A stretch of 64,000 bases of DNA from Candidatus Latescibacterota bacterium (GTDB taxonomy: Bacteria; Latescibacterota; UBA2968; GCA-2709665): contig CBDDDZ010000005.1 in the NCBI GenBank assembly GCA_965226795.1, forward strand, positions 1,583,920 to 1,647,919. Reading direction: 5' to 3'. Below, piece after piece: positions 1 to 64,000 of this stretch. Numbering within the stretch: position 1 is the first letter of the stretch; each line of letters opens with the position of its first letter. Made by a program: the position numbers and the translations under genes. Below the pieces are notes generated by a model. That model did not search any database and was not told the origin of the DNA. It was given only the letters and a program-made list of their open reading frames with translations.

Positions 1-565
1 ACGATGCGAATCCAAGACACCAGGATTGGAGGTTGCTTTTCAATCGTTCAATGGCGTCATCAGATGCAGACTGCAGGTCACGAGCAGCGTCAGCAGCGGA
101 GGCGGAAAGGAACTCGCCAACCACCTCAGGAGAAAACGCGCACAGTGCAGCAAGCGGCGTCATGCCAAAGTCAGTCCAATCGATGATCAAAACGGGAACG
201 CCATTCTTGCCACCATGCTGATCAAACGATTGAACGATCTTCTCGTTTACAGTACACGTCGCGCACAGAAACCAGCCTTCCAATGCCTCATCGCGTGCCA
301 GGGCCTGGTCGACTTCGCCAAGTAGTTCGCGTTCGCTCAAGCGCGTCTTATTACCGTACCTTTTGCATTCCAGGCGAAACCGCCTTCCCTGTTGTCCCGC
401 AGGTCCGGCATCAGCGCCGTGCTGAAAGCCGGAACTGGCGACTGCTATTGGCACGTCGAGCAGGCGCCCGATCAAAGCGGCTACTAGCTTCTCGAATCTG
501 GACGAGTCCTTCTCGTTCCGAAGCTCATGTTTAAGTTTGTCTAATGCTTCGGAAACCGACAACAT
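1..565 (-). CDS. PD-(D/E)xK (Mrr-like) nuclease-domain protein, N-terminal 188 codons only; the gene runs off the left edge
   Basis: Absent from the ORF track because it is truncated. Manual minus-strand translation from ATG 565-563 gives MLSVSEALDKLKHELRNEKDSSRFEKLVAALIGRLLDVPIAVASSGFQHGADAGPAGQQGRRFRLECKRYGNKTRLSERELLGEVDQALARDEALEGWFLCATCTV..., open down to base 2. GADAG...RLECK fits a D...ExK nuclease core. Confidence 0.5.
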   Translation of the reverse strand, partial: MLSVSEALDKLKHELRNEKDSSRFEKLVAALIGRLLDVPIAVASSGFQHGADAGPAGQQGRRFRLECKRYGNKTRLSERELLGEVDQALARDEALEGWFLCATCTVNEKIVQSFDQHGGKNGVPVLIIDWTDFGMTPLAALCAFSPEVVGEFLSASAADAARDLQSASDDAIERLKSNLQSWCLGFAS

Positions 566-785
566 TACGATGCCCAACGTGTAAATATCTCGTGAGCCAA
601 TCTCCCCACCGAGTTAAACGTTGTATATTGGGTGGAGAGGAGAGCGTGGGTTGCGGTCAAGAATCGATGTTGTAGAGAATTGCAGAGAGCGGTCTCTGGT
701 TGTGGAAGTCCCGTACGGGATGTCTACAACGCCGAGGCCTGATCCCGATGTTCAGAAGTGCGCGAACATTGCCATTTTCGAATAC

Positions 786-1772
786 CTATACTCCGACACC
801 TCGTAATTCGTTTCCGAGGATGAGGTTTTCTGGGGCGGGAACCCAATTATCTTCAGTGGGAACAAGTAGTTGAGCCCTAAGTTGCCGCTTGTACCGTAGG
901 AGTCCATCTGCCCTCCCCATATTTCGCAAATGTCTGGCCCTTGCAGAGTTCAAATGGATTGAGTAGTCGCCGTCAACATAAAGTAGTCCCGTGTCGTACG
1001 ATCGATGATGTAGAGTGCAAAGGGCCAAGCCATTGCTGAGTGCATCGAGGCCTTTTGGATGAGCATGAGGAACAATGTGGGCAGCATCCACAAGATCCAA
1101 TTGAATCCCGCACATTGCACACGTGTGAGCATATCCATCCAACACCATTTGCCTGAACTGAGCGCTTCGAGGATATGCAATACGGGTTATAGTGACTCTT
1201 TGTCGGTTTACCACAACTCGTCTGTAAAGGGGCTGTCCGAGCGGGGTTTTACAATGAACCTCGAACAACTCTCGGAGCTCTTCGTCGTCGGCTTGATGAA
1301 GCACCGATGAGTTTTCAACATACAAACCGATGAGGTCGGGCCGGAAGTTGATCACGTTTTGCCTGTCGGTATCGATATACGTAGAGAATCCCTTTGTCAT
1401 AGCCGTACGCATCGATGATAAACGCGTATAAATGGAAAACCGTTGGGCTCGCGGGTTACGTTCCAGGAATCTATCTGGATCCCACGCACTAAACCCCTTC
1501 ACATCTGCGGAAAATCCTAAGACCAATACTGTGTCGCCGGTTTGCTTGTCGTTGATTAATTTCGTAGGCAGATGGCCTGGGCACTGGATTCGGTATTCAT
1601 CTGGATCAGTGCGTTTAGCAAAGTGGACGTTACCAATGAATACCGAAAGATATCGTCCTTTATAATAGAATCGGTACGGGTTATCTCCACCGGCGAAGTA
1701 GACAGCATGCGTGTGCAGGCGGAAGGCGTCGAATAACGCATGAAATAGGTCTGTCTTGCCGAGTAGAGTCAT
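786..1772 (-). CDS. HNH endonuclease with an uncharacterised ~230-aa N-terminal domain
   Basis: ORF 786..1859. C-terminal HNH motif: CAMCG...AAHIVPHAHPKG...NGLALCTLHHRSYD. I prefer the ATG at 1772 (MTLLGK...), 19 nt after the methylase stop; the longer ORF start overlaps the upstream gene. Confidence 0.75.
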   Translation of the reverse strand: MTLLGKTDLFHALFDAFRLHTHAVYFAGGDNPYRFYYKGRYLSVFIGNVHFAKRTDPDEYRIQCPGHLPTKLINDKQTGDTVLVLGFSADVKGFSAWDPDRFLERNPRAQRFSIYTRLSSMRTAMTKGFSTYIDTDRQNVINFRPDLIGLYVENSSVLHQADDEELRELFEVHCKTPLGQPLYRRVVVNRQRVTITRIAYPRSAQFRQMVLDGYAHTCAMCGIQLDLVDAAHIVPHAHPKGLDALSNGLALCTLHHRSYDTGLLYVDGDYSIHLNSARARHLRNMGRADGLLRYKRQLRAQLLVPTEDNWVPAPENLILGNELRGVGV

Positions 1773-1791
1773 TTCGGATAAGCCTCGTTGA

Positions 1792-4700
1792 TCAAGCAGA
1801 CGAAATCTTTTCGACAATTCGAGAATCGATCGAGTATGTCGACGATATCCATTCGTCAATTTCGCGCAAACGACGATCGGCGTACAGCTCAGTGAGGCTT
1901 GATGGCATGAATCGTTCCTTTATCGAAGTAGGTATATTCTTCTCACCGGCATCCCGGTTTATACCGCGCACGAGTGAAACGAATGAGAACAACTCTTTAA
2001 GATCAACCCAACTTGCACCAATTCCTGAAAGGAACACGAAGTCGGCCCTTCTCGTTAGCGACGATAGACGTTGGTAGTTGAAATTGCCGATGTATTTGCC
2101 GGCGTTCTTCTTGAAGACAAGTGCAGAATATCTATAATTGTTCAGCACCTCTCCGATGATTGCCAATCGATGCAAATGATCCTTTGGGATCGAAGTGACC
2201 GGTGCAACGAGATCCTCAAGTAACCAATTTGTGACGTGGAATCCATCACCCCTCGTTAGCCAATACCAGAAACCCGCGTCGCCCCCTGTGATCGCGAGAG
2301 CCGCGAAGGCCTCCTCTTTCGAACCCAACGTCACCCAGCCGGATTGCGACGGAACATGAACACTTCGGCCATCGGGGTGCAATACTGGTGGCGGCTCAAT
2401 ATACGTGGAGATGAAATTGCGCGCGGTTGGCGAGAATCCCAACTTGAAGGATTCACCACGTAGACCGTGTCCGGAAGTTAAAACTGAAGTAGAAAACTGA
2501 TTGTGCATTGCTAATAATTTCGCTCCAAAACGGTTCGTTAGGCGGGGAATGCCGAAAGTTTCGTTCGGCATCACATCATCGACTTTGTTGTAGGATATAT
2601 TGTCCAACAGATAATCACGATAGGCTGCGCGCCACCTGTATAGCCGGGTAGCAAACGAACCGATTTTTCGAGCGGTGGTAGTTAGCCAGATTGTGCATCT
2701 CTGGCTAACTCCAGAAAACAGTGCGGCCGGTATGTTATCGAACGAAGAAAACCAGTGAGTCCCGGTGTTAGCCAAAAGTTCACGTAGACCTGAAAATTCA
2801 AAGCTAAATGTCGTTGAAAGAGGAACAATTAACCCACGGCGTCCGCACCGGCTTGTTATGCGGTGTGATTGTACGACCACGTAACCATATATATCGGGGA
2901 ATCTTAAGCTCGTGGTAGACCGTACTCTATAACCAACCGACTTTCGGTTTACGTAGGGAGGATTTCCGACAAGCACGTCAAATCCGCCCTGTCGCATGAT
3001 GCCGTAGAATTCGACAAACCAATGGAATGGCTGGTGACTGATACGCCATTGCTCATAGGAAGCCGTGTCGCTTTCTTGAACGCCGTACTCGCTTGCCAAA
3101 TATCGATCCAATTGTTGACGCAGATCATCTAATCGTCTTCGCAATTCTAACTTCGCATTGACGAAAGCACCGGCGTCCATGTTCAAGCCGATCTGCATCG
3201 TGTGGAATATGCGAAAAGCCCGGTTTGCTAATTCGGTGCGTTCTTCGATGTCGGGAAGAGATTGGACCTTGAACAAATCACCCGTTACTGCCAGTCTCAC
3301 ATCGTCGAGAGACGTAAAGCCAACCAGTGTGTTGCCGGCGCGTATGTTGAAATCGATGTCAGGTAGTGGCTCAATCTGTTCGTAGCTTTCCAGTTGCGCA
3401 ACGAGTTTCAAAAAGAGGCGCAATTTACAGATCTCGACGGCTTCTTCCATGATGTCAACGCCGTAGAGATTGTTGATAATGATGGACTTCAGTATGAAGT
3501 AGCGTTCGCTGGGGTGGGACTCGACCTGTTCCAGTATCTTTCGAAAGTCGCTCATTTTCTCGGGGCGGTGTTTACGCTTAGAGCGCTTCAGATCGTCCAG
3601 TAGCCCCCGCATAACCTCAAGGCAGGCAATGTAGACGGGCTCCAGGATGTTGAGCGCCGAGAACAGGAACGCGCCGGAGCCGCAGGTAGGATCCAGTATC
3701 GACACTCCGGTAATAGCCTTCCAGAAGGCGCGGATCAGTTCAGGGCCCTCGGTACCGGCGATGACGTCCTGAGCAAACTTCTCGACGTCGAGGTTGTACG
3801 TTATCAGGTCGTTGATTTCGGTGACCTCTCCTGAGGCGAGCTTGACGTAGACCTCCTCGTAGTGCCGACGGCGGGCTACGTGCTCCCGCCAGGTTTCCGT
3901 TGGCAGGGCATAGTCGCCTGTCGCGGGTTCGTTCCAGATGCCGCGTTTCGAGACGTCGTTGAGTCCTGCTGCAATCTCCGCTGGTAGTCCGCGCTCTTCC
4001 ACGAGGGCTTCGTTCTTGTGAATATCGTACGTGATCCCGTGACGGACGGCCTCGTAGAAATACCGATCCGGATCGTCCTGTAACAGCCGCCATACCCCAC
4101 CGTCGGGCTTGAATGCGATGGAACAGGCCTTTTTCGCCCTGTCGAAAAGGAACGGGATAACGGTATTGCGGCTGATGTATCCGGTGATATCCTCTTTGGT
4201 GTAGTAGGCACCCATCTGCTTCTGGTTGATGTATTTCTCGAAGATGTAACCGAGCACGTCGGGGTTGATTTCGTTGTCCTTGCGCAGCGTCCGGTCATCC
4301 AGGTGCCACGTATAGGCGTCGAAGAAGTCAAAGATTCTCTCGAACGCTTCATCGGGGATTTGGATATCCGGATTGTCCTGCTCCAGATCGTGCACGTCAA
4401 ACAGGCCGCCGTTAAGAAATGGCACCTTACCGAGCAACGCTGCCAACTCCGGGGGGCGATTCTCCTCCGGTTGCCCAAGACCGTCATGGAACAACCTCAA
4501 TAAAAACAGCCGGTAGAAACTGTTGAATCGCCCGTTTCCATATTGCTGCCGCACCCTTTGGAGCCGGTCCCGGAGGTATTCGGTGTTGTTGTCGAGGAAC
4601 CCGCGTTTTTGAATGAAGTAGATGAACATCATTCGATTCAACATCAGCGAAGCATACCACTCACGGTCAGCAACCGTCTCAATGCCTTCGATAAACCTCA

Positions 4701-5241
4701 AGAAATCCTGATGTTCCTTCTTGAATCGGTCGTAGAACCGTCTTGTGACCTTTTCTACGTCGAAGGCCGCGCGAACACGGCCGGATACGTCGACGATGGT
4801 AAGGTCATCTTCTTCGTCCAGTGTAAAGGCGAGATTCTCCAGCTTTTGGATCAGTCGCTCCCCTGTATCCTCCTTGCGGAAGGATTCCGACCGCAGGCGG
4901 TCGGCCTGCCCGAGTTCCCGTTTTACCCATTGCCAGGATTGCTCGGTTCGGTCGTGGGTGGCGTAAACGATGATGTGTTCACGGACTTCCTTCGCGACGG
5001 CCTTTTCGATTTTCGTGCGGGTGGAATGGTCGGGATACGTCGTCTCGGAGTCGGCGACGAACTGGTAGGCAACCATGCCTCGTTTGTGCGCGATGGCTTC
5101 GAGGGCGACCGACCGCTCACCTACTACAATGAAGGTATCAGCGCCTCCGTGGTCCCAGCCCAGTTCTTCGATGAAGAGCGTGCGCAGGTCGAAATTTTGC
5201 AGAAGCGATTTGACTCTGTTTCGATCTAAAATTGAAGGCAC
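1792..5241 (-). CDS. Large gamma-class N6-adenine DNA methyltransferase (Eco57I / Type IIG / PglX-like architecture), no recognisable nuclease domain
   Basis: 1149-aa ORF. AdoMet motif DPTCGSGAFLFSALN lies upstream of catalytic VLVGNPPYV. N-terminal ELGWD and LMLNRMMFIYFIQKRGFLD helper region typical of this family. ~450-aa C-terminal region is a candidate TRD. Confidence 0.85.
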   Translation of the reverse strand: MPSILDRNRVKSLLQNFDLRTLFIEELGWDHGGADTFIVVGERSVALEAIAHKRGMVAYQFVADSETTYPDHSTRTKIEKAVAKEVREHIIVYATHDRTEQSWQWVKRELGQADRLRSESFRKEDTGERLIQKLENLAFTLDEEDDLTIVDVSGRVRAAFDVEKVTRRFYDRFKKEHQDFLRFIEGIETVADREWYASLMLNRMMFIYFIQKRGFLDNNTEYLRDRLQRVRQQYGNGRFNSFYRLFLLRLFHDGLGQPEENRPPELAALLGKVPFLNGGLFDVHDLEQDNPDIQIPDEAFERIFDFFDAYTWHLDDRTLRKDNEINPDVLGYIFEKYINQKQMGAYYTKEDITGYISRNTVIPFLFDRAKKACSIAFKPDGGVWRLLQDDPDRYFYEAVRHGITYDIHKNEALVEERGLPAEIAAGLNDVSKRGIWNEPATGDYALPTETWREHVARRRHYEEVYVKLASGEVTEINDLITYNLDVEKFAQDVIAGTEGPELIRAFWKAITGVSILDPTCGSGAFLFSALNILEPVYIACLEVMRGLLDDLKRSKRKHRPEKMSDFRKILEQVESHPSERYFILKSIIINNLYGVDIMEEAVEICKLRLFLKLVAQLESYEQIEPLPDIDFNIRAGNTLVGFTSLDDVRLAVTGDLFKVQSLPDIEERTELANRAFRIFHTMQIGLNMDAGAFVNAKLELRRRLDDLRQQLDRYLASEYGVQESDTASYEQWRISHQPFHWFVEFYGIMRQGGFDVLVGNPPYVNRKSVGYRVRSTTSLRFPDIYGYVVVQSHRITSRCGRRGLIVPLSTTFSFEFSGLRELLANTGTHWFSSFDNIPAALFSGVSQRCTIWLTTTARKIGSFATRLYRWRAAYRDYLLDNISYNKVDDVMPNETFGIPRLTNRFGAKLLAMHNQFSTSVLTSGHGLRGESFKLGFSPTARNFISTYIEPPPVLHPDGRSVHVPSQSGWVTLGSKEEAFAALAITGGDAGFWYWLTRGDGFHVTNWLLEDLVAPVTSIPKDHLHRLAIIGEVLNNYRYSALVFKKNAGKYIGNFNYQRLSSLTRRADFVFLSGIGASWVDLKELFSFVSLVRGINRDAGEKNIPTSIKERFMPSSLTELYADRRLREIDEWISSTYSIDSRIVEKISSA

Positions 5242-5260
5242 TCGGAAGTCTCCTGAGGCA

Positions 5261-5734
5261 TTATGCCCGAACGAGATCGATTAGCGAAACAGCGTCGATT
5301 TCATCGAATGGTGCGAAGTCGGTCTGGTTCTGCGTTACCAGCTTTCGGATGCCATGGGTTGCCATTGTGGCAACGATATTGGCGTCATGCAACCGTTTGC
5401 CGTGTAGGCCATGTTTCAATGCAAGTTGTCGCAGTCTACGAGCGACGTCCTGGGTTTCGTCAAAGAGTTGCAGGTGACGCCGAAGCTCATTCACGTTCCC
5501 AACCGCGTCGCGTACGTTCAGACCAAGTCCGTTCGCGTCGAGGGGACGCGATGCGACAACCATGTATTCCCTTAGAATTTGCCCACTTCCGGCAAGGCGA
5601 AGACCGCGCCTACGGGACTCGGCCAGTAGCCTTATTGCTTCACGGTGTTGGGGCCGCGATTCGTCCGTCGCGGTCAAGAGCACGTTGGTGTCCAGAAACT
5701 GAATATTACCGGCCATCATCGCCATAGATCTCAT
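5261..5734 (-). CDS. vapC: PIN-domain ribonuclease toxin VapC (pair 1)
   Basis: NIQFLDTNVLL...ILREY...HDANIVATM...VTQNQTDF gives the PIN acidic pattern. It overlaps the upstream antitoxin stop. The true start is probably one of the ATGs at 5716-5725. Confidence 0.8.
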   Translation of the reverse strand: MRSMAMMAGNIQFLDTNVLLTATDESRPQHREAIRLLAESRRRGLRLAGSGQILREYMVVASRPLDANGLGLNVRDAVGNVNELRRHLQLFDETQDVARRLRQLALKHGLHGKRLHDANIVATMATHGIRKLVTQNQTDFAPFDEIDAVSLIDLVRA

Positions 5735-5978
5735 CCCGTTTCCACGACGTCGTGTTTCCAGTCTTGACTGTCACCAGTTCGAGCATTCGGGCATCCGCGC
5801 CTGTCGTCACTGTCCTGTCCAACGCATCAAGACGGGATTCATCAATAGACCTGGGACGAAAAATGAAGCCGTCAGGCGCTTTCTCAATCTCGAGATCGTC
5901 TCCGGGACCGACCCCCAGCATGTTTAGCACCCGTTTTGGTAGGGTGACCTGACGTTCTGAGCTTATCTTGACAATCAT
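5706..5978 (-). CDS. vapB: AbrB/SpoVT/MazE-fold antitoxin VapB (pair 1)
   Basis: MIVKISSERQVTLPKRVLNMLGVGPGDDLEIE is a swapped-hairpin AbrB-type N-terminus. GGAGG lies upstream of the ATG. Overlaps vapC. Confidence 0.8.
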   Translation of the reverse strand: MIVKISSERQVTLPKRVLNMLGVGPGDDLEIEKAPDGFIFRPRSIDESRLDALDRTVTTGADARMLELVTVKTGNTTSWKRDEIYGDDGR

Positions 5979-6122
5979 GGGATCCTCCTTTTAACCAGAT
6001 GGTTTTTGACTTTGTTTCTGTCCAGTTTCGTTGGCATTCGGAACGTCCGGATTATAGAGTTGGTGCTGGCTTTAATCGGGCAATGATGTGGTCAGAGCGG
6101 GATTGGACCGAAACGCTTTTTT

Positions 6123-6521
6123 CTACAATTGACGGGCGTCGGGCATGGCGGCCATCTTTTGATCCAGCGTCAGGACTTGCATGTCAGCGCGTGAATAGTC
6201 GTCGGCGATAAGCCGGTCAAACAGGCCCGCGCCGCCGGAAGCCTCAAGGGATTCGATAACCGAGCGCCCGTTCAGAGGGGAGACCAGGCCGCTGCGCAGC
6301 GCGTCGAGTAATGAGGTTCGTGCATCGGCTTTTGATACGCCATAGTGGTGCTGTACCGCAACGTAGGTCTCACCAACGACCTGGTTTGAAACGAAGATCT
6401 CGTGGCCATGCTCGTTGACCAGCGCACCAAGTTTGCTTACGCAATACGCGAAGTCTTCTTGCGGGTCTCTGGTGAGTAACCGCACGAGAACTGACGTGTC
6501 AATCCCGAAGCGAAGGGTCAT
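6123..6521 (-). CDS. vapC: PIN-domain toxin VapC (pair 2)
   Basis: ORF 6123..6560. Preferred ATG at 6521 (MTLRFGIDTSVLVRLL...), overlapping the antitoxin 3' end. PIN D-T-S/N motif near the N-terminus. Confidence 0.75.
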   Translation of the reverse strand: MTLRFGIDTSVLVRLLTRDPQEDFAYCVSKLGALVNEHGHEIFVSNQVVGETYVAVQHHYGVSKADARTSLLDALRSGLVSPLNGRSVIESLEASGGAGLFDRLIADDYSRADMQVLTLDQKMAAMPDARQL

Positions 6522-6741
6522 ACGATTGCTCCCGGAAGTCCTGGAGATCAAACGTCCCACGTCCGCGCCGGATCTTTTCGCGCAACGTACCGAGACGGGA
6601 GTGATCGATGCGTCTGGGCCTCAGGGCGAACCCGTCGGGCCCTTCTACGATTTCGAGTTGGTCGCCCGGGCCGACCCCAAGAGCGTCCAGCACCCGCGCA
6701 GGAAAGGTCACCTGGCGTTTTGAAGTTATTTTGACAATCAT
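6499..6741 (-). CDS. vapB: AbrB/SpoVT-fold antitoxin VapB (pair 2)
   Basis: MIVKITSKRQVTFPARVLDALGVGPGDQLEIVEGPDGFALRPRRID. By manual alignment, 37 of the first 53 residues are identical to the pair-1 antitoxin. Confidence 0.8.
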   Translation of the reverse strand: MIVKITSKRQVTFPARVLDALGVGPGDQLEIVEGPDGFALRPRRIDHSRLGTLREKIRRGRGTFDLQDFREQSYDPSLRD

Positions 6742-6750
6742 GGCATACCT

Positions 6751-6778
6751 CCTTACTGATAATGATAATAAAGTAAGG
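6751..6778 (-). promoter_or_regulatory. Inverted repeat (7-bp arms, 14-nt AT-rich loop) between the helicase stop and the vapB2 start; its right arm overlaps the vapB2 Shine-Dalgarno
   Basis: Minus strand reads CCTTACT-ttattatcattatc-AGTAAGGAGGtatgccATG. Candidate VapB operator or translational hairpin. Confidence 0.3.
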
Positions 6779-6786
6779 TGAAAGCG

Positions 6787-9700
6787 TCAAGTCTGGCGTC
6801 TGATCAATCCCATAGAGCAGATGATTCGCGGTTCATCAGGTTCATCCTCACCGTGGATGATACAAAGCCGCCCATCCCCCCGCATTTCGATGACCAGTCC
6901 GACCAAGTCGTCATCCGAGATTCCACTGCGCAATTGGCGGTTCAGCGTATCCACCGCGGATTGGCGCAGCGGATATCGGTATATCTCGCCCACTGCCCTG
7001 CGAAGTTGTTCTGTATCGAAGAGTGTGCCCTCGACCCTCTCGGCGTGATTCTTAAGCCGTTCATAGGTGCGGAAGTGCGCACCCGAGGGTCGTCCCAGTT
7101 GGCCCCCGACCTGATTCTCCTCCTTCGCTATGCGCTCAGCGGCTTTTCGTACAAGATCGTGATGGGTTTCGTGCCGGGGAAGCGCCGGTGTATTCGGTTT
7201 GCATTCGGCGGCCCGGAGAATTTCGAACTGGCTTTCGGTGACGCTGCCCCCTTTCCGATCCATCCACGCGAGGGCATCATTGTCCTGTGTTGTGCGCATG
7301 TATACGAGTACACCGTCCTGCCGGGCCGGTGTATGTGAGCCGGCTTTGGAGGAATGGACGACGTCCGGCATCTGCTCCACCTTCTTCTCCAGCGACGGAT
7401 CGGCAGTCGTGGCGTTTCTCCAGATCTGGTAGGCATACGACGCAAGATCCACCTCGGAATCGTCATCGCCATCGAGGACTCCGGTCTGTTCGTTATATAG
7501 ATCGACCACCGCAAGAGTGTCCTCGTCCTCAAAAAAGGCTTCGTCGGTTCCGACCACTTCGGCGTTCTCTTCGAGGCGCTGCCGTACCCGGGCTCGCAGC
7601 CGAATCAGACGTTCGATGCCCTCCGCGGGAAGGAAGGAATAGCAGAGGATGTTCGGCGCCGATTGGCCGATTCGGTCCACGCGGCCGGCTCTCTGGATCA
7701 GCCGGATGATTGCCCAGGGAAGGTCGTAATTGACGACAATGGCGCAATCCTGAAGGTTCTGTCCCTCGCTCAACACATCCGTGGCAACCAGCACCCGGAG
7801 TTCCTCCTCCGGCGCGATCTGCCCGCCTTTGTCGTTGCTTTTGGGACTGAACCGCCAGGCCAAGCGAGTGGGATCCGCGGAGTCGCCCGTAACGCCCGAC
7901 AGCCGTTCGACGCCTCTACCCATTAACCGACGTTCCAGGTATTGCACGGTGTCGGCGAACTGCGTGAACACCAGAACCTTCTCACCTGGATGTTTATCCA
8001 CAAGGATCTTCTGCAGAGCGGCAAGCTTGGCATCCTGAGACGGAATCCATTCACCGAATCCCTCCAGCATTTCACGTAACGTTCTCGCATCCGTCACCAG
8101 GGCTTGCCGAAGTGTCTCGTCGAAATGACGCGGGCTGAGCCAGCGAAATCGCCTGCTGTATCGTTCGCGGTAGGCATCGTAGACTTGTGCGGCGTGCCGC
8201 CGGAAGTCTTCTTCGGTTCTCAGAACGTGTTGTGTATGAACTTCGCCCCTGCCGTCCTCTTCTTCTTCAAAAATGTCGCCGGCAGCGCCGTCCGGATCCG
8301 CGTCGAAAGATTGAGGGTCCAGAAGCCCGGCGTCGGTTGTGCCGACCGGCAGATCCAGACCGTTTTCGATGGCGTGGATAAAGATGAAGTTCCTCAGCAC
8401 ATGCCGCTCGACCGACAGCAGGAACGAATGACCGCTGCTTTCAAGGCGTTTGAGCAGGTTCGTCCGGCAGAATCCCATCAGGCGCCTGCCTGCCCGTGAA
8501 AGGTCTTGCAGGATTTGGCCTTCGTTCGGCGATGGCGGCGGATCGGCCAAGGAGGTCAAGTAGTTTGCCAGACCGTAGCGCGGGAGTTCCAACCCGTTGA
8601 TTGCGGACACGACGTTTTCGTCAAAGAGCCGCGCGTACTGGTTGTCGATATCGAAGCCGACGGTCCTGGGAACGCGGACCGGGAAATAGGATCGCGTTCC
8701 GTCTTCGAATGTCAGATATCTTCGCCCGTTAGCTGGATCCAACGTGGCGTAGTTTTCTTGAATGAAACTGCGGGTTCGACGTACGAGGTACAGGCGCATC
8801 AATTCACGCCAGTCGTCGGTATATTCCGAATGGTCGAATGCCGCAAGTGACCGGACAGAAGCCTGGTGGCGGCGAATGAATTCGGTCTCACCGATCTCTC
8901 GCAACAGGCGTTCAGGTCGGATGCCCAGGTCTTCATTCTCATGCACAAACAATCGGATCTGGTTTGAGAGATCCTGGTACGTCTTGTTATATGGCGTAGC
9001 CGAAAGCAGAATGCACTTGCTTTCGTTTTCCCGGATGTATTCCTGAATTGCACGGTACCGCTTTCCCTCACGGTTTCTCAGATTGTGACTCTCGTCAATC
9101 ACAACCAGCCTGTACCGGCGCATGTCAGGGAGTTCCCGGGGCGCACGGCTGATCGAAAGCACGCGCGCACGTAACCGATACTCGTCACGATAGTCCTCCC
9201 ACATCGGCACCAGGTTCTTGGGGCAGATAATCAGCGTTTCAACCCCATAATCGTCTTCAAACACCCGCGCTAAAGCCGTGGCCATCAGCGTTTTACCGAG
9301 CCCCACGACGTCGCCGATTATGACGCCGCCACGCTTGTTCAGGTGATGCGCGGCAATCTTGACGGCGGCCGTCTGGAAATCGAGCAGTTTGTTGCCGAAA
9401 TCTTTCGGAATGCGGAATTCCGTCAAACCCACCCGGGCTTCCTGCGATAGATGGTATGCCATCTTCACATAAATGTGGTACGGGGGGATCAACCGCACCC
9501 CCGCCCAACTCTCATCGATGATCTCCGCGAGTTCCTCAGAGATATCGACGCACCAGCGGTCGCACCAGCGATCTTCGAACCATTGGGCGAGCTTCCCACA
9601 TGCATCGTGCTCAAGAACGTCCACGTTGAGTTCGCCCTGGCCGGAAAGACCGGCTTGCGTAAGATTGCTGCTGCCCAGGTACCCGACCGTTGGATTGATG

Positions 9701-10149
9701 GGATCCTGCCGGAAAAGCATGTAGAGCTTGGCATGGAGCGGATGTCTGAGGAAGAGTTTGACAACGACCTTTTTGGACTTGATCTGCCTTGACAACCTGC
9801 GCAGCCCGGCCTCGTCCGCGTTGCTCGGCGCACCCGTGGCCAATTGGTCTCTGAATTCCTCGGCCAGACGTTTCTTCAGCCGAATGGCGGTCTGATTATC
9901 GAGTTTCCCATCCTGGGCGGTCAGACTCCTGGCGATTCGAAACTCCTCGTGCGGCAAGCGATGTATGCCCACCAGCAGGCGGCAACAGTGTCCCTCCCCA
10001 CCCTTCCATTTTTCAACATATTCATCGATCGCCCGCCACCCGCGCAGGTTGAAATAACCCACGCAGAAATCCGCGCGGTCGGAAACCGCCAGGGTCTCCG
10101 CCAAAGCCGGCAAGAGACGCTGTTCGATATTGTCGAAAATACGTGGCAT
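6787..10149 (-). CDS. Phospholipase-D (HKD) nuclease domain fused to an SNF2/SF2 helicase
   Basis: 1120 aa. N-terminal single HKD motif: RHPLHAKLYMLF...GYLGSSNLTQAG. Helicase motifs GDVVGLGKTLMA (I), VIDESHNLRN (II), LLSATPYNK (III), VATDVLSEGQNLQD (V), QRAGRVDRIGQ (VI). Confidence 0.85.
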   Translation of the reverse strand: MPRIFDNIEQRLLPALAETLAVSDRADFCVGYFNLRGWRAIDEYVEKWKGGEGHCCRLLVGIHRLPHEEFRIARSLTAQDGKLDNQTAIRLKKRLAEEFRDQLATGAPSNADEAGLRRLSRQIKSKKVVVKLFLRHPLHAKLYMLFRQDPINPTVGYLGSSNLTQAGLSGQGELNVDVLEHDACGKLAQWFEDRWCDRWCVDISEELAEIIDESWAGVRLIPPYHIYVKMAYHLSQEARVGLTEFRIPKDFGNKLLDFQTAAVKIAAHHLNKRGGVIIGDVVGLGKTLMATALARVFEDDYGVETLIICPKNLVPMWEDYRDEYRLRARVLSISRAPRELPDMRRYRLVVIDESHNLRNREGKRYRAIQEYIRENESKCILLSATPYNKTYQDLSNQIRLFVHENEDLGIRPERLLREIGETEFIRRHQASVRSLAAFDHSEYTDDWRELMRLYLVRRTRSFIQENYATLDPANGRRYLTFEDGTRSYFPVRVPRTVGFDIDNQYARLFDENVVSAINGLELPRYGLANYLTSLADPPPSPNEGQILQDLSRAGRRLMGFCRTNLLKRLESSGHSFLLSVERHVLRNFIFIHAIENGLDLPVGTTDAGLLDPQSFDADPDGAAGDIFEEEEDGRGEVHTQHVLRTEEDFRRHAAQVYDAYRERYSRRFRWLSPRHFDETLRQALVTDARTLREMLEGFGEWIPSQDAKLAALQKILVDKHPGEKVLVFTQFADTVQYLERRLMGRGVERLSGVTGDSADPTRLAWRFSPKSNDKGGQIAPEEELRVLVATDVLSEGQNLQDCAIVVNYDLPWAIIRLIQRAGRVDRIGQSAPNILCYSFLPAEGIERLIRLRARVRQRLEENAEVVGTDEAFFEDEDTLAVVDLYNEQTGVLDGDDDSEVDLASYAYQIWRNATTADPSLEKKVEQMPDVVHSSKAGSHTPARQDGVLVYMRTTQDNDALAWMDRKGGSVTESQFEILRAAECKPNTPALPRHETHHDLVRKAAERIAKEENQVGGQLGRPSGAHFRTYERLKNHAERVEGTLFDTEQLRRAVGEIYRYPLRQSAVDTLNRQLRSGISDDDLVGLVIEMRGDGRLCIIHGEDEPDEPRIICSMGLIRRQT

Positions 10150-10213
10150 CAGGCCGTCCTTCTATGGTCTCAGGTCAGCACCGTCTTTAGATTGCAAGAA
10201 TTCGACAATACCA

Positions 10214-10242
10214 GATATAGGCAAGAATACGGCGTATGTCAA
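10214..10242 (-). promoter_or_regulatory. Predicted sigma-70-type promoter of the helicase operon
   Basis: Minus strand reads TTGACA - 17 nt - TATATC, with the -10 about 65 nt upstream of the ATG at 10149. The -35 overlaps the IS256 target-site duplication. Confidence 0.3.
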
Positions 10243-10246
10243 CCGG
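10238..10246. repeat. Target-site duplication GTCAACCGG (left copy)
   Basis: An identical 9-mer directly abuts both ends of the IS element (10238-10246 and 11662-11670). Confidence 0.75.
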
Positions 10247-10640
10247 GGGGTGTCAAGAATATTGTGTAAGTGGCGTTGGTGGATCAATGAAAAGGGACGC
10301 GATCGTCGAACATGATGGCGAAGCGATTCAGTGCGGCTTTCCAGTTGATTACGGGTTTGGTCCAGCGTTTGCTGATGTTGCGAAGGGCCAGAAACAGGAG
10401 CTTGATGGCGGCTTCATCGGAAGGGAACGCGCCCCGATTTTTAGTGATCTTGCGCAACGACCGGTTCATGGACTCAATGGCATTGGTGGTGTAGATGACT
10501 TTGCGGATGTCTTTGGGATAGGCGAAGAACGGGATGATATGCTCCCAGTGCTTGCGCCACGATTTTGAAATGGAGGGATAGTGTTCATCCCAGGTCGCTT
10601 CGAAGGCGCTCAGGTTCATCTCTGCTTCTTCGACGGTGGC

Positions 10641-10677
10641 GGCCTGCCTGCGCCGTGCTGTACTCGGCAGGCAGGCC
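10641..10677. repeat. 37-nt hairpin element inside the transposase C-terminal segment
   Basis: GGCCTGCCTGC - 15 nt - GCAGGCAGGCC. It adds the in-frame peptide CLPSTARRRQA between IYQA and ATVEEAE. Confidence 0.6.
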
Positions 10678-11278
10678 TGGTAAATCGGCTTAAGATCGGC
10701 GGCGACGTTTTTCCGGTCCTTCCAGGTCACAAAGCGTAGCGCGTTGCGGACCAGATGCACGATGCATAAAGTTGTACCTGGGTCTTGGGGTATACCGTCT
10801 CAATGGCCTTAGGGAAGCCTTCCAGGCCATCGACGCAGACGATAAAGATGTCCTTAAGGCCCCGGTTCTGCAACTGCGTAAGCACCGACAGCCAAAATTT
10901 GGCACCCTCGCTTTTTGAGACCCACAGCCCGATGAGCTCCTTCTCACCGTGCAGATTAAGGCCTAAGGCCAGATAGATGGCCTTCTTCTGCACGGTGCCT
11001 TCGTCGCGGATTTTGACGAAGAGCGCATCCAGGTAAACGATGGGATAGACCTCGTCCAAAGGCCGATTCTGCCAGGCTTTGACCTCGTCGATAACCCCAT
11101 CGGTGATGTTGGAGATCAGCTGTGGTGAGACGTTGACGCCATACATCTCTTCCAAATGCCCCTGGATCTCCCGATCGGTCATGCCACGGGCATATAACGA
11201 GATGACTTTGTCGTCAAAACCCTTCAGACGCCGTTGATGTTTGGGCACGATGTGCGGCTCAAAATCGCCGTTGCGGTC

Positions 11279-11303
11279 CCGCCTGCCTGCAGCAGGCAGG
11301 CGG
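11279..11303. repeat. 25-nt perfect palindrome inside the transposase N-terminal segment
   Basis: CCGCCTGCCTGC-a-GCAGGCAGGCGG. Removing 19 nt (11282-11300) restores ...[13 protein letters not shown]... Confidence 0.6.
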
Positions 11304-11661
11304 CACAGCAAGGGTCACTTCATTCTGGTCGGTCTTGACCTTTTTGCACGTCTTGCCATTTCTTGAATTGCCGCTGCCTCGACCTGCTGGATCGCCTTTC
11401 TCATACCCCAGGTGATCGGCCATCTCATCCTCGAGCATTCGCTCCAACACCCGTTTTGTCAGCTGCTTGAGGATCCCGTTTTCACCCAGAAGATCTTCGG
11501 CGCGTTTGCCGTCATCGACCAGGTCGTCAACCAACTCGTCCAGCAGCGCCTCACGGTCTTTTTCCTTGTTGGCCATATCTTCTCCTCTCGGAATGATCGT
11601 TTGCGTTACTATACGCATTCCTGAAGGTTATGACCTCTTACACAAACTAATTTACACTCTC

Positions 11662-11670
11662 GTCAACCGG
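11662..11670. repeat. Target-site duplication GTCAACCGG (right copy)
   Basis: See the left copy. Confidence 0.75.
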
Positions 11671-11869
11671 CCAGTTTTACACTCTCCTACCCTATAAAAT
11701 ATTATATTGTTGATAACAATATGCTTAGCGTGACTTTCACCAGGTTTCTTACTGTGTCCAGCGGTGTTCTGCACGTAGTGTCACCCTATAGGACGAATAG
11801 TTAGAATCTCCTTCTCTTGCCGAATCAGCTACATCTTCCGATGAAACGGTTCCGAGTGTAAGGTTCAAA

Positions 11870-11923
11870 AAAGCAGATCAAACAATAAAATGGCCATTCA
11901 AACGAGAAATTTGAATGGCCATT
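11870..11923 (-). terminator. Hairpin plus T-tract; probable intrinsic terminator downstream of the 12170..13174 gene
   Basis: Perfect 14-bp stem AATGGCCATTCAAA / TTTGAATGGCCATT (11889-11902 and 11910-11923) with a 7-nt loop. On the minus strand it is followed by ttttattgtttgatctgctttttt. Confidence 0.45.
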
Positions 11924-11996
11924 GTTAAAACAAAAGTTGGACGAAAGTCTCGCCTGCTCCTGCGCAGCGCCTTCATATGTGTTTTTCTTCTTGTCC

Positions 11997-12013
11997 ACAA
12001 ACTGACAGTTTGT
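11997..12013. repeat. Palindrome ACAAACTG-a-CAGTTTGT
   Basis: 8-nt arms with a single-nt centre. Shares CCACAAACTGnCAGTTTGT with the palindrome at 55231-55257. Confidence 0.6.
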
Positions 12014-12054
12014 TTTACGAGACGCTGCTGACCGAGCACAACATCCAATGGTAT

Positions 12055-12073
12055 CGCGAACTGTCAGTTCGCG
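12055..12073. repeat. Palindrome CGCGAACTG-t-CAGTTCGCG
   Basis: 9-nt arms with a single-nt centre and the same AACTG-N-CAGTT core. Confidence 0.6.
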
Positions 12074-12169
12074 GGATGCAAGCAGCCTCTCCTTACAGGC
12101 AAGTCAGATCTTGATTCGACCTCTCATGGGGTTTGTCAGGCTAATTCAAACGATATTTAGAACAATGGG

Positions 12170-13174
12170 TCACGCGGATTGTTGGACAATTGTCTGGAGG
12201 CGTTCGTGAAAATGCGAGAGTATATCGCCCGTCTTCTCCGCGATCGCAATAGGTGTTTGCTTACAAAAGTCGAACTCCCATTTATAGGCTGTCACCCACG
12301 TACCTCGTCGATTTCGGGTCACTTGGCCCTTTACTGGACACGTTGAACACGATTTTGTGACAGAAGGACGAAGTTCTGCCCACCTTTCGGCGATTTCTTC
12401 ATTCTTGATAGCGGCCTTTAGGCAAAACGTGTCCCAGTTGAATTCCCAGTAGAGTTCAATTGCATCGGTTTTGGGGCTACACGCTATCCACCCCTTCTGC
12501 CAGTTCATGACCGGATTATTACTTCCACTATATATCGCCCAATTTTGATGGTGTCCGTTCTCAAGATGCTCCCGCAACTTGCCATAGTACATATAGAAAA
12601 CTGAAAATCCGGGTCGATAACCCTCGTTGCGCAGGCGCGGGTCCCACGGATGATCTAGCAACTGAAGAACCTTGTCAATTTCGTTAGTGCGGGTTTGTTC
12701 CGCTTCTAGTGATGCAATCCACCCATCGTATATGTTGCACCTGCCCGCAATCGGAAGATTTGAGAAGACTTCCAGCGCGTAAAGTAGATCAATCGTGCGA
12801 AATCCGCAGCGCAGAAATTCCCTGCTCTTGTGTCCGATGGTGAACTGTGCTGCTCCAACTGCAAGCGAAATCACAGCAAAGTGCGCGTTCGGTACTCGCT
12901 CAGAAAATGCCTTTTCGCTCCGCTGCAATTGTTCGAGACTTACATCCGAATCAGTCTTGCATTCGATCAGTAGATATGTCTTTTCGTCATCTATCCTGTC
13001 CATTTCCAAAACGAGGTCGATACGAAGTCGCCGACCGAAAGAGTACTCTCGTATCGCCTTGCCCCGCCTGAGTCCTACACCTTGCAGGAGGTCGGGGGCG
13101 AGCCCTGAAATGACTGCCGTTCGTTCATCAAGTGGGAGACGCGAACTCTCACAATCAAGGAGCCAGGCGATCAC
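12170..13174 (-). CDS. PD-(D/E)xK nuclease-superfamily protein (orphan) in an AT-richer islet
   Basis: 334-aa ORF. RIDLVLEMD...TYLLIECKTD fits the D...ExK core. The C-terminal half (YWEFNWD...) is uncharacterised. Confidence 0.55.
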   Translation of the reverse strand: MIAWLLDCESSRLPLDERTAVISGLAPDLLQGVGLRRGKAIREYSFGRRLRIDLVLEMDRIDDEKTYLLIECKTDSDVSLEQLQRSEKAFSERVPNAHFAVISLAVGAAQFTIGHKSREFLRCGFRTIDLLYALEVFSNLPIAGRCNIYDGWIASLEAEQTRTNEIDKVLQLLDHPWDPRLRNEGYRPGFSVFYMYYGKLREHLENGHHQNWAIYSGSNNPVMNWQKGWIACSPKTDAIELYWEFNWDTFCLKAAIKNEEIAERWAELRPSVTKSCSTCPVKGQVTRNRRGTWVTAYKWEFDFCKQTPIAIAEKTGDILSHFHERLQTIVQQSA

Positions 13175-13544
13175 ACCGGTGTGGATCTTTTCGAGTTAGA
13201 AACCGACGATATCGACAAATGTCTTCGCCACCTGATGCGTTCACCTCCATCCACAACGCTGGAATTGTCTTCGCGTTAGTCCGGAATCTATTGACTCATT
13301 CGAGCGATGTCAAGATATCCAATAACGGTGATCGAATTCTTCATTCTCAACTGCATCACGATTCTTCAAATAAACGCCTTTAAGCGAATTGAATCCAGGT
13401 GGACTTAGCGATTCCTTTGAGTATCTTGGGGCCTAATTCCGCATAAATCTACTACGCCAACATATTGCGGATCAACAAGATATTCAGGAGATTTACAAAA
13501 AGAACGGAAATTTGGTTGGCCGCATCAGATGTCGATGCAATATC

Positions 13545-14714
13545 TCACGGCATCTGGCCAGACGGACGGTCCGGACCCGGGCGAAAGTCAGGAACATTCA
13601 TGAGCTTGCCGCCCTCTTCAATCGAATCGAACGCCCGGATGGCCGGCGCGATCGTCTCCATCGCTCTGTAGACATCCAGCGCCTGCGGCTTGCCCTCACG
13701 CACGGCATCCCTGAAATGCGCGTGAACGTAGTAGTCGGCATCACCGTGGCCGCTGCCCCGGGCGTCTGAAGGCGCATCCGTGCGCTGATATTGCCAGTCC
13801 ACCTCCGCCCAGTCGTTCATTTGCGCATCGGCGAACCACACCTTGGGCTTCTCCTGGAGCGACCGCCGCCATTCCATGCTGCCCTTCGTGCCGATGAACT
13901 GCCACCAGTGGTGGTCGCCGTGCGGCCTGGGCTGCGTAAACCCGCACAGCATGCGAATCAACGTGTCCTTCTCCGTCTTCATTAATGCGACCTGAATATC
14001 GGGGCAGGCGATCTGGGGCCAGGCGTAACTTGGCTGCTTCGTGCCCATCCCCACCACCTCCACCACCCGGTCGTCCAGGACCTTCAGCACCAAAGACATA
14101 TCGTGCGACCCGATACCGCCAATGATCACTGGCAGAGTGTGCAGCACCGTCGGTTCGGCTTCGGGATGGTCGGGCAGCGCCCCGACCGGATACTGCCTGC
14201 CGGTCTTGAAATCCTGGAAAAACTGGTGGGTGCCGTACCACCCCACATACTGGCCCTCGGCGTAGGTAATCTTGCCGAGCCGTCCCTCTGCCACCAACTG
14301 CCTCCAGCCCTCCACAACCCCCCAGAAACGCGTCTGCTCCGCCAGGCTGTACACCAGCCCGGTCCGCTCCACGTCGGTCACAATCCGCCAGCAGTCCGCC
14401 ATGGTGAACGCCGCCGGGACCTCGGAATTCACGTGTTTTCCCGCCTCCAGCGCCTGCGCCGCCATTGCCCCCACCTCCATCTGCCTCACGCACAGGCCAA
14501 CCGCTTCCATCCCTTCGAACGTCAGGAAATCCTCGTAATTCGCAAAAACCTTCACATCGCCGCCGTAACGGATCTCCCCTAATGCCCGTTCCCGCAGCGG
14601 CTCAATCCAGTCGTAGATCGCGGTGATCCGGTAGCCCGGGATCTCCTGCAACAATCGGATCCAGTTCAGTGCCCGGTGACCCAGCCCGGCAATTCCGATC
14701 CGTATCTCATCCAT
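13545..14714 (-). CDS. Gfo/Idh/MocA-family NAD(P)-dependent oxidoreductase
   Basis: N-terminal Rossmann IRIGIAGLGHRALNWIR, and the length and layout of the family. Confidence 0.8.
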   Translation of the reverse strand: MDEIRIGIAGLGHRALNWIRLLQEIPGYRITAIYDWIEPLRERALGEIRYGGDVKVFANYEDFLTFEGMEAVGLCVRQMEVGAMAAQALEAGKHVNSEVPAAFTMADCWRIVTDVERTGLVYSLAEQTRFWGVVEGWRQLVAEGRLGKITYAEGQYVGWYGTHQFFQDFKTGRQYPVGALPDHPEAEPTVLHTLPVIIGGIGSHDMSLVLKVLDDRVVEVVGMGTKQPSYAWPQIACPDIQVALMKTEKDTLIRMLCGFTQPRPHGDHHWWQFIGTKGSMEWRRSLQEKPKVWFADAQMNDWAEVDWQYQRTDAPSDARGSGHGDADYYVHAHFRDAVREGKPQALDVYRAMETIAPAIRAFDSIEEGGKLMNVPDFRPGPDRPSGQMP

Positions 14715-14769
14715 TGTTGTCTCTCCGTCGCCAATCAGGCACCCAGTAACCCCGGGATTCCCGTCCGAA

Positions 14770-15267
14770 CTATTCCAGTTCCCGCACGGTTAACGACCGG
14801 ACGGTCACCGTCGATCCCCACGCCGGGCCGATGCCCACCGGGCCGAACAGGCCCCGATAATTGACCGGGTGAAAATCGTCCCCGGTCTCACCAGCGTTTG
14901 TATACCGAGGTTCATCGTCAACCAGAACCTGCATCTGGTTCTCCCGGATCACCCACGTTATCTTCACCCACGTGTCTTCGTGAACCCGTCCCTGGTCCTT
15001 CACGTGAAACGCATGGCCGTAAACCGGTTCGTAACACGCCATCTGCCCTGGCGCAGCCTCCCAGTTGAAGATGATATGACCCTTGGCAAAATGCAATCGC
15101 AGATTCGTGGAATCCGTCTTCGCGATCGCCTCGATCATAAGTGGGACGGCGTATGCCTCCGGTGTTCGGGCGTATCCGTATCCGGACAGCCTGAGGTGTA
15201 CTCCATCCGAACTGACGCTGCATTCACTGACCGGCAACATTTCAGAAAGTAAAATCTCTGCCATCAC
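14770..15267 (-). CDS. Hypothetical protein (possibly jelly-roll, DUF1080-like)
   Basis: 165-aa ORF in a co-directional gene string. No motif that I can name with confidence. Confidence 0.45.
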   Translation of the reverse strand: MMAEILLSEMLPVSECSVSSDGVHLRLSGYGYARTPEAYAVPLMIEAIAKTDSTNLRLHFAKGHIIFNWEAAPGQMACYEPVYGHAFHVKDQGRVHEDTWVKITWVIRENQMQVLVDDEPRYTNAGETGDDFHPVNYRGLFGPVGIGPAWGSTVTVRSLTVRELE

Positions 15268-15346
15268 TGATTCCTTTAACCGTTTCTGCGCGAACGGCTT
15301 CAGTTTAACGGTTACAACCGGATGACCCTTTCACACCGGTCCACCC

Positions 15347-16471
15347 TCAGCCTGTTCCGGATCCCCGAACTGGCCCGGCAAACAGCGTCTCCGGCAGCAA
15401 GCTCGTCGTCGCGCTTGAATGGGGATGGTCGAAGCCGTCCGTGGTGACCTGAGCCATCGCCGTATAATACGCGCCCTCTCCACTCACTCCGCTGCGGTTT
15501 CCTCCACTGTGTCCCCGAAGCCACTTCGGATCGACCAATTGCTCACCCTTCCACTGCCCCTGTGTCGCCAGCAAATGCCCGAAACGGGCGATATCCGACG
15601 GACTCATCACCACCCAGCCCGGACCGCTTCGCACCGGGTGTCCGTTGATTTCATAGGGCGGATCGAGATACGTATACGAATCCGGAATATCCGGATAAAA
15701 GTACTTGCTTTCACTCATTGTCCTCCCGGTGTACCAGTCCCACCGCTTTGCCGGAATCCCGATCTTTCCGAACAGCCGCTCATCCAGCACCTCTTTGAGG
15801 TCCCGGCCCCAAACAAAGGTCAGGGCCTGGCCCAGCCGCCAGAACCCCGCACTGCTGTATTGTTCAACAGTACCGGGTTTTACGTGGGAATGGAGGTCGT
15901 AGAACGGGTCCCCGGTCCAGGTCGCCCACTCAGGCCACCATTTGTCCGACTCCTCTCCGGGGCGACCCTCACGTCCCTTGGCCCATTCGTTTCCCAGTTC
16001 CATGGGAAATCCGCCCTGATGCGTGCCCCCTGCCTTCGGGCCGATGAGATGGCGCCATGTGAGCGTTTGGTGGTGTCCCTGGTTTAAAAACTTGTGCGGA
16101 TGTGAAAGCTCAGCTTCACCGGTCCAGGTCCTGTGAATCGGCTCATCAGGGTGCAGCATCCCCTCTTCCACCGAAAACCCGATCAGCACCCACATAAACG
16201 CCTTGCCCATCGAAGCCGTCTGGAACCGGTAATGCCGGTCTCCCCATGCGTGCACCAGGTACCCTCCGCGCGTGAGCACCGTCCCCCATTTGGTCCCGTT
16301 ATGGTCCTCGCCGCCAAAAGACGCGCCCTTTATGTCCAATCCGGACAGGAAGCGTTCGAACTTCTCCACATCCAACCCGGCTTCAGCGGTTGTAATCGCG
16401 ATCCAGTCGTCCTCCGGATAAGTCACCCATTCCGGGATCTTACGTCCCACTTTATTGTCCCCTCCCGTCAA
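15347..16471 (-). CDS. Serine hydrolase, beta-lactamase/transpeptidase-like fold
   Basis: S-x-x-K motif in FQTASMGKAFMWVLIG; 374 aa. Confidence 0.6.
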   Translation of the reverse strand: MTGGDNKVGRKIPEWVTYPEDDWIAITTAEAGLDVEKFERFLSGLDIKGASFGGEDHNGTKWGTVLTRGGYLVHAWGDRHYRFQTASMGKAFMWVLIGFSVEEGMLHPDEPIHRTWTGEAELSHPHKFLNQGHHQTLTWRHLIGPKAGGTHQGGFPMELGNEWAKGREGRPGEESDKWWPEWATWTGDPFYDLHSHVKPGTVEQYSSAGFWRLGQALTFVWGRDLKEVLDERLFGKIGIPAKRWDWYTGRTMSESKYFYPDIPDSYTYLDPPYEINGHPVRSGPGWVVMSPSDIARFGHLLATQGQWKGEQLVDPKWLRGHSGGNRSGVSGEGAYYTAMAQVTTDGFDHPHSSATTSLLPETLFAGPVRGSGTG

Positions 16472-16573
16472 ACTTCACAAGAGTCGGTTTACCACTGATG
16501 TCGATTCCTCCATCGGGCAAACTATGTGCCCTCGCCAGGAATCCAATTCACGCGGTCCATAGATTCTATCCGT

Positions 16574-16903
16574 TTAATCCATGCCCGGCATCTGCGCCAG
16601 TTCCGATACCTCGAGAGCCCCGCCGATCTCCAGGAACGGACAGGCTTTCGCAATCTCCAGCGCCGACTCCATGGATTCTGCTTCGATGATCGTATAGCCC
16701 GACATCGACGTCGTGCCCCCGGCGGTGACGGAACCGTCGGAGTTGACCGTACTCGTGTTTTTGAGCGGATTCGCGGGGCTGACGGCGGAATCGCCCAGTG
16801 AAGACAGCCATTCCATATATTTCGAAAAATGCCGCTGGCCTTCCTCGGGGGTGGACGGCTCGTTGCCCCCCAGATAGACGAGAACGAATTGAGGCATCCG
16901 CAT
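16574..16903 (-). CDS. YCII/DGPF-related small protein
   Basis: 109 aa: FVLVYLGG...SGYTIIEAESMESALEIAKACPFL resembles YciI-like proteins. Confidence 0.55.
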   Translation of the reverse strand: MRMPQFVLVYLGGNEPSTPEEGQRHFSKYMEWLSSLGDSAVSPANPLKNTSTVNSDGSVTAGGTTSMSGYTIIEAESMESALEIAKACPFLEIGGALEVSELAQMPGMD

Positions 16904-17084
16904 TACTCCTTTCTTGACAACCGTATTTCACTCTTGCATTAATTTGACTCAATCACAATGGATGGACAGGGCGCGCAGGATCATATGGTCTCGTGTTTTC
17001 ATCCTGTCTATCCTGTGTATCCATGTTGGCTGCCTTATGCACCCAACGATCCCTATGCTCGGGACATTGGTGGTCCGGGTTCAT

Positions 17085-17134
17085 ATCCCCGCTATCAATA
17101 GAAACGGCCATTCTAACAGGAACGTTAAATGGCC
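17085..17134 (-). terminator. Hairpin 31 nt downstream of tRNA-Gly, related in sequence to the hairpin at 11889-11923
   Basis: GGCCATTCTAAC-aggaac-GTTAAATGGCC (17106-17134), then gtttctattgat on the minus strand. Confidence 0.4.
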
Positions 17135-17164
17135 ACTGGTTGCGCGGTTTGGGCGGATTTTAAG

Positions 17165-17240
17165 TGGAGCGGGAAACGGGACTCGAACCCGCGACATCAA
17201 GCTTGGGAAGCTTGTGCTCTACCAGCTGAGCTATTCCCGC
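17165..17240 (-). tRNA. tRNA-Gly (anticodon CCC), CCA encoded
   Basis: The reverse complement GCGGGAATAGCTCAGCTGGTAGAGCACAAGCTTCCCAAGCTTGATGTCGCGGGTTCGAGTCCCGTTTCCCGCTCCA folds as a cloverleaf. Anticodon loop is TTCCCAA. Confidence 0.9.
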
Positions 17241-17270
17241 CCCCGTAGGTTTCGAAATCTACCATCTCCC

Positions 17271-18212
17271 TCAGAACGTGTCAAGGATTTTAAGAATGGC
17301 ATTCGACGTATTGTTCGGGCCCGCATCGACCCACCTCACGCGCCGCTCCTTTCGAAACCACGTGAGTTGGCGTTTGGCATAACGTCTTGTACCCATCTTG
17401 ATCTGCGCAGCGGTTTCAGCCAGATCCGATTTGCCATCCAGATGATCGAAAACCTCGCGATATCCGAACGTATTCAGCGAATTGAGTTCACGGCCATAAC
17501 CGAGACGATTCAACTCCCGGACTTCATCGACCAGCCCCGAAGCAAACATCCGGTCCACTCGTTCTCCAATCCTCCGGTACAGTAGCGCCCTGTCCATCCC
17601 CAGCCCGAACCACTCCGCGCACCAGTTTTTCGCCTTTTGCGGGGGCTCTTCGTGAAGCACCGAGAGCGGCGTCCCGGTGAGTTCGAATACCTCCAGTGCA
17701 CGCACGACACGTTGGGTATCGTTGGCGTGCAACCGTTCGGCCGTCACTGGATCAACGTCCCGCAGCCTGGCGTAGATCCCGCCGGGGTCTTTCGCCGCTT
17801 CCGCCAGCAGACGTCCACGGACGGCCCTGGGTGTGCGTGGAAGCGGCGAAAAGCCGTCGAGAACCGCCCTGAGATAGAGACCCGATCCCCCCACCAGGAT
17901 AGGTACACGATTCCGTTCCAGAATCGACTCGATTTCCCTTGACGCGTCATTGGCGTAGTGCCCGGCGCTATAGTAAACATCGGGGCTCACAACGTCGATC
18001 ATGTGGTGTTTCGCCAGGGCACGCTCATCCTTCGTGGGTTTGGCCGTGCCAATGTCCATATACCGATAGACCTGCCGCGCGTCGGCGGAGACTACTTCAC
18101 CGCCAAGCGCCCTCGCCAGGTCGATGCCGACCCGAGTCTTGCCCGATGCGGTCGGGCCCACGAGTGCCAATACCCGGTGCGGCCTATCTGCTGAATTGCC
18201 GGTCGATTTCAT
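17271..18212 (-). CDS. miaA: tRNA dimethylallyltransferase
   Basis: P-loop LVGPTASGKT, then DIGTAKP and the rest of the MiaA layout. Located downstream of mutL as in many bacteria. Confidence 0.9.
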   Translation of the reverse strand: MKSTGNSADRPHRVLALVGPTASGKTRVGIDLARALGGEVVSADARQVYRYMDIGTAKPTKDERALAKHHMIDVVSPDVYYSAGHYANDASREIESILERNRVPILVGGSGLYLRAVLDGFSPLPRTPRAVRGRLLAEAAKDPGGIYARLRDVDPVTAERLHANDTQRVVRALEVFELTGTPLSVLHEEPPQKAKNWCAEWFGLGMDRALLYRRIGERVDRMFASGLVDEVRELNRLGYGRELNSLNTFGYREVFDHLDGKSDLAETAAQIKMGTRRYAKRQLTWFRKERRVRWVDAGPNNTSNAILKILDTF

Positions 18213-20016
18213 CCAGGGGCATCTTTACCACGGTTGGCCTGCCCTGCGGGCAGACGAACGGTTCCCGGGTGGCAAACAGGCGATCGATCAGCGCCCGCAT
18301 CTCCCTTGGCGAGAGCTTCTCTCCCGTTGGGATGGCCGTGTGCCGGGCATAGGCGGCCGCCAATCGATGCTCCAGCGGAGAAACGACGTTCTGGCGGCTG
18401 ACCGGGACCGAAGAACGGCGCTCTTTGTCGGTCAAATCACCTACGATCTCTCGAAGAAGCCGCCCGTCTTCCCATACTTTAAGTTCCACGGGAATGGCAT
18501 CCACGACCACGGTATTACCGCCAAAATCCCGTACTCCGAAGCCCATCGCTTCCAACAGCGGCATTGCCTCCCGCACCGTCTGGATCTGCCGCAAGCCAAA
18601 GTCAAGCGTGACCGGAAACAGAAGTCGCTGGCCCAAGCCGGCGTTAGCTTTAAAGCAATCCAGTGTCTGTTCGTAGATCATCCGCTGGTGGGCCAGGTGC
18701 TGATCGACGAAAATCAGGCCGTTCTTGATATGCGCAAGGACATATCTGTCGTGCACCTGCCAGACAGAAACCTGATCGACCGTTTCCTCGTCATTCAGTT
18801 CCGCATCGTCCTCCGCGCCCGCGTGCTTTTCGCGGCTCTCGGCCTTTCTGTTGACGGTCAGGGCAAGCGCCATTTGCACGTCTTCCAGGCCCAGGGGATC
18901 TGAAAGATAGGCCTCGCGTTCCACGGGCGCGTCCGCAACGCCACCGGCGGGATCCGGCTTAGCGGAAGTGGCCCCGTTTGTAAGGATCGCTGGTGCGGCA
19001 AAGCCACTGCCCACTTCCGGCACCAGATCCTCCTCCCTCAACCCCGCGCGAACGACTTCGGCAACCGCATCGTAAACCGAGGCCTCGTCCGAAAAACGCA
19101 CTTCACGTTTGGTGGGGTGCACATTGACGTCCAGACGGGAGGGATCCAGCTCCAGTAGAAGCGCAAAGGTGGGATGGAAGCCCTTCACGAGCAGTCCGCC
19201 AAATCCATCATGCACAGCGTGCGTCACCGCCCGGTCGCGTACCCAGCGCCCATTGACGACCATCGCCTGTTGTGCGCCCGATTTACGAGCCAGTTCCGGC
19301 CGTCCTGCAAACCCCCAAACCCGGATACCGTGCCGTTCACCGTCCAGGAAAACGGCGTCCCGGCCCAGTTGAACGCCAAATATCGCCTCCAGGCGATGTT
19401 GGCGTTCGGACCTTCCCAGGTTCAGGATTTCGCGCCCGTTGTGAGAAAGCAAAAAGGCAATGGTGGGATAGCCCAACGCCAGGCCGGTCAGAGCGTCCGC
19501 CACGTGTCTGAATTCGGTCTCGACACCCTTCAGGAATTTCCGCCTTGCGGGTACATTGAAAAACAGGCCGTGAACGGCAATGGTTGTTCCCCGGTCCCGG
19601 CCTGTGGACGTGACATCGCGCACCCGACCGCTTTCGACGCGCACGCGAGTGCCCTGGATTTCTTCGACGTGGCGGGTCTCGATAGCCATTCTGGACACCG
19701 CCGCGATACTCGGTAGCGCCTCCCCGCGAAACCCCAGCGTACGCAGCGTGCGCAGATCGGAGAGATTGGAAATCTTGCTCGTCGCATGCCGTTCCAGGGC
19801 CAGCAAAGCGTCGTCGCGAGACATCCCGCAGCCGTTGTCGCTGACCCGTATGGTATCTTTGCCGCCGCCGGCCACTTCAGCCACAATCCGGTCCGCACCT
19901 GCGTCGATGGCGTTTTCCACCAGTTCCTTCACCACGGAGCCCGGCCGCTCCACGGCTTCACCTGCGGCGATGCGATTGGCGATTTCGTCGGGTAGAATGC
20001 GGATCCGATTGGGCAT
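18184..20016 (-). CDS. mutL: DNA mismatch repair protein MutL
   Basis: GHKL ATPase N-terminus: IRILPDEIANRIAAGEAVERPGSVVKELVENAIDAGA...DNGCGM. 610 aa. Confidence 0.9.
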   Translation of the reverse strand: MPNRIRILPDEIANRIAAGEAVERPGSVVKELVENAIDAGADRIVAEVAGGGKDTIRVSDNGCGMSRDDALLALERHATSKISNLSDLRTLRTLGFRGEALPSIAAVSRMAIETRHVEEIQGTRVRVESGRVRDVTSTGRDRGTTIAVHGLFFNVPARRKFLKGVETEFRHVADALTGLALGYPTIAFLLSHNGREILNLGRSERQHRLEAIFGVQLGRDAVFLDGERHGIRVWGFAGRPELARKSGAQQAMVVNGRWVRDRAVTHAVHDGFGGLLVKGFHPTFALLLELDPSRLDVNVHPTKREVRFSDEASVYDAVAEVVRAGLREEDLVPEVGSGFAAPAILTNGATSAKPDPAGGVADAPVEREAYLSDPLGLEDVQMALALTVNRKAESREKHAGAEDDAELNDEETVDQVSVWQVHDRYVLAHIKNGLIFVDQHLAHQRMIYEQTLDCFKANAGLGQRLLFPVTLDFGLRQIQTVREAMPLLEAMGFGVRDFGGNTVVVDAIPVELKVWEDGRLLREIVGDLTDKERRSSVPVSRQNVVSPLEHRLAAAYARHTAIPTGEKLSPREMRALIDRLFATREPFVCPQGRPTVVKMPLDEIDRQFSR

Positions 20017-20162
20017 GCCGAAATGTCTGCCTTTGCTGCGGTACCAGTAAACAAGCGGATTAGCGGGATTCAGATTTGCCTTCGCAGCATCCCTCAGAAT
20101 CCTTAAAGACAGGAACCCGAAAGCCCCGATCCGTCTTACGAATGCGCATTCGAGCCCATGCC

Positions 20163-21536
20163 CTAACCCCCAATCAGGCCCTGGCGCTTCAATCGGTCCA
20201 GGGTGCGATCGAATGCGTCGACAACGTGATCCAGATCTTCTTCGGTATGCACGGATGCCGTTAACCCGGTCAATCCGTTCAGATCGACGCCTTCCAGTTG
20301 CATCGTGGCACGGAACGCATCCCTCAACGTCGGATCGGGCGCCTTCAGCCTGCGGTAGTCATAGGTTCCCACGGCTATGGCTTCCAGGCTCTGTTCCATG
20401 GGTCCGCTTTCGGGCAGGAACTTGACGCCAGAGAAATCTCCATATACAACCCAGTCAACGGCGTGGTTCGAAATCACGCCGTTGAGACGGTTGCGCAGGA
20501 TTTCGCCGTTCCGGTTTGCGCGTGCGATGTGTATGCCGTCTTCGATAGCCTTCAGCGTGGCAATCCCGGCGGCCGCGGAAACCGGATTGGCGTTAAAGGT
20601 GCCCTGGTGGGGCATTTTCCGGCAGGTATCCCATTCGCGGTCTCCCCGAAACGCCAGCAGGTCCATAATATCCTGCCGACCGGTCAGACAGCCTCCGGGG
20701 AGTCCACCCGCCAAAATCTTCGCCAGCGAGGTGAGATCGGGCTTGACGTTGTAGTGGGCCTGGGCGCCTCCTGTCGAGCATCGAAAGCCGGTGACCACTT
20801 CGTCAAAAATCAAAAGCACGTCGTGCTGAATCGTTATGCGTCGCAATTCTTCCAGGAAACCCGGACGGAGGGGTGCCACGCCGAAAGTGGCTCCGGTAGG
20901 CTCCAGAATGACACAGGCAATATCGTCGTCCCGGTCAAGAATAACCTCAACCTGATCGATTTGGTTCGGCGGGCACAGGCAAACGGTATCCGCAACTTCA
21001 CGAAGGACGCCGGCGGGCACGGGTTCGTCGAAAGGTGGCATCACGCCTACAATGAGGTTGTCGTGCCAACCGTGGAAGTGGCCGAAAAACTTGAGCACCT
21101 TTCGCTTTCCGGTAAACGTCCGCGCCAGTCGGAGCGCCATCATCGTCGCCTCGGTGCCCGAGCTGGTAAATCGAACCCGTTCGGCAGTGGGGATCAACTT
21201 CATGACCCACTCCCCCCATTCCACTTCCAGCTCGTGACACGCACCATAGTGGGTGCCACGCGCCACCTGTTCCGTAACGGCCGCCACCATATCCGGATAA
21301 CAATGTCCCAGCATCAGTGCCCCGTGCCCCATCCAGAGGTCCACATATTCGCGGCCATCCACGTCCCATTTACGCCCTGCCTCGGCGCGGCTCGCGTAAA
21401 TTGGAAATGGCGTACAGTAGCGCGAGTCGTGGGTGACGCCGCCCGGAAAGATACGCGACGCTTTTTCGTACAGCGTCCGAGACCGTTTCAGCGCATCCCG
21501 GAATTCTCCATTAATTCCTTTAACTAATTCTTCCAC
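20163..21536 (-). CDS. Class III (omega-type) PLP aminotransferase, glutamate-1-semialdehyde aminomutase-like
   Basis: 457 aa. LIFDEVVTGFR and the SLAKILAGGLPGG lysine region. Confidence 0.8.
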   Translation of the reverse strand: MEELVKGINGEFRDALKRSRTLYEKASRIFPGGVTHDSRYCTPFPIYASRAEAGRKWDVDGREYVDLWMGHGALMLGHCYPDMVAAVTEQVARGTHYGACHELEVEWGEWVMKLIPTAERVRFTSSGTEATMMALRLARTFTGKRKVLKFFGHFHGWHDNLIVGVMPPFDEPVPAGVLREVADTVCLCPPNQIDQVEVILDRDDDIACVILEPTGATFGVAPLRPGFLEELRRITIQHDVLLIFDEVVTGFRCSTGGAQAHYNVKPDLTSLAKILAGGLPGGCLTGRQDIMDLLAFRGDREWDTCRKMPHQGTFNANPVSAAAGIATLKAIEDGIHIARANRNGEILRNRLNGVISNHAVDWVVYGDFSGVKFLPESGPMEQSLEAIAVGTYDYRRLKAPDPTLRDAFRATMQLEGVDLNGLTGLTASVHTEEDLDHVVDAFDRTLDRLKRQGLIGG

Positions 21537-21660
21537 AGTCGATTATCTCTCTTCTTTAACGTGGTAACCCAAGACGCCCGGAAACGGTTCATGCCCGCCA
21601 TGAGCCGGAAGTGGGAAAAATAACGAACAGGTAGAAAAAAGCAACCGGCAAAATGCGCTG

Positions 21661-23721
21661 TCATGCCTGTGTAGGCATGGGGTAAGAAAACGTGCGATCA
21701 GCCTCGACGTCCGAGAGATCCGAAGCATCTTCCGACATGACCCAGAGATGTTGTTCGGTCCCCGCCTGCACCCTGAATCCACCGGCCCCGCCGGGGCCGC
21801 CCGAACCGACCGCGTCCACGCGGCTGACCTCGGGGTCCGTGCCCCAGTGATGCACAAGCGCGACAAAAGTTGTCTTACGGGCAATCCTGCGGCGGATGAG
21901 CACATCGCCGGTTTCCGTCGCGGGCTGAAGCGGCGCTTCCCCCACGATTATTTGCGCCCCGGCGCCTTCCAGCAGGAATGCCCCCACCCCACCCATCGGC
22001 AAGCCCCATTGAAATGAAACCATTTCCCTGGGTACGAATTCGACCGGTTGCCGGATGTGGTTATATCCGTCGCCGGAAAGCGCAATCACCCCGCGATCCG
22101 ACAGTCCGGCGTGCCTGCGCCGATCGCCTTGAAACCTGCAGACCCAATCCATCTGGCATTCCCGTGGCGCCTCAACGTGGAACACATCCCAAAAGTACGA
22201 GTCCGTCCACAAAATCACCCGCCGCATTGCTACTTTCGAGTAGGGGGCTTTCTCCCATGAAACGCAGGCGTCGACCACTTCGAAGCCATCCGCGCGCCGT
22301 ACATCGAAATTTACGAGCCGGCCTTCCGCCGGAGGCTGGGAGCTGCCGTCTATCATCACGGTGTTATGGCTGAGCGTCTGTCGATACCAGGTCTCGTTCA
22401 GGTCGACGCCATAACCCGGCGTGCCCAGGTCCGTAGCCACCGGAAACCCTCGCGCGTAGAACGAAATCGAGAGTTTGTCCGGATGTCCGTGGCCGCCGCC
22501 GTGCGGGCCGTACTTCAGCAGCACGCAGCTTTGCCGATCGAGCGCCTCCTTCGACCTCAGGATGGCAATTCCCGACGGTTTCAGAACGGCACTCTCAGCT
22601 ACGAATCTGCCGCCCGAATCGGACAGATGTTCTCCGTACAGAAGCGCCTCCACGACCGTTCGGGGCCTGCAGGAATAGTTGCGTTCGAGTATCCGTGCAA
22701 AGACGGGCTCTTTATACCACCCGTACGCCACCTCGTAAAAGGACTCCGACGGCGGCACGCCGTGGCAGACATCGGACAACAGCGAAGAGAAATACCAGCA
22801 ATCGTTGGTGGCGGGCAGCCTGAAATCGGGAAACGCCAGCGACACCGGCATCCGGAACATCGCCCTCAGCCGGTCGTCGTCATGCAGACCCGCACCACTG
22901 TTCTCCGAAACCTGGACCTGAGCAATCAACGCGGCGAGGGTGTAAAAGTGGTAACTGGATGATCCCTCCCACCACAATCCATCTTCAAGAACCCCCTCCC
23001 GCAGCTGGTGGTAAAACCCGAAGTTGTCCTCCAGGGCCACCTTCTGAAACTCACCTTCGTTCAGGCAGATTCCAACCGCCGCGATAGCAGCATTGTGCCA
23101 GCATTCGATGTTGTGAATGCGGTGGAACTTCTGGTCCCGAATGTGCTCCGCCGCCACAGCGAGCAGGTTCGTTTCTATCAACGTCCGCTGGCCGGGGGTG
23201 AGGGCCTCCCGGACAAGATCGTACGCCCTTGCTATCGGGATCAACCACACCGACTCGTCGAGCGAATGGTTTGCCACCTTGCCCCAGCCATAGGGCAGTT
23301 CACGCTCGATCGGATACCCCGGATAACGTTCCGCGTAGGCCAGCAGAATCTCTCTGCATCTGGCCAGATATGCTCCGTTCGCATCCAGTTGCCACATGAG
23401 CGCCAGTCTATATGCCATAGTGGACAGCCGATTGTTGACGAACCAGCGCCATGCCGAATCGTATGGCTCGCCCGAAAAGACCCGTCCGTCCCTGGGACAT
23501 CGATGGGCGTGCGGCGATCCGGCGTCGAACACAAGCTCCACGGCGTGATCCGGGCAAAAGTAGTTGTGGTAGTACCCTGCCGGGCGGTCCTGAGGCTGCA
23601 TTTCTTCGCCGAGGAAGGTCTTCGCCTCGGTCTCAAGTCGGCGGTAGGCATTGATGAATGCCGGATGGGTCCGCCGTTCCCTCGCTATCGACATACGACG
23701 GTCGGATATCAGTTTCAGCAC
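21661..23721 (-). CDS. Heparinase II/III-family (alginate-lyase-like) protein
   Basis: 686 aa. N-terminal alpha/alpha toroid-like region and C-terminal GPHGGGHGHPDKLS...HNTVMIDG block typical of the Hepar_II_III family. Confidence 0.7.
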   Translation of the reverse strand: MLKLISDRRMSIARERRTHPAFINAYRRLETEAKTFLGEEMQPQDRPAGYYHNYFCPDHAVELVFDAGSPHAHRCPRDGRVFSGEPYDSAWRWFVNNRLSTMAYRLALMWQLDANGAYLARCREILLAYAERYPGYPIERELPYGWGKVANHSLDESVWLIPIARAYDLVREALTPGQRTLIETNLLAVAAEHIRDQKFHRIHNIECWHNAAIAAVGICLNEGEFQKVALEDNFGFYHQLREGVLEDGLWWEGSSSYHFYTLAALIAQVQVSENSGAGLHDDDRLRAMFRMPVSLAFPDFRLPATNDCWYFSSLLSDVCHGVPPSESFYEVAYGWYKEPVFARILERNYSCRPRTVVEALLYGEHLSDSGGRFVAESAVLKPSGIAILRSKEALDRQSCVLLKYGPHGGGHGHPDKLSISFYARGFPVATDLGTPGYGVDLNETWYRQTLSHNTVMIDGSSQPPAEGRLVNFDVRRADGFEVVDACVSWEKAPYSKVAMRRVILWTDSYFWDVFHVEAPRECQMDWVCRFQGDRRRHAGLSDRGVIALSGDGYNHIRQPVEFVPREMVSFQWGLPMGGVGAFLLEGAGAQIIVGEAPLQPATETGDVLIRRRIARKTTFVALVHHWGTDPEVSRVDAVGSGGPGGAGGFRVQAGTEQHLWVMSEDASDLSDVEADRTFSYPMPTQA

Positions 23722-23807
23722 ACGTCCCCCACGTTAATAACGGCCGGTTGCCACATTGCCGGTCGGACCTTATCTTACGAGCTATCAGGCCGATAGTGTT
23801 CTGTCCC

Positions 23808-23849
23808 GGAACCAGATTGCCGAATGGTGACATATTTCTGGGACAGGAC
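23808..23849. repeat. Dispersed intergenic repeat, short copy (core GAATGGTGACATATTTCTGGGACAGGAC)
   Basis: The core is shared with the copies at 24661-24752 and 46827-46917. Confidence 0.6.
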
Positions 23850-23946
23850 TCGAAGTCACCGAGGCCTGAAACCGCGCAGGGGCCGGCCAGGCCCCACCGG
23901 ATGCGAGCCGGCCACCATTAAAATCGCGCCTTCACCTGGTTTCCCT

Positions 23947-24660
23947 ATGCCCGACCCAATATCGGAGATTCTGATACCCGCCAATGAAATTCAGGATACG
24001 GTTCGTCAGCTCGGCGCCCGGATATCGTCGGACTTTCGCTCGGACCACGCTGCCTGTCCGGATAACCCGAAAGCACGGGAGGATCGACACGCGGACGGGA
24101 CTCTGCGACCGCTCATCCTTACGGGCGTTCTCAAAGGCGCCCTCTTCTTCCTTGCCGATCTGTCCCGGGAGATTTCCGTTCCCGTCGAGATCGAATATAT
24201 GTCGGTATCCAGCTATGGTAAATCGACGCGGAGTTCCGGCGTTGTCAGGATCCTGAAGGATATCGATCGGGATATCGCCGGCGCCGACGTGCTCCTTGTG
24301 GAGGATATCGTCGATACAGGCCTCACTCTGGACTATCTTCTACGCATCCTCGAGCCAAGGCGTCCTCGAAGCCTGAAAGTCTGCAGCCTGCTGGAAAAAC
24401 CCGCCCGTCGAATGGTGGATGTGCCAATCGACTACGTCGGCTTCTCCATCCCGGACGAATTTGTCGTAGGATATGGCCTGGACTACGACCATCAATACCG
24501 TAATCTTCCTTACATCGCGGCATTGAAGAATTCCGATGCGCCGCGCCAACGCTCCTGCCCGGTGGCCGGCAAGTGGGACCAGGGGTCTGCCCCGGTGATA
24601 GATTCCCCAAAGCCGACCGACGAGTCGCCCGGCTCACAAGGCGCCTGCGACCTGCGATAG
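23947..24660 (+). CDS. hpt: Hypoxanthine phosphoribosyltransferase with an internal insertion and a C-terminal tail
   Basis: PRPP loop VLLVEDIVDTGLTL, then FVVGYGLDYDHQYRNLPYI. Start taken at the ATG at 23947 (MPDPISEILIP...), not the longer ORF start at 23824. Confidence 0.85.
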   Translation: MPDPISEILIPANEIQDTVRQLGARISSDFRSDHAACPDNPKAREDRHADGTLRPLILTGVLKGALFFLADLSREISVPVEIEYMSVSSYGKSTRSSGVVRILKDIDRDIAGADVLLVEDIVDTGLTLDYLLRILEPRRPRSLKVCSLLEKPARRMVDVPIDYVGFSIPDEFVVGYGLDYDHQYRNLPYIAALKNSDAPRQRSCPVAGKWDQGSAPVIDSPKPTDESPGSQGACDLR

Positions 24661-24752
24661 GTCGAAAGGCTCGTTTCGACAAGCTCGGCGCAGGCAACGC
24701 ATCCAGACGGGATGAAACGGCGGAAGAATGGTGACATATTTACGGAAGAGGG
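24661..24752. repeat. Dispersed intergenic repeat, long copy
   Basis: Fills the gap between convergent hpt and udg. Aligns over about 90 nt with 46827-46917. Confidence 0.6.
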
Positions 24753-24754
24753 AA

Positions 24755-25522
24755 CTAGGATCCGAGGCTCCCACATGGTTCCGCCAGCACACGATTCACG
24801 GTCTTGAACAGACTCTCTACCATCTGCTCCGTGAGCGTTCCCGTATTTATATTGTAACGGCTGAAGTGATAACTGGCAACCAGAATCCGGGGATCGCGGT
24901 CGAAACGATAGGTCCTGCCGTGCACGAACCGGTAGCATCCCACCCTCTCGATGATACCCTCTGCCCTCAAGAGGCGCAGATAAGCCTCAAACGCGTCTCT
25001 CCCCATCGACAGTACAACCCGAATCCGCCTTAACTGCTCCATTTCCATTCGCAGCCAGTCCAGGCAGGCGCGTTTCTCGTTACCGTTCGGCCTATTTGCG
25101 GGTGAGACGCACTTTACGGCGTTTGTAATGTAGACGTTATCGAGCTTCAGGCCATCGTTCGGGTGAGTGGATTTCGGTTGATTGCCGAACCCGTGACGGT
25201 ATAGTGCCCCGTAGAGCACCCGTCCGGCATCGTCCCCGGTAAACGGCCTGCCGGTGCGGTTCGCCCCATGGGCGCCCGGTGCGAGACCGATGACGAGCAG
25301 TTCGCCGGACGCATCGCCGAAACCCGGCACCGGTTTTGCCCAGTAGCCATCGACATTCTCCCGTTGATTGTCGGCGGAATCGAACGTGGCGCGGTAGTCA
25401 ACCAGCCGTGCGCAGCTGCCGCAGTGTACAATCTGCTCGAAGAGCAGCCGTTCCGCTCCCGCCTCTTTCCACGTGACGCGCTGCGATCTACCGCCCATTG
25501 TGTCGCCTTCCGCTCGTTGCAT
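24755..25522 (-). CDS. Uracil-DNA glycosylase superfamily protein (family 4/5-like)
   Basis: GLAPGAHGANRTGRPFTGDDAG and HFSRYN motifs. Confidence 0.75.
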   Translation of the reverse strand: MQRAEGDTMGGRSQRVTWKEAGAERLLFEQIVHCGSCARLVDYRATFDSADNQRENVDGYWAKPVPGFGDASGELLVIGLAPGAHGANRTGRPFTGDDAGRVLYGALYRHGFGNQPKSTHPNDGLKLDNVYITNAVKCVSPANRPNGNEKRACLDWLRMEMEQLRRIRVVLSMGRDAFEAYLRLLRAEGIIERVGCYRFVHGRTYRFDRDPRILVASYHFSRYNINTGTLTEQMVESLFKTVNRVLAEPCGSLGS

Positions 25523-25756
25523 TCAACGCCCCGACAGGACGATGCATCGCGAGTAACCATGCTGCCATTTGCGGTGGGAGTGCAACTCGATAAGGGGCAT
25601 ACCGGACAAACGTTAACGGCCGGCAGCTATCGTCGGCACCTCGTCCGGGACTCTATAGGGAATTCCACTCCGCGGGAAATCGTCCGTGCCGGCCATGCAA
25701 AAGAGGCGGTCCGGTGTGGGCCGCCTCTTCCAACATGTCGATATGAACCTGGTCTG

Positions 25757-26119
25757 CTAGTTTCCCACCCCTTTGTTGAAGAATACCACCTGCCGCGACC
25801 GGGCCATGGCCTCGTGTTCCTCGTCGGTGCACGCCCTGTCCGTGGGCACATTGGGGTCGGGACCCGCCGGCTGGTACCCGTTGTGGACCAGATAGGCTTC
25901 CAGATCCTCCCCGCTGATATCGGCCAGGATCTGCCCATCGAAATCCAGGGTCGGCTGCAGCGGCTGCCCGCTCTTGCGCACCATTTCTTCGTAATTTGCG
26001 GGATTATTGATGATGTCTTTGTCCTCGTATCTGAGTCCGTACTTGTCCAGCACCGCCCGTATGCCGCGGCTCCATCCACAGTGGGGTTTGAGATATGCGG
26101 TAATCGCGGGATTACCCAT
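25757..26119 (-). CDS. Glutaredoxin-like protein (monothiol CxxS)
   Basis: ITAYLKPHCGWSRGIRAVLDKYG...QPLQPTLDFDG gives a thioredoxin-fold pattern. Confidence 0.6.
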   Translation of the reverse strand: MGNPAITAYLKPHCGWSRGIRAVLDKYGLRYEDKDIINNPANYEEMVRKSGQPLQPTLDFDGQILADISGEDLEAYLVHNGYQPAGPDPNVPTDRACTDEEHEAMARSRQVVFFNKGVGN

Positions 26120-26459
26120 CGGAGATTCTCCTTTTCCTTGAATTAACCATCGAAACGCATGATTTCATCCATGAACTAACATAACGAACTTTTCCGAGAT
26201 TTGCAAGGCCAATCGCCATTCGTACGGACCGAATGGAATCTTTCGGGAGTCCGGAGTGGGAGGAATGTGACAACGGTTTTTCAACCTGGCCCCTGGCGGC
26301 CACGAACACGGATGGCAATATCCGCACATGTCGGGAAACCAGAGTCTCTCTCGATATCGGTTGGGGATAAATCGCGCCCGTGCGGGCTGTCGACACACCG
26401 CGAACCTCCCGCGGGCACGTAGAGTCGGGGCAATTCGCCGTCGTTTGGTGGCTTGCGGA

Positions 26460-26762
26460 TTATGCCGCCGCATTCACCGCATTGGCAAAATCGAGGTCGG
26501 CGTGGGTGACGGCGTTTTCGCTGTGAGTCGTCACCGTAACCGTGAGGGTCTTGCTCCTGCTGTCCAGATTGATGTCCGAGTGATGGTTGTTGCTGTCCAT
26601 TACCTGTGTCAGCGTGCGCACAAAGGCCATCGTCGGTACGAATTTCTCGAACTTCCATACCCTGTGAAGCGCCTTGTTTTCCCGGTCGTATTCCCATCCC
26701 TCCAAATCCTTCAGCGCTTCCCGGATTTCCTCCTCCGTAACCAGTGTCTTATCCTCGTGCAT
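26460..26762 (-). CDS. 4a-hydroxytetrahydrobiopterin (pterin-4-alpha-carbinolamine) dehydratase
   Basis: 100 aa: LEGWEY...HRVWKFEKFVPTMAFVRTLTQVMDSNNHHSDI. Confidence 0.75.
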   Translation of the reverse strand: MHEDKTLVTEEEIREALKDLEGWEYDRENKALHRVWKFEKFVPTMAFVRTLTQVMDSNNHHSDINLDSRSKTLTVTVTTHSENAVTHADLDFANAVNAAA

Positions 26763-26912
26763 AGCCGCCTCCCTTAAAAATTACATTTTTGAATGTGTCG
26801 AGTTGAAACCACGCTCACAGCGCCGGTTGACGTGGCTGCGCGTCGAACGAGCATCGCGCTGCCCGGGTACAGCCACGTTTCAACATCAATATACCAAGAA
26901 TTCGCGGGCTGA

Positions 26913-27542
26913 TCAATCCCCGTGGTGGACACCGGCATCCGCCAGTGCGCTATCGTATTCCTCGGAGGTGTTGATATTTCGAAGAGATTCCAATTCAGGA
27001 TCCACTTCCCGTAAAACCGACCCGGGCACGTGTCGGCAGCAACATCGTTCCGTTAACGTAGTGAGTTTGAGGACGCCGGTATCCAGCATTTCCAGAATCA
27101 CAGGGAGTACGGACACGCGATAAACGGCCGCAAGCGGATGCAGGCGGCCTTCTTCTTGCGGCATGACGATATCGGCTTCACCCGCCAGATGCGCAAGGCG
27201 GCGCACAAAGCCAGGGCGCAGGAAAGGCGCATCGCATCCACAGACGAACGCGGCATCGGCTTGCCGGGAAATGGCTTCAAGACCCGCCGCCAGCCCCTGC
27301 AACGGGCCCCTGTCCGGAACCCGATCCTGTATAATCTCCACGTTGTCGGGAAGGCGTGGCAGGCGCTGCCGGGGCGCGGAAACCACCAGCATGGGATTCA
27401 GCGTACCGCTGAGCAGACGAACCACACGCTGCAGAAGGAATTCTTCCCCGAAACGCAACCAGGCCTTGGACGATCCCATCCGTCGGCTGCGTCCGCCGCT
27501 CAGCACGATACCGCCGATTCTCATTTCAGATATCCAGGACAA
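26913..27542 (-). CDS. mobA: Molybdenum cofactor guanylyltransferase
   Basis: GIVLSGGRSRRMGSSKAWL N-terminal motif; 209 aa. Confidence 0.8.
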   Translation of the reverse strand: MSWISEMRIGGIVLSGGRSRRMGSSKAWLRFGEEFLLQRVVRLLSGTLNPMLVVSAPRQRLPRLPDNVEIIQDRVPDRGPLQGLAAGLEAISRQADAAFVCGCDAPFLRPGFVRRLAHLAGEADIVMPQEEGRLHPLAAVYRVSVLPVILEMLDTGVLKLTTLTERCCCRHVPGSVLREVDPELESLRNINTSEEYDSALADAGVHHGD

Positions 27543-27957
27543 CCAACGCCCGCCACTGCCCGTCGATGCGTTCCACTAGGAACCGGTGGAGCGTGACGGC
27601 CTTCACGTCCACAACAAGCTCGTGGCGTTCCATGTCCAATTCCTCGCCAACCAGGTCCGCCGACACCTTGAAGGTGCCTTCACGTTCTCCGACGAACACG
27701 TTCAACGGCCGCAGCAGAAGCCGCTGGGCGTCCTTGTAATAGATCACCTCCTGTAAAAAGCCGAACAGCAACAGGTCAAGCTCTTCCGCCTCAAGTTTCA
27801 CGTATCGCCGGTCTCTGATCGTTAGCGTATTCAGGTCGGCTACCATCACGTTGAGCGTGGCCTCGGCGGCTGCGGTAAAAAGAGCCCCAAGGTCTTTACC
27901 CCAGGCTTCAAAAGCCACATCCGCAATGGCGATATCTTCTAAATACCGATAGGACAA
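27526..27957 (-). CDS. Archease (RtcB activator)
   Basis: SYRYLEDIAIADVAFEAWGKDL...VKAVTLHRFLVE...ALVVLDI. The ORF-track start at 28140 overlaps cobW. I propose TTG at 27957; the start is uncertain. Confidence 0.65.
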   Translation of the reverse strand: MSYRYLEDIAIADVAFEAWGKDLGALFTAAAEATLNVMVADLNTLTIRDRRYVKLEAEELDLLLFGFLQEVIYYKDAQRLLLRPLNVFVGEREGTFKVSADLVGEELDMERHELVVDVKAVTLHRFLVERIDGQWRALVVLDI

Positions 27958-27986
27958 TGTTGCATCCCTTTCAGGTACAACCAGTT

Positions 27987-28877
27987 CTACACCTGACACG
28001 CTTCGAGTTCCGTTAGAACGCGCACCCGCGCTTCCGCCGCGCCCCGGCCAATAAAGACGAGCTCTGTACGATCCGCTCCGAAGGGTTCCAGCGCCCACCT
28101 GCCGCCCGCGAAATTGAATAGAAACGCCCCTTTGGCACACCGCAAGAACCCCTTCGCGCGGTAGACAGCGTCTGGCAGGTTCGCCACGAGGCGTTCGAAT
28201 TTTTCACGATCGAATAGCCTGTCGGAAACGAAGTCAAAGCTGTCGATTTCCTCCCGGACACTGTGCTCCCTTACCGCGCGCACGGACCGCTGCGCTCTGC
28301 CTCCAAAGCCGAAGATAAGCCCCGTGTCGACCCGGCATTTCAAGGTTCGCACGACCGTAGCTTCGGGATTCACCCGACTCAGTTGCGCTTCCACCGCCTC
28401 CAGTTGGCACGGTGTGACCAGATCCACTTTGTTCAGCAGCAGAATGTCCGCCGCTTCAAACTGAGTGGTCGTCACGTATCCCAGATCCGGAAACCGGACC
28501 ATCAGATCCGCGTCGGCGACGACAACCACGCTGTCCAGTCGAACGCCCGGCAGATTGTCCTCCACGTCGAAGATAACCGCATCCGGCTCCGCAACGCCGG
28601 TGGTCTCGACCACAATCAGTTCCGGACGCACGGTTTTCACGATCTCCTTAACTGCTTCCTCGAACTCCCCCGCCAGCGAACAACAGACACAACCTCCGGC
28701 CAGTTCTGTCATTCGAATATGTTTACCCTCCACAACCTTGCTGTCGATGGCGATCTCTCCAAATTCGTTCATCAGAATCGCGATCCGCCGGTCTGCGCGC
28801 GCCACCAGGTGGCGAAGCAACGTGGTTTTGCCACTGCCCAACGAACCTGCTATTAGAATCGTCGAGATCTTTATCAA
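27987..28877 (-). CDS. COG0523 (CobW/YjiA-type) G3E GTPase metallochaperone
   Basis: P-loop GSLGSGKTTLL, metal motif GGCVCCS, ETTGVAEP, LLNKVD, plus a CobW C-terminal domain. Confidence 0.85.
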   Translation of the reverse strand: MIKISTILIAGSLGSGKTTLLRHLVARADRRIAILMNEFGEIAIDSKVVEGKHIRMTELAGGCVCCSLAGEFEEAVKEIVKTVRPELIVVETTGVAEPDAVIFDVEDNLPGVRLDSVVVVADADLMVRFPDLGYVTTTQFEAADILLLNKVDLVTPCQLEAVEAQLSRVNPEATVVRTLKCRVDTGLIFGFGGRAQRSVRAVREHSVREEIDSFDFVSDRLFDREKFERLVANLPDAVYRAKGFLRCAKGAFLFNFAGGRWALEPFGADRTELVFIGRGAAEARVRVLTELEACQV

Positions 28878-28971
28878 CCCATGTCCCCCAACGGGCCGTC
28901 CCTCGTCGGGGCCGGTTCAGGCGCCGGCATGACCTTCAGAATAAGACGAATGAGCGCGGTTTCCATCGGAG

Positions 28972-30432
28972 TTACCCCTTCACGTTTCCAATGGGCGAAA
29001 ACCGGGCCACCCGTCGGCTTAGACCCGCCCGCTGTGTCGCTTCTATCACTTCGTCGATATCCTTGTACGCGCCTCCGGCCTCTTCGGCGAGGCCCGCATA
29101 GGACACGGATTTCACGTAGATTCCGCGGTCCTCCAGTTCCTTTTGAAGCCGCTTGCCGTGAAACCGTTTGCGAGCCTTCGTACGGCTCATCGTCCGTCCG
29201 CTGCCATGAGCCGTGGAGAAAAACGCCTGGCTTCCGGCTGGTGATCCCGCCAGCAGATAAGACCCGGTCTCCATGCTCCCGCCGATAATTACCGGCTGGC
29301 CGTAGGGCTTGTATCGGTCGGGGACGCCGTCCATACCGGGTCCGAATGCCCGGGTTGCCCCCTTGCGGTGAACGAGTACCGTCCTTTCCCTGCCATCCAC
29401 CACATGGCGTTCCAGCTTGGCGGTGTTGTGCGCCACGTCGTAGACCTGGCGCATCTCCATATCCTCCGGACTGCGTCCCAGTACGTCTGAGAACACCTCC
29501 CGAATGCGGTGAAGAATGACCTGTCGATTTGCGAACGACATGTTGATCGCACACTTCATCGCTGCGAAATAGTCCTGGCCCTCCAGGGAGTGAAAGGGCG
29601 CGCATGCAAGTTCGCGATCCCGAATTGAAATCCCGTACTTTTTCTGCATCACCTTCAGAAACACCTGCAGATAGTCGGTAGCCACCTGGTGCCCAAAACC
29701 TCGACTTCCACAGTGGAACATCACGACAACCTGATCGGGAATGGTAATGCCGAACGCCCCTGCTGCCGCCTTGTCGAACACATGGTCGGGCTTTGCCACC
29801 TGAATTTCAAGATAGTGGTTTCCCGATCCCAGCGTTCCGATCTGGTTGAAGCCCCGCTCCACCGCCTTGCGACTGATTTTCGTCGCATCCGCACCTGAAA
29901 CACAACCACTTTCTTCGGTCAGCTCCAGATCCTCCTGCCAGCCGTAATGGTTGTCCACGCACCAGCGCGCCCCCTCCTGTACGACTGTTCTGAACTCGTC
30001 GTGGGAGATCTTCAGAAAACCCGTGCTGCCCACGCCCGCGGGCACACGTTCAAACAGACGATCCACGAGCTTTTTCACATGGGGCCTGACCTCGTCGTGC
30101 GTCAGATTGGTGGTAACCAGGCGCATCCCGCAGTTGACATCGAACCCGATGCCTCCTGGCGAGATCACGCCCTGTTCGGCGTCCATTGCGGCCACCCCGC
30201 CGATGGGAAACCCGTATCCCCAGTGTCCGTCGGGCATACAGAAGGCGTAGTTCAGGATGCCGGGCAGCGTGGCCACATTGGTCACCTGCTCGATCACGCC
30301 CCGGTCCATTTCCGACATCAGTTTTTGTGTCGCGTAGATACGCGCCGGGACGAGCATCCCTTTTTTGTACGAAGTCGGGATCTCCCAGACGGTCGGCGAT
30401 ACCCGGGTTGCCTCGGGCGGCGTGACGGGCAT
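28972..30432 (-). CDS. rtcB: RNA 3'-phosphate ligase RtcB
   Basis: 486 aa: PDGHWGYGFPIGGV, GGIGFDVNCG, GSGNHYLE, FHCGSRGFGHQ, AHGSGR. Confidence 0.9.
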   Translation of the reverse strand: MPVTPPEATRVSPTVWEIPTSYKKGMLVPARIYATQKLMSEMDRGVIEQVTNVATLPGILNYAFCMPDGHWGYGFPIGGVAAMDAEQGVISPGGIGFDVNCGMRLVTTNLTHDEVRPHVKKLVDRLFERVPAGVGSTGFLKISHDEFRTVVQEGARWCVDNHYGWQEDLELTEESGCVSGADATKISRKAVERGFNQIGTLGSGNHYLEIQVAKPDHVFDKAAAGAFGITIPDQVVVMFHCGSRGFGHQVATDYLQVFLKVMQKKYGISIRDRELACAPFHSLEGQDYFAAMKCAINMSFANRQVILHRIREVFSDVLGRSPEDMEMRQVYDVAHNTAKLERHVVDGRERTVLVHRKGATRAFGPGMDGVPDRYKPYGQPVIIGGSMETGSYLLAGSPAGSQAFFSTAHGSGRTMSRTKARKRFHGKRLQKELEDRGIYVKSVSYAGLAEEAGGAYKDIDEVIEATQRAGLSRRVARFSPIGNVKG

Positions 30433-30441
30433 GTCGTGCTC

Positions 30442-31392
30442 CTATGAATCGTGTTCACAACTTGCATAGTGTTTCTGCAACGGATCCAGGCCGAAATCGT
30501 TCTCCAGGTCGCGCAGTACGGAGTGGATGTGGTTCGCGTCATTCTGGGTATTGTCGTATTCCACCAGATGGGTAGGGCCGTGGATCCGGTAATAGTGCTT
30601 CTCCCCCGGCCGGGTCCCGCCAGCCCACGCGAAGTGGAGCCGGTCCATACCGGCCCTTCGAATACGTTCGAGATGGGCTTCGGCAAGGTCCGCCCGGAGG
30701 TTCGTTGCATATAGCTCCAAGAGTCGCAACAGCGCCTCCTTCTGCGACGGCGGCATTTCAGATGCGGGCAGACCCGCGGGATCGCCGATCCGCACCCCCT
30801 TGCTGTTTCGGGTGAGGATATCGCTCGGCGCTTCCGCCGCGATCCGGACCACGGCCTGCAGATCCTCAGGCAGTGCTTTCAGAAGCCCTCGCGCCATGTC
30901 CTCTTCGTTGCGCAGGACGCGCCAGCCCTGCCGGTCGCCTGAAGGCACCCGCGCCGGGTTCGCGCCCCAGAAGGCCGGCGTGGACGCCATTGTGTTTTCG
31001 CCGCCCGCCGAAAACGTTATTGACAAGTGGTGGCCGTCGATTCGCCATCCCCACATCCCCTGCTCCGAAGAAAGTTCTCCGAAAAGCGTCAGGAAATAAC
31101 CGTCGGAGTCCCTGTAGGTGTCCGACGGATCCAGCCCTTCAACCTCAGCAAGAATGCCCTCCAGAACCATGATATCCACCGCTTTTTGATATCCGGCGTC
31201 GCTGAGCGCGCATTTCAACAGACGATGAGCCGCGTCCCGCTGTTTCTGCGTCATCACCCTGAATGGCACGCCGTTTCGCTTTACGGGTACGTAGTTCCAG
31301 TTAAAACGTTCCTCGTGTTCGAACGCGTACAGAACCCGGTTCTGCTGGTCCGAACTCAGTTCGTTCATGAAATCCTGAGCTGCACGAAGCAT
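30442..31392 (-). CDS. DUF3500-family protein
   Basis: HYYRIHGPTHLVEYDNTQNDANHIHSVLRD block. Confidence 0.55.
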   Translation of the reverse strand: MLRAAQDFMNELSSDQQNRVLYAFEHEERFNWNYVPVKRNGVPFRVMTQKQRDAAHRLLKCALSDAGYQKAVDIMVLEGILAEVEGLDPSDTYRDSDGYFLTLFGELSSEQGMWGWRIDGHHLSITFSAGGENTMASTPAFWGANPARVPSGDRQGWRVLRNEEDMARGLLKALPEDLQAVVRIAAEAPSDILTRNSKGVRIGDPAGLPASEMPPSQKEALLRLLELYATNLRADLAEAHLERIRRAGMDRLHFAWAGGTRPGEKHYYRIHGPTHLVEYDNTQNDANHIHSVLRDLENDFGLDPLQKHYASCEHDS

Positions 31393-31592
31393 GGTATTCC
31401 TCCCCGTCAGGGTGCAAGTGGATATGTTTACTCTTTATAATTGGACTTTTTAATTGGGCGAATCGCGAATGGCCGCGCGGAATTCTGCGACCGTCCGCTG
31501 ATTGTTCGTCCGTTCGCCCGCTTTGAGCGCCACCAGGATCGGAGCCGGATCCGACTCCGAAGCAGCAGACGAATCCGCGGCCACACCCGTCG

Positions 31593-33509
31593 TCACATCC
31601 ACCGACACCTCGTAAACGTCGTCCGGCTTCCAGAAATCTCGCGAGGCGCGGCCTGCTTTCGCGCCGGACATGCGTCGCGCCCGCCCGTGATCCGGGGTTG
31701 TCTGCCGGTCTTCCGGTCGAAACCTACCCAGACACTCGTCGCGAGATCCGGAGTGAAGCCGGAAAACCAGGCGTCCGTATGGTCGTTTGTCGTGCCTGTC
31801 TTTCCCGCCGCGGGCAGGACGAATCCCAGGGATCGAACGCCGCGGCCGGTACCACGCAGGATAACGTTCCGAAGCAATCGAATCATCACATAGGCATCCG
31901 CGGCACTGATGACGGGAACGGGTTGCACCCGGTGCGCATACACAACCCGCCCCCCTGAATCTTCAATCCGCCGCACAAAAGTCGGCTCCACGCGGACCCC
32001 GTAGTTGGCGATGGTGGCATAGACCGAGGCCATTTCCAACGGTGAGACTTCGCTTGCACCAAGCGCGATGCTCGGAAATGCATCAAGCGGACTCCGGACA
32101 CCCAAACGTCGGGCCATTTCCACGACCCGTTCCGGGCCGATACGATCCATAACCTCCACACTTGCCGCATTTGCGGAATTCACCAGGGCCCACGCCGCCG
32201 TCGTCACACCCAGATATCGGTCTCTGAAATTTTCGGGCGTCCACGGCTTCCCGTTTACGGTATAGGTCCGGGCCTCATCCACAAACAATGACACGGGCGA
32301 TATCTCGCCCGCCGCCAGCGCCGCCAAATACACGACCGGCTTGAAACCCGAACCCGGCTGGCGCCGCGCGGTTGTTGCGCGGTTGAAGTAACTGATGAAG
32401 ATATCACGGCCGCCCACCAACGCGCGCACGTATCCCGTCGCCGGTTCCACACTGACCAGAGCCGCCTGGATGTATTCCTGCCTGTCCTTTCCGCCAGCAC
32501 TCTCGTAATCACCAAATCCAAGCCGCGAATCTATATCTGCAAGTCCTTCAGCTACAGATTTTTCAGCAGTCTTCTGCATGTGAAAATCCAACGTCGTGTA
32601 GATATTCAACGCGCCAAAACTGAGGGCGGACCGCCCCCAACGCCGAACGACCTCGTCCTTGATGATCTCAACGAAGTACGGCGTCCGATTCCGGTCGCGG
32701 AGCTGCTGCGCCAGAACCGGCGATGCGGCGAGCGCAAGTTTCAGCGCGTCGCTTTCCAGGAAACCTGCCGAGTGCATGCGGCGCAGAACGTGTGCGGTAC
32801 GCGCCGCGGCTTGCCGCCCGCCGTCACGGAACGGATTCAACGCGCTGGGCGAATTGGGCAGCCCGGCCAACATGGCCGCTTCCGTCAGATTCAGGTCCGA
32901 GGCTGCCTTTCCGAAAAACGTCTGCGACGCATCCTCCACGCCGTAGGCATTGGTACCGAAAAAACTACCGTTGACATAAATCTCCAGCAATCTGTCCTTG
33001 GCCGTTTTGCCGTACAACATTGAGAACATAGCCTCCAGCTGCACGGCCAGCAGCACCTCCCTCGCCTTCCTAAGATAGGACTTCTCACGGGTCAAAAACA
33101 GATTTTTGACGATCTGCTGGGTAATCGTGCTTCCCCCTCTGACTTTTCGGAAATGCGTCAGGTTTGCCAGGAACGCACCTGCGATGCCCTTTAGGCTTAT
33201 GCCCCGGTGACGGTAGAACGATTCGTCTTCGGTTGCAATGACCGCCTTGATAAACCAGGGACTCACCTGGTCCAGCCGCACCTGCTCGACCCGACGGTTG
33301 AACGTAAAGAGCAATTCCCCGGTATCCGCGAAGATATTCACGCCCGCCTGGCTGCGAAACGCGTCGGGGTCGGGCGGAATTCGGGGCAGGGTTGTCACGA
33401 GCCAGACGAAGCCAAGGCACGTGAGGAGGAACACGTCGGCCCCCAGAAGTATTCCTGTCCGGATCCAGTAATTTCCAATAGAAGTTCGGCGCATCAGGGA
33501 TGTCCTCAT
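31593..33509 (-). CDS. Bifunctional class A penicillin-binding protein (glycosyltransferase + transpeptidase)
   Basis: GT51 motifs ATEDESFYRHRGI, GGSTITQQ and RKAREVL. Transpeptidase motifs QPGSGFKP and KTGTT. Confidence 0.85.
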   Translation of the reverse strand: MRTSLMRRTSIGNYWIRTGILLGADVFLLTCLGFVWLVTTLPRIPPDPDAFRSQAGVNIFADTGELLFTFNRRVEQVRLDQVSPWFIKAVIATEDESFYRHRGISLKGIAGAFLANLTHFRKVRGGSTITQQIVKNLFLTREKSYLRKAREVLLAVQLEAMFSMLYGKTAKDRLLEIYVNGSFFGTNAYGVEDASQTFFGKAASDLNLTEAAMLAGLPNSPSALNPFRDGGRQAAARTAHVLRRMHSAGFLESDALKLALAASPVLAQQLRDRNRTPYFVEIIKDEVVRRWGRSALSFGALNIYTTLDFHMQKTAEKSVAEGLADIDSRLGFGDYESAGGKDRQEYIQAALVSVEPATGYVRALVGGRDIFISYFNRATTARRQPGSGFKPVVYLAALAAGEISPVSLFVDEARTYTVNGKPWTPENFRDRYLGVTTAAWALVNSANAASVEVMDRIGPERVVEMARRLGVRSPLDAFPSIALGASEVSPLEMASVYATIANYGVRVEPTFVRRIEDSGGRVVYAHRVQPVPVISAADAYVMIRLLRNVILRGTGRGVRSLGFVLPAAGKTGTTNDHTDAWFSGFTPDLATSVWVGFDRKTGRQPRITGGRDACPARKQAAPREISGSRTTFTRCRWM

Positions 33510-34336
33510 TTATCGCCGAACAGGGCCGCTATTCCCCCGGGCTCCACCTCGAATCTGACCGAGGCACGTTCCGGATCGACATAAACCAACTCGCCGTGAT
33601 AAATGCCGAGCCCGCTCTGGATCAGAATCTGGCTCACAAGTCCGGATTTGTATTCTTCCATTAAACGCTGCCGCTCCTCGGACCGGAACTGTTCGACGAA
33701 ATCACCTGCCAGCCGTTCACGCACGTCCGCTCGAATCGAATCCGCGATGGCCATGGAGTCTGCTTCGGCGCGCCATTCGGTCTCGCCCGCGTGTCGGTAC
33801 AACGCATCGACCCGCCTCCGTATCCGGGCCCGATAACGCACGTCGGGCAGACCTGCCTTCCTCAGAAGAGAAAGGCCCAAATTGAAAGCGCTAGCGCTTC
33901 CGATCAATTCTCGCGTTTCCCGGCTCGCGTTTACGGAGAGTTCCGTACGCCAGACTGCGACAAAGGAAGGCAGACCGGTCTCCGGCACGCGATCCATGTC
34001 GAAGCGAGCGTCCGCCACGGCCTTGGGCAGGCCGCCGGCCACCGGCGCTTCCACCGTCCCGAACGAATCCCTAGCCGCTGCCCGGGCGTCCAGCCGCTTC
34101 CATATAGCCCCCGTCCTGGCGCGCCTTTCGTTGTTTCTATCAAGCGCTTCCCCCACCCATCCGGCAATCCAGTTGTTCCGGTATTCCAGATAGACCGAGA
34201 GCATTGCTGACATGGACAGCAACAGCACCCACCCGACAGAATACGCGAGGTTCCTGAATCTCAACGGTGACCATCGTTCCTGGATCACCCTCCGGATACG
34301 ACACGCGCCCCGATTGATACGGTACGGGAGATTCAT
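33506..34336 (-). CDS. Hypothetical membrane-anchored protein, translationally coupled to the PBP gene
   Basis: One N-terminal TM segment (VGWVLLLSMSAMLSVYL). Its stop overlaps the PBP start as ATGA (33506-33509). Confidence 0.5.
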   Translation of the reverse strand: MNLPYRINRGACRIRRVIQERWSPLRFRNLAYSVGWVLLLSMSAMLSVYLEYRNNWIAGWVGEALDRNNERRARTGAIWKRLDARAAARDSFGTVEAPVAGGLPKAVADARFDMDRVPETGLPSFVAVWRTELSVNASRETRELIGSASAFNLGLSLLRKAGLPDVRYRARIRRRVDALYRHAGETEWRAEADSMAIADSIRADVRERLAGDFVEQFRSEERQRLMEEYKSGLVSQILIQSGLGIYHGELVYVDPERASVRFEVEPGGIAALFGDK

Positions 34337-34417
34337 ACTGTTTGCTTGTCGTCAAAAAAATCCCGAAACAACACGCCTGCCGCTGTTACGGGATCGGGGG
34401 GGGAATGTCGGAAGAAA

Positions 34418-35440
34418 TCAGGCGGCAACACCCTCCATCTCCAGAACATATCTGCCGTAACGTGCGGCGCCGTTGCAGCTTGCCCTGTGATAAAAAACTC
34501 TCTGCGCCGCCACCACGTTGGCGGCCTGTCCTTTCCATGCGGCCCGGGCCGGATCCTGTAACGCCCTACCGTACGAATAGCTGAGTTCCCAGGGGAAGCC
34601 GCCAATCCGATTCATGGCGTTCAGGTGCTGTGTAGAAAGCTCCGGGCTCTGTCCTCCCGAAAGAAATACCACGCCCGGAACCGAAGCGGGAACCGACCGT
34701 CGCAGGGATCGCACGGTCGCTTCCGCCACCTCCTGAACACCCGCCTGCACCGGGGTATCGGCGCCGGACAGGACCATACTGGCTTTCAGCAGGGTGCCTT
34801 CCAGGATCACCCCGTGCTCTCCCAATTCCGAAAACACGCTGCGCAACACCAACTCCGTCACCTCTTCGCACCGCTCGATGGTATGATCACCGTCCATCAG
34901 CACTTCCGGTTCCACAATGGGCACCAACCCCACCTCCTGGCACTGGGCGGCGTAACGGGCAAGGGCGTGGGCATTGGCATGGATGCAGGCCCGTGTCGGA
35001 ATCCCATCGCCGATGGTAATGGCGGCCCGCCATTTGGCAAACCGGGCGCCTTTCTTGTGATACGCTTCCAACCGACCCTGGAGCCCGTCCAGACCCTCGG
35101 TTATCTGTTCGCCAGGAAAGCCGGCCAATTGCACGAGCCCGGTATCCGCCTTGATGCCGGGAATCATCCCCCGGTCAGCCAGCAGCCGGGGAAACGGGAC
35201 GCCGCCGTTCGCGGCCGTGTTCAGTGTCTCCTCGTATAGAATGACGCCGCTGATAAAGGCCGCCAGATCCGGGGTCGTGAACAACATATCGCGATACGCC
35301 CTTCGGGCTTCGGCCGTGGGTTCAACGCCGATGTCCGCAAATCGCTTCGTGATGGTTCCCATACTCTCGTCCGTCGCCAGGATTCCTTTACCCGCGGGTA
35401 CAAGCGCGCAAGCCGTGGCTTCGAGTTCCGCTGATAACAT
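34418..35440 (-). CDS. fba: Fructose-bisphosphate aldolase, class I
   Basis: GKGILATDESMGTITKRF...LLKASMV gives the class I Schiff-base lysine context. Confidence 0.85.
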   Translation of the reverse strand: MLSAELEATACALVPAGKGILATDESMGTITKRFADIGVEPTAEARRAYRDMLFTTPDLAAFISGVILYEETLNTAANGGVPFPRLLADRGMIPGIKADTGLVQLAGFPGEQITEGLDGLQGRLEAYHKKGARFAKWRAAITIGDGIPTRACIHANAHALARYAAQCQEVGLVPIVEPEVLMDGDHTIERCEEVTELVLRSVFSELGEHGVILEGTLLKASMVLSGADTPVQAGVQEVAEATVRSLRRSVPASVPGVVFLSGGQSPELSTQHLNAMNRIGGFPWELSYSYGRALQDPARAAWKGQAANVVAAQRVFYHRASCNGAARYGRYVLEMEGVAA

Positions 35441-35539
35441 CGATTACGACCTCGTTTCTTGGTGTTAAACGGTATACTGGTTTCACGCCATAGAATATAC
35501 GCTATCTTCAGCCTTTGTCCAGCAGATTCCAGGCTATAT

Positions 35540-35947
35540 TCAAGGATCGCCGTTGGAATCGGCGGGCTGGATCCAGACACGTACTTCCGCCCGTGAAGGC
35601 TTTCGTGCGTCGAATTTCATCTCATTTATTCTTGCATAGAGCGCTTCTGCGTCTGCATCCGCCAGGCGGGCAACACCATCGATGCCGGCCTTATGAAGGA
35701 GCGGCGCCGCCTGGCAGCCCATTCCTTTATGAATGGCGAGTTCGGCGTGTCGGAAGGCGCGTTCCAGCCGCAAGGTATAGACACCGGCGGCGACGAGCGC
35801 CGGGGCTTCCAGAGATCTGGCGGCCCGGTAGAGTCGCTCCGGCGTGTAAATACCCGCGGCACGAAGCCCGTGTCGATCCTGTGCGTCCAATCCGGCCAAT
35901 TCGGTCGTCAGAGGGCGCCTGGACTTCAGCGTCTTCTTATGGCCCAT
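35540..35947 (-). CDS. Hypothetical protein (possibly DUF4332 / helix-hairpin-helix)
   Basis: 135-aa ORF with weak resemblance only. Confidence 0.35.
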   Translation of the reverse strand: MGHKKTLKSRRPLTTELAGLDAQDRHGLRAAGIYTPERLYRAARSLEAPALVAAGVYTLRLERAFRHAELAIHKGMGCQAAPLLHKAGIDGVARLADADAEALYARINEMKFDARKPSRAEVRVWIQPADSNGDP

Positions 35948-36004
35948 ACGAAAAATCCGGATACTGAATAATATCGCCAGGGCGACCGCAATCCGGTAGC
36001 GATA

Positions 36005-36364
36005 TCAGCGAGAAGGACGGTACGCGCTCCCGTCTTCCCGGCTCAGCCATCCCCGCTGGGTGTGCCACAACAGCCCGTAGCAGGCAAACCCGTTGACGAC
36101 CAGAGCGGGACGGACCAGAAAAGGCAAAGCGACCGTCTCTCTGCGACGGCCGCGCAAAAACGAGTGCCCCTGACTGTGAAGGATCATCCCATCCAGAACC
36201 AGCAGATATCCATACCAGGCCGGTACGTACCAGACTGGATTCCAGATGGGGACGTCGGCTGCCACCAACCACACGCCGGCCTCGAAAACGCCGATGCCAA
36301 CATATCCCCACCAGGAAAACGCCCGCCGGGATGCGGAATCGGATTCAGATCGGGTCAACGCCAC
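36005..36364 (-). CDS. Hypothetical small membrane protein
   Basis: Two or three hydrophobic segments, tightly spaced after the upstream gene. Confidence 0.4.
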   Translation of the reverse strand: MALTRSESDSASRRAFSWWGYVGIGVFEAGVWLVAADVPIWNPVWYVPAWYGYLLVLDGMILHSQGHSFLRGRRRETVALPFLVRPALVVNGFACYGLLWHTQRGWLSREDGSAYRPSR

Positions 36365-36375
36365 GTGAGGAAGCC

Positions 36376-37437
36376 TCAGGGGGCCGTGAGGTCATCCGTG
36401 GCCCCACTGCCGTAATCTGGTATTTCAAGGGTCCAGACATCGTTGTAGACAACGCTACCCGCGATGGACCCACTGTACCCCCCGAGCAACCATATCTTCT
36501 GTCGAAAGTCGAGGCAGGGAAACGCGTGGCGCACCCCCCATGGCGCTGCACGATGACAGCGCTCCCATGTTCTGCCATCGCCGGAACACCAGACGTCGTT
36601 CATATTGATGGACGGTTCGATGGCCCCGCCGGCGATCCACATCCTGCCGGCGTGGACAAAGGAACAGTGGAACCGTCGCGGGCCCCATCCGGCATCGACC
36701 GTCTCCAGCTGCCACGTTACGCCGTCCGACGAGCACCAGACATCGTTGTAGTTGATCCGACGATCGTGGTAGTTCCCCCCTCCGAGAATCCACATCCTGT
36801 TTCTGTGTTCGACGGCGGGAAACATGGCGCGCGGCGCCCATGGGGAGCGCTTCGCAACCAGGTCCCACCGATGCCCGTCGTCCGAGCACCAGACGTCGCC
36901 GTAGTGCGCCTTTTGCTCCCAGTTGAGCCCGCCGAGAACCCAGATCCGGTTATCGTAAACCAGGCTGCCGAAGGCGCCGCGACAACCCCACGGGGCGCGA
37001 TGCGTCACGCAGTCCCAATTTCGGCCGTCGCTCGAACACCAGATGTCGCCGAGCGTATGGACGCCGTCGAATCCGCCCATCAACCATATCCGATCACGCA
37101 GGACCACACAGCCCGCAAGATTTCGGGCGGGCCACGGCGCTGTCGGCAGCATGTATTCCCACGTCAGGCCGTCGGTAGAACGCCAAACGTCGTTGAGGCG
37201 CGGGAATCTTTCCGGGCCCAGCATCTGCCAGCCACCGAGCAGCCAGACCTGATCCCTGAAAATCGCGGCGCCCGGCGAATCTCTGGGCGGCCAGGGCGCA
37301 CATTCGGTGATACGGTTCCAATTCGCGGTCATCTTGTACGGGTACGGCCCAACAATCCCCTCGGTCTCCCCGTCCTCCCTTTTTTGTTTTCCTACACGAC
37401 GCTTTTCCGATATATTTGACACCGGTTGCCGTGTCAA
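36376..37437 (-). CDS. Kelch/galactose-oxidase-like beta-propeller repeat protein
   Basis: About six repeats of R..h..vv...riW.lGG......nDVW.S.DG..W. Confidence 0.65.
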   Translation of the reverse strand: MTRQPVSNISEKRRVGKQKREDGETEGIVGPYPYKMTANWNRITECAPWPPRDSPGAAIFRDQVWLLGGWQMLGPERFPRLNDVWRSTDGLTWEYMLPTAPWPARNLAGCVVLRDRIWLMGGFDGVHTLGDIWCSSDGRNWDCVTHRAPWGCRGAFGSLVYDNRIWVLGGLNWEQKAHYGDVWCSDDGHRWDLVAKRSPWAPRAMFPAVEHRNRMWILGGGNYHDRRINYNDVWCSSDGVTWQLETVDAGWGPRRFHCSFVHAGRMWIAGGAIEPSINMNDVWCSGDGRTWERCHRAAPWGVRHAFPCLDFRQKIWLLGGYSGSIAGSVVYNDVWTLEIPDYGSGATDDLTAP

Positions 37438-37478
37438 GTCCCAAACCCCAAAACACCCACAGGAACTGTCGCGATCTT

Positions 37479-38297
37479 ATGTACCGTACGCTCGTTTACC
37501 TCGTCTTCAGCCAACTCGCCGTTGGCGGGTTGTTATCGATGCTGGTCGTCCCCCTCGAAGCCGGCAAACGCTTTTTCCGATTCTGCGCCCTCGCGTGTCT
37601 GGTATTTCTCCTCCTGGCCCTGTGGGTAGGGCCTTTCGCTATTCTAACGCCTTTAGAGGATGGCGCGACGGAACTCTTGCTTCCCCGCCGGCTATTGACG
37701 GTCAGCGCCCTGCTCGCTTTTGTCTACCTTCTTGCGGTCGTCGCCGAACGCATAAAGCCCCAAAAACCGCTGCTTGGCGCCGTGGGTCTGACCGGTGCGG
37801 CCGGCCTTCTATCGGACGGGTATCTTGCCTGTGCGGCCTGTTCCCCTTTTGCAGCCGGCGTGTTTACCGCCGCCAGTTACCTGATCTCGGCCCTTTTCCT
37901 GGGCAGCGTAATTTTCGCGATGATCCTGGGCCACTGGTACCTTGTGGTACCTGCGCTACACATCCGGCCCCTGCGCGCCCTCACGCAATTGATGCTTGGC
38001 GCCACACTGGCTAAAGCGATGCTGACCGCGCTCACGCTATACGTCTTCTGGGCGGACGGCGACATTCAGATAAGGGAAACGCTTCGATCATTTTTGGGAC
38101 TGGGCGGTCTTTTTCTTTGGGTACGCGTGCTCTTTGGCCTGATCGGTCCGCTCATCGTGGGTTTCATGGTCTGGCAAACCGTCAAGATTCACTCGACCCA
38201 GTCTGCGACGGGTCTACTTTACGTGGCCACGATTTTTGTTTTGATCGGGGAATGCGTTTCCGGCTATATTTTTTATACGACAACCATACCGGTTTAG
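37479..38297 (+). CDS. Polytopic membrane protein, function unknown
   Basis: Starts at the ATG at 37479 (MYRTLVYLVFSQLAVGGLL...). Multiple hydrophobic helices. Confidence 0.55.
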   Translation: MYRTLVYLVFSQLAVGGLLSMLVVPLEAGKRFFRFCALACLVFLLLALWVGPFAILTPLEDGATELLLPRRLLTVSALLAFVYLLAVVAERIKPQKPLLGAVGLTGAAGLLSDGYLACAACSPFAAGVFTAASYLISALFLGSVIFAMILGHWYLVVPALHIRPLRALTQLMLGATLAKAMLTALTLYVFWADGDIQIRETLRSFLGLGGLFLWVRVLFGLIGPLIVGFMVWQTVKIHSTQSATGLLYVATIFVLIGECVSGYIFYTTTIPV

Positions 38298-38301
38298 GCC
38301 C

Positions 38302-38748
38302 ATGGAAATCAGTTTTCGCTGTCCCGAATGTCAGTCCGTGAACCAGTTCCAGGCTTCACGGACCGAAACATCCTGTACGGCCTGCGGCCTGAATTTTCCA
38401 ATGGCCTTCTCGGACAAAATCGTACATAGTAACCAGGTCGACGTCTGCCCCTGCTGTGGAAAGTCCGACTTTTACGTCCAGAGAGACTTCAATGGAAGAA
38501 TCGGCCTGGCAATCGCCGTTCTTTTTGCCCTGGTCGGCCTGGTTTTCGTGGCATTGGACCGACCGATTTACTTCTACGGCAGCCTGGGCGCCGCTGCAAT
38601 TATCGATCTTGTACTGTACCTGAGTCTGCCGGAAATCACGATTTGTTACAGCTGCAAAACCGCCTTTCGGGGCGTCCGAAAGAACCCGCAGCATCAGTCA
38701 TTCGACCTGCATACGGCAGACATGTACGACAATCGCGCCAAGGGGTGA
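38302..38748 (+). CDS. Zinc-ribbon membrane protein, function unknown
   Basis: CPECQ...CTACG and CPCCG cysteine pairs followed by two TM helices. Lies 4 nt after the upstream gene. Confidence 0.5.
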   Translation: MEISFRCPECQSVNQFQASRTETSCTACGLNFPMAFSDKIVHSNQVDVCPCCGKSDFYVQRDFNGRIGLAIAVLFALVGLVFVALDRPIYFYGSLGAAAIIDLVLYLSLPEITICYSCKTAFRGVRKNPQHQSFDLHTADMYDNRAKG

Positions 38749-38799
38749 CCAGGTGCCTGGAGCTGTCATCGCCGGCCGGTAAACAGGATTGATCCGTCC

Positions 38800-39375
38800 T
38801 CAACCGTCCCTTCGCCGCTGCAGCAATTCGAGAAACTCCTCGCGAGTTGTGCGATCCTTGAAAGCGCCCCGGACGGCGGATGTGGTCGTCCAGGCACCCG
38901 GTTTTTCCACGCCTCGCATTTCCATACACAGGTGCCGGGCCTCAACCACCACAATGGACCCTTTGGGTGCCAGTTCACGTTCCAGATATTCTACGATCTG
39001 GTGGGTCATCCGCTCCTGAATCTGCGGCCGTCGGGCGTAATACTCCACCATCCGCACCAATTTGCTCAACCCCACAATTTGCATCGTCGGAATATATCCC
39101 ACGTGAGCCCTGCCCCAGAAGGGCAATAAATGGTGTGCGCACATCGAGTAGAACGTGATATCGGTCATTGCCACCATATTGTCGAACCCGTCGTCATTGG
39201 GAAACATCGTGATGTCGGGTTCGTTGTCTTCGTCGAGGCCCTGAAAAATTTCCAGGTACATCCGGGCGAAGCGCCGCGGCGTGTCCCTCAGGTGGGGATC
39301 CTTCATGTCCAGGTTGAGCACCTTCATGATTTCAGCGATATGATACCCGATCCGCTCGATTTTGTCTTCCGCCAT
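38800..39375 (-). CDS. folE: GTP cyclohydrolase I
   Basis: FYSMCAHHLLPFWGRAHVGYIP...QIQERMT...VVEARHLCMEMRGV. Confidence 0.9.
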   Translation of the reverse strand: MAEDKIERIGYHIAEIMKVLNLDMKDPHLRDTPRRFARMYLEIFQGLDEDNEPDITMFPNDDGFDNMVAMTDITFYSMCAHHLLPFWGRAHVGYIPTMQIVGLSKLVRMVEYYARRPQIQERMTHQIVEYLERELAPKGSIVVVEARHLCMEMRGVEKPGAWTTTSAVRGAFKDRTTREEFLELLQRRRDG

Positions 39376-39495
39376 GGCCGCTCCTCAATTTCCATTTACG
39401 CGGGTGTTTTTGGGCCCGTTGCTTCGAATTCAACTCCCGGCAGCCTGCAGATACTCCGCCGAGAAAGCCGGTGTTCGTCCTGCACAGGTTGGGGG

Positions 39496-40065
39496 TCAGT
39501 CTGCCGCGCCGAAAGCCAGTCCCAGGCTGATCCGGAACGAGGAGTCCGCTTCCTCGTCGGCGATCATCATCTTGAGTTCACCGAACCAGAGAAGACCCGG
39601 CCCAACCCGTCTGCGGAACCCGAGTGGAATATTCAGCGTAACCTTCGTGTCCTCCGGGACAGTCACGTTGATCGTGCCTGCCTGTCCGCCGGGCTCGATA
39701 ATGTCAAATCGTCTCAGGTGCACGCCGATCCCGCCGCCCACGTAACCGAAGGTTTTGCCCTCGCCGAAAATGAACTGCGCGTCTCCGTTCAGGGAATATA
39801 TCTTCATATTGTCCTGAATAACCAGATCCAAACCCGGAACGAGATGGAGACGAGGTATGAAAATGGATCCGAAATCGACGTGCCCGCCAAGCGTCAGCCG
39901 GGCTGAATCGAACTCGTATCCGAGGTATTCATCGGATTCCTGACGCGTAAGGTCCACGCCAACCTTAACGCCAAGTCCGCGCAACCCGAGCGCGTCCGCA
40001 TGGCCGTGGCCCAGCACCAGGCAGGCAGCAATCACACCGAATGTCCAGCGTGTACATTTACACAT
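39496..40065 (-). CDS. Outer-membrane beta-barrel-like protein with a signal peptide
   Basis: Starts at the ATG at 40065 (MCKCTRWTFGVIAACLVLGHGHA). Alternating beta-strand pattern and a C-terminal aromatic-rich end. Confidence 0.5.
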   Translation of the reverse strand: MCKCTRWTFGVIAACLVLGHGHADALGLRGLGVKVGVDLTRQESDEYLGYEFDSARLTLGGHVDFGSIFIPRLHLVPGLDLVIQDNMKIYSLNGDAQFIFGEGKTFGYVGGGIGVHLRRFDIIEPGGQAGTINVTVPEDTKVTLNIPLGFRRRVGPGLLWFGELKMMIADEEADSSFRISLGLAFGAAD

Positions 40066-40143
40066 AGGGTTACCCCTTATTTCTTTGAGTGCCCGTTGGT
40101 TGGCACCGCCCCGGCGATGCTTCACGCCGCCCGCAACGCGTCA

Positions 40144-41235
40144 TCATACGTTGAAGAGGAATCGAATAACGTCGCCGTCCTGAACGGCGTATTGCCTGCC
40201 TTCGGCGCGCATCCTGCCCGATTCACGCAACCCTGAGATGCTGCCGACAGCCAGGACGTCCTGGTAGGCGGCAACTTCCGCCTTGATGAATCCTCGCTCC
40301 ATGTCCGAGTGAATCCTGCCGGCGGCGGCTGGAGCCCGCGTGCCCTCAAGAACTTCCCAGGCCTGCAGTTTTTCATTTGCGGTGGTATAGAAAGTAATCA
40401 GCCCCAACAGGTCGTAGCCTGCACGAATCAGCCGGTTCACGCCCGGCTGACTCAACCCCATATCCTCGAAAAAGACCGTCCGGTCGGCGGGTGGCAACTC
40501 GGCGACCTCCGCCTCGATCTGCGCGGCCAGCGGAAGTACCCTGTCGGCGCCGACCAGCGCCCGCAATCCTGCCGTTCGGGCGCCCCCGTCTGGCAGGTCC
40601 GTCTCCCCAACGTTCGCCACATAAAGGACGGGTTTGGCGGTGAGAAAATTGAAGGGCCTCAGGGCTTCCAATTGCGCTTCCGGCAGGTCCTGTTGACTTA
40701 CGGGAAGAGACCGTCCCAGCCCTTCGACGGCTTTTTTCAAGGCTTCGTATGCGAAGCGTTCCGGGGCGCGGGGATTTGAACGCAGAACTTTTTCAAGTCG
40801 GTGCGCGATTCCCTCCGCCGATTCGAGATCGGCCAATTCCAGTTCGGTTTCAACGGTTTCGACATCCCGCACGGGGTCCACGCGGCCTTCCACGTGCGGT
40901 ACATTCCCGTTTTCGTAACAACGCACCACATGAACCAGCGCGTCGACCTCCCGAATGCGCGCCAGAAACAGGTTGCCCAGGCCCTCGCCACGGCTGGCGC
41001 CCCGAACCAGACCGGCAATATCCACAAAGTGAATGAATGCGGGAACACAGGACTCGGGTCCGAACAGTTTATACAGCCGCTGCAGGCGCTCGTCCGGTAC
41101 TTCCACAACACCGACATTTGGTTCAACGGTACAAAAAGGATAGTTCGATGCTTCAACGCCGGCCCTGGTGAGTGCATTGAACAGGGTCGATTTGCCCACG
41201 TTTGGCAGGCCGATAATGCCGATATTCAAGGCCAT
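40144..41235 (-). CDS. ychF: Ribosome-binding ATPase YchF
   Basis: Starts at the ATG at 41235: MALNIGIIGLPNVGKSTLFNALT...FCTVEPNVGVV...; C-terminal TGS DGDVIRFLFNV. Confidence 0.9.
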   Translation of the reverse strand: MALNIGIIGLPNVGKSTLFNALTRAGVEASNYPFCTVEPNVGVVEVPDERLQRLYKLFGPESCVPAFIHFVDIAGLVRGASRGEGLGNLFLARIREVDALVHVVRCYENGNVPHVEGRVDPVRDVETVETELELADLESAEGIAHRLEKVLRSNPRAPERFAYEALKKAVEGLGRSLPVSQQDLPEAQLEALRPFNFLTAKPVLYVANVGETDLPDGGARTAGLRALVGADRVLPLAAQIEAEVAELPPADRTVFFEDMGLSQPGVNRLIRAGYDLLGLITFYTTANEKLQAWEVLEGTRAPAAAGRIHSDMERGFIKAEVAAYQDVLAVGSISGLRESGRMRAEGRQYAVQDGDVIRFLFNV

Positions 41236-41334
41236 ACTTTCCGGCAGGTCAGGCGGACGTATTTGCGCCCGACAAGAGAAACAGCCAGCGGATAGACGTA
41301 AACCGCTGGCCGACAACGGCTTGACCAATTATTA

Positions 41335-41601
41335 TTAAAGGCCTCCGCTAATGGCGGTGACAAAGTGGACCTCGCTCTCCCCGGCTACCTTCTGACGCAT
41401 CCCTTCGTTGCTTACAACACCGTCAATGGCAACCGCCAGACCGGGCCTGACGCGGTCTCCGTCGCAGATCCGATCCTTAATTCCCGGAAACCTCGCCTCA
41501 AGGTTCTCGATGACCTCCCGAATCGTCTGACCGGGCACCTGAACCTGTTCCTGACCGTCGGTCAGACCACGCATCAGCGACGGTATCCAGACCTCCGGCA
41601 T
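41335..41601 (-). CDS. MoaD/ThiS-family ubiquitin-like sulfur-carrier-type protein (C-terminus ...SGGL)
   Basis: 88 aa with a beta-grasp-like pattern. Ends GG plus one extra residue. Lies 3 nt after the upstream hydroxylase subunit. Confidence 0.6.
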   Translation of the reverse strand: MPEVWIPSLMRGLTDGQEQVQVPGQTIREVIENLEARFPGIKDRICDGDRVRPGLAVAIDGVVSNEGMRQKVAGESEVHFVTAISGGL

Positions 41602-41604
41602 GGC

Positions 41605-43908
41605 TCACCCCTTCCCTTTGCCCCCACCATTTTTGTTAAAGAGTGTCTTCAGAACACGCCCCGGAGACATGGGCAGGTCACGCAAACGCACCCCAACTGC
41701 GTGGTAGATCGCGTTTGCCACAGCGGCAGGCGGAGGAACAATCGGCACCTCGCCCACACCTCGCACCCCGTAAGGGTGGCCGGGATTGGGCACCTCGACA
41801 ATCACCGTCTCGATCATCGGCAGATCCAGGCAGGTGGGCATCCGGTAGTCCAGCAGGCTGGCGTTGACCAGGTCGCCTTTTTCGTTGTAGTAGTATGCTT
41901 CGTTCAATGCCCATCCGATTCCCTGGGCTACGCCGCCCTGCATCTGTCCTTCCACGTAGGCCGGATGAATGGCTTTACCCGCATCCTGTACAATGGTGAC
42001 CCTGAGAATGTCAACCTTGCCGGTTTCAGGATCGACTTCAACGTCCACGACCATGACGGCGTAGGCCGGCCCCGCCGTCTTTCCCGACACTGCCGCCCGC
42101 CCAACCACAGGTCCGCCCGTAGCACCCAACTTACCCGCCAGTTCGGTAAACGTGATGGACTTCTCGGGAGCCGATCTGGACTTGAACACACCCCCCTCAA
42201 AGACCACATCGTCCTCTGAAATCTCCCACAATCTGGCCGCCCTGGCGACCATCTGGCGTTTTGCGTCCTCCGCCGCCTCGTAACCCGCCCACCCCGTGGC
42301 AAAGGTCACGCGGCTGCCGCCTGTACCGTCCGTCTGCCCGATGGCATCGGTATCCACCACCATGGGTTTCACCTGCGCGGCGGGGATGCCCAGCACCTCG
42401 GCAACCTGCATCGCAATGGACGTACGTGTGCCCCCGATATCGGGCGAACCCTCGATCAGACTGACCGTGCCGTCGGCACTTACGCTGACCACAACCGTCG
42501 AGGTCCCGCCCCCGTTGAACCAGAACCCCGAAGCCACACCGCGACCCCTATTGGGACCTTCGAGCCTGGATTGGTAATGGTCTGATGCCATCGCCGCTTT
42601 CACGCATTCATCGTGTCCGATACGCGGAAAAACCGGACCGTCGGCCCGCCGGCTACCTTCCCTGGCGGAGTTCTTCAGACGAAACTCGAGCGGGTCGGTG
42701 TCGAGAATTTCGCAGATCTCGTCGATAACCGTCTCGGCTGCGAACGCGCCATTGGTGGCGCCAGGGGCGCGGTAGGCCGAGGTCTGTGGCTTATTCACGA
42801 CGACGTCGTACCCGTCGATGACCACGTTGGGAATGTCGTACGGAGAAAAAATACAGCCGGCTCCGGCACCTACGGGTGAACCTGGATAGGCCCCTGCCTC
42901 GTAGGCAAGATACGCCTGTGCGGCAACCAGCCTGCCATCGTTTCTCGCGCCCATCTTCACCTTCATATAGGAACCCGGAGTGGGGCCCGTTGCCTTCAGA
43001 ACTTCGGTGCGGCTCATCACCATCTTTACGGGCTTGCCGGTCATCCGGGACATCAGAGCGGCCGTCGGTTCCTGGTAGACGCGAAACTTTCCTCCGAATC
43101 CGCCGCCGATCTCGGCCGGTATCACCCGGACGCGGGAGGCGGGCACGCCCACCACGTCGGCAACCTGGTCGCGCACCTCGAACGGCCCCTGCGTGCTCGT
43201 CCAGATCGTGATCTGACCGTCCAGATTCCAATAGGCCGTCACGTTATGGGGTTCTATATAGCCCTGGTGCACCGTCTGGGTGCTGAATTCCCGCTCAACG
43301 ACCACATCCGCTTCAGCGAATCCCCTATCGATGTTGCCCAACGAATGCTGGAAGTGGCTGGCGATATTTCCCGGCTTGTCCGTAGTTTGCCCCAGGGACC
43401 TCATTCTCAAGGATTCATGCAGGAGAGGCGCACCATCTTCCATAGCGGGACGGACATCCAGCACGGGCTCCAGGACTTCGTACTTCACGCGGATCAAATC
43501 CAGGGCCTCTTCGGCTATATGGGCCGACGTTGCGGCGACTGCCGCTACCGCATGCCCCTCGTAAAGCACTTTGTCGGACGCCAACACGTTTGTAACCAGG
43601 TGGGGAAGACTTACGGAACCCTCTCCGATGTTCGCCATTTTGTCTTCGTAGTGCAGCGCGAGGTCTGCGCCCGTCATCACGGCCTTCACGCCCGCAAGCG
43701 CTTCGGCCGCTCGCGTATCGATGGACAGAATGCGGGCGTGCGCGTGCGGGCTGCGGAGGGTCTTTCCGATCAACACGCCTGACGTGTGGGTATCCGCACC
43801 GTACTTCGCGCGGCCCGTCACCTTATCCGTGCCATCGTGGCGAATCGGTCGCGTACCCACCACGTTGTAGCTTTCAACGCCAAGATAGTCTTCAGTCTTT
43901 GTCGCCAT
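41605..43908 (-). CDS. Xanthine dehydrogenase/aldehyde oxidase-family molybdopterin-binding large subunit (paralog B)
   Basis: GTRPIRHDGTDKVTGRAKYGAD..., GGGFGGK, RAPGATNG. Start taken at the ATG at 43908, preceded by GGAG. Confidence 0.85.
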   Translation of the reverse strand: MATKTEDYLGVESYNVVGTRPIRHDGTDKVTGRAKYGADTHTSGVLIGKTLRSPHAHARILSIDTRAAEALAGVKAVMTGADLALHYEDKMANIGEGSVSLPHLVTNVLASDKVLYEGHAVAAVAATSAHIAEEALDLIRVKYEVLEPVLDVRPAMEDGAPLLHESLRMRSLGQTTDKPGNIASHFQHSLGNIDRGFAEADVVVEREFSTQTVHQGYIEPHNVTAYWNLDGQITIWTSTQGPFEVRDQVADVVGVPASRVRVIPAEIGGGFGGKFRVYQEPTAALMSRMTGKPVKMVMSRTEVLKATGPTPGSYMKVKMGARNDGRLVAAQAYLAYEAGAYPGSPVGAGAGCIFSPYDIPNVVIDGYDVVVNKPQTSAYRAPGATNGAFAAETVIDEICEILDTDPLEFRLKNSAREGSRRADGPVFPRIGHDECVKAAMASDHYQSRLEGPNRGRGVASGFWFNGGGTSTVVVSVSADGTVSLIEGSPDIGGTRTSIAMQVAEVLGIPAAQVKPMVVDTDAIGQTDGTGGSRVTFATGWAGYEAAEDAKRQMVARAARLWEISEDDVVFEGGVFKSRSAPEKSITFTELAGKLGATGGPVVGRAAVSGKTAGPAYAVMVVDVEVDPETGKVDILRVTIVQDAGKAIHPAYVEGQMQGGVAQGIGWALNEAYYYNEKGDLVNASLLDYRMPTCLDLPMIETVIVEVPNPGHPYGVRGVGEVPIVPPPAAVANAIYHAVGVRLRDLPMSPGRVLKTLFNKNGGGKGKG

Positions 43909-43970
43909 TGTGATCTGATCTCCGGAAATTAACGCGCAGCGCCGCTCTTTGAGCACGCGCACGGTGTCCC

Positions 43971-46250
43971 TTATGTACCGTTCTTATTCCACAGCGCCTT
44001 CAGTACGTTGCCTGGAGACATCGGCAACACGTTCATCCGAACACCCGCGGCGCGGTAGATGGCATTGGCTAGAGCCGCCGGGGGCGGTATAATGGGCGCC
44101 TCCCCAACACCGCGCACACCGTAGGGATGCCCGGGATTGGGAACTTCCACTATTATGGTTTCAATCATGGGCAGGTCCAGGCACGTTGGCATCCGATAGT
44201 CCAGAAGGCTGGCATTGGTCAACTTGCCGTCTTTGCTGTACCAATACTCTTCGTTCAAGCCCCAACCGATCCCTTGAGCCGCGCCCCCCTGCATCTGACC
44301 TTCCACATATGCGGGATGGACGGCCTTGCCCGCGTCCTGCACCATTGTGACCCTTAGAATGTCCACCTTTCCCGTATCCGGGTCGGTTTCGACGTCGGCG
44401 ATCATCAGCGAAAATGCGCCCCCGACCCCTTGCGGGTCGACGGTCGCACGCCCGACAACCGGACCACCCGTCTCATTAAGTTTTCCAGACAATTCCTTGA
44501 ACGTCAGCGACTTCGATGGATCAGACCTGGATTTGAACGTGCCGTCTTCAAAGGCCGCATCGTCTGGTGAAATTTCCCAGTATTTCGCGGCCCGTTCGAC
44601 CATTTGTACAATGATATCCTGAGCCGCGTTGTAGGCCGCCCAGCCCGTGGCGAACGTGACCCGGCTGCCGCCGGTGACGTCGGTTTCCCCCACACCGTCG
44701 GTATCCGCCACAACAGGATTGACGTCTTCGGCGGGAATACCCAGTGGCTCGGCGAGTTGCATCGCCACCGAGGTCCGGGTACCGCCGATATCGGTGGATC
44801 CTTCGACCAGGCTTACGGTGCCGTCTGTATTCACCGACGCGCACGCGCTGGACTTGAGCCCCACGTTAAACCAGAAGCCGGACGCCACGCCGCGGCCCCT
44901 GTTTTTACCCTCGAGGGGCGCATTGTAGTGGTCGCTTGCCATCGCCGCCCTCAATACTTCCTCGTGGCCAATGCGGGGAAACGTAGGCCCGTCCGCCCGT
45001 CGCGTGCCTTCCTTCGCCGAGTTTTTCAACCGGAACTCGAGGGGATCCTCGCCCAGCCTCTCGCAAATCTCGTCTACAATGGTCTCGGATGCAAAGGCCG
45101 CGTTGGTGGCGCCCGGGGCTCTGTAAGCCATCGTCTGCGGTTTATTCACGACGACGTTGTACCCGTCGATGGACACGTTTTCGATATCGTACGGCGCGAA
45201 AATGCACATTGCTCCGGGTTCGGCCCACGCTCCCGCGAATCCGCCCGACTCGTAGGCCAGGTAGGCCTCGGCGGCCACCAGTTTACCCCCGTTTGTGGCT
45301 CCCATCTTTACCCGTATGTAGGATCCGGGAGTGGGTCCGGTGGCCTTCAACACTTCCTCGCGGCTCATCACCATCTTCACCGGATGGCCCGACTTTCTGG
45401 ACAGAATTGCCGCAACGGGCTCAAGGTAAACCCTGATCTTTCCGCCGAATCCCCCGCCAATTTCGGTAGGGATTACGCGGATATTCACAGGCGATATCTG
45501 CAGCAGGCCCGCCAATTGCTCGCGTACAGTAAACGAACCCTGGGTACTGCACCAGACCGTAAGGCGTCCGCCAGGATTCCACAGCGCCGTGGCATTCTGC
45601 GGTTCGATATAACCCTGGTGCACCGTGTCCGTGAAGAACTCCTTCTCTATCACCACGTCGGCCCGGGCGAAGCCCTGCCCGGTGTCGCCCAGCTTATGCT
45701 GAAAGTGCGTGGCGATGTTGCTCGCCGTCCCCGTGTCTTCGCCCAGAGATTCGGTGGTCAGCGTATCGTGCAAAAGCGGCGAATCCGGCTTCATTGCCTC
45801 CCGCACATCCAGCAACGGCTCAAGGACCTCGTACTCCACCTCGATCAGCCCCAAAACCTCTTCTGCGATATGCGCACTTGTCGCGGCCACGGCGGCTACG
45901 GCGTGGCCGTCGTAGACCACCTTTCCGTCTGCCAGTACGTTTGCTCGCAGATCCACCATATTGGCCGCGCCCTCGCCCAGGTCTTCGACCTTGTTCTCCG
46001 GGACGGGAATGTCGGCGGCGGTAGCGACTGCCTTCACGCCGTGGATTGCTTCGGCGTTGCCGGTGTGTATGGACACAATGCGTGCATGGGCGTGAGGACT
46101 GCGCAACACTTTCCCGTAGATCAGGCCGGACATGTTGACATCGGCTCCGTATATTGCCCGACCGGTGACCTTGTCTACCCCATCGTGCCTGATGGGCCGT
46201 GTGCCCAGCACCTTATACTCTTTGATCCCGAGAAAATCCTCGCCCGGCAT
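43971..46250 (-). CDS. Xanthine dehydrogenase/aldehyde oxidase-family molybdopterin-binding large subunit (paralog A)
   Basis: Same motif set as paralog B. The ATG at 46250 overlaps the small-subunit stop (TGATG). The longer ORF-track start is an artefact. Confidence 0.85.
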   Translation of the reverse strand: MPGEDFLGIKEYKVLGTRPIRHDGVDKVTGRAIYGADVNMSGLIYGKVLRSPHAHARIVSIHTGNAEAIHGVKAVATAADIPVPENKVEDLGEGAANMVDLRANVLADGKVVYDGHAVAAVAATSAHIAEEVLGLIEVEYEVLEPLLDVREAMKPDSPLLHDTLTTESLGEDTGTASNIATHFQHKLGDTGQGFARADVVIEKEFFTDTVHQGYIEPQNATALWNPGGRLTVWCSTQGSFTVREQLAGLLQISPVNIRVIPTEIGGGFGGKIRVYLEPVAAILSRKSGHPVKMVMSREEVLKATGPTPGSYIRVKMGATNGGKLVAAEAYLAYESGGFAGAWAEPGAMCIFAPYDIENVSIDGYNVVVNKPQTMAYRAPGATNAAFASETIVDEICERLGEDPLEFRLKNSAKEGTRRADGPTFPRIGHEEVLRAAMASDHYNAPLEGKNRGRGVASGFWFNVGLKSSACASVNTDGTVSLVEGSTDIGGTRTSVAMQLAEPLGIPAEDVNPVVADTDGVGETDVTGGSRVTFATGWAAYNAAQDIIVQMVERAAKYWEISPDDAAFEDGTFKSRSDPSKSLTFKELSGKLNETGGPVVGRATVDPQGVGGAFSLMIADVETDPDTGKVDILRVTMVQDAGKAVHPAYVEGQMQGGAAQGIGWGLNEEYWYSKDGKLTNASLLDYRMPTCLDLPMIETIIVEVPNPGHPYGVRGVGEAPIIPPPAALANAIYRAAGVRMNVLPMSPGNVLKALWNKNGT

Positions 46251-46732
46251 CAGACTGTCTCCTTCATCGCGCGCGCGGTATCCATTACCGCTCTGACAAT
46301 CTTGTCGTACCCCGTGCACCGGCAAAGGTTCCCCGCCAGCCACAGGCGAATCCGGTGCTCGTCGGGATCTGGCTCCCGGTCCAGCAGCGCCTTCGCCGCC
46401 ACGATGAATCCGGGCGTGCATACCCCGCACTGGAGCGCCGCATGCTCCAGGAATTTCTGCTGTAGGGGATGCAGCCCCTCGGCGGTGGCCACCCCCTCGA
46501 TGGTGGTGATGTCGCACCCCTCCGCCTCAACGCCCAGCGCCAGACAGGAGTTGGTCACGCGGCCATCTACAATCACGCTGCACGCGCCACAGTTGCCGTT
46601 GCCGCAACCCTCCTTGGCCCCGGTGAGGCCCAGGTTGTCGCGAAGTACGTCCAGCAGCGTATCACGGGGTTCACACAGGAATTCGGTTTCTTCTCCGTTG
46701 ATCGTTGTCGTCACATGAACTTTACCAGCCAT
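46250..46732 (-). CDS. [2Fe-2S]-binding small subunit of the Mo-hydroxylase
   Basis: Starts at MAGKVHVTTTINGEE. GCGNGNCGACSV and CGVCTPGF...CRCTGY cluster motifs. Confidence 0.85.
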   Translation of the reverse strand: MAGKVHVTTTINGEETEFLCEPRDTLLDVLRDNLGLTGAKEGCGNGNCGACSVIVDGRVTNSCLALGVEAEGCDITTIEGVATAEGLHPLQQKFLEHAALQCGVCTPGFIVAAKALLDREPDPDEHRIRLWLAGNLCRCTGYDKIVRAVMDTARAMKETV

Positions 46733-46826
46733 TGTATGCGGACTCCTATCTATTGTTCTGTCCCGGAAATAGTTCGCCGAAATTCGGCCGTCGTTTCGAC
46801 CGGCTCGCGAGGCGCCTAAGGTCGGC

Positions 46827-46917
46827 GAGCGAAGGCGCTTCGACATGCTCAGCGCAAGCAGCGCAGCAGAATGGCATGAACCGGCGGATGAATGGTGACA
46901 TATTTCTGGGACGGGAC
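46827..46917. repeat. Dispersed intergenic repeat, long copy
   Basis: Located between the FAD and 2Fe-2S subunit genes. Aligns with 24661-24752. Core GAATGGTGACATATTTCTGGGACGGGAC. Confidence 0.6.
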
Positions 46918-46958
46918 ACTTTATTCACGTATGAGCGGGATATTAAAGCCACCTCGTC

Positions 46959-47828
46959 CTAATTAGCGCGTTCCACCGCACCGCGGACCGCGCGGCGGGT
47001 CAATACCCCAGACAGGTGAATTCGTTGCTCAATGGTACCACGCATATCCGTAATGGGTCTGGCGGCTCGTCGGGCGATCTCGGCTGCCTCTTCGATCGTT
47101 TGATCCGTCACCTCGTTGCCTGCGAGAACCGCTCCCGCTTCGGGCAGGTAAAGAGGGGTGGGCGCCACTGCGCCCACGGCGATCCTCGCGGACTCGAACG
47201 CGTTTTTTTCGGCGTTCAACACCACCGACGCCGCGGCGTTGACAACGGCGATATCCATTTCGTTCCGGGGAATAAACCGGAGGAAATAGGCCCCGGAGTT
47301 GGCTGCGGGCGGCGGAAAATGGACGGAAATCAGGAACTCGCCGTCCTGCAACACGGACTGCCCGGGTGCCGTGCAGAAGTCCTCCACAGCGACGTCTCGC
47401 GCACCGCCGGGACCGGCGATTTTCGCGGTGGCCCCCAGGACGATCAGCGTCGGAATGGTATCCGCCGCGGGGGACGCATTACACAGGTTTCCGCCGATAG
47501 TGGCCCGGCCCTGTATCTGAATGGAACCGATGAGTGCGGTGGAATCCACGAGAGCCGGGTAATTTGACGCCACATCCTCGTTTTCGTAGATGTCGCAGCA
47601 CGACACTCCGGCGCCGATCGTCAACCCCTGTTGAGAATCGAACGAGAGTTCGTTCGCCTCAGGTATCTTCTTGACGTCCACCAGAACCTTCACCCGGCGT
47701 CGCCCCTCTTTCAACTGTGCAATAATGTCGGAACCGCCCGCCAACATCCTGGCATCCGAGCCGTTTTCCGAAAGCACTGCGACGACTTCGTCGACGGTTT
47801 GAGGCGCTACGTAATCGAACGCTTGCAA
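46959..47828 (-). CDS. FAD-binding (CoxM-like) medium subunit of the Mo-hydroxylase
   Basis: 289 aa: MLAGGSDII...ATIGGNLCNASPAADT. Confidence 0.85.
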   Translation of the reverse strand: MQAFDYVAPQTVDEVVAVLSENGSDARMLAGGSDIIAQLKEGRRRVKVLVDVKKIPEANELSFDSQQGLTIGAGVSCCDIYENEDVASNYPALVDSTALIGSIQIQGRATIGGNLCNASPAADTIPTLIVLGATAKIAGPGGARDVAVEDFCTAPGQSVLQDGEFLISVHFPPPAANSGAYFLRFIPRNEMDIAVVNAAASVVLNAEKNAFESARIAVGAVAPTPLYLPEAGAVLAGNEVTDQTIEEAAEIARRAARPITDMRGTIEQRIHLSGVLTRRAVRGAVERAN

Positions 47829-48029
47829 GGTTCGCTCCTCCTGTACAATGTTGGGGGATCGTCCAGCAGCTACGATACACCTGAATGGACTTGGGATTGC
47901 GCGTAAGAATAAGCTTTCGTCGGCGTGTTGTCAAGGGTTTTCGGGGTACCGTCCGCGGCCGCCTTCCCGCCTGCCCTTGCCGGAAAGGAACCCCATTTCC
48001 AGGCGCGATTCCATGTGATCCGTGACACA

Positions 48030-49067
48030 TCAATCCGCAGGGGTACCCGCTTTCGGGCGACTTGCACCTAGAATGGTATATCCAAGACGGGACCCCAGCT
48101 CTTCTACCGCGTCGAACGACCGTTTCATCTGCTTGCGGTACATTCCGGGACGCATCGCTACAACCACGAATCTTCCCTCCGGTTCCAGCTGTCGGGTTGC
48201 ACCGTGTGTAAACAGCCTGGCCGTAGCCGTACCCTGGTGGGTGGGCGCATTGCACAGGATGAGATCAAAGGACCGTCCTGAAGCGGCTTCGAAACCGTCG
48301 CTGAGGGCGACCCGGGCGTTCGTCAGCCGGCTGCGGGCGATGTTTCGCCTCGCGCATCGAACCGCCAGTAGGTCGGAATCCAGCAGCAGAACCTCGCGCG
48401 CCCGTTGCCCGGCGGCGATGCCGACCGCTCCGTATCCGCATCCCAGGTCCAGCACGCGATCCTGCGCCTTGACGTCGGCCGTTTCGATGAGAAATCGGGT
48501 GCCGGGGTCCAGACCGGCGCTGGAAAATACGCCTGCACACGACTCAAATTCGCTGGCTGATCCGCAAAGGTCGTTCACGACAAAGGAATGCACCGGGTTT
48601 ACGGGATCCACGCCCGACTCGGGGCGCCGCTTGTAGGACCGATAGATCCGAAAGCCCGATTTTGCCGTCACCTTCTCAACACAGCCGAAAACCGCCTTCA
48701 ACCGGTTCCGATAGCTCTTCACACCGGCATCCAGCCGTCCCGCCAGCAGCAACCGACCGTGAATCGCGGTTTTGTGAAACGCTGCGTCGATCAGTTGGAA
48801 CACACGCGCCTTGGCCTCCCACCGGGCGGGAGCGTAAAACCCGACGTCGAAACACGGACCGGTGACGTCCGCGGGCGAGGTCTCGAGCCAGGCGCACGCA
48901 TTGCCCAATGCCCTGCGCCGGATCATGTTTTCACATCGTCTCACGGCGCGCAGATCGGGACTCACGAAGTGGATCCCGCCGGCACTCAGGTCAAGACCTA
49001 CGGGAAGCCCGGCCATTCCGAGGTCCAGAACACGTTCGTGTGTCTGGACGGCCGCGGCCGCCAGCAA
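48030..49067 (-). CDS. Class I SAM-dependent methyltransferase, RsmC/RlmG-like (rRNA m2G type)
   Basis: VLDLGCGYGAVGIAAG motif I and ILCNAPTHQG (NPPF-like) motif IV; duplicated-domain length. Confidence 0.7.
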   Translation of the reverse strand: MLAAAAVQTHERVLDLGMAGLPVGLDLSAGGIHFVSPDLRAVRRCENMIRRRALGNACAWLETSPADVTGPCFDVGFYAPARWEAKARVFQLIDAAFHKTAIHGRLLLAGRLDAGVKSYRNRLKAVFGCVEKVTAKSGFRIYRSYKRRPESGVDPVNPVHSFVVNDLCGSASEFESCAGVFSSAGLDPGTRFLIETADVKAQDRVLDLGCGYGAVGIAAGQRAREVLLLDSDLLAVRCARRNIARSRLTNARVALSDGFEAASGRSFDLILCNAPTHQGTATARLFTHGATRQLEPEGRFVVVAMRPGMYRKQMKRSFDAVEELGSRLGYTILGASRPKAGTPAD

Positions 49068-49788
49068 CGCAGACGCTTCCCGACCCCGGGGTTTGCGCGA
49101 TCTTCCGCTCAGTCATTCCCTCCGTATTCGCTACACGACCTGAAATGGTGTCAGCCCCTGGCTATTGGCGGACAGACCGCCAATCCAATCCTCAGCAAGG
49201 ACGCAAAACGCGAAAAACGTCCAGAAGCGATCCGTGGCCGGGTCGTCCTCTTGCGTTATGCCCCTCACCTCTCGCCAGAGGGGAGATGGGTATTGCGAGT
49301 TTCCTGGATACAGGTCCCTCACCGCTGTGCAGCGTCACCCCGCTGTGAAACGAACCGTTTTCACCTTCTTGGGTCCCTCGGACCGGTGTTCTGACGACCT
49401 GACAACAATCGGTGGACCATTTATAGTTAGGCCAGACCGTCCAGATTGATACAGAGGAGGAAAGCCAATTACATAAGGGGATCGGCCGATTGCGGGCGGG
49501 TCGGAAACAGCGAGAATTTCATGAGTGGGTCGAAGGGCACCTGAGCCTGCGATTCACAGGACGAATTCTGGACATCGATCGGGAAGTTTCCGTCCGATAG
49601 GGCGAGATTTCGACAGCGGGCGAAGCAGCCGGGCGGGCTGTGCCCGTGCTCCACGGTTTGCTGGAAGCGACCGCCATGATTTCAGGTCTGACACTCGTGA
49701 CGCGAAACACGGACCACGTTCAGGAAACCGGCGTTCCTCTGTTCAATCACTGCCAGACGATTAACCTTCATTAGTTTAGGCGACGATG

Positions 49789-50607
49789 TCACCCGCTGCG
49801 CTTCAGACGACCGGTCCGTTTGGCGTAGACCTCTGCAACATGAAAAATCCACAATCCCAGAGGGACCATGATTGCGCCTGAAACCGTTAGGATTATGAGG
49901 TCACCCTGCACATCGGCAACACTCGCGTTGTCCAACAGGGCCGTGCGGATGGATCGGAGTGCATAGGTCCCGGGCGAAACGGTCGATAGCGGCCGCAGCC
50001 AATCGGGAAGTACCGAAACATCGTAGTACACCCCGGAAATCAGGAGCACGAATGTGCCGAAAATATCGGTAGCCCGCGCGCCTTTCTCCGGTGAAAGAAG
50101 CGGAAATACGGCCGCCATAAGCCCCATCCCCAGGAATGAGATACTGGCCGTGGCCAGGACGGCAACCGCCGTGGTCAGATTCGCCTGTGAAAGGCTCAGA
50201 TCGAAAAAAAACACCGCTGAAACGAGAACCACACCGGATCTGAGAAAGCCGTAAATGATCGCGTACACGCATTGACCCGCAAGGTGTGTCAGCCTGTAGA
50301 CAGGTGCCATAAATGTGTATTCGATGGTCCCTTCCCAACGCTCCCATGCGATGGCGTCGGCCACTTCATAGAAAAGCAGGCGAAGAAAATTCCAAAGCAC
50401 CGCACCTACGATAAGGAAAAGCACCGCCTCCCGCACTTTTTCCGGGTCGTTTCCGCCCATATATACACCGATTAACCCGATGGTCAGCGCATGCACCACG
50501 TTCCAGACAACGAATATCAGTTCCCAGCTTGCATACCGCCTCGCCAGATTGAAATTCCGCTCTATAAACGCTACCGACGCCTTGATCTCGGCGGTCACCG
50601 AGTTCAT
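49789..50607 (-). CDS. ABC-2-type transporter permease
   Basis: Starts at the ATG at 50607, overlapping the ATPase stop (ATGA). Six hydrophobic helices. Confidence 0.7.
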   Translation of the reverse strand: MNSVTAEIKASVAFIERNFNLARRYASWELIFVVWNVVHALTIGLIGVYMGGNDPEKVREAVLFLIVGAVLWNFLRLLFYEVADAIAWERWEGTIEYTFMAPVYRLTHLAGQCVYAIIYGFLRSGVVLVSAVFFFDLSLSQANLTTAVAVLATASISFLGMGLMAAVFPLLSPEKGARATDIFGTFVLLISGVYYDVSVLPDWLRPLSTVSPGTYALRSIRTALLDNASVADVQGDLIILTVSGAIMVPLGLWIFHVAEVYAKRTGRLKRSG

Positions 50608-51506
50608 TCTCCGTCTCCTTCCGTTTCGTCCTCCAGATCGGCATGGGCAAGATCCATTCCCGTCATCTTGAAAAACACATCCTCCAGACTGCCCCCCACG
50701 CAGCAGGCGCGGACCTTCAGTTCTTCGACGGTGCCCATGGCGATAAGCCTGCCATGGTGGATAATCGAAACCCGGTTGCACACCCGTTCCGCCTCGTCCA
50801 TGTCGTGGGTCGATAACAAAACCGTCGCTTCATGGCGTTCGCGAATCCCCATGACATAATCCTGCACCTGGCGCTTTGATACCGGGTCCAATCCCGTCGT
50901 CGGCTCGTCCATCAGCAGTAGAACGGGCGACGTAAAAAGCGCTCGGGCCACTGCCACCTTCTGTTGCATTCCGCGAGAAAGGTCCTCCATAGGCTGGTCG
51001 ACCCGGTCGTCTCCGAAACCCATTTCCGCCAGGATCGCCTCGGCCTTCCTGCGCCCCTCGCGCACCGGAACTCCGTACAACCTGGCCGCGTAACTCAGGT
51101 TCTCCCACGCCGAGAGTTTCTTGAAAAAGGCCGCGTCCACGGACACCCGGTTTATGAGACGCTTCACCCGCATCGCATCCCGTTCGACGTGCAGCCCGAA
51201 AACGCGCGCCTCGCCGCTGTCGGGATAGACCAGGGTCGAGAGGATACGAATCAGTGTCGACTTTCCCGAGCCGTTCGGACCCAGAATACCGAAAATCTCC
51301 CCGCGTTGCACTTCAAACCCAACCCGGTCAACCGCCAGAATCTCCCTGCGACGGCGCCTGAAGCGGCCCAGGAATCCGTTCGTTCTGCCCGTCTCGTTGT
51401 CGGGCACCCGGAAGGCCTTGGTCAGATCCGTCGCCTGAACCGCAGGCGCGTCATAATCGATATCCAACGCGACTAGCCCTTTCCCAGCAGCGGCCGGAGT
51501 CCACAC
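50604..51506 (-). CDS. ABC transporter ATP-binding protein
   Basis: Walker A GPNGSGKST, signature LSRGMQQK, Walker B LLLMDEPTTGLD. Confidence 0.85.
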   Translation of the reverse strand: MWTPAAAGKGLVALDIDYDAPAVQATDLTKAFRVPDNETGRTNGFLGRFRRRRREILAVDRVGFEVQRGEIFGILGPNGSGKSTLIRILSTLVYPDSGEARVFGLHVERDAMRVKRLINRVSVDAAFFKKLSAWENLSYAARLYGVPVREGRRKAEAILAEMGFGDDRVDQPMEDLSRGMQQKVAVARALFTSPVLLLMDEPTTGLDPVSKRQVQDYVMGIRERHEATVLLSTHDMDEAERVCNRVSIIHHGRLIAMGTVEELKVRACCVGGSLEDVFFKMTGMDLAHADLEDETEGDGE

Positions 51507-51606
51507 CCCAATTCTCCAACGCCGAACGGAGCCTGAATCGGATTTCTCCGGTTTCTACGGTGTCGACAGATGAGGAACAATGCAGCCGCCGTGAATTTAA
51601 GGTTGG

Positions 51607-51636
51607 AAACAAATAAGGATGCGCCCTCACGCATCC
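51607..51636 (-). terminator. Intrinsic-terminator-like hairpin about 200 nt downstream of the rhodanese gene
   Basis: Minus strand reads GGATGCG-tgaggg-CGCATCC followed by TTATTTGTTT. Confidence 0.4.
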
Positions 51637-51834
51637 TGGTAAGTACCGGCGTTACGTCATCCGTAACATCCGAACCGCTCCATGTACGCCCTCAGAATCC
51701 CATATTTTTTTTGTAGGCATCGCCTTCTCCGGCGGGGAACGCCAATTGCCCCCCGGTCGACGACGCACGGCGGACACCCCGACACGCAGGTGATATACCC
51801 ATCCGTACGCCGACCCGGCAACGCACTTGCGCGC

Positions 51835-52272
51835 TCAGCGTCCTTTCTGCCCATCGTAGGAATTCTGTTCCGTGACTTCCGTTGATACCGGCAATCCCGA
51901 ATCTCGCCATCCGGAAATCTCCACCATCCCTGTTCCGGGATTAACCTTACCCCCGAAGCCTCCGACAACATTTGCAACATTCGTGTACCCGGCCTTATCC
52001 AGCATCTCAGCCGCGTATTGTGAACGGATACCCGACTGGCAGCCACAGTAGATTCTTGTCTCCCTGTTCAGCACGCGTTCCACCACGGCCTGAAAATCCG
52101 GGTTGGGCATCATGCCACCGGCCGGACTTTGAAAAGCCACCGGAATATTGATTGCGCCCTCGGGGTGCCCATGGGCGAATTCCGACTCCGTCCGCACATC
52201 GAGATAAACCGCATCTGCGTCGCCGTCCATTCCCGCGTGCGCATCAGCGGGCAATAGCTGCTCAATTGGCAT
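51835..52272 (-). CDS. Rhodanese-domain sulfurtransferase
   Basis: Starts at the ATG at 52272, preceded by GGGAGGG. Active-site loop IYCGCQSGIRS. Confidence 0.8.
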   Translation of the reverse strand: MPIEQLLPADAHAGMDGDADAVYLDVRTESEFAHGHPEGAINIPVAFQSPAGGMMPNPDFQAVVERVLNRETRIYCGCQSGIRSQYAAEMLDKAGYTNVANVVGGFGGKVNPGTGMVEISGWRDSGLPVSTEVTEQNSYDGQKGR

Positions 52273-52421
52273 ATATGAACCCTCCCGCAATCCTCGTCTA
52301 GGGCCGCACCCAGGGCGCCCGATCAAAGCCGTCGTGGCGCTCGGACGCGCCTCACGATCCTGTGGGTTTCGGCTACGTCAAATATAGGCCGTTCTACCCC
52401 GTACCGCAAGTATCTCCAGCC

Positions 52422-54344
52422 TTAACCGTCGAAATCCCGGAGGTCCACCTGGCAGACCTCGAATCCGGCGGCATAATACAGCGTGCGGTCTACGATGCGT
52501 AAGTATTCTCCCTCACCCTCGATCAACGGCGTGAATTCAACCTCGTGATCGAACACCTGCATCCGACCGATCTTTCCACAGGCGCACGTCCACAACCGGC
52601 CTGTTGCCTCATCCGTAGCCACCTCCCGGCAACCCCGCGGCGCCGGACCCAAATCGCGCAGACCGCCCGTTTGGGCATTCCACGCGTAGAAGCGGGTCCG
52701 CTGGAGCGCAAGCACCTCACCCGACGACAGGACGGCCATCACCCGGGCAGCGCCTTCCCCTTCTTCAATGGCCTGGGTACGGGTGACTTCCAGCCTGTCC
52801 ATATCGAATGCCACGAGCTGTCCGGTCGTCTGCGTGGGCGGCGCGGAGTTCGCATCGGCATAGATTTCAGTTGAACAGTAGACCCGACGTCGCTGCGTGT
52901 CGGCCACCACGGCATTAACTTTCTGATCCGGCACCAGATGTCGCCAGATACGGATATCACCGGTCCGCGGATCGATCCGGCTGAGGGCGCCGCCCAGATG
53001 CCCATACTCCGGACTGGTGGACATCCAGACGTACCTCCCGTCGTGCACGAGCCCCGTGGGTCTCATCTGTCCTTCCTGTTGCGCGCTGGCCAGTACATGC
53101 GGGTTGCGAGGCCAGTCCAAAGGCGCCGCGGGATCGAAGGCGGTTACCGACGACGTCGTATAGCTGCTCTGAAGCACACGCTGCGTGATCGGCTCCCAGA
53201 TGATCTGGTTGATCTGCCCCCCGCCCGGCGCCGCACGTCCGCAGTCCCTTCCTTCTTCCGTTTCCATGTCGATCATCCAGAAGCGCTGGTTGATGAACGG
53301 TGCGCCGAAAATCAGATTCCTTTGGGGAACGGGACAAAGCGCGTGCGCGCTCATCGGCCCTGTTGATTCCAGGTCCATCCGGTCCGTATGTCCCGTCCGT
53401 GTATCGAATCGCAGCGCTTCGCCGGATACGGTGACGCCGGACACCGTGGTTTCGCCCCACGGATGTAATGTTGTCGGTCCACCCTCCGACCAACCCGCCG
53501 CCGCGACCTCCCATTTTTCCGCCTCGCGATCCAGCGCGTAAAGGCCCCCATCAGCAGCGCAGTACGCATAAAGACGGCCGTTCACAACACAGGCGCCTCC
53601 ACCCAGACCCCCATGCTCGGGACGCGCGATCCTCTGTTTCAATCTAAAGCCCGGATACGCCATAAAATGGAGTTCGCCCCGCACAAAGGTCGCAAATGTC
53701 CTGTCGTCCCAGAAAAAAGCATCGGCCGTGGAACCCACGCCCTGGATGTTTTCAGGGGTGTGGGACCTTGCCGACATGGACTCCACGTCCAGCAAAACCA
53801 GCCGCGCCTGCGGCACGTCGATTGCCAGAAGGACCCGACCGTCGGGGGCTTCCACCACACGATGGCCATAGAGCGCGGTCGGGTATTCGGTGTCGATGGG
53901 CCGAAAGACTTTCACCAGCCGCGACTCACGCCAGTCGTACACGCCCACGTGCCCGGGCGATGCCTCCCAGACCGCATACCGGTCCGTCACACAGCCGCCC
54001 CAAGTAATGGACGTCAGTTCGCCGGTTACCAGAATTTCAAAGCCATCGGAAACCGGATCGTACCGAATCAGATCCCCGTTCCCGCAGCCCAGATAGAGGC
54101 GGCCGTCGGCCGCGGTTCTCAACATGTATGCGCCCGGCACCCCATCGGGAAATTCCCGCATTCCCGTCGATCCGGTGTCCGGATTCCAGAAATAGATTCT
54201 TCCGCCCGAGCTTCCACCCCAGACGCTGCTCACCAGATGGACCTCTCCGAGAAACTGAACTCTTGCGACCTCGGCGTTAACAAATGGCAAACGGCTATGG
54301 GGAATAGCATAGCGTTTAATGGAAGCCATCACCCCTCCGATCAA
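52422..54344 (-). CDS. Large beta-propeller-like repeat protein, function unknown
   Basis: 640-aa ORF. Repetitive G/W/D-rich strand pattern; no catalytic motif recognised. Confidence 0.5.
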   Translation of the reverse strand: MIGGVMASIKRYAIPHSRLPFVNAEVARVQFLGEVHLVSSVWGGSSGGRIYFWNPDTGSTGMREFPDGVPGAYMLRTAADGRLYLGCGNGDLIRYDPVSDGFEILVTGELTSITWGGCVTDRYAVWEASPGHVGVYDWRESRLVKVFRPIDTEYPTALYGHRVVEAPDGRVLLAIDVPQARLVLLDVESMSARSHTPENIQGVGSTADAFFWDDRTFATFVRGELHFMAYPGFRLKQRIARPEHGGLGGGACVVNGRLYAYCAADGGLYALDREAEKWEVAAAGWSEGGPTTLHPWGETTVSGVTVSGEALRFDTRTGHTDRMDLESTGPMSAHALCPVPQRNLIFGAPFINQRFWMIDMETEEGRDCGRAAPGGGQINQIIWEPITQRVLQSSYTTSSVTAFDPAAPLDWPRNPHVLASAQQEGQMRPTGLVHDGRYVWMSTSPEYGHLGGALSRIDPRTGDIRIWRHLVPDQKVNAVVADTQRRRVYCSTEIYADANSAPPTQTTGQLVAFDMDRLEVTRTQAIEEGEGAARVMAVLSSGEVLALQRTRFYAWNAQTGGLRDLGPAPRGCREVATDEATGRLWTCACGKIGRMQVFDHEVEFTPLIEGEGEYLRIVDRTLYYAAGFEVCQVDLRDFDG

Positions 54345-54454
54345 TCATAAGACGTTGGTTGTAGCCTGCGAAAAATATCCCGAATTACGAGCAAAAAAAA
54401 TTTGATCTCTGTAACCGACTGTGGTGTAATCTTCTAAAGGTTTTCCTTCTTGTG

Positions 54455-55072
54455 CTATTCGATATGCCTCCGCACTTCGATGACCTTTCCCAGGATGGAA
54501 AACGGATCTCCATCTTCGCGGGGGATGATGGATTCGAAGGCTTCATTCTCGGGGCGCAGTTCGATACGCCCGCCTCTCTCGCGGTATCGTTTGACCGTCG
54601 CCTCCTCTCCCACCATGGCGACGACGATGTCTCCCGACCTGGCAGCCTGCTGTCGACGAACAATTACGATATCGCCGTGCAGGATGCCTGCCCTGAGCAT
54701 ACTGTCTCCCTGTACCGTGAGGGCGAAGAGTTCGCTGCCTTCGTAGCGGGACTGTTGCACCGGAAGATAGTCTTCCGGATTCTGTATGGCTGCAGACAGG
54801 TCTCCGGCCTGGACCCGGCCCAACACGGGGATCAGATGAGAGGATGGCACTCTCCCCATCTTCGGCAGCCGGTGGGACCTGGCCTTACCGGAATCCTTGA
54901 CCAGCCTGCCCTCCAGAACCAGCGCCTCCAGATGCTGGCGAGCCGACTGAACCGCCCGGAATCCGAACGCTTTCTGCACCTCCCGCGTGCTGGGCGGGGT
55001 TCCATTGAGGATCCGCACCCTGACGAACTCATAGATCTTTTCCCGCGTCTGTCCGGGCGGCGTGTAAGCCAT
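54455..55072 (-). CDS. lexA: SOS repressor LexA
   Basis: N-terminal winged helix (TREVQKAFGFRAVQSARQHLEALVLEGRL). S24 peptidase motifs VQGDSMLRAGI and VAMVGEEATVKR. Confidence 0.9.
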   Translation of the reverse strand: MAYTPPGQTREKIYEFVRVRILNGTPPSTREVQKAFGFRAVQSARQHLEALVLEGRLVKDSGKARSHRLPKMGRVPSSHLIPVLGRVQAGDLSAAIQNPEDYLPVQQSRYEGSELFALTVQGDSMLRAGILHGDIVIVRRQQAARSGDIVVAMVGEEATVKRYRERGGRIELRPENEAFESIIPREDGDPFSILGKVIEVRRHIE

Positions 55073-55136
55073 GGCGCGCTCCTCGAATCGTTCAACAATA
55101 GAGAAACGGCGTACAAGGAAAAATCATAGATAAAAA

Positions 55137-55160
55137 ACAGACAAATATCTGTCTTGTCAA
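55137..55160 (-). promoter_or_regulatory. lexA promoter -35 (TTGACA) immediately followed by a palindrome; candidate LexA operator
   Basis: Minus strand reads TTGACA-AGACAGATATTTGTCTGT-TTTTTATCTATGAT, 65-88 nt upstream of the lexA ATG. Arms are AGACA/TGTCT (also readable as ACAG-N8-CTGT). Confidence 0.4.
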
Positions 55161-55230
55161 GGTTTTTCTGCGAGCGGGTATACGCGTGTGTGTCCTTCGG
55201 CGTGCTTGGAAAGATCGCGTTCTCCTTGCC

Positions 55231-55257
55231 GTGCCACAAACTGGCAGTTTGTGGCAC
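55231..55257. repeat. 27-nt perfect palindrome GTGCCACAAACTG-g-CAGTTTGTGGCAC between tRNA-Pro and lexA
   Basis: 13-nt arms with the same AACTG-N-CAGTT core as 11997-12013 and 12055-12073. Confidence 0.6.
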
Positions 55258-55463
55258 AACCCCATCTTTGATTGTGTACCGGGCGCCGCGGCGGCGGTGG
55301 CGTTCCCGTTGATCGACGTATGGACGGGCAGGTTCCGTCCATTCCACCAGTCCATCTTCTCTGATGTTCACATTTCCAGGGTCAGTAAATAGCTGAAATT
55401 ATATGGACAGATCTTCACGCAACAAGGGTTTACATCAAATCGACGTAAACCCTTGTTTTATAA

Positions 55464-55540
55464 TGGTCGGGGCGCCCGGATTCGAACCGGGGGCCTCCTG
55501 CTCCCGAAGCAGGCGCTCTACCGGGCTGAGCCACGCCCCG
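55464..55540 (-). tRNA. tRNA-Pro (anticodon CGG), CCA encoded
   Basis: The reverse complement CGGGGCGTGGCTCAGCCCGGTAGAGCGCCTGCTTCGGGAGCAGGAGGCCCCCGGTTCGAATCCGGGCGCCCCGACCA folds as a cloverleaf. Anticodon loop is TTCGGGA. Confidence 0.9.
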
Positions 55541-55668
55541 AATTCGACATTTAAAATACAAGAAAACGGTCCGGTGGCAAGGAAAAACTCCGAAACGACC
55601 GGGTAGCCGACAGTGTAAAATCGCCGACCGCGCTACCACAAGGGCAACCATACGGGTTGCCCTACAGT

Positions 55669-56691
55669 TCAACGGCGGAACTCCGACAGCCGGTCCAAGA
55701 CCAACACGATCGCGAAACCCAACAGGGCCAGTCCGACGGAGGCGGTCAATTCGCCATCAATTGTGCGGGGCAGGACGTTCAATTGCACCAGTGGTGCGTC
55801 GACGGCAAGCGCCGAAACATCCTCCTTCCAGGGCCAGATCTTCCGCAAGGAACCGGCCATGAACCCTGTCAACGTTGCAACGGTCAGATCATGGTGCCGC
55901 CTGAAAATCCAGACCAGAACGCGGGCGAAGCTCAGAATCCCGATGGCGGCACCCGCCGCAAACAAAACAATGGGGAAAAGGTCCCGGTTGTTCAATGCCG
56001 CCAGGAGATACTCGTACTTTCCGAGCAGCACCAGAATGAACGATCCGGAAATACCCGGCAGAATCATCGCGGATATGGCGATAACGCCGCAGAGGAATAG
56101 AAACCACGCTGAATCCGGCGTCTTCAACGGCACGAGGCCGACAACGACATAGAATAGCAAACCCGCGGCGAATGCCACGGTCCAGGTCGGCCCACGCCAC
56201 GCGACGACCCGTTTCCGCACGACAAAGACGGACGCTACAACCAGTCCGAAGAAGAATGCCCAGATCAATTCCGGTTTATACTGGAGCATCCACTGAATTC
56301 CACGCGCCAGGGCGACCACAGCCAGCAGAATGCCAATAAGTACCGGGCTCAGAAAACGCCATGGAAACCTTTTCAGCGCCTTCCGGAATCTGAGTGCAAG
56401 CAGCAGTCTGACGAAGCCGCGATCGATGGAATGGATCGCGTAAATCAGCTCCTCGTAAATTCCCGTAACGAAGGCGATCGTCCCACCTGAAACTCCGGGA
56501 ACCACATCCGCCGCCCCCATACACACCCCGCGCAGGCCGAGGCCCACGTAGTACTTCCAGCCCCGCCGCACGAATGTCGGTTCCGTACCTCCCACGGTTT
56601 CAAACCCTCCCGAATTCTGCAGTTCCGATATCACTGTCCTGCCAACTCCGAGTATGCCGCAATGACCGCCACCCGAAAAACAGGGACTCAC
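55669..56691 (-). CDS. DUF368-family polytopic membrane protein
   Basis: GAADVVPGVSGGTIAFVTGIYEEL and the second PGISGSFILVLLGKY repeat. The true start may be internal, around 56560. Confidence 0.7.
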   Translation of the reverse strand: MSPCFSGGGHCGILGVGRTVISELQNSGGFETVGGTEPTFVRRGWKYYVGLGLRGVCMGAADVVPGVSGGTIAFVTGIYEELIYAIHSIDRGFVRLLLALRFRKALKRFPWRFLSPVLIGILLAVVALARGIQWMLQYKPELIWAFFFGLVVASVFVVRKRVVAWRGPTWTVAFAAGLLFYVVVGLVPLKTPDSAWFLFLCGVIAISAMILPGISGSFILVLLGKYEYLLAALNNRDLFPIVLFAAGAAIGILSFARVLVWIFRRHHDLTVATLTGFMAGSLRKIWPWKEDVSALAVDAPLVQLNVLPRTIDGELTASVGLALLGFAIVLVLDRLSEFRR

Positions 56692-56718
56692 GATTGACGC
56701 CGTAAGTCCCTGTCTGTA

Positions 56719-56795
56719 TGGTCGGAGCGACTGGATTTGAACCAGCGACCCCTATCACCCCAAGATAGTGCGCTACCGGGCTGCGCCACGCTCCG
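56719..56795 (-). tRNA. tRNA-Pro (anticodon GGG), CCA encoded
   Basis: The reverse complement CGGAGCGTGGCGCAGCCCGGTAGCGCACTATCTTGGGGTGATAGGGGTCGCTGGTTCAAATCCAGTCGCTCCGACCA. Anticodon loop is TTGGGGT. Confidence 0.9.
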
Positions 56796-56943
56796 ATCTC
56801 AATTCGTCTCCCGCCGGAGCGAAAATCTAATGGGTCTTGCCATCGCCGTCAAGTGAAATGTTATCGGGGAAGACCGGGCGCTCCGAACCGCATTCTCGCC
56901 GGCGACACGACAAACCTGAAGCGCCGAACCATTTGAGCGTATC

Positions 56944-58245
56944 TCATTCGGACTTGTAATACAGTGAGTTATAGTACCGTTCGGCAACGACCTTCCACAG
57001 GATATTGACCACGGCCGCGGCGGGTATCGCGATGAGCATTCCGATGAATCCCCAGAAATGGGCGCCGACAACCAGCGCAAACATCACCCAAACAGGATGC
57101 AGCCCAACGCGTTGCCCAACCACGCGAGGGGACAGGAAATTACCTTCGATGCCCTGCACTACCGCGAATATACCGACAACCTTGACCAGGTTGCCCGCTG
57201 GGTCCACGTCGAGTATCGCAACGAGGCACGCCACGCTGAACGCAACGGCCATTCCGATGTAGGGAATGAGGTTGAACAGCCCTGCCATAAGACCCAACAA
57301 GACGGCGTAGCGGATACCGAATACAAGAAGGCCGGCGGAGGTCAGCAACGCGACAAAACTGCTGACGAGCATCTGCCCGCGCAGGTATTGGCCCAGAACT
57401 TCGTCGACCCTCGACAATAACTCGCCGGCGGATGCGGCGTGCCGGCGGGGAAGTATCCGCGCCAGGGTCTGTTTGATGCGCTCGTAGTCCTTAATCATAT
57501 AAAAGGTCACGAAAGGGATCATCAGAAAATTCAGAAGCGTGGCCAGACCGGAACTCAACCCCTTGAGGGCCGCAATGGTCTGCTCAGCGAAAAGCTCGCC
57601 CAGCTGGGGCAATTGTTCCAGGAGCAGCTGGCCCTTGGGAAGTGTCATCCCTAGCGTTTGCAGCCACAAAAGGAACCGATCGTAGAGATCCTTGAGCATG
57701 GCCGTATAGCTGGGAACCTGACGGCCGAAATCAAGGAGTTCATGGGTCACCAAAGGAACGACCACAATGCCGATGCCGGACAATACCCCAAGTATGACGA
57801 CCACCATCAGGGCGATAGCAATCGTGCGGGACATCCAGCGCTCCATAAGGCCAACAAGCGGAGACAGCAAGTAGGCCAACACGAACGAGGTTACGAACGG
57901 CCAGAATAGCCCTGCCATGTCGCCCATTAGCCAGGCGCCAAACAGCAGAACCACCACCACCGCCACTCCCGCTTCAAACCTTACCCCCTTTCGCACCATT
58001 ACCAGTATGGCGAGCAGCAGGAGGCCGATCAGAAACGGAGAAAGTTCCTGGTGAATAACGTAGAGGAAACCTACAAGAAACAAGAGAATCGCCATGCGAA
58101 AGAAAGGCCTGTCGCCAGACAAGAAGCCGGACGCGAAATCTTCCGATGCGGGGGGCTGACTTTCTGTATCGCGGTTCAAATTACCCTCTCTTGACCCCTG
58201 TTCGGCCTGTGATTCCGTTCCCATACCATTGCCCTTAAAGGTCAC
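56944..58245 (-). CDS. AI-2E (PerM/YdiK) family transporter
   Basis: 433 aa. Multiple TM helices and the C-terminal GIEGNFLSPRVVG...HPVWVMFALVVG block. Confidence 0.75.
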   Translation of the reverse strand: MTFKGNGMGTESQAEQGSREGNLNRDTESQPPASEDFASGFLSGDRPFFRMAILLFLVGFLYVIHQELSPFLIGLLLLAILVMVRKGVRFEAGVAVVVVLLFGAWLMGDMAGLFWPFVTSFVLAYLLSPLVGLMERWMSRTIAIALMVVVILGVLSGIGIVVVPLVTHELLDFGRQVPSYTAMLKDLYDRFLLWLQTLGMTLPKGQLLLEQLPQLGELFAEQTIAALKGLSSGLATLLNFLMIPFVTFYMIKDYERIKQTLARILPRRHAASAGELLSRVDEVLGQYLRGQMLVSSFVALLTSAGLLVFGIRYAVLLGLMAGLFNLIPYIGMAVAFSVACLVAILDVDPAGNLVKVVGIFAVVQGIEGNFLSPRVVGQRVGLHPVWVMFALVVGAHFWGFIGMLIAIPAAAVVNILWKVVAERYYNSLYYKSE

Positions 58246-59093
58246 TATTCGGTTTCGACCTGCTTTTCATCCTTCGGCAGAACCAGAAACGTCTCTGACT
58301 GGATGTCTACGTTGAAAATGCGAAGATAGCGACTGTGATGAAGTCCATTCACTTCCCCGATCAACTCCAGGACTCCATCGCCGTCAATATCCAAATAGCC
58401 CAGACGGTCGCCAAATCCGTCGGCAAAGTACCACTCCATGATTAACGTATCGAGGTCCACGACCACACCCGTATTCAATACAACTTCCAGGCCGTAGTCA
58501 TCGTCGAAATCCGCGATCACCATGCTCTGGGCGTGAATCGATTCTTTAGGGATCACGTCGCTGATGCCCTGCTCGTACTGCTCCAGACAGTCGTATACAT
58601 GGATGTGCATCTCGCTATGGCTCAAGCTCTTGACCAGGTAGACGAGTTCCAGTTGAGGATCATCGTCCACATTCGCTATCGCGACGTGGGTAATATCCTG
58701 TTGGATCTGCCATATAAAACTGTAGTCGTCCGCACTGTATAGTACGATGCGCGTGAACGTGTAGGCGACAATTTCGAATTCCCCGTCCGCATCGACATCT
58801 TCCACAAAAACCCCGAGGACGGCGGATCCCAACGGCTCGCTTTTCCACTCCTCGTAGCCGCGTCCATCGACGTATCTTACAACATTCAGGCTGCCCCGCG
58901 CGTCTCCGTAAACGACCCGCAGGGTTGCCTCGTCTCCCGACGGCAGGATACGAACCTGAGGCATTTCATCGATACTTCCACCCCATTGGAATTGCCGGTT
59001 GTCACGTAAATGGTACCAGTCCGGGTTCCCGGCCTGGGCCGGCATCTGTGCCGTAAGCCAGAACAACGTGGCTATCCAGAAGTGGCATTGCAT
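58245..59093 (-). CDS. Secreted FG-GAP/VCBS-like repeat protein
   Basis: Signal peptide, then repeated (I/V)AN(V/L)D.D...E(L/I)V type motifs. Paralogous to the N-terminal part of the next gene. Confidence 0.55.
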   Translation of the reverse strand: MQCHFWIATLFWLTAQMPAQAGNPDWYHLRDNRQFQWGGSIDEMPQVRILPSGDEATLRVVYGDARGSLNVVRYVDGRGYEEWKSEPLGSAVLGVFVEDVDADGEFEIVAYTFTRIVLYSADDYSFIWQIQQDITHVAIANVDDDPQLELVYLVKSLSHSEMHIHVYDCLEQYEQGISDVIPKESIHAQSMVIADFDDDYGLEVVLNTGVVVDLDTLIMEWYFADGFGDRLGYLDIDGDGVLELIGEVNGLHHSRYLRIFNVDIQSETFLVLPKDEKQVETE

Positions 59094-59095
59094 AC

Positions 59096-60286
59096 CTATC
59101 GTTCCTCTAACTCGGACAGAATCGAGAAGATCTCACTGTTCGCACGAACCGCTTCTTCACCTTCCGGAACTGTACGATGGTGACACGCCAGGCACACCTC
59201 CCGGAGTTCCAGTTTATGGCAGTTCGTACATTGGTTTACATTGCCGTACGGCGCAAAAAACGGCGCCTCGCGAAGATGAAAACCCTCCGCATCGATGCGT
59301 CCACCCGGGTTCTGATGACCAACGGTGCTGGATACGCCTTCTCTTTCGTGGCAATCCTGGCAGAACGCCCTCAGTTTGTGGCAGGAAGCGCAGTCTGCGA
59401 TCCTTCCGGAGACATCCTCCCCGTGATTTCCTCGAAAATCCGAGGTGATCGAAATGACCTTAATGTATCTTTCGGGCCGTAAACTCTTGAATTCCCCAAT
59501 CAGATCCGGCGTGCCGTCGTGATCCACGTCCATGTAACCCATGCGGTCGCATCCGCCGAAGTGCCATTCGAAGTTGAGGGATCTTGCATCGATTACGACG
59601 CCGGTATTGATGGCGATTTCGAGTTCAGCGTCTTCGTCCAGGTTCGCGATGACCATGCTTTCGCCGATTAGGGTCTGTTCGCCCCTTCTCTCCTCCGCAA
59701 GATGTTTGCCGTCATAGACAAACAATCGGGAGCCATGCTCACCCGAAGCGTCCTCGGCTTCTCCGAGGAAGATTAACTCAAGCTGCGGGTCTCCATCCAG
59801 GTTTGCGATCGCCATTGTCGAGATCGTGGCATACTCGTCATCTTTGCTACGCCATATCAACTTATACGTTTCCGCATTGTAGATCACAATGTCACCCCAA
59901 TGCGAATACGCGACAATCTCAAGGAGACCGTCTGCATTGACATCCGCTACAAATACCTGTGCCACAGATGATTTAAGGGATTGGCTAACCCAGACCTCTG
60001 AGGATCGCCCCTCCCTGAACTCGAGCACGTGCAACTGGCCCTGGCGGTCTCCGTAAACCAGACGCCTGGCGGTGTGGGCTTCAGATGGAATGATCCGAAC
60101 GGTACGCATTTCGGAAAGGGCGCCGCCGAAGGAAACATCTTTACTCTTCGCCCATCGGAACCATTCCAGATCTCCTGCGTGCGCAAGCGTCAATCCCGCG
60201 CACAAGCAAGCCAACACCCAGAATACATTTCGAACAAGCAAGTCCCTCACGCCGAACCCCCGCTCAGAACAGACTGAGATCAACAT
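59096..60286 (-). CDS. Secreted FG-GAP/VCBS-like repeat protein fused to a C-terminal tetraheme c-type cytochrome module
   Basis: Four CxxCH motifs in the last ~90 aa: CASCH, CQDCH, CTNCH, CLACH. The N-terminal ~290 aa are collinear with 58245..59093. Confidence 0.7.
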   Translation of the reverse strand: MLISVCSERGFGVRDLLVRNVFWVLACLCAGLTLAHAGDLEWFRWAKSKDVSFGGALSEMRTVRIIPSEAHTARRLVYGDRQGQLHVLEFREGRSSEVWVSQSLKSSVAQVFVADVNADGLLEIVAYSHWGDIVIYNAETYKLIWRSKDDEYATISTMAIANLDGDPQLELIFLGEAEDASGEHGSRLFVYDGKHLAEERRGEQTLIGESMVIANLDEDAELEIAINTGVVIDARSLNFEWHFGGCDRMGYMDVDHDGTPDLIGEFKSLRPERYIKVISITSDFRGNHGEDVSGRIADCASCHKLRAFCQDCHEREGVSSTVGHQNPGGRIDAEGFHLREAPFFAPYGNVNQCTNCHKLELREVCLACHHRTVPEGEEAVRANSEIFSILSELEER

Positions 60287-61169
60287 TGAGATAGCGTTTC
60301 GGGTCCTTTTTGATTTCTTCGATCAGGCTGTCCACCGAGGTGAGCGTACGCTGCAGATCCAAATACAACCGTTCGTCGTGAATCAGGCGGCCCAGCGTCC
60401 CTTCACCGCGGCTCAGTTTTCCGCTCACTTCGTTCAGATTGGATAGTGACTTCCCGAGCGATTCCAACGCCGTCTCCATATTGCGCGCTACCCCATCCAA
60501 CCTTTCGGTCGCGCGCCGCATGTTTTCGACAACCTGCCGCATGTCCGACCGGTTCTCGCCCAGCATGCCCCGTGCGTCGCGCGTGGCCACGGCCGCGGTA
60601 TCCAGCACGGCTGTGAGGGTCTCGCGGTTCTCTGAAAGGGTCTGTTTCAGATGCACGGCCGAACTATCCATATTCGCCAGCAAGGCCTCTACGTGCGTGA
60701 GATTCCTATCGGCAAGCACCGCTTCCATGCGCTCCGCCAGCGAACTGGCATGTTCTGCCATCTCTTCAATGCCACCTCCCGACAACCCCTGCAGCGTGTC
60801 GTGGTCGGCATAAACCCTATCGGAGTCCGATCCCACCTGTACGTCGATCAATTTGCCCCCCAGCAATCCCTCCGCCTGCAAAAAAACCTTCGAATCCCGG
60901 GGAAGGTTTCGAAATTCCGCAAAGCCGATACTTACAAGGGGCAACCCTTGCGTAAGTCTGATTTCAAGCACCTTGCCGGCCCAGACCCCCCGGATGAACA
61001 CAGGGTCGCCGGGTTGCAACCCCGGTACGCTTTCGAAAAAAACATGCAACTGATATCCGCCGGCAGCCCCGGCGTAGTTCTCTGACAACCAGGCCGCACC
61101 GAGGACCGCAATCGCAATCGCCAGAAAAATGACGGCGCCCAGAACCATCTGTTTTTCTCGGCTGATCAT
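60264..61169 (-). CDS. mlaD: MCE/MlaD-family substrate-binding protein
   Basis: N-terminal TM, then MCE domain (GLQPGDPVFIRGVWAGKV) and a long helical C-terminus. Confidence 0.7.
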   Translation of the reverse strand: MISREKQMVLGAVIFLAIAIAVLGAAWLSENYAGAAGGYQLHVFFESVPGLQPGDPVFIRGVWAGKVLEIRLTQGLPLVSIGFAEFRNLPRDSKVFLQAEGLLGGKLIDVQVGSDSDRVYADHDTLQGLSGGGIEEMAEHASSLAERMEAVLADRNLTHVEALLANMDSSAVHLKQTLSENRETLTAVLDTAAVATRDARGMLGENRSDMRQVVENMRRATERLDGVARNMETALESLGKSLSNLNEVSGKLSRGEGTLGRLIHDERLYLDLQRTLTSVDSLIEEIKKDPKRYLNVDLSLF

Positions 61170-61181
61170 TCGTCACCTACT

Positions 61182-61937
61182 TCAGATTTTTCCGTGAACG
61201 AACATGTCATAGATATCGTTTCCGCTCCTCCCAATTTCCTCGGGAGTCCCTTGAATGGCTGTTTTTCCGTTGTAGAGCAGGGCAATCCTGTCCGAAATCC
61301 TGCGGGCAAGCGGCAGATCGTGGGTAACCACAACCGAAGTTACGTCCAGCTCATTTTGAAGTTTTAATATATAGTCACCCACTACAGTGGCCGTGCCCGG
61401 GTCGAGGCCCGTGGTTGGCTCGTCATAAAGGATAAAATCCGGTGACATTGCAATTGCCCTCGCCAGTGCCGCACGCTTCCGCATACCGCCCGACAGTTCG
61501 ACGGGCATCGTCAGCTCCGTCCCGGAGAGCCGAACGGCTTCAAGGCATACCCTGACCCGTTCTCCAATCTCGTGCTCCGACATTCGGGTATGCATACGCA
61601 GCCCGAATGCCACGTTCTCCTTTACATTCATTGAATCGAACAGCGCCGCGGACTGAAACAGCACGCCGATACGCTTTCGCAGTTCCTTTAGGTCATTCTT
61701 CCGGATGGTATTCATATCGTGGCCGGCCACCGTCACACGTCCGTGGTCTGGCTGTTCGATGCCGATAATATGTTTGAGCGTCACGCTCTTGCCGCATCCG
61801 CTGGGTCCCAGAATGGTGGTGACTTCTCCCCAGCGGATCTCCAGATCCATCCCTTTCAGCACTTCCAATTCATCGAATCGCTTGTACACAGCTTCGAATT
61901 TTACGGCAGCGCCATTCTTTGACAATTTTCTTCCCAT
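61182..61937 (-). CDS. mlaF: MlaF-like ABC ATPase
   Basis: Walker A GPSGCGKS, signature LSGGMRKR, Walker B ILYDEPTTGLD. Confidence 0.85.
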   Translation of the reverse strand: MGRKLSKNGAAVKFEAVYKRFDELEVLKGMDLEIRWGEVTTILGPSGCGKSVTLKHIIGIEQPDHGRVTVAGHDMNTIRKNDLKELRKRIGVLFQSAALFDSMNVKENVAFGLRMHTRMSEHEIGERVRVCLEAVRLSGTELTMPVELSGGMRKRAALARAIAMSPDFILYDEPTTGLDPGTATVVGDYILKLQNELDVTSVVVTHDLPLARRISDRIALLYNGKTAIQGTPEEIGRSGNDIYDMFVHGKI

Positions 61938-61992
61938 TTACCGAAACCCCAGGACGGGAGGACCCACATTCGAAGAGGAGGACAAAACGGTT

Positions 61993-62820
61993 TCAATAAA
62001 GCAATGTTTTGGTCAGGAAGTAGTCGAGAATCAATATTGAGGCCGCAGAGATCACCACCGCCGCCGTCGCCGCACGGCCCACCCCCTGCGCCCCACCCGA
62101 TGCCGACAGTCCGGCGTAAGAACCGTAGAAGGTGATCAACCCCCCGTAAACCACGGACTTGATCAGGCATACCACGAGATCGTACGCGCTGAAATCCAGC
62201 TTCATTCCCTTCACAAAATCCGCAACCGTTATATCCATTAGAAAAATAGACATCACATAACCGGCATAGATCGACGTGAAGGCAGAGAATACCACAAGCA
62301 CGGGAATCATTAAGATGCCGGCGAGAACCCGCGGCATGAGGAGGTAACCGACCGGATCCACTGCGAGGGAAACCAGCGCATCCACCTGTTCAGAAACCTT
62401 CATTGTACCCACTTCAGATGCAATGCCCGCACCCACCTGACCCGCCAAAACCAGCCCCATGAGAATCGGCGCCAGTTCCAGCAGCACGGAGCGGACAACG
62501 ATGCTGCCCACCATATAGTCCGGTACGTAGTCCTCCATCTGGTAGGCCATCATTGTGGATACGGCCATTCCACTGAACGCCGAAACAAGGATGACCAGAG
62601 ACAACGAATTCACACCAACTGAGTAACATTGTTCGACGATCTGCCGCCGGTAGAAGTAGACGTTTGGCAATTCGCCAAGAAGCCGCCGAAAATACCCGTA
62701 CATCGAATGGGTCAGCAGCAGAAAGCGGGCCGTTTTCAGGCCCATGAATTCCAACAATCGTTTCACGGGGTTATCCCGGCGAAAGATCGACGACCATTTG
62801 CGACCGCTCGCGGGCATCAC
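61993..62820 (-). CDS. mlaE: MlaE-like ABC permease
   Basis: RELAPILMGLVLAGQVGAGIASEVGTMKVSEQVDAL is the typical MlaE/Ttg2B block. Confidence 0.85.
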   Translation of the reverse strand: MMPASGRKWSSIFRRDNPVKRLLEFMGLKTARFLLLTHSMYGYFRRLLGELPNVYFYRRQIVEQCYSVGVNSLSLVILVSAFSGMAVSTMMAYQMEDYVPDYMVGSIVVRSVLLELAPILMGLVLAGQVGAGIASEVGTMKVSEQVDALVSLAVDPVGYLLMPRVLAGILMIPVLVVFSAFTSIYAGYVMSIFLMDITVADFVKGMKLDFSAYDLVVCLIKSVVYGGLITFYGSYAGLSASGGAQGVGRAATAAVVISAASILILDYFLTKTLLY

Positions 62821-63204
62821 CCGGAGTCAGCGGCGCAAGAGGCATATGCGGTCGTAATGGCGCAAAGGCGAAACCCAAATACCACGGTGCGATTCCGCCC
62901 ACGGACACGCTGGTTGAAACGCGACCATGGACGTTCGAACCTCGAAACCACATACGAACGCTCACGGGGCGGAGGGTTTGATCAACCCGATTCGGGATTT
63001 CGTGGCAGAGCCATCCTGGAGACGATCGGGCATCTCGAAATGGCGGCAATCAGTACCGTCTACCTATAGTGCGAGCCCCGACGCGATCCATAACCGGAAT
63101 CACTCTCAATTTAACCATTAAGTTCGGTTGGATCAACGACTTTGTACTTGTCTTGCACTGCCGGTTCCTCAGCTCAACCGACGCGCCGTATCGGTTTCGG
63201 TACC

Positions 63205-63242
63205 AGCAACAAAAATGCGGGCGAGGAAAACCCCCTACCCGC
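63205..63242 (-). terminator. Intrinsic terminator after the sigma-factor gene
   Basis: Minus strand reads GCGGGTAGGGGGTTTTCCTCGCCCGC followed by ATTTTTGTTG, about 30 nt after the stop at 63271. Confidence 0.45.
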
Positions 63243-63270
63243 GTGTTCTGGCGCCTACGCCGATGCGACA

Positions 63271-64000
63271 TCAGACCTGATCCTGCCAGGACTCCTCGGC
63301 ACGCACCCGTTGCTTGAAATATCGGCGCAGTTTGCCCAGGGCGCGATTTCGGATCTGGCGTACACGTTCCCGCGTGACACCCAGTTCGCTGCCGATCTCG
63401 CCCAGTGTCCTTCGATCTCCGCCTTCCAGGCCGAAATAGGACCGGATGACGTTTGCCTCCCTGGCGTCGAGACTACCCGCGAGGGAGGCGTTGATCAGTT
63501 CGGTGCGGTCTCTTTCCAGAACCTCCAGATCCGGGTGGGCTTCATCGCAGTCGAGCACCTGCAACAGGCTTTTTTCTCCTTCTGCGTCGATGGGAGATTC
63601 GAGGGAGAGATCCGACCGAGCGCACCGAAGCGCGCGTTCCGCGCGCTTTCGACTTATCTTCATATCATTCGCCACCTCGTCCACCGTGGGCACCCGCCCC
63701 AGTTCCTGGGTCATCTGTCCCCACCGCCGGGCCATGCGATCCATATCCTCCTGCCGGTTGGCCGGCATGGACACCGCGGAAGTACGTTTCAACGCATTCA
63801 ATATCGCCTGGCGTATCCACCAGACGGCGTAGCTGATGAATTTGTACCCCCGGGTTTCGTCAAACCGGTTCAGCGCTTCCATCAACCCCATGTTGCCTTC
63901 GGCGATCAGATCGGAAAGTGGCACCCCGCGTCCCTGGTACTCGAGGGCGACGCTCACGACAAAACGCAGATTGGAGGTGACTAGCCGATCGATCGCCTTT
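63271..64000 (-). CDS. Sigma-70-family RNA polymerase sigma factor; 5' end lies beyond the right edge
   Basis: The frame stays open to base 63999 (..AIDRLVTSNLRFVVSVALEYQGRGVPLSDLIAEGNMGLMEALNRFD..., regions 2.1-2.4). Region 4.2: TLGEIGSELGVTRERVRQIRNRALGKLR. Confidence 0.85.
   Translation of the reverse strand, partial: KAIDRLVTSNLRFVVSVALEYQGRGVPLSDLIAEGNMGLMEALNRFDETRGYKFISYAVWWIRQAILNALKRTSAVSMPANRQEDMDRMARRWGQMTQELGRVPTVDEVANDMKISRKRAERALRCARSDLSLESPIDAEGEKSLLQVLDCDEAHPDLEVLERDRTELINASLAGSLDAREANVIRSYFGLEGGDRRTLGEIGSELGVTRERVRQIRNRALGKLRRYFKQRVRAEESWQDQV

Follow-up and report, generated by a model that had tools for sequence, protein, structure and literature searches.

The minus-strand locus at positions 10149-786 of the window (the whole 64,000-nucleotide stretch of Candidatus Latescibacterota DNA that was analysed) probably encodes, at a probability of roughly 0.7 judged from sequence comparison, a two-subunit ATP-dependent restriction-modification system similar to Type III and Type ISP. 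It belongs to a widespread family that has no name, and accessory genes accompany it. This supports the restriction-like operon proposed in a preliminary description of the same DNA, which had also proposed a co-conserved trio of PLD-SNF2 motor, methylase and HNH protein. Comparison of 80 related loci instead showed that the core is a pair, helicase and methylase, inherited together; the HNH protein occurs in only 9 of the 80.

The helicase-methylase core

The helicase gene (6787-10149, minus strand) encodes an HKD(PLD)-SNF2 helicase-nuclease of 1120 aa, the predicted restriction/motor subunit, with Pfam matches to PLDc_2 (E = 3.8e-7), SNF2-rel_dom and Helicase_C. As first described, a single HKD motif is joined to a complete SNF2/SF2 motor; the protein has only one HxK...GSSN motif (H139, K141, G159-N162), and the motor motifs are GLGKT (283-287), DESH (352-355), SATP (~383-386) and QRAGRVDRIGQ (819-829). 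The nearest solved structures are the ISWI/Chd1/RapA SNF2 motors. When 68 homologues were aligned, 319 of 1120 positions were at least 97% identical, all catalytic motifs included, and HxK...GSSN, GLGKT, DESH and QRAGRVDR were each at least 97% conserved. Since each chain has a single HKD motif, two chains are needed per active site.

The second core gene (1792-5241, minus strand) encodes an Eco57I-type gamma N6-adenine methylase of 1149 aa (Pfam Eco57I, 2.1e-20, and MmeI_Mtase). Its conserved part, aa 1-763 (2953-5241), comprises an N-terminal alpha/beta domain, a helical region, motif I (DPTCGSGAF, 517-525) and motif IV (NPPY, 760-763). Motif I ahead of motif IV is the gamma order, and both motifs are invariant in the methylase alignment (A1). 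The remainder, aa ~764-1149 (1792-2952), is an exchangeable C-terminal module holding the rest of the catalytic domain and a presumed target-recognition region. Between loci, aa 150-650 are 67-86% identical, and identity past aa 850 is ~20% or less in loci that lack the HNH gene and 60-80% in HNH-linked loci. Recombination breakpoints fall at aa ~763-776, directly after NPPY, and GC drops to 0.48-0.49 in the C-terminal module of the window's methylase, with the step at the breakpoint position. The C-termini sort into three classes; that of the window is class B.

The helicase gene lies directly 5' of the methylase gene in ~72 of the 80 loci, whose hosts include Latescibacterota, Dehalococcoidia, Poribacteria, Nitrospirota, Acidobacteriota, Proteobacteria, Cyanobacteria and others. 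The distance from helicase stop to methylase start was estimated at -9 to +17 nt in ~45 of 67 loci. The stop and start codons often overlap, and the two genes appear translationally coupled in most relatives. Clustering of the 1272 ORFs in the comparison set gave only three families present in more than nine loci: the methylase, the helicase and a DprA-like protein. Pairwise identities of the helicase correlate with those of the methylase core (Spearman 0.60) and not with those of the methylase C-terminus (Spearman 0.01), as expected if the latter is a swapped specificity module. One earlier paper mentions the helicase-methylase pair in passing.

We consider it unlikely that the methylase is instead a self-contained Type IIG/IIL enzyme beside which the HKD-SNF2 protein acts independently, for instance as a modification-dependent (Type IV) enzyme resembling SauUSI. 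The PADLOC REase_MTase_IIG model PDLC03628 matches methylase residues 5-889 at 1.7e-280, and annotation tools would probably label the locus Type IIG, as would REBASE-type models. An alpha-beta-beta-beta-alpha-beta-type layout is seen in the N-terminal domain of 135 aa, whose weak Foldseek matches are restriction-endonuclease-fold proteins; for the Synechocystis homologue Slr6050, a weak similarity to HSDR_N was noted by Hagemann et al. (PMC6105098). Furthermore, SauUSI and MtsD are PLD-helicase fusions that act as nucleases themselves. However, in agreement with the preliminary description, the methylase has no recognisable nuclease: nuclease HMMs gave no match, even when the N-terminal 150 aa were searched at E<=5, alignment A1 has no conserved D...ExK in the N-terminal domain, and the invariant residues there (K53, E79, E88, H89, W103, W105 and R108) form no D...(D/E)xK pattern. 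The AF2 model of the methylase is poor (pLDDT 55), and this domain may still house an unconventional nuclease. Genes that are adjacent in most loci, mostly near-touching or overlapping, and that co-vary are not expected of chance neighbours, and a Type IV enzyme encoded beside its own methylase would be self-toxic unless it read a different mark.

In the two-subunit reading, the methylase would act as a Mod-like specificity subunit, probably marking a short asymmetric site on one strand only; we infer such a site for the window's enzyme from its relative M.Ssp6803IV, for which GA(m6A)AGGC has been proposed. At unmethylated sites the methylase would recruit or license the helicase subunit, which would translocate on double-stranded DNA by means of its SNF2 motor. 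Because each helicase chain has one HKD motif, cleavage would require a dimer in which two chains join into one nuclease site, as in Nuc, BfiI, SauUSI and MtsD. This dimer could be pre-formed or made when two complexes meet.

Accessory and neighbouring genes

The last gene of the cluster (786-1772, minus strand) encodes a 328-aa MTaX1-HNH nuclease with an N-terminal restriction-endonuclease-fold domain (Pfam MTaX1, 9.5e-15) and a TagI/McrA-type HNH domain (HNH_2, 1.7e-10). AF2 pLDDT is mostly above 90 over aa 1-170, and the best Foldseek matches are I-Ssp6803I, Hjc and RecU. The gene begins 19 nt past the methylase stop, as previously reported; the protein does not end in the HNH motif, as ~60 residues follow the HNH domain.

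All nine loci with MTaX1-HNH have class-B methylase C-termini. Locus pairs with helicases 93-94% and methylase cores 81-91% identical differ in both the C-terminal module and the presence of the HNH gene, and this pattern indicates that MTaX1-HNH is exchanged jointly with the methylase C-terminus. We propose that it is a second nuclease tied to the class-B C-terminus, either recognising the same site or docking on the module. An equally improbable alternative to the one above would make MTaX1-HNH the working restriction enzyme, in a Type II-like pair with the methylase, and the HKD-SNF2 protein an auxiliary or back-up. The close spacing, the joint exchange and the fold of MTaX1 would suit this role, and the Aravind laboratory has described MTaX1 as a possible modified-DNA discriminator in several restriction-modification systems (PMC10853773). 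However, the HNH gene is missing from 71 of the 80 pair-bearing loci, two class-B methylases (L030 and L035) lack it, and the nuclease motifs of the helicase are fully conserved in HNH-linked loci too.

Two VapBC pairs lie between motor and methylase, as first noted, and each consists of a MazE/AbrB antitoxin and a PIN toxin (all minus strand). Pair 1 comprises a VapB-like antitoxin (6499-6741; Pfam MazE_antitoxin 8.8e-10, NCBIfam AbrB) and a VapC-like toxin (6123-6560, likely start ATG 6521; Pfam PIN 5.3e-6). Pair 2 comprises a VapB-like antitoxin (5706-5978; MazE_antitoxin 4e-9) and a VapC family toxin (5261-5734; PIN 1.7e-11, NCBIfam VapC subfamily 4.9e-14). Pair 1 is found in this slot in seven relatives as well (L005, L013, L016, L021, L028, L049 and L063), and PIN toxin 2 in its slot in four (L001, L010, L047 and L062). 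Both pairs lie in an insertion hotspot whose content varies even among 90%-identical relatives. Thus, the pairs are not embedded parts of the system, as had been suggested, but interchangeable passengers that differ between close relatives, and they may serve as autonomous addiction or backup modules within the hotspot.

The preliminary description had also predicted further components left of the window, pointing to a truncated Mrr-like gene at 1-565 (minus strand). The prediction holds for a conserved DprA-like gene, placed there by synteny, and not for the truncated gene. The product of 1-565 has the D...ECK motif, but no Pfam match was found; it forms the N-terminal 188 aa of a large cargo protein outside the conserved system, whose intact homologue, a 1546-aa ORF in a related locus (L086), has no Pfam match either. 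Another locus (L082) is identical to window positions 1-3337, and the cargo gene there is broken into four frame segments.

The DprA-like gene is present in 62 of the 80 loci, on the same strand in every case called as an ORF, and by synteny the window's copy should lie just left of the window, a few kb on. The protein (207-214 aa) matches Pfam DNA_processg_A as well as the models of ShosA and of PsyrA (the latter at 2e-12 to 1.2e-17), and its pairwise identities correlate with those of the methylase core (Spearman 0.64). By analogy with the DprA-like antitoxins PsyrA and ShosA, it is a candidate regulator. Three plasmid relatives, from cyanobacteria and Pelobacter, were examined over 9-10 kb; they retain the pair but have no DprA-like gene in that range, so the gene is not universal.

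These observations bear on a slightly less probable alternative, in which the locus mainly serves abortive infection or works as a toxin-antitoxin device. The toxin would be the helicase-nuclease, restrained by the DprA-like protein (compare RecQ-like PsyrT and its partner PsyrA), by methylation or by both, and infection would free it to destroy host and phage DNA. Co-inheritance of a PsyrA- and ShosA-like gene is consistent with such a device, as are SMODS genes directly 5' of the DprA-like gene in ~9 loci; suicide action has been proposed by the Aravind group for other HKD-SF2 systems. Against it, the three plasmid relatives keep the pair without the gene nearby, and elsewhere the gene lies as far as 7.4 kb from the pair, behind unrelated cargo. 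Moreover, the swappable specificity module of the methylase is a hallmark of self/non-self marking and not of a toxin-antitoxin switch.

Comparison with named systems and with Synechocystis pSYSX

The locus falls outside Type ISP, Type III, DISARM, BREX and MANTIS. Type III systems (Mod/Res, for example EcoP15I) likewise pair a specificity-bearing methylase with an SF2 ATPase-nuclease in two subunits; they are ATP dependent and hemimethylate asymmetric sites. However, Mod is a beta-class enzyme, whereas the methylase here is gamma-class, Eco57I-type and ~1100 aa. In Res, a ResIII-type motor is combined with a PD-(D/E)xK nuclease at the C-terminus, in place of the true SNF2 motor and N-terminal HKD found here, and the gene order is reversed.

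Type ISP enzymes (LlaGI, LlaBIII) share the inventory of nuclease, double-stranded-DNA translocase, gamma N6A methylase and target-recognition region, and collision of converging motors is a plausible cleavage logic common to both. Type ISP enzymes, however, consist of one polypeptide whose nuclease belongs to the Mrr family, whereas the window divides the functions between two chains, its nuclease is an HKD domain that has to dimerise, and its motor is of the SNF2 family. The 'split Type ISP' label proposed earlier therefore fits the domain inventory but not membership. Type III Res/Mod, DISARM drmD-drmMI and MANTIS MtsD/MtsC are equally close analogues.

In MANTIS (Gao_RL/BREX-related type 2, MtsA-D), the effector MtsD likewise joins an HKD/PLD nuclease to an SF2 motor, and the N6A methylase hemimethylates 6-bp asymmetric sites. 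MtsD works as a dimer in which a single PLD site lies above two SF2 motors; restriction is strongest at inverted unmethylated sites (bioRxiv 10.64898/2026.09.23.753747); cleavage by MtsD has not yet been reconstituted in vitro. MANTIS differs in requiring a DUF499 AAA+ ATPase (MtsA), a small co-regulator (MtsB) and a DUF1156-type methylase, which are absent here and in the 80 loci. Class 1 DISARM (drmD-drmMI) has an SNF2 helicase adjoining a large Eco57I-like N6A methylase, with a PLD nuclease in the system. However, it is defined by DrmA, DrmB and DrmC, all absent in the window, where the PLD domain is fused to SNF2 and is not a separate DrmC. It should also be noted that the SNF2/SF2 partners in DISARM, BREX and MANTIS behave unlike simple Res subunits, which counts against the mechanism proposed above.

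That the cluster is a remnant of one of these larger systems (DISARM class 1, BREX or MANTIS), with the other genes outside the window, is very improbable: it lies at the window edge and weakly matches the DrmD, DrmMI, PglX and BrxH models, but the scores are far under curated cut-offs (DrmD, 128 vs 610 bits; PglX, 57 vs 500 bits), the left extension and two collinear relatives have no PglZ, BrxC, DUF499, DUF1998 or DUF1156 genes, and only the three families named above exceed nine loci. As the preliminary description had concluded for BREX and DISARM, no recurrent equivalent of PglZ, BrxC, DrmA or DrmB was found in the window, the left extension or the 80 loci.

The HNH protein is most similar to TagI/EcoKMcrA/ScoMcrA-type enzymes, which also place a reader domain before the HNH. 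Its HNH_2 domain is nearest TagI (PDB profile match, 3.6e-8) and McrA, and it matches the NCBIfam PT-DNA restriction endonuclease model at 1.6e-16, below the cut-off. The reader here is MTaX1, with a restriction-endonuclease fold, and not SRA or SBD; because it is encoded beside a methylase, MTaX1-HNH probably senses either unmodified DNA or a different mark. PsyrTA and Shosta share the DprA-like protein, and PsyrA partners a helicase toxin. Here, in contrast, the partner is HKD-SNF2 plus methylase and not a RecQ-like or PRTase toxin, and the gene lies outside the window. The earlier statement that the locus fits no named system thus stands in that the family is unnamed and outside the systems compared. 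It does not stand in full, as PADLOC holds the Type IIG model and an 'HKD+Snf2' model that matches the helicase at 1.1e-46, and M.Ssp6803IV is in REBASE.

The only family member with any experimental data is on plasmid pSYSX of Synechocystis sp. PCC 6803, where the order is a helicase-related protein, a DUF2281-like gene of the small size typical of antitoxins, VapC and a 1100-aa DNA methyltransferase. Family and gene order are the same as in the window, with a PIN toxin pair between the core genes; over their full lengths the helicases are 50.6% and the methylases 43% identical, and their Pfam domains are shared. It differs in lacking MTaX1-HNH and a DprA-like gene within 9 kb, and in its methylase C-terminus. 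The methylase matches slr6050/M.Ssp6803IV by plasmid, length and Pfam domain rather than by locus tag. M.Ssp6803IV was tentatively assigned GA(m6A)AGGC by elimination, as the recombinant protein could not be made; a slr6050 knock-out never segregated, and the authors drew no connection between the methylase and the helicase (PMC6105098). Non-segregation fits an active restriction partner, among other possible causes.

Promoters and a neighbouring insertion element

The preliminary description had placed seven minus-strand genes with short gaps behind one promoter. The genes and gaps were confirmed: seven co-directional ORFs span 10149-786, separated, from helicase to HNH, by 45 nt, an overlap, 144 nt, an overlap, 19 nt and 19 nt. 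A sigma-70-like promoter read from the sequence (10214-10242, minus strand; TTGACA at 10242-10237, N17, TATATC at 10219-10214) sits 65 nt 5' of the helicase start codon. It is missing from the consensus-scanner output because its -10 element ends in C. An additional promoter-like site at 6790-6762 precedes the first antitoxin; with two such sites, a single-promoter operon is unproven.

Upstream, outside the system, is an IS256-family insertion (10247-11661, minus strand; NCBIfam transpos_IS256, 4.9e-71 and 2.7e-36), flanked by a 9-bp target duplication, CCGGTTGAC, at 10238-10246 and 11662-11670. One relative (L002) lacks the insertion, as read directly across the junctions, and keeps the helicase promoter with identical motif and spacing.

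Organization and conservation of the helicase-methylase pair

We identify the locus as a member of a widespread, unnamed family of predicted two-subunit restriction-modification (R-M) systems, each pairing an HKD-SNF2 helicase with an N6-adenine methylase. Loci of this family often include a third, DprA-like gene, and they have two slots for cargo. In the lineage of the window, the cargo consists of a predicted nuclease, MTaX1-HNH, and two VapBC toxin-antitoxin pairs.

Seven co-directional minus-strand ORFs with short gaps make up the region, and both ORF and DNA reading agree with the preliminary description on this point; its domain calls were all reproduced by profile searches. In the 1120-aa helicase (6787-10149, minus strand), a single HKD domain of PLDc_2/RE_NgoFVII type (residues 110-198) precedes the SNF2-rel_dom and Helicase_C domains. 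The helicase gene is separated by 45 nt on its 3' side from four small minus-strand genes that form two pairs, each with a MazE/AbrB-type antitoxin and a PIN toxin. In both pairs the small antitoxin ORF overlaps the downstream predicted PIN toxin ORF, the arrangement of type II VapBC modules; the pairs lie 144 nt apart, and the second ends 19 nt ahead of the methylase. The 1149-aa methylase (1792-5241, minus strand) matches Eco57I (PF07669, 2.1e-20) and MmeI_Mtase (PF20473), with DPTCGSGAF (residues 517-525) preceding NPPY (760-763), the gamma-class order. Another 19 nt separate its stop codon at 1792 from the ATG, at 1772, of the 328-aa minus-strand gene, whose product comprises a Pfam MTaX1 ("methylase-associated X1") domain and then HNH_2. 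The closest solved structures to the helicase motor are ISWI, Chd1, RapA and a Sulfolobus SNF2 protein, indicating that it is a genuine SNF2-family translocase. The ResIII model covers only the motif II region (342-387), and the best PADLOC match is the "HKD+Snf2" model C3a139 (1.1e-46).

Thousands of relatives were found when the methylase was used as query in a homologue search, and the best 120 are all at least 56% identical. Scanning one genome per species with a methylase alignment yielded 80 loci from many phyla, and their gene content was scored by tblastn with the window proteins. In about 72 of these loci the gene immediately upstream of the methylase is the helicase, the exceptions being mostly contig ends or disrupted copies, and the two are separate ORFs in all 80. 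By the same measure MTaX1-HNH occurs in only nine, so that of the helicase, methylase and HNH trio suggested in the preliminary description, the first two are co-conserved and the third is not. VapBC of either type is found between helicase and methylase in approximately 14 of the 80 loci. The estimated gap from helicase stop to methylase start is -9 to +17 nt in about 45 of the 67 loci with a full-length helicase. Identity across 68 helicases reaches at least 97% at 319 of 1120 positions, among them H139-x-K141, G159-S-S-N162, GLGKT, DESH and QRAGRVDR, and both catalytic motifs are invariant in the methylase alignment. An exhaustive search of 1.84 billion representative proteins gave 2067 matches at E<=1e-30, with about 60 full-length representatives aligning end to end at 36-62% identity; the helicase alone has about 60 full-length clusters at 50% identity. 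Poribacteria, Entotheonella, Latescibacterota and Dehalococcoidia contribute many of the 80 loci, and several of these groups are common sponge symbionts known for a dense content of R-M and toxin-antitoxin systems.

Comparison with named systems and a proposed mechanism

The label that automated tools would probably apply to the methylase, while ignoring the helicase, is Type IIG, as the PADLOC Type IIG model PDLC03628 matches it at 1.7e-280. As in Type IIG/IIL enzymes, an Eco57I/MmeI-type gamma domain is found in a chain of at least ~1000 aa. We consider this label doubtful. No nuclease HMM matched the methylase, searches of its N- and C-terminal pieces against Pfam at E<=5 returned neither a nuclease nor a target recognition domain (TRD) model, and the invariant residues of its N-terminus fall outside any D...(D/E)xK pattern. 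An AF2 model of the whole methylase (18 sequences, pLDDT 55) was confident only for residues 1-135. Foldseek comparison of this poor model to the PDB gave nothing at E<=0.001, and residues 1-135 had weak restriction-endonuclease-fold matches only (E>0.03). A large, well-conserved family is probably labelled "Type IIG" by REBASE- or PADLOC-style models with its actual nuclease overlooked; many annotations would be corrected if the pair were recognised as a motor-driven R-M type with two subunits.

Type ISP, Type III, DISARM, BREX and MANTIS/BREX-related type 2 each differ from the locus in at least one of the defining features we compared. The preliminary description had proposed a split, Type ISP-like restriction system. 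The prediction of a restriction-type operon stands, and the likeness extends to a gamma-class N6A methylase followed by a TRD, which the motif order and variable C-terminus of the methylase resemble. However, Type ISP enzymes carry nuclease, motor, methylase and TRD on one chain and begin with a Mrr-family PD-(D/E)xK nuclease, whereas the window has two separate ORFs and an N-terminal PLDc_2/RE_NgoFVII-type HKD domain; the assignment to Type ISP therefore does not hold. MANTIS/BREX-related type 2 systems also have an HKD domain fused N-terminally to an SF2/SNF2 motor, as in the helicase (PLDc_2 at 110-195, ahead of the motor), but none of their DUF499 AAA+ ATPase, DUF3780 co-regulator or DUF1156 methylase genes was found among the window proteins or recurrent neighbours. 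Type III systems combine a beta-class Mod with an internal TRD and a Res with a ResIII-type motor and C-terminal PD-(D/E)xK nuclease. In contrast, the window methylase has the gamma order and Pfam matches to Eco57I and MmeI_Mtase with none to a Mod-type model, and the helicase has an SNF2-type motor and an N-terminal HKD domain. A DISARM or BREX remnant can be dismissed, as the preliminary description had argued, since the core genes are absent from the window, from its left extension and from the recurrent neighbours of the 80 loci: drmA, drmB (DUF1998) and drmC were found neither in the seven genes, the left extension (contig L082) or two collinear relatives (L085 and L086) nor recurrently among the 80 loci, the helicase reaches 128.3 bits with NCBIfam DISARM_DrmD against a cut-off of 610, the BREX_1 PglX model gives 56.6 bits against a cut-off of 500, and no PglZ or BrxC family appeared in the neighbourhood census.

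In nucleases with a single HKD motif per chain, such as Nuc, BfiI and SauUSI, two chains build one active site, and SNF2 motors translocate on duplex DNA. Given one HKD motif per helicase chain, two chains would be expected to form each active site here. The MANTIS effector MtsD was resolved by cryo-EM as a dimer, with one PLD site above two SF2 motors (bioRxiv 10.64898/2026.09.23.753747). In the mechanism we propose, the methylase would be the specificity (Mod-like) subunit and would hemimethylate an asymmetric site. At unmodified sites it would engage the helicase-nuclease and set off translocation, and cleavage would follow upon formation of the dimeric nuclease site. Inverted site pairs may be favoured, by analogy with Type III, Type ISP and MANTIS. 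Having no AAA+ loader, the pair would be a minimal counterpart to MANTIS, DISARM and BREX, well suited to the question of how a methylase passes unmethylated DNA to an HKD-SNF2 motor.

Exchange of the methylase C-terminus, cargo slots and the DprA-like gene

Residues 150-650 of the methylase are 67-86% identical to those of the window protein. Beyond residue 850, loci that lack the HNH gene show approximately 20% identity or less to the window methylase, and in the nine HNH-linked loci residues 750-1149 are 56-82% identical to it. The closest relatives of HNH-linked loci by helicase and methylase core often lack the HNH gene. Pairs that differ in its presence include L003 and L014 (helicase 94% and methylase core 91% identical), L008 with L031 and L044 (helicase 93%), and the window with L009 (helicase 86%). 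DNA similarity within such pairs ends at locus positions 12288-12330, corresponding to methylase residue ~763-776, right after NPPY; in pairs that realign, similarity resumes at or just 5' of the DprA-like gene. The equivalent breakpoint in the window is at about nt 2950, where GC content falls from 0.54-0.57 to 0.48-0.49. Clustering of the regions beyond NPPY+120 gave three C-terminal classes, and class B contains the window, all nine HNH-linked loci and two Poribacteria loci without HNH. The class-B clustering and shared breakpoints indicate that MTaX1-HNH is exchanged together with the class-B C-terminal module. This joint exchange argues for functional coupling of the two, which could operate via shared sequence specificity or physical docking. 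We also considered MTaX1-HNH as the cognate of one fixed specificity, a reading weakened by class-B C-termini of only 46-48% identity between Dehalococcoidia and Latescibacterota and by the two class-B loci without HNH.

AF2 modelling of MTaX1-HNH with 38 homologues gave high confidence over the MTaX1 part (pLDDT mostly >90 for residues 1-170) and low confidence in the zinc-dependent HNH core. The Foldseek neighbours of MTaX1 (I-Ssp6803I, Hjc, RecU and the SPARDA nuclease domain) share a PD-(D/E)xK fold, the best match being modest (probability 0.99, E 2.4e-3). An active site, or a degenerate one, could be built from its invariant residues D15, D58, E59, R61 and Q63. For the HNH part, the nearest matches are TagI and McrA. 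Profile-profile comparison detected no relationship between MTaX1 and the methylase N-terminus (probability 0.1).

When the 1272 ORFs of the 80 loci were clustered, only the methylase, the helicase and a ~210-aa protein formed families present in more than nine loci. The last of these has a DprA-like Rossmann domain by its match to Pfam DNA_processg_A and is also recognised by two PADLOC models, PsyrA (down to 1.2e-17) and ShosA. By tblastn its gene lies 3' of the methylase in 62 of the 80 loci, at distances from overlapping up to 7.4 kb, and all 56 clustered ORF copies share the methylase strand. Pairwise identities of the DprA-like protein correlate with those of the methylase core (Spearman 0.64) and of the helicase (0.48); those of the methylase C-terminus track neither (0.01 and -0.01).

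Cargo is found in two slots. Slot 1, between helicase and methylase, holds two VapBC types, a PDDEXK_3 protein, AbiEi/AbiEii or a reverse-transcriptase-containing protein, depending on the locus. Slot 2, between the methylase and the DprA-like gene, holds PIN proteins, MTaX1-HNH, SMODS, OLD/ABC-type ATPases, MNT/HEPN pairs, Schlafen-type proteins and transposases. Content varies even among close relatives: the window has VapBC1 and VapBC2, L001 has PDDEXK_3 and VapBC2, and L002 has PDDEXK_3, VapB1 and a stub of VapC1. In about nine loci, mostly Dehalococcoidia, a SMODS nucleotide-synthetase gene lies directly 5' of the DprA-like gene (for example L008:14731-15570, L040:16210-17049, L044:17197-18036, L048:16007-16849 and L058:17514-18356), which hints at a nucleotide-signal link for the DprA-like protein in some lineages.

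No DprA-like gene is present in the window or in the 4.6 kb by which L082, a public contig identical to window positions 1-3337, runs further left. At the window edge, positions 565-1 encode the beginning of a gene whose intact homologue, a 1546-aa ORF (L086:11208-15848), lacks Pfam domains and has an N-terminal D...ECK motif and weak P-loop matches. In the lineage of the window the gene is split into four frame segments (continued at L082:2773-7412), making it either a pseudogene or the product of assembly error. The preliminary description had suggested this gene, as "Mrr-like", for a further component of the system, a suggestion we reject because it is not conserved with the system. An MNT-type nucleotidyltransferase gene comes after it in the left extension. 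L085 and L086 then carry a small gene, another MNT gene (with a HEPN gene in L085) and a 207-aa DprA-like gene (L085:16855-17478; L086:16984-17607), located ~0.6-1.2 kb past the point where L082 ends. From this synteny, the DprA-like gene most likely lies ~5-6 kb to the left of position 1 in the genome of the window.

Extending the proposed mechanism to these elements, MTaX1-HNH would supply a second nuclease linked to the class-B module, and the VapBC pairs would be autonomous passengers. PsyrTA and Shosta have DprA-like antitoxins, and by analogy the DprA-like protein may have a regulatory role here. A route by which defence repertoires diversify is suggested by the two cargo slots, together with the exchange of a specificity module plus effector right after NPPY. 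A more far-reaching possibility, which we regard as rather unlikely, is that the locus is a modular defence chassis with two conserved arms around a cassette replaced by recombination. The left arm would be the HKD-SNF2 gene and the first ~763 methylase codons, and the right arm the DprA-like gene. The cassette between them, swapped by homologous recombination, would carry the methylase specificity module and matched or back-up effectors (MTaX1-HNH, PIN_12/Dsr1-like proteins, OLD/ABC ATPases, MNT-HEPN, Schlafen, SMODS), so that a single exchange would give the locus a new target sequence and new second-line weaponry at once. Regulation of the helicase-nuclease, or its neutralisation as by an antitoxin, would fall to the DprA-like protein. 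MTaX1-HNH would cut site-specifically, with a specificity matched to class-B C-termini, and a single methylase would thereby give protection from two distinct nucleases.

Operon flanks and plasmid-borne relatives

A sigma-70-like sequence, TTGACA-N17-TATATC, is located at 10242-10214 ahead of the helicase. For comparison we used L002, a syntenic Candidatus Latescibacterota chromosome with ~90-93% DNA identity and the same flanking genes. An IS256-family element at 10247-11661, without counterpart in L002, is bounded by a 9-bp duplication, CCGGTTGAC (10238-10246 and 11662-11670), and is inserted within the operon promoter, inside its -35 element. TTGACA is restored by the duplicated bases, which leaves the promoter motif intact and identical to that of L002. 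The transposase is spread over three frames (11618-11259, 11311-10727 and 10760-10284), so the element is decayed or contains assembly errors. A promoter motif, as predicted in the preliminary description, is present. A second promoter-like site (6790-6762) lies ahead of the first antitoxin, so that transcription may not start from a single promoter.

The right edge of the island is a GC step at ~13.5 kb that adjoins none of three tRNA genes: tRNA-Gly(CCC) at 17165-17240, tRNA-Pro(CGG) at 55464-55540 and tRNA-Pro(GGG) at 56719-56795. L002 has a different 3.2-kb stretch in place of the variable stretch 11671-13548. A 334-aa ORF (12170-13174, minus strand) with only a weak PDDEXK_4 match (E 0.005) sits in low-GC sequence (0.47-0.49) between the IS element and the syntenic chromosomal genes. 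Between this ORF and the upstream region of the operon is a terminator-like perfect hairpin with a 15-bp stem and T-rich tail (11889-11923, minus strand).

Full-length relatives of the helicase also turned up in a tblastn search of plasmids, in cyanobacteria, Pelobacter, Rhodococcus and others; the NCBI name for these is only "helicase-related protein". On pSYSX of Synechocystis PCC 6803 the order is helicase-related protein, a 75-aa DUF2281-like gene, VapC, a 1100-aa DNA methyltransferase and DUF2513. The helicase is 50.6% identical to that of the window over 1-1118 and the methylase 43% over 1019 residues; homology of both proteins is end to end and the gene order is the same, placing the window locus with this unnamed M.Ssp6803IV-type pair. 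The 1100-aa methylase matches slr6050 (M.Ssp6803IV) by plasmid, length and Pfam domain. GA(m6A)AGGC was assigned to slr6050 by elimination and REBASE (Hagemann et al. 2018, PMC6105098). In that study the recombinant protein could not be produced, the deletion would not segregate so that the gene was judged essential, and the helicase goes unmentioned (PMC6105098). A methylase with an active cognate restriction partner would be expected to resist deletion, and an R-M pair would explain this result in a model cyanobacterium. The helicase-methylase pair has been noticed before (Milman et al.), without a name or functional study that we could find. Our literature search returned passing mentions and no paper naming or testing it; an earlier account in the 2015 SLOG paper from the Aravind laboratory is possible.

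Beside the pSYSX system, on the minus strand of the locus (L081:16924-19545), are genes for DUF6527, a ThiF family adenylyltransferase, an E2/UBC family protein and a multiubiquitin domain-containing protein. Together they resemble a ubiquitin-like conjugation cluster, which would put the pSYSX locus, too, in a defence-island-like setting. On Nostoc punctiforme pNPUN01, the gene after the helicase (L084:14078-18103) is annotated as a 1341-aa "RNA-binding domain-containing protein". It aligns with the window methylase in two pieces only (residues 5-390 and 513-646), and from this alignment appears to be a rearranged or fused variant.
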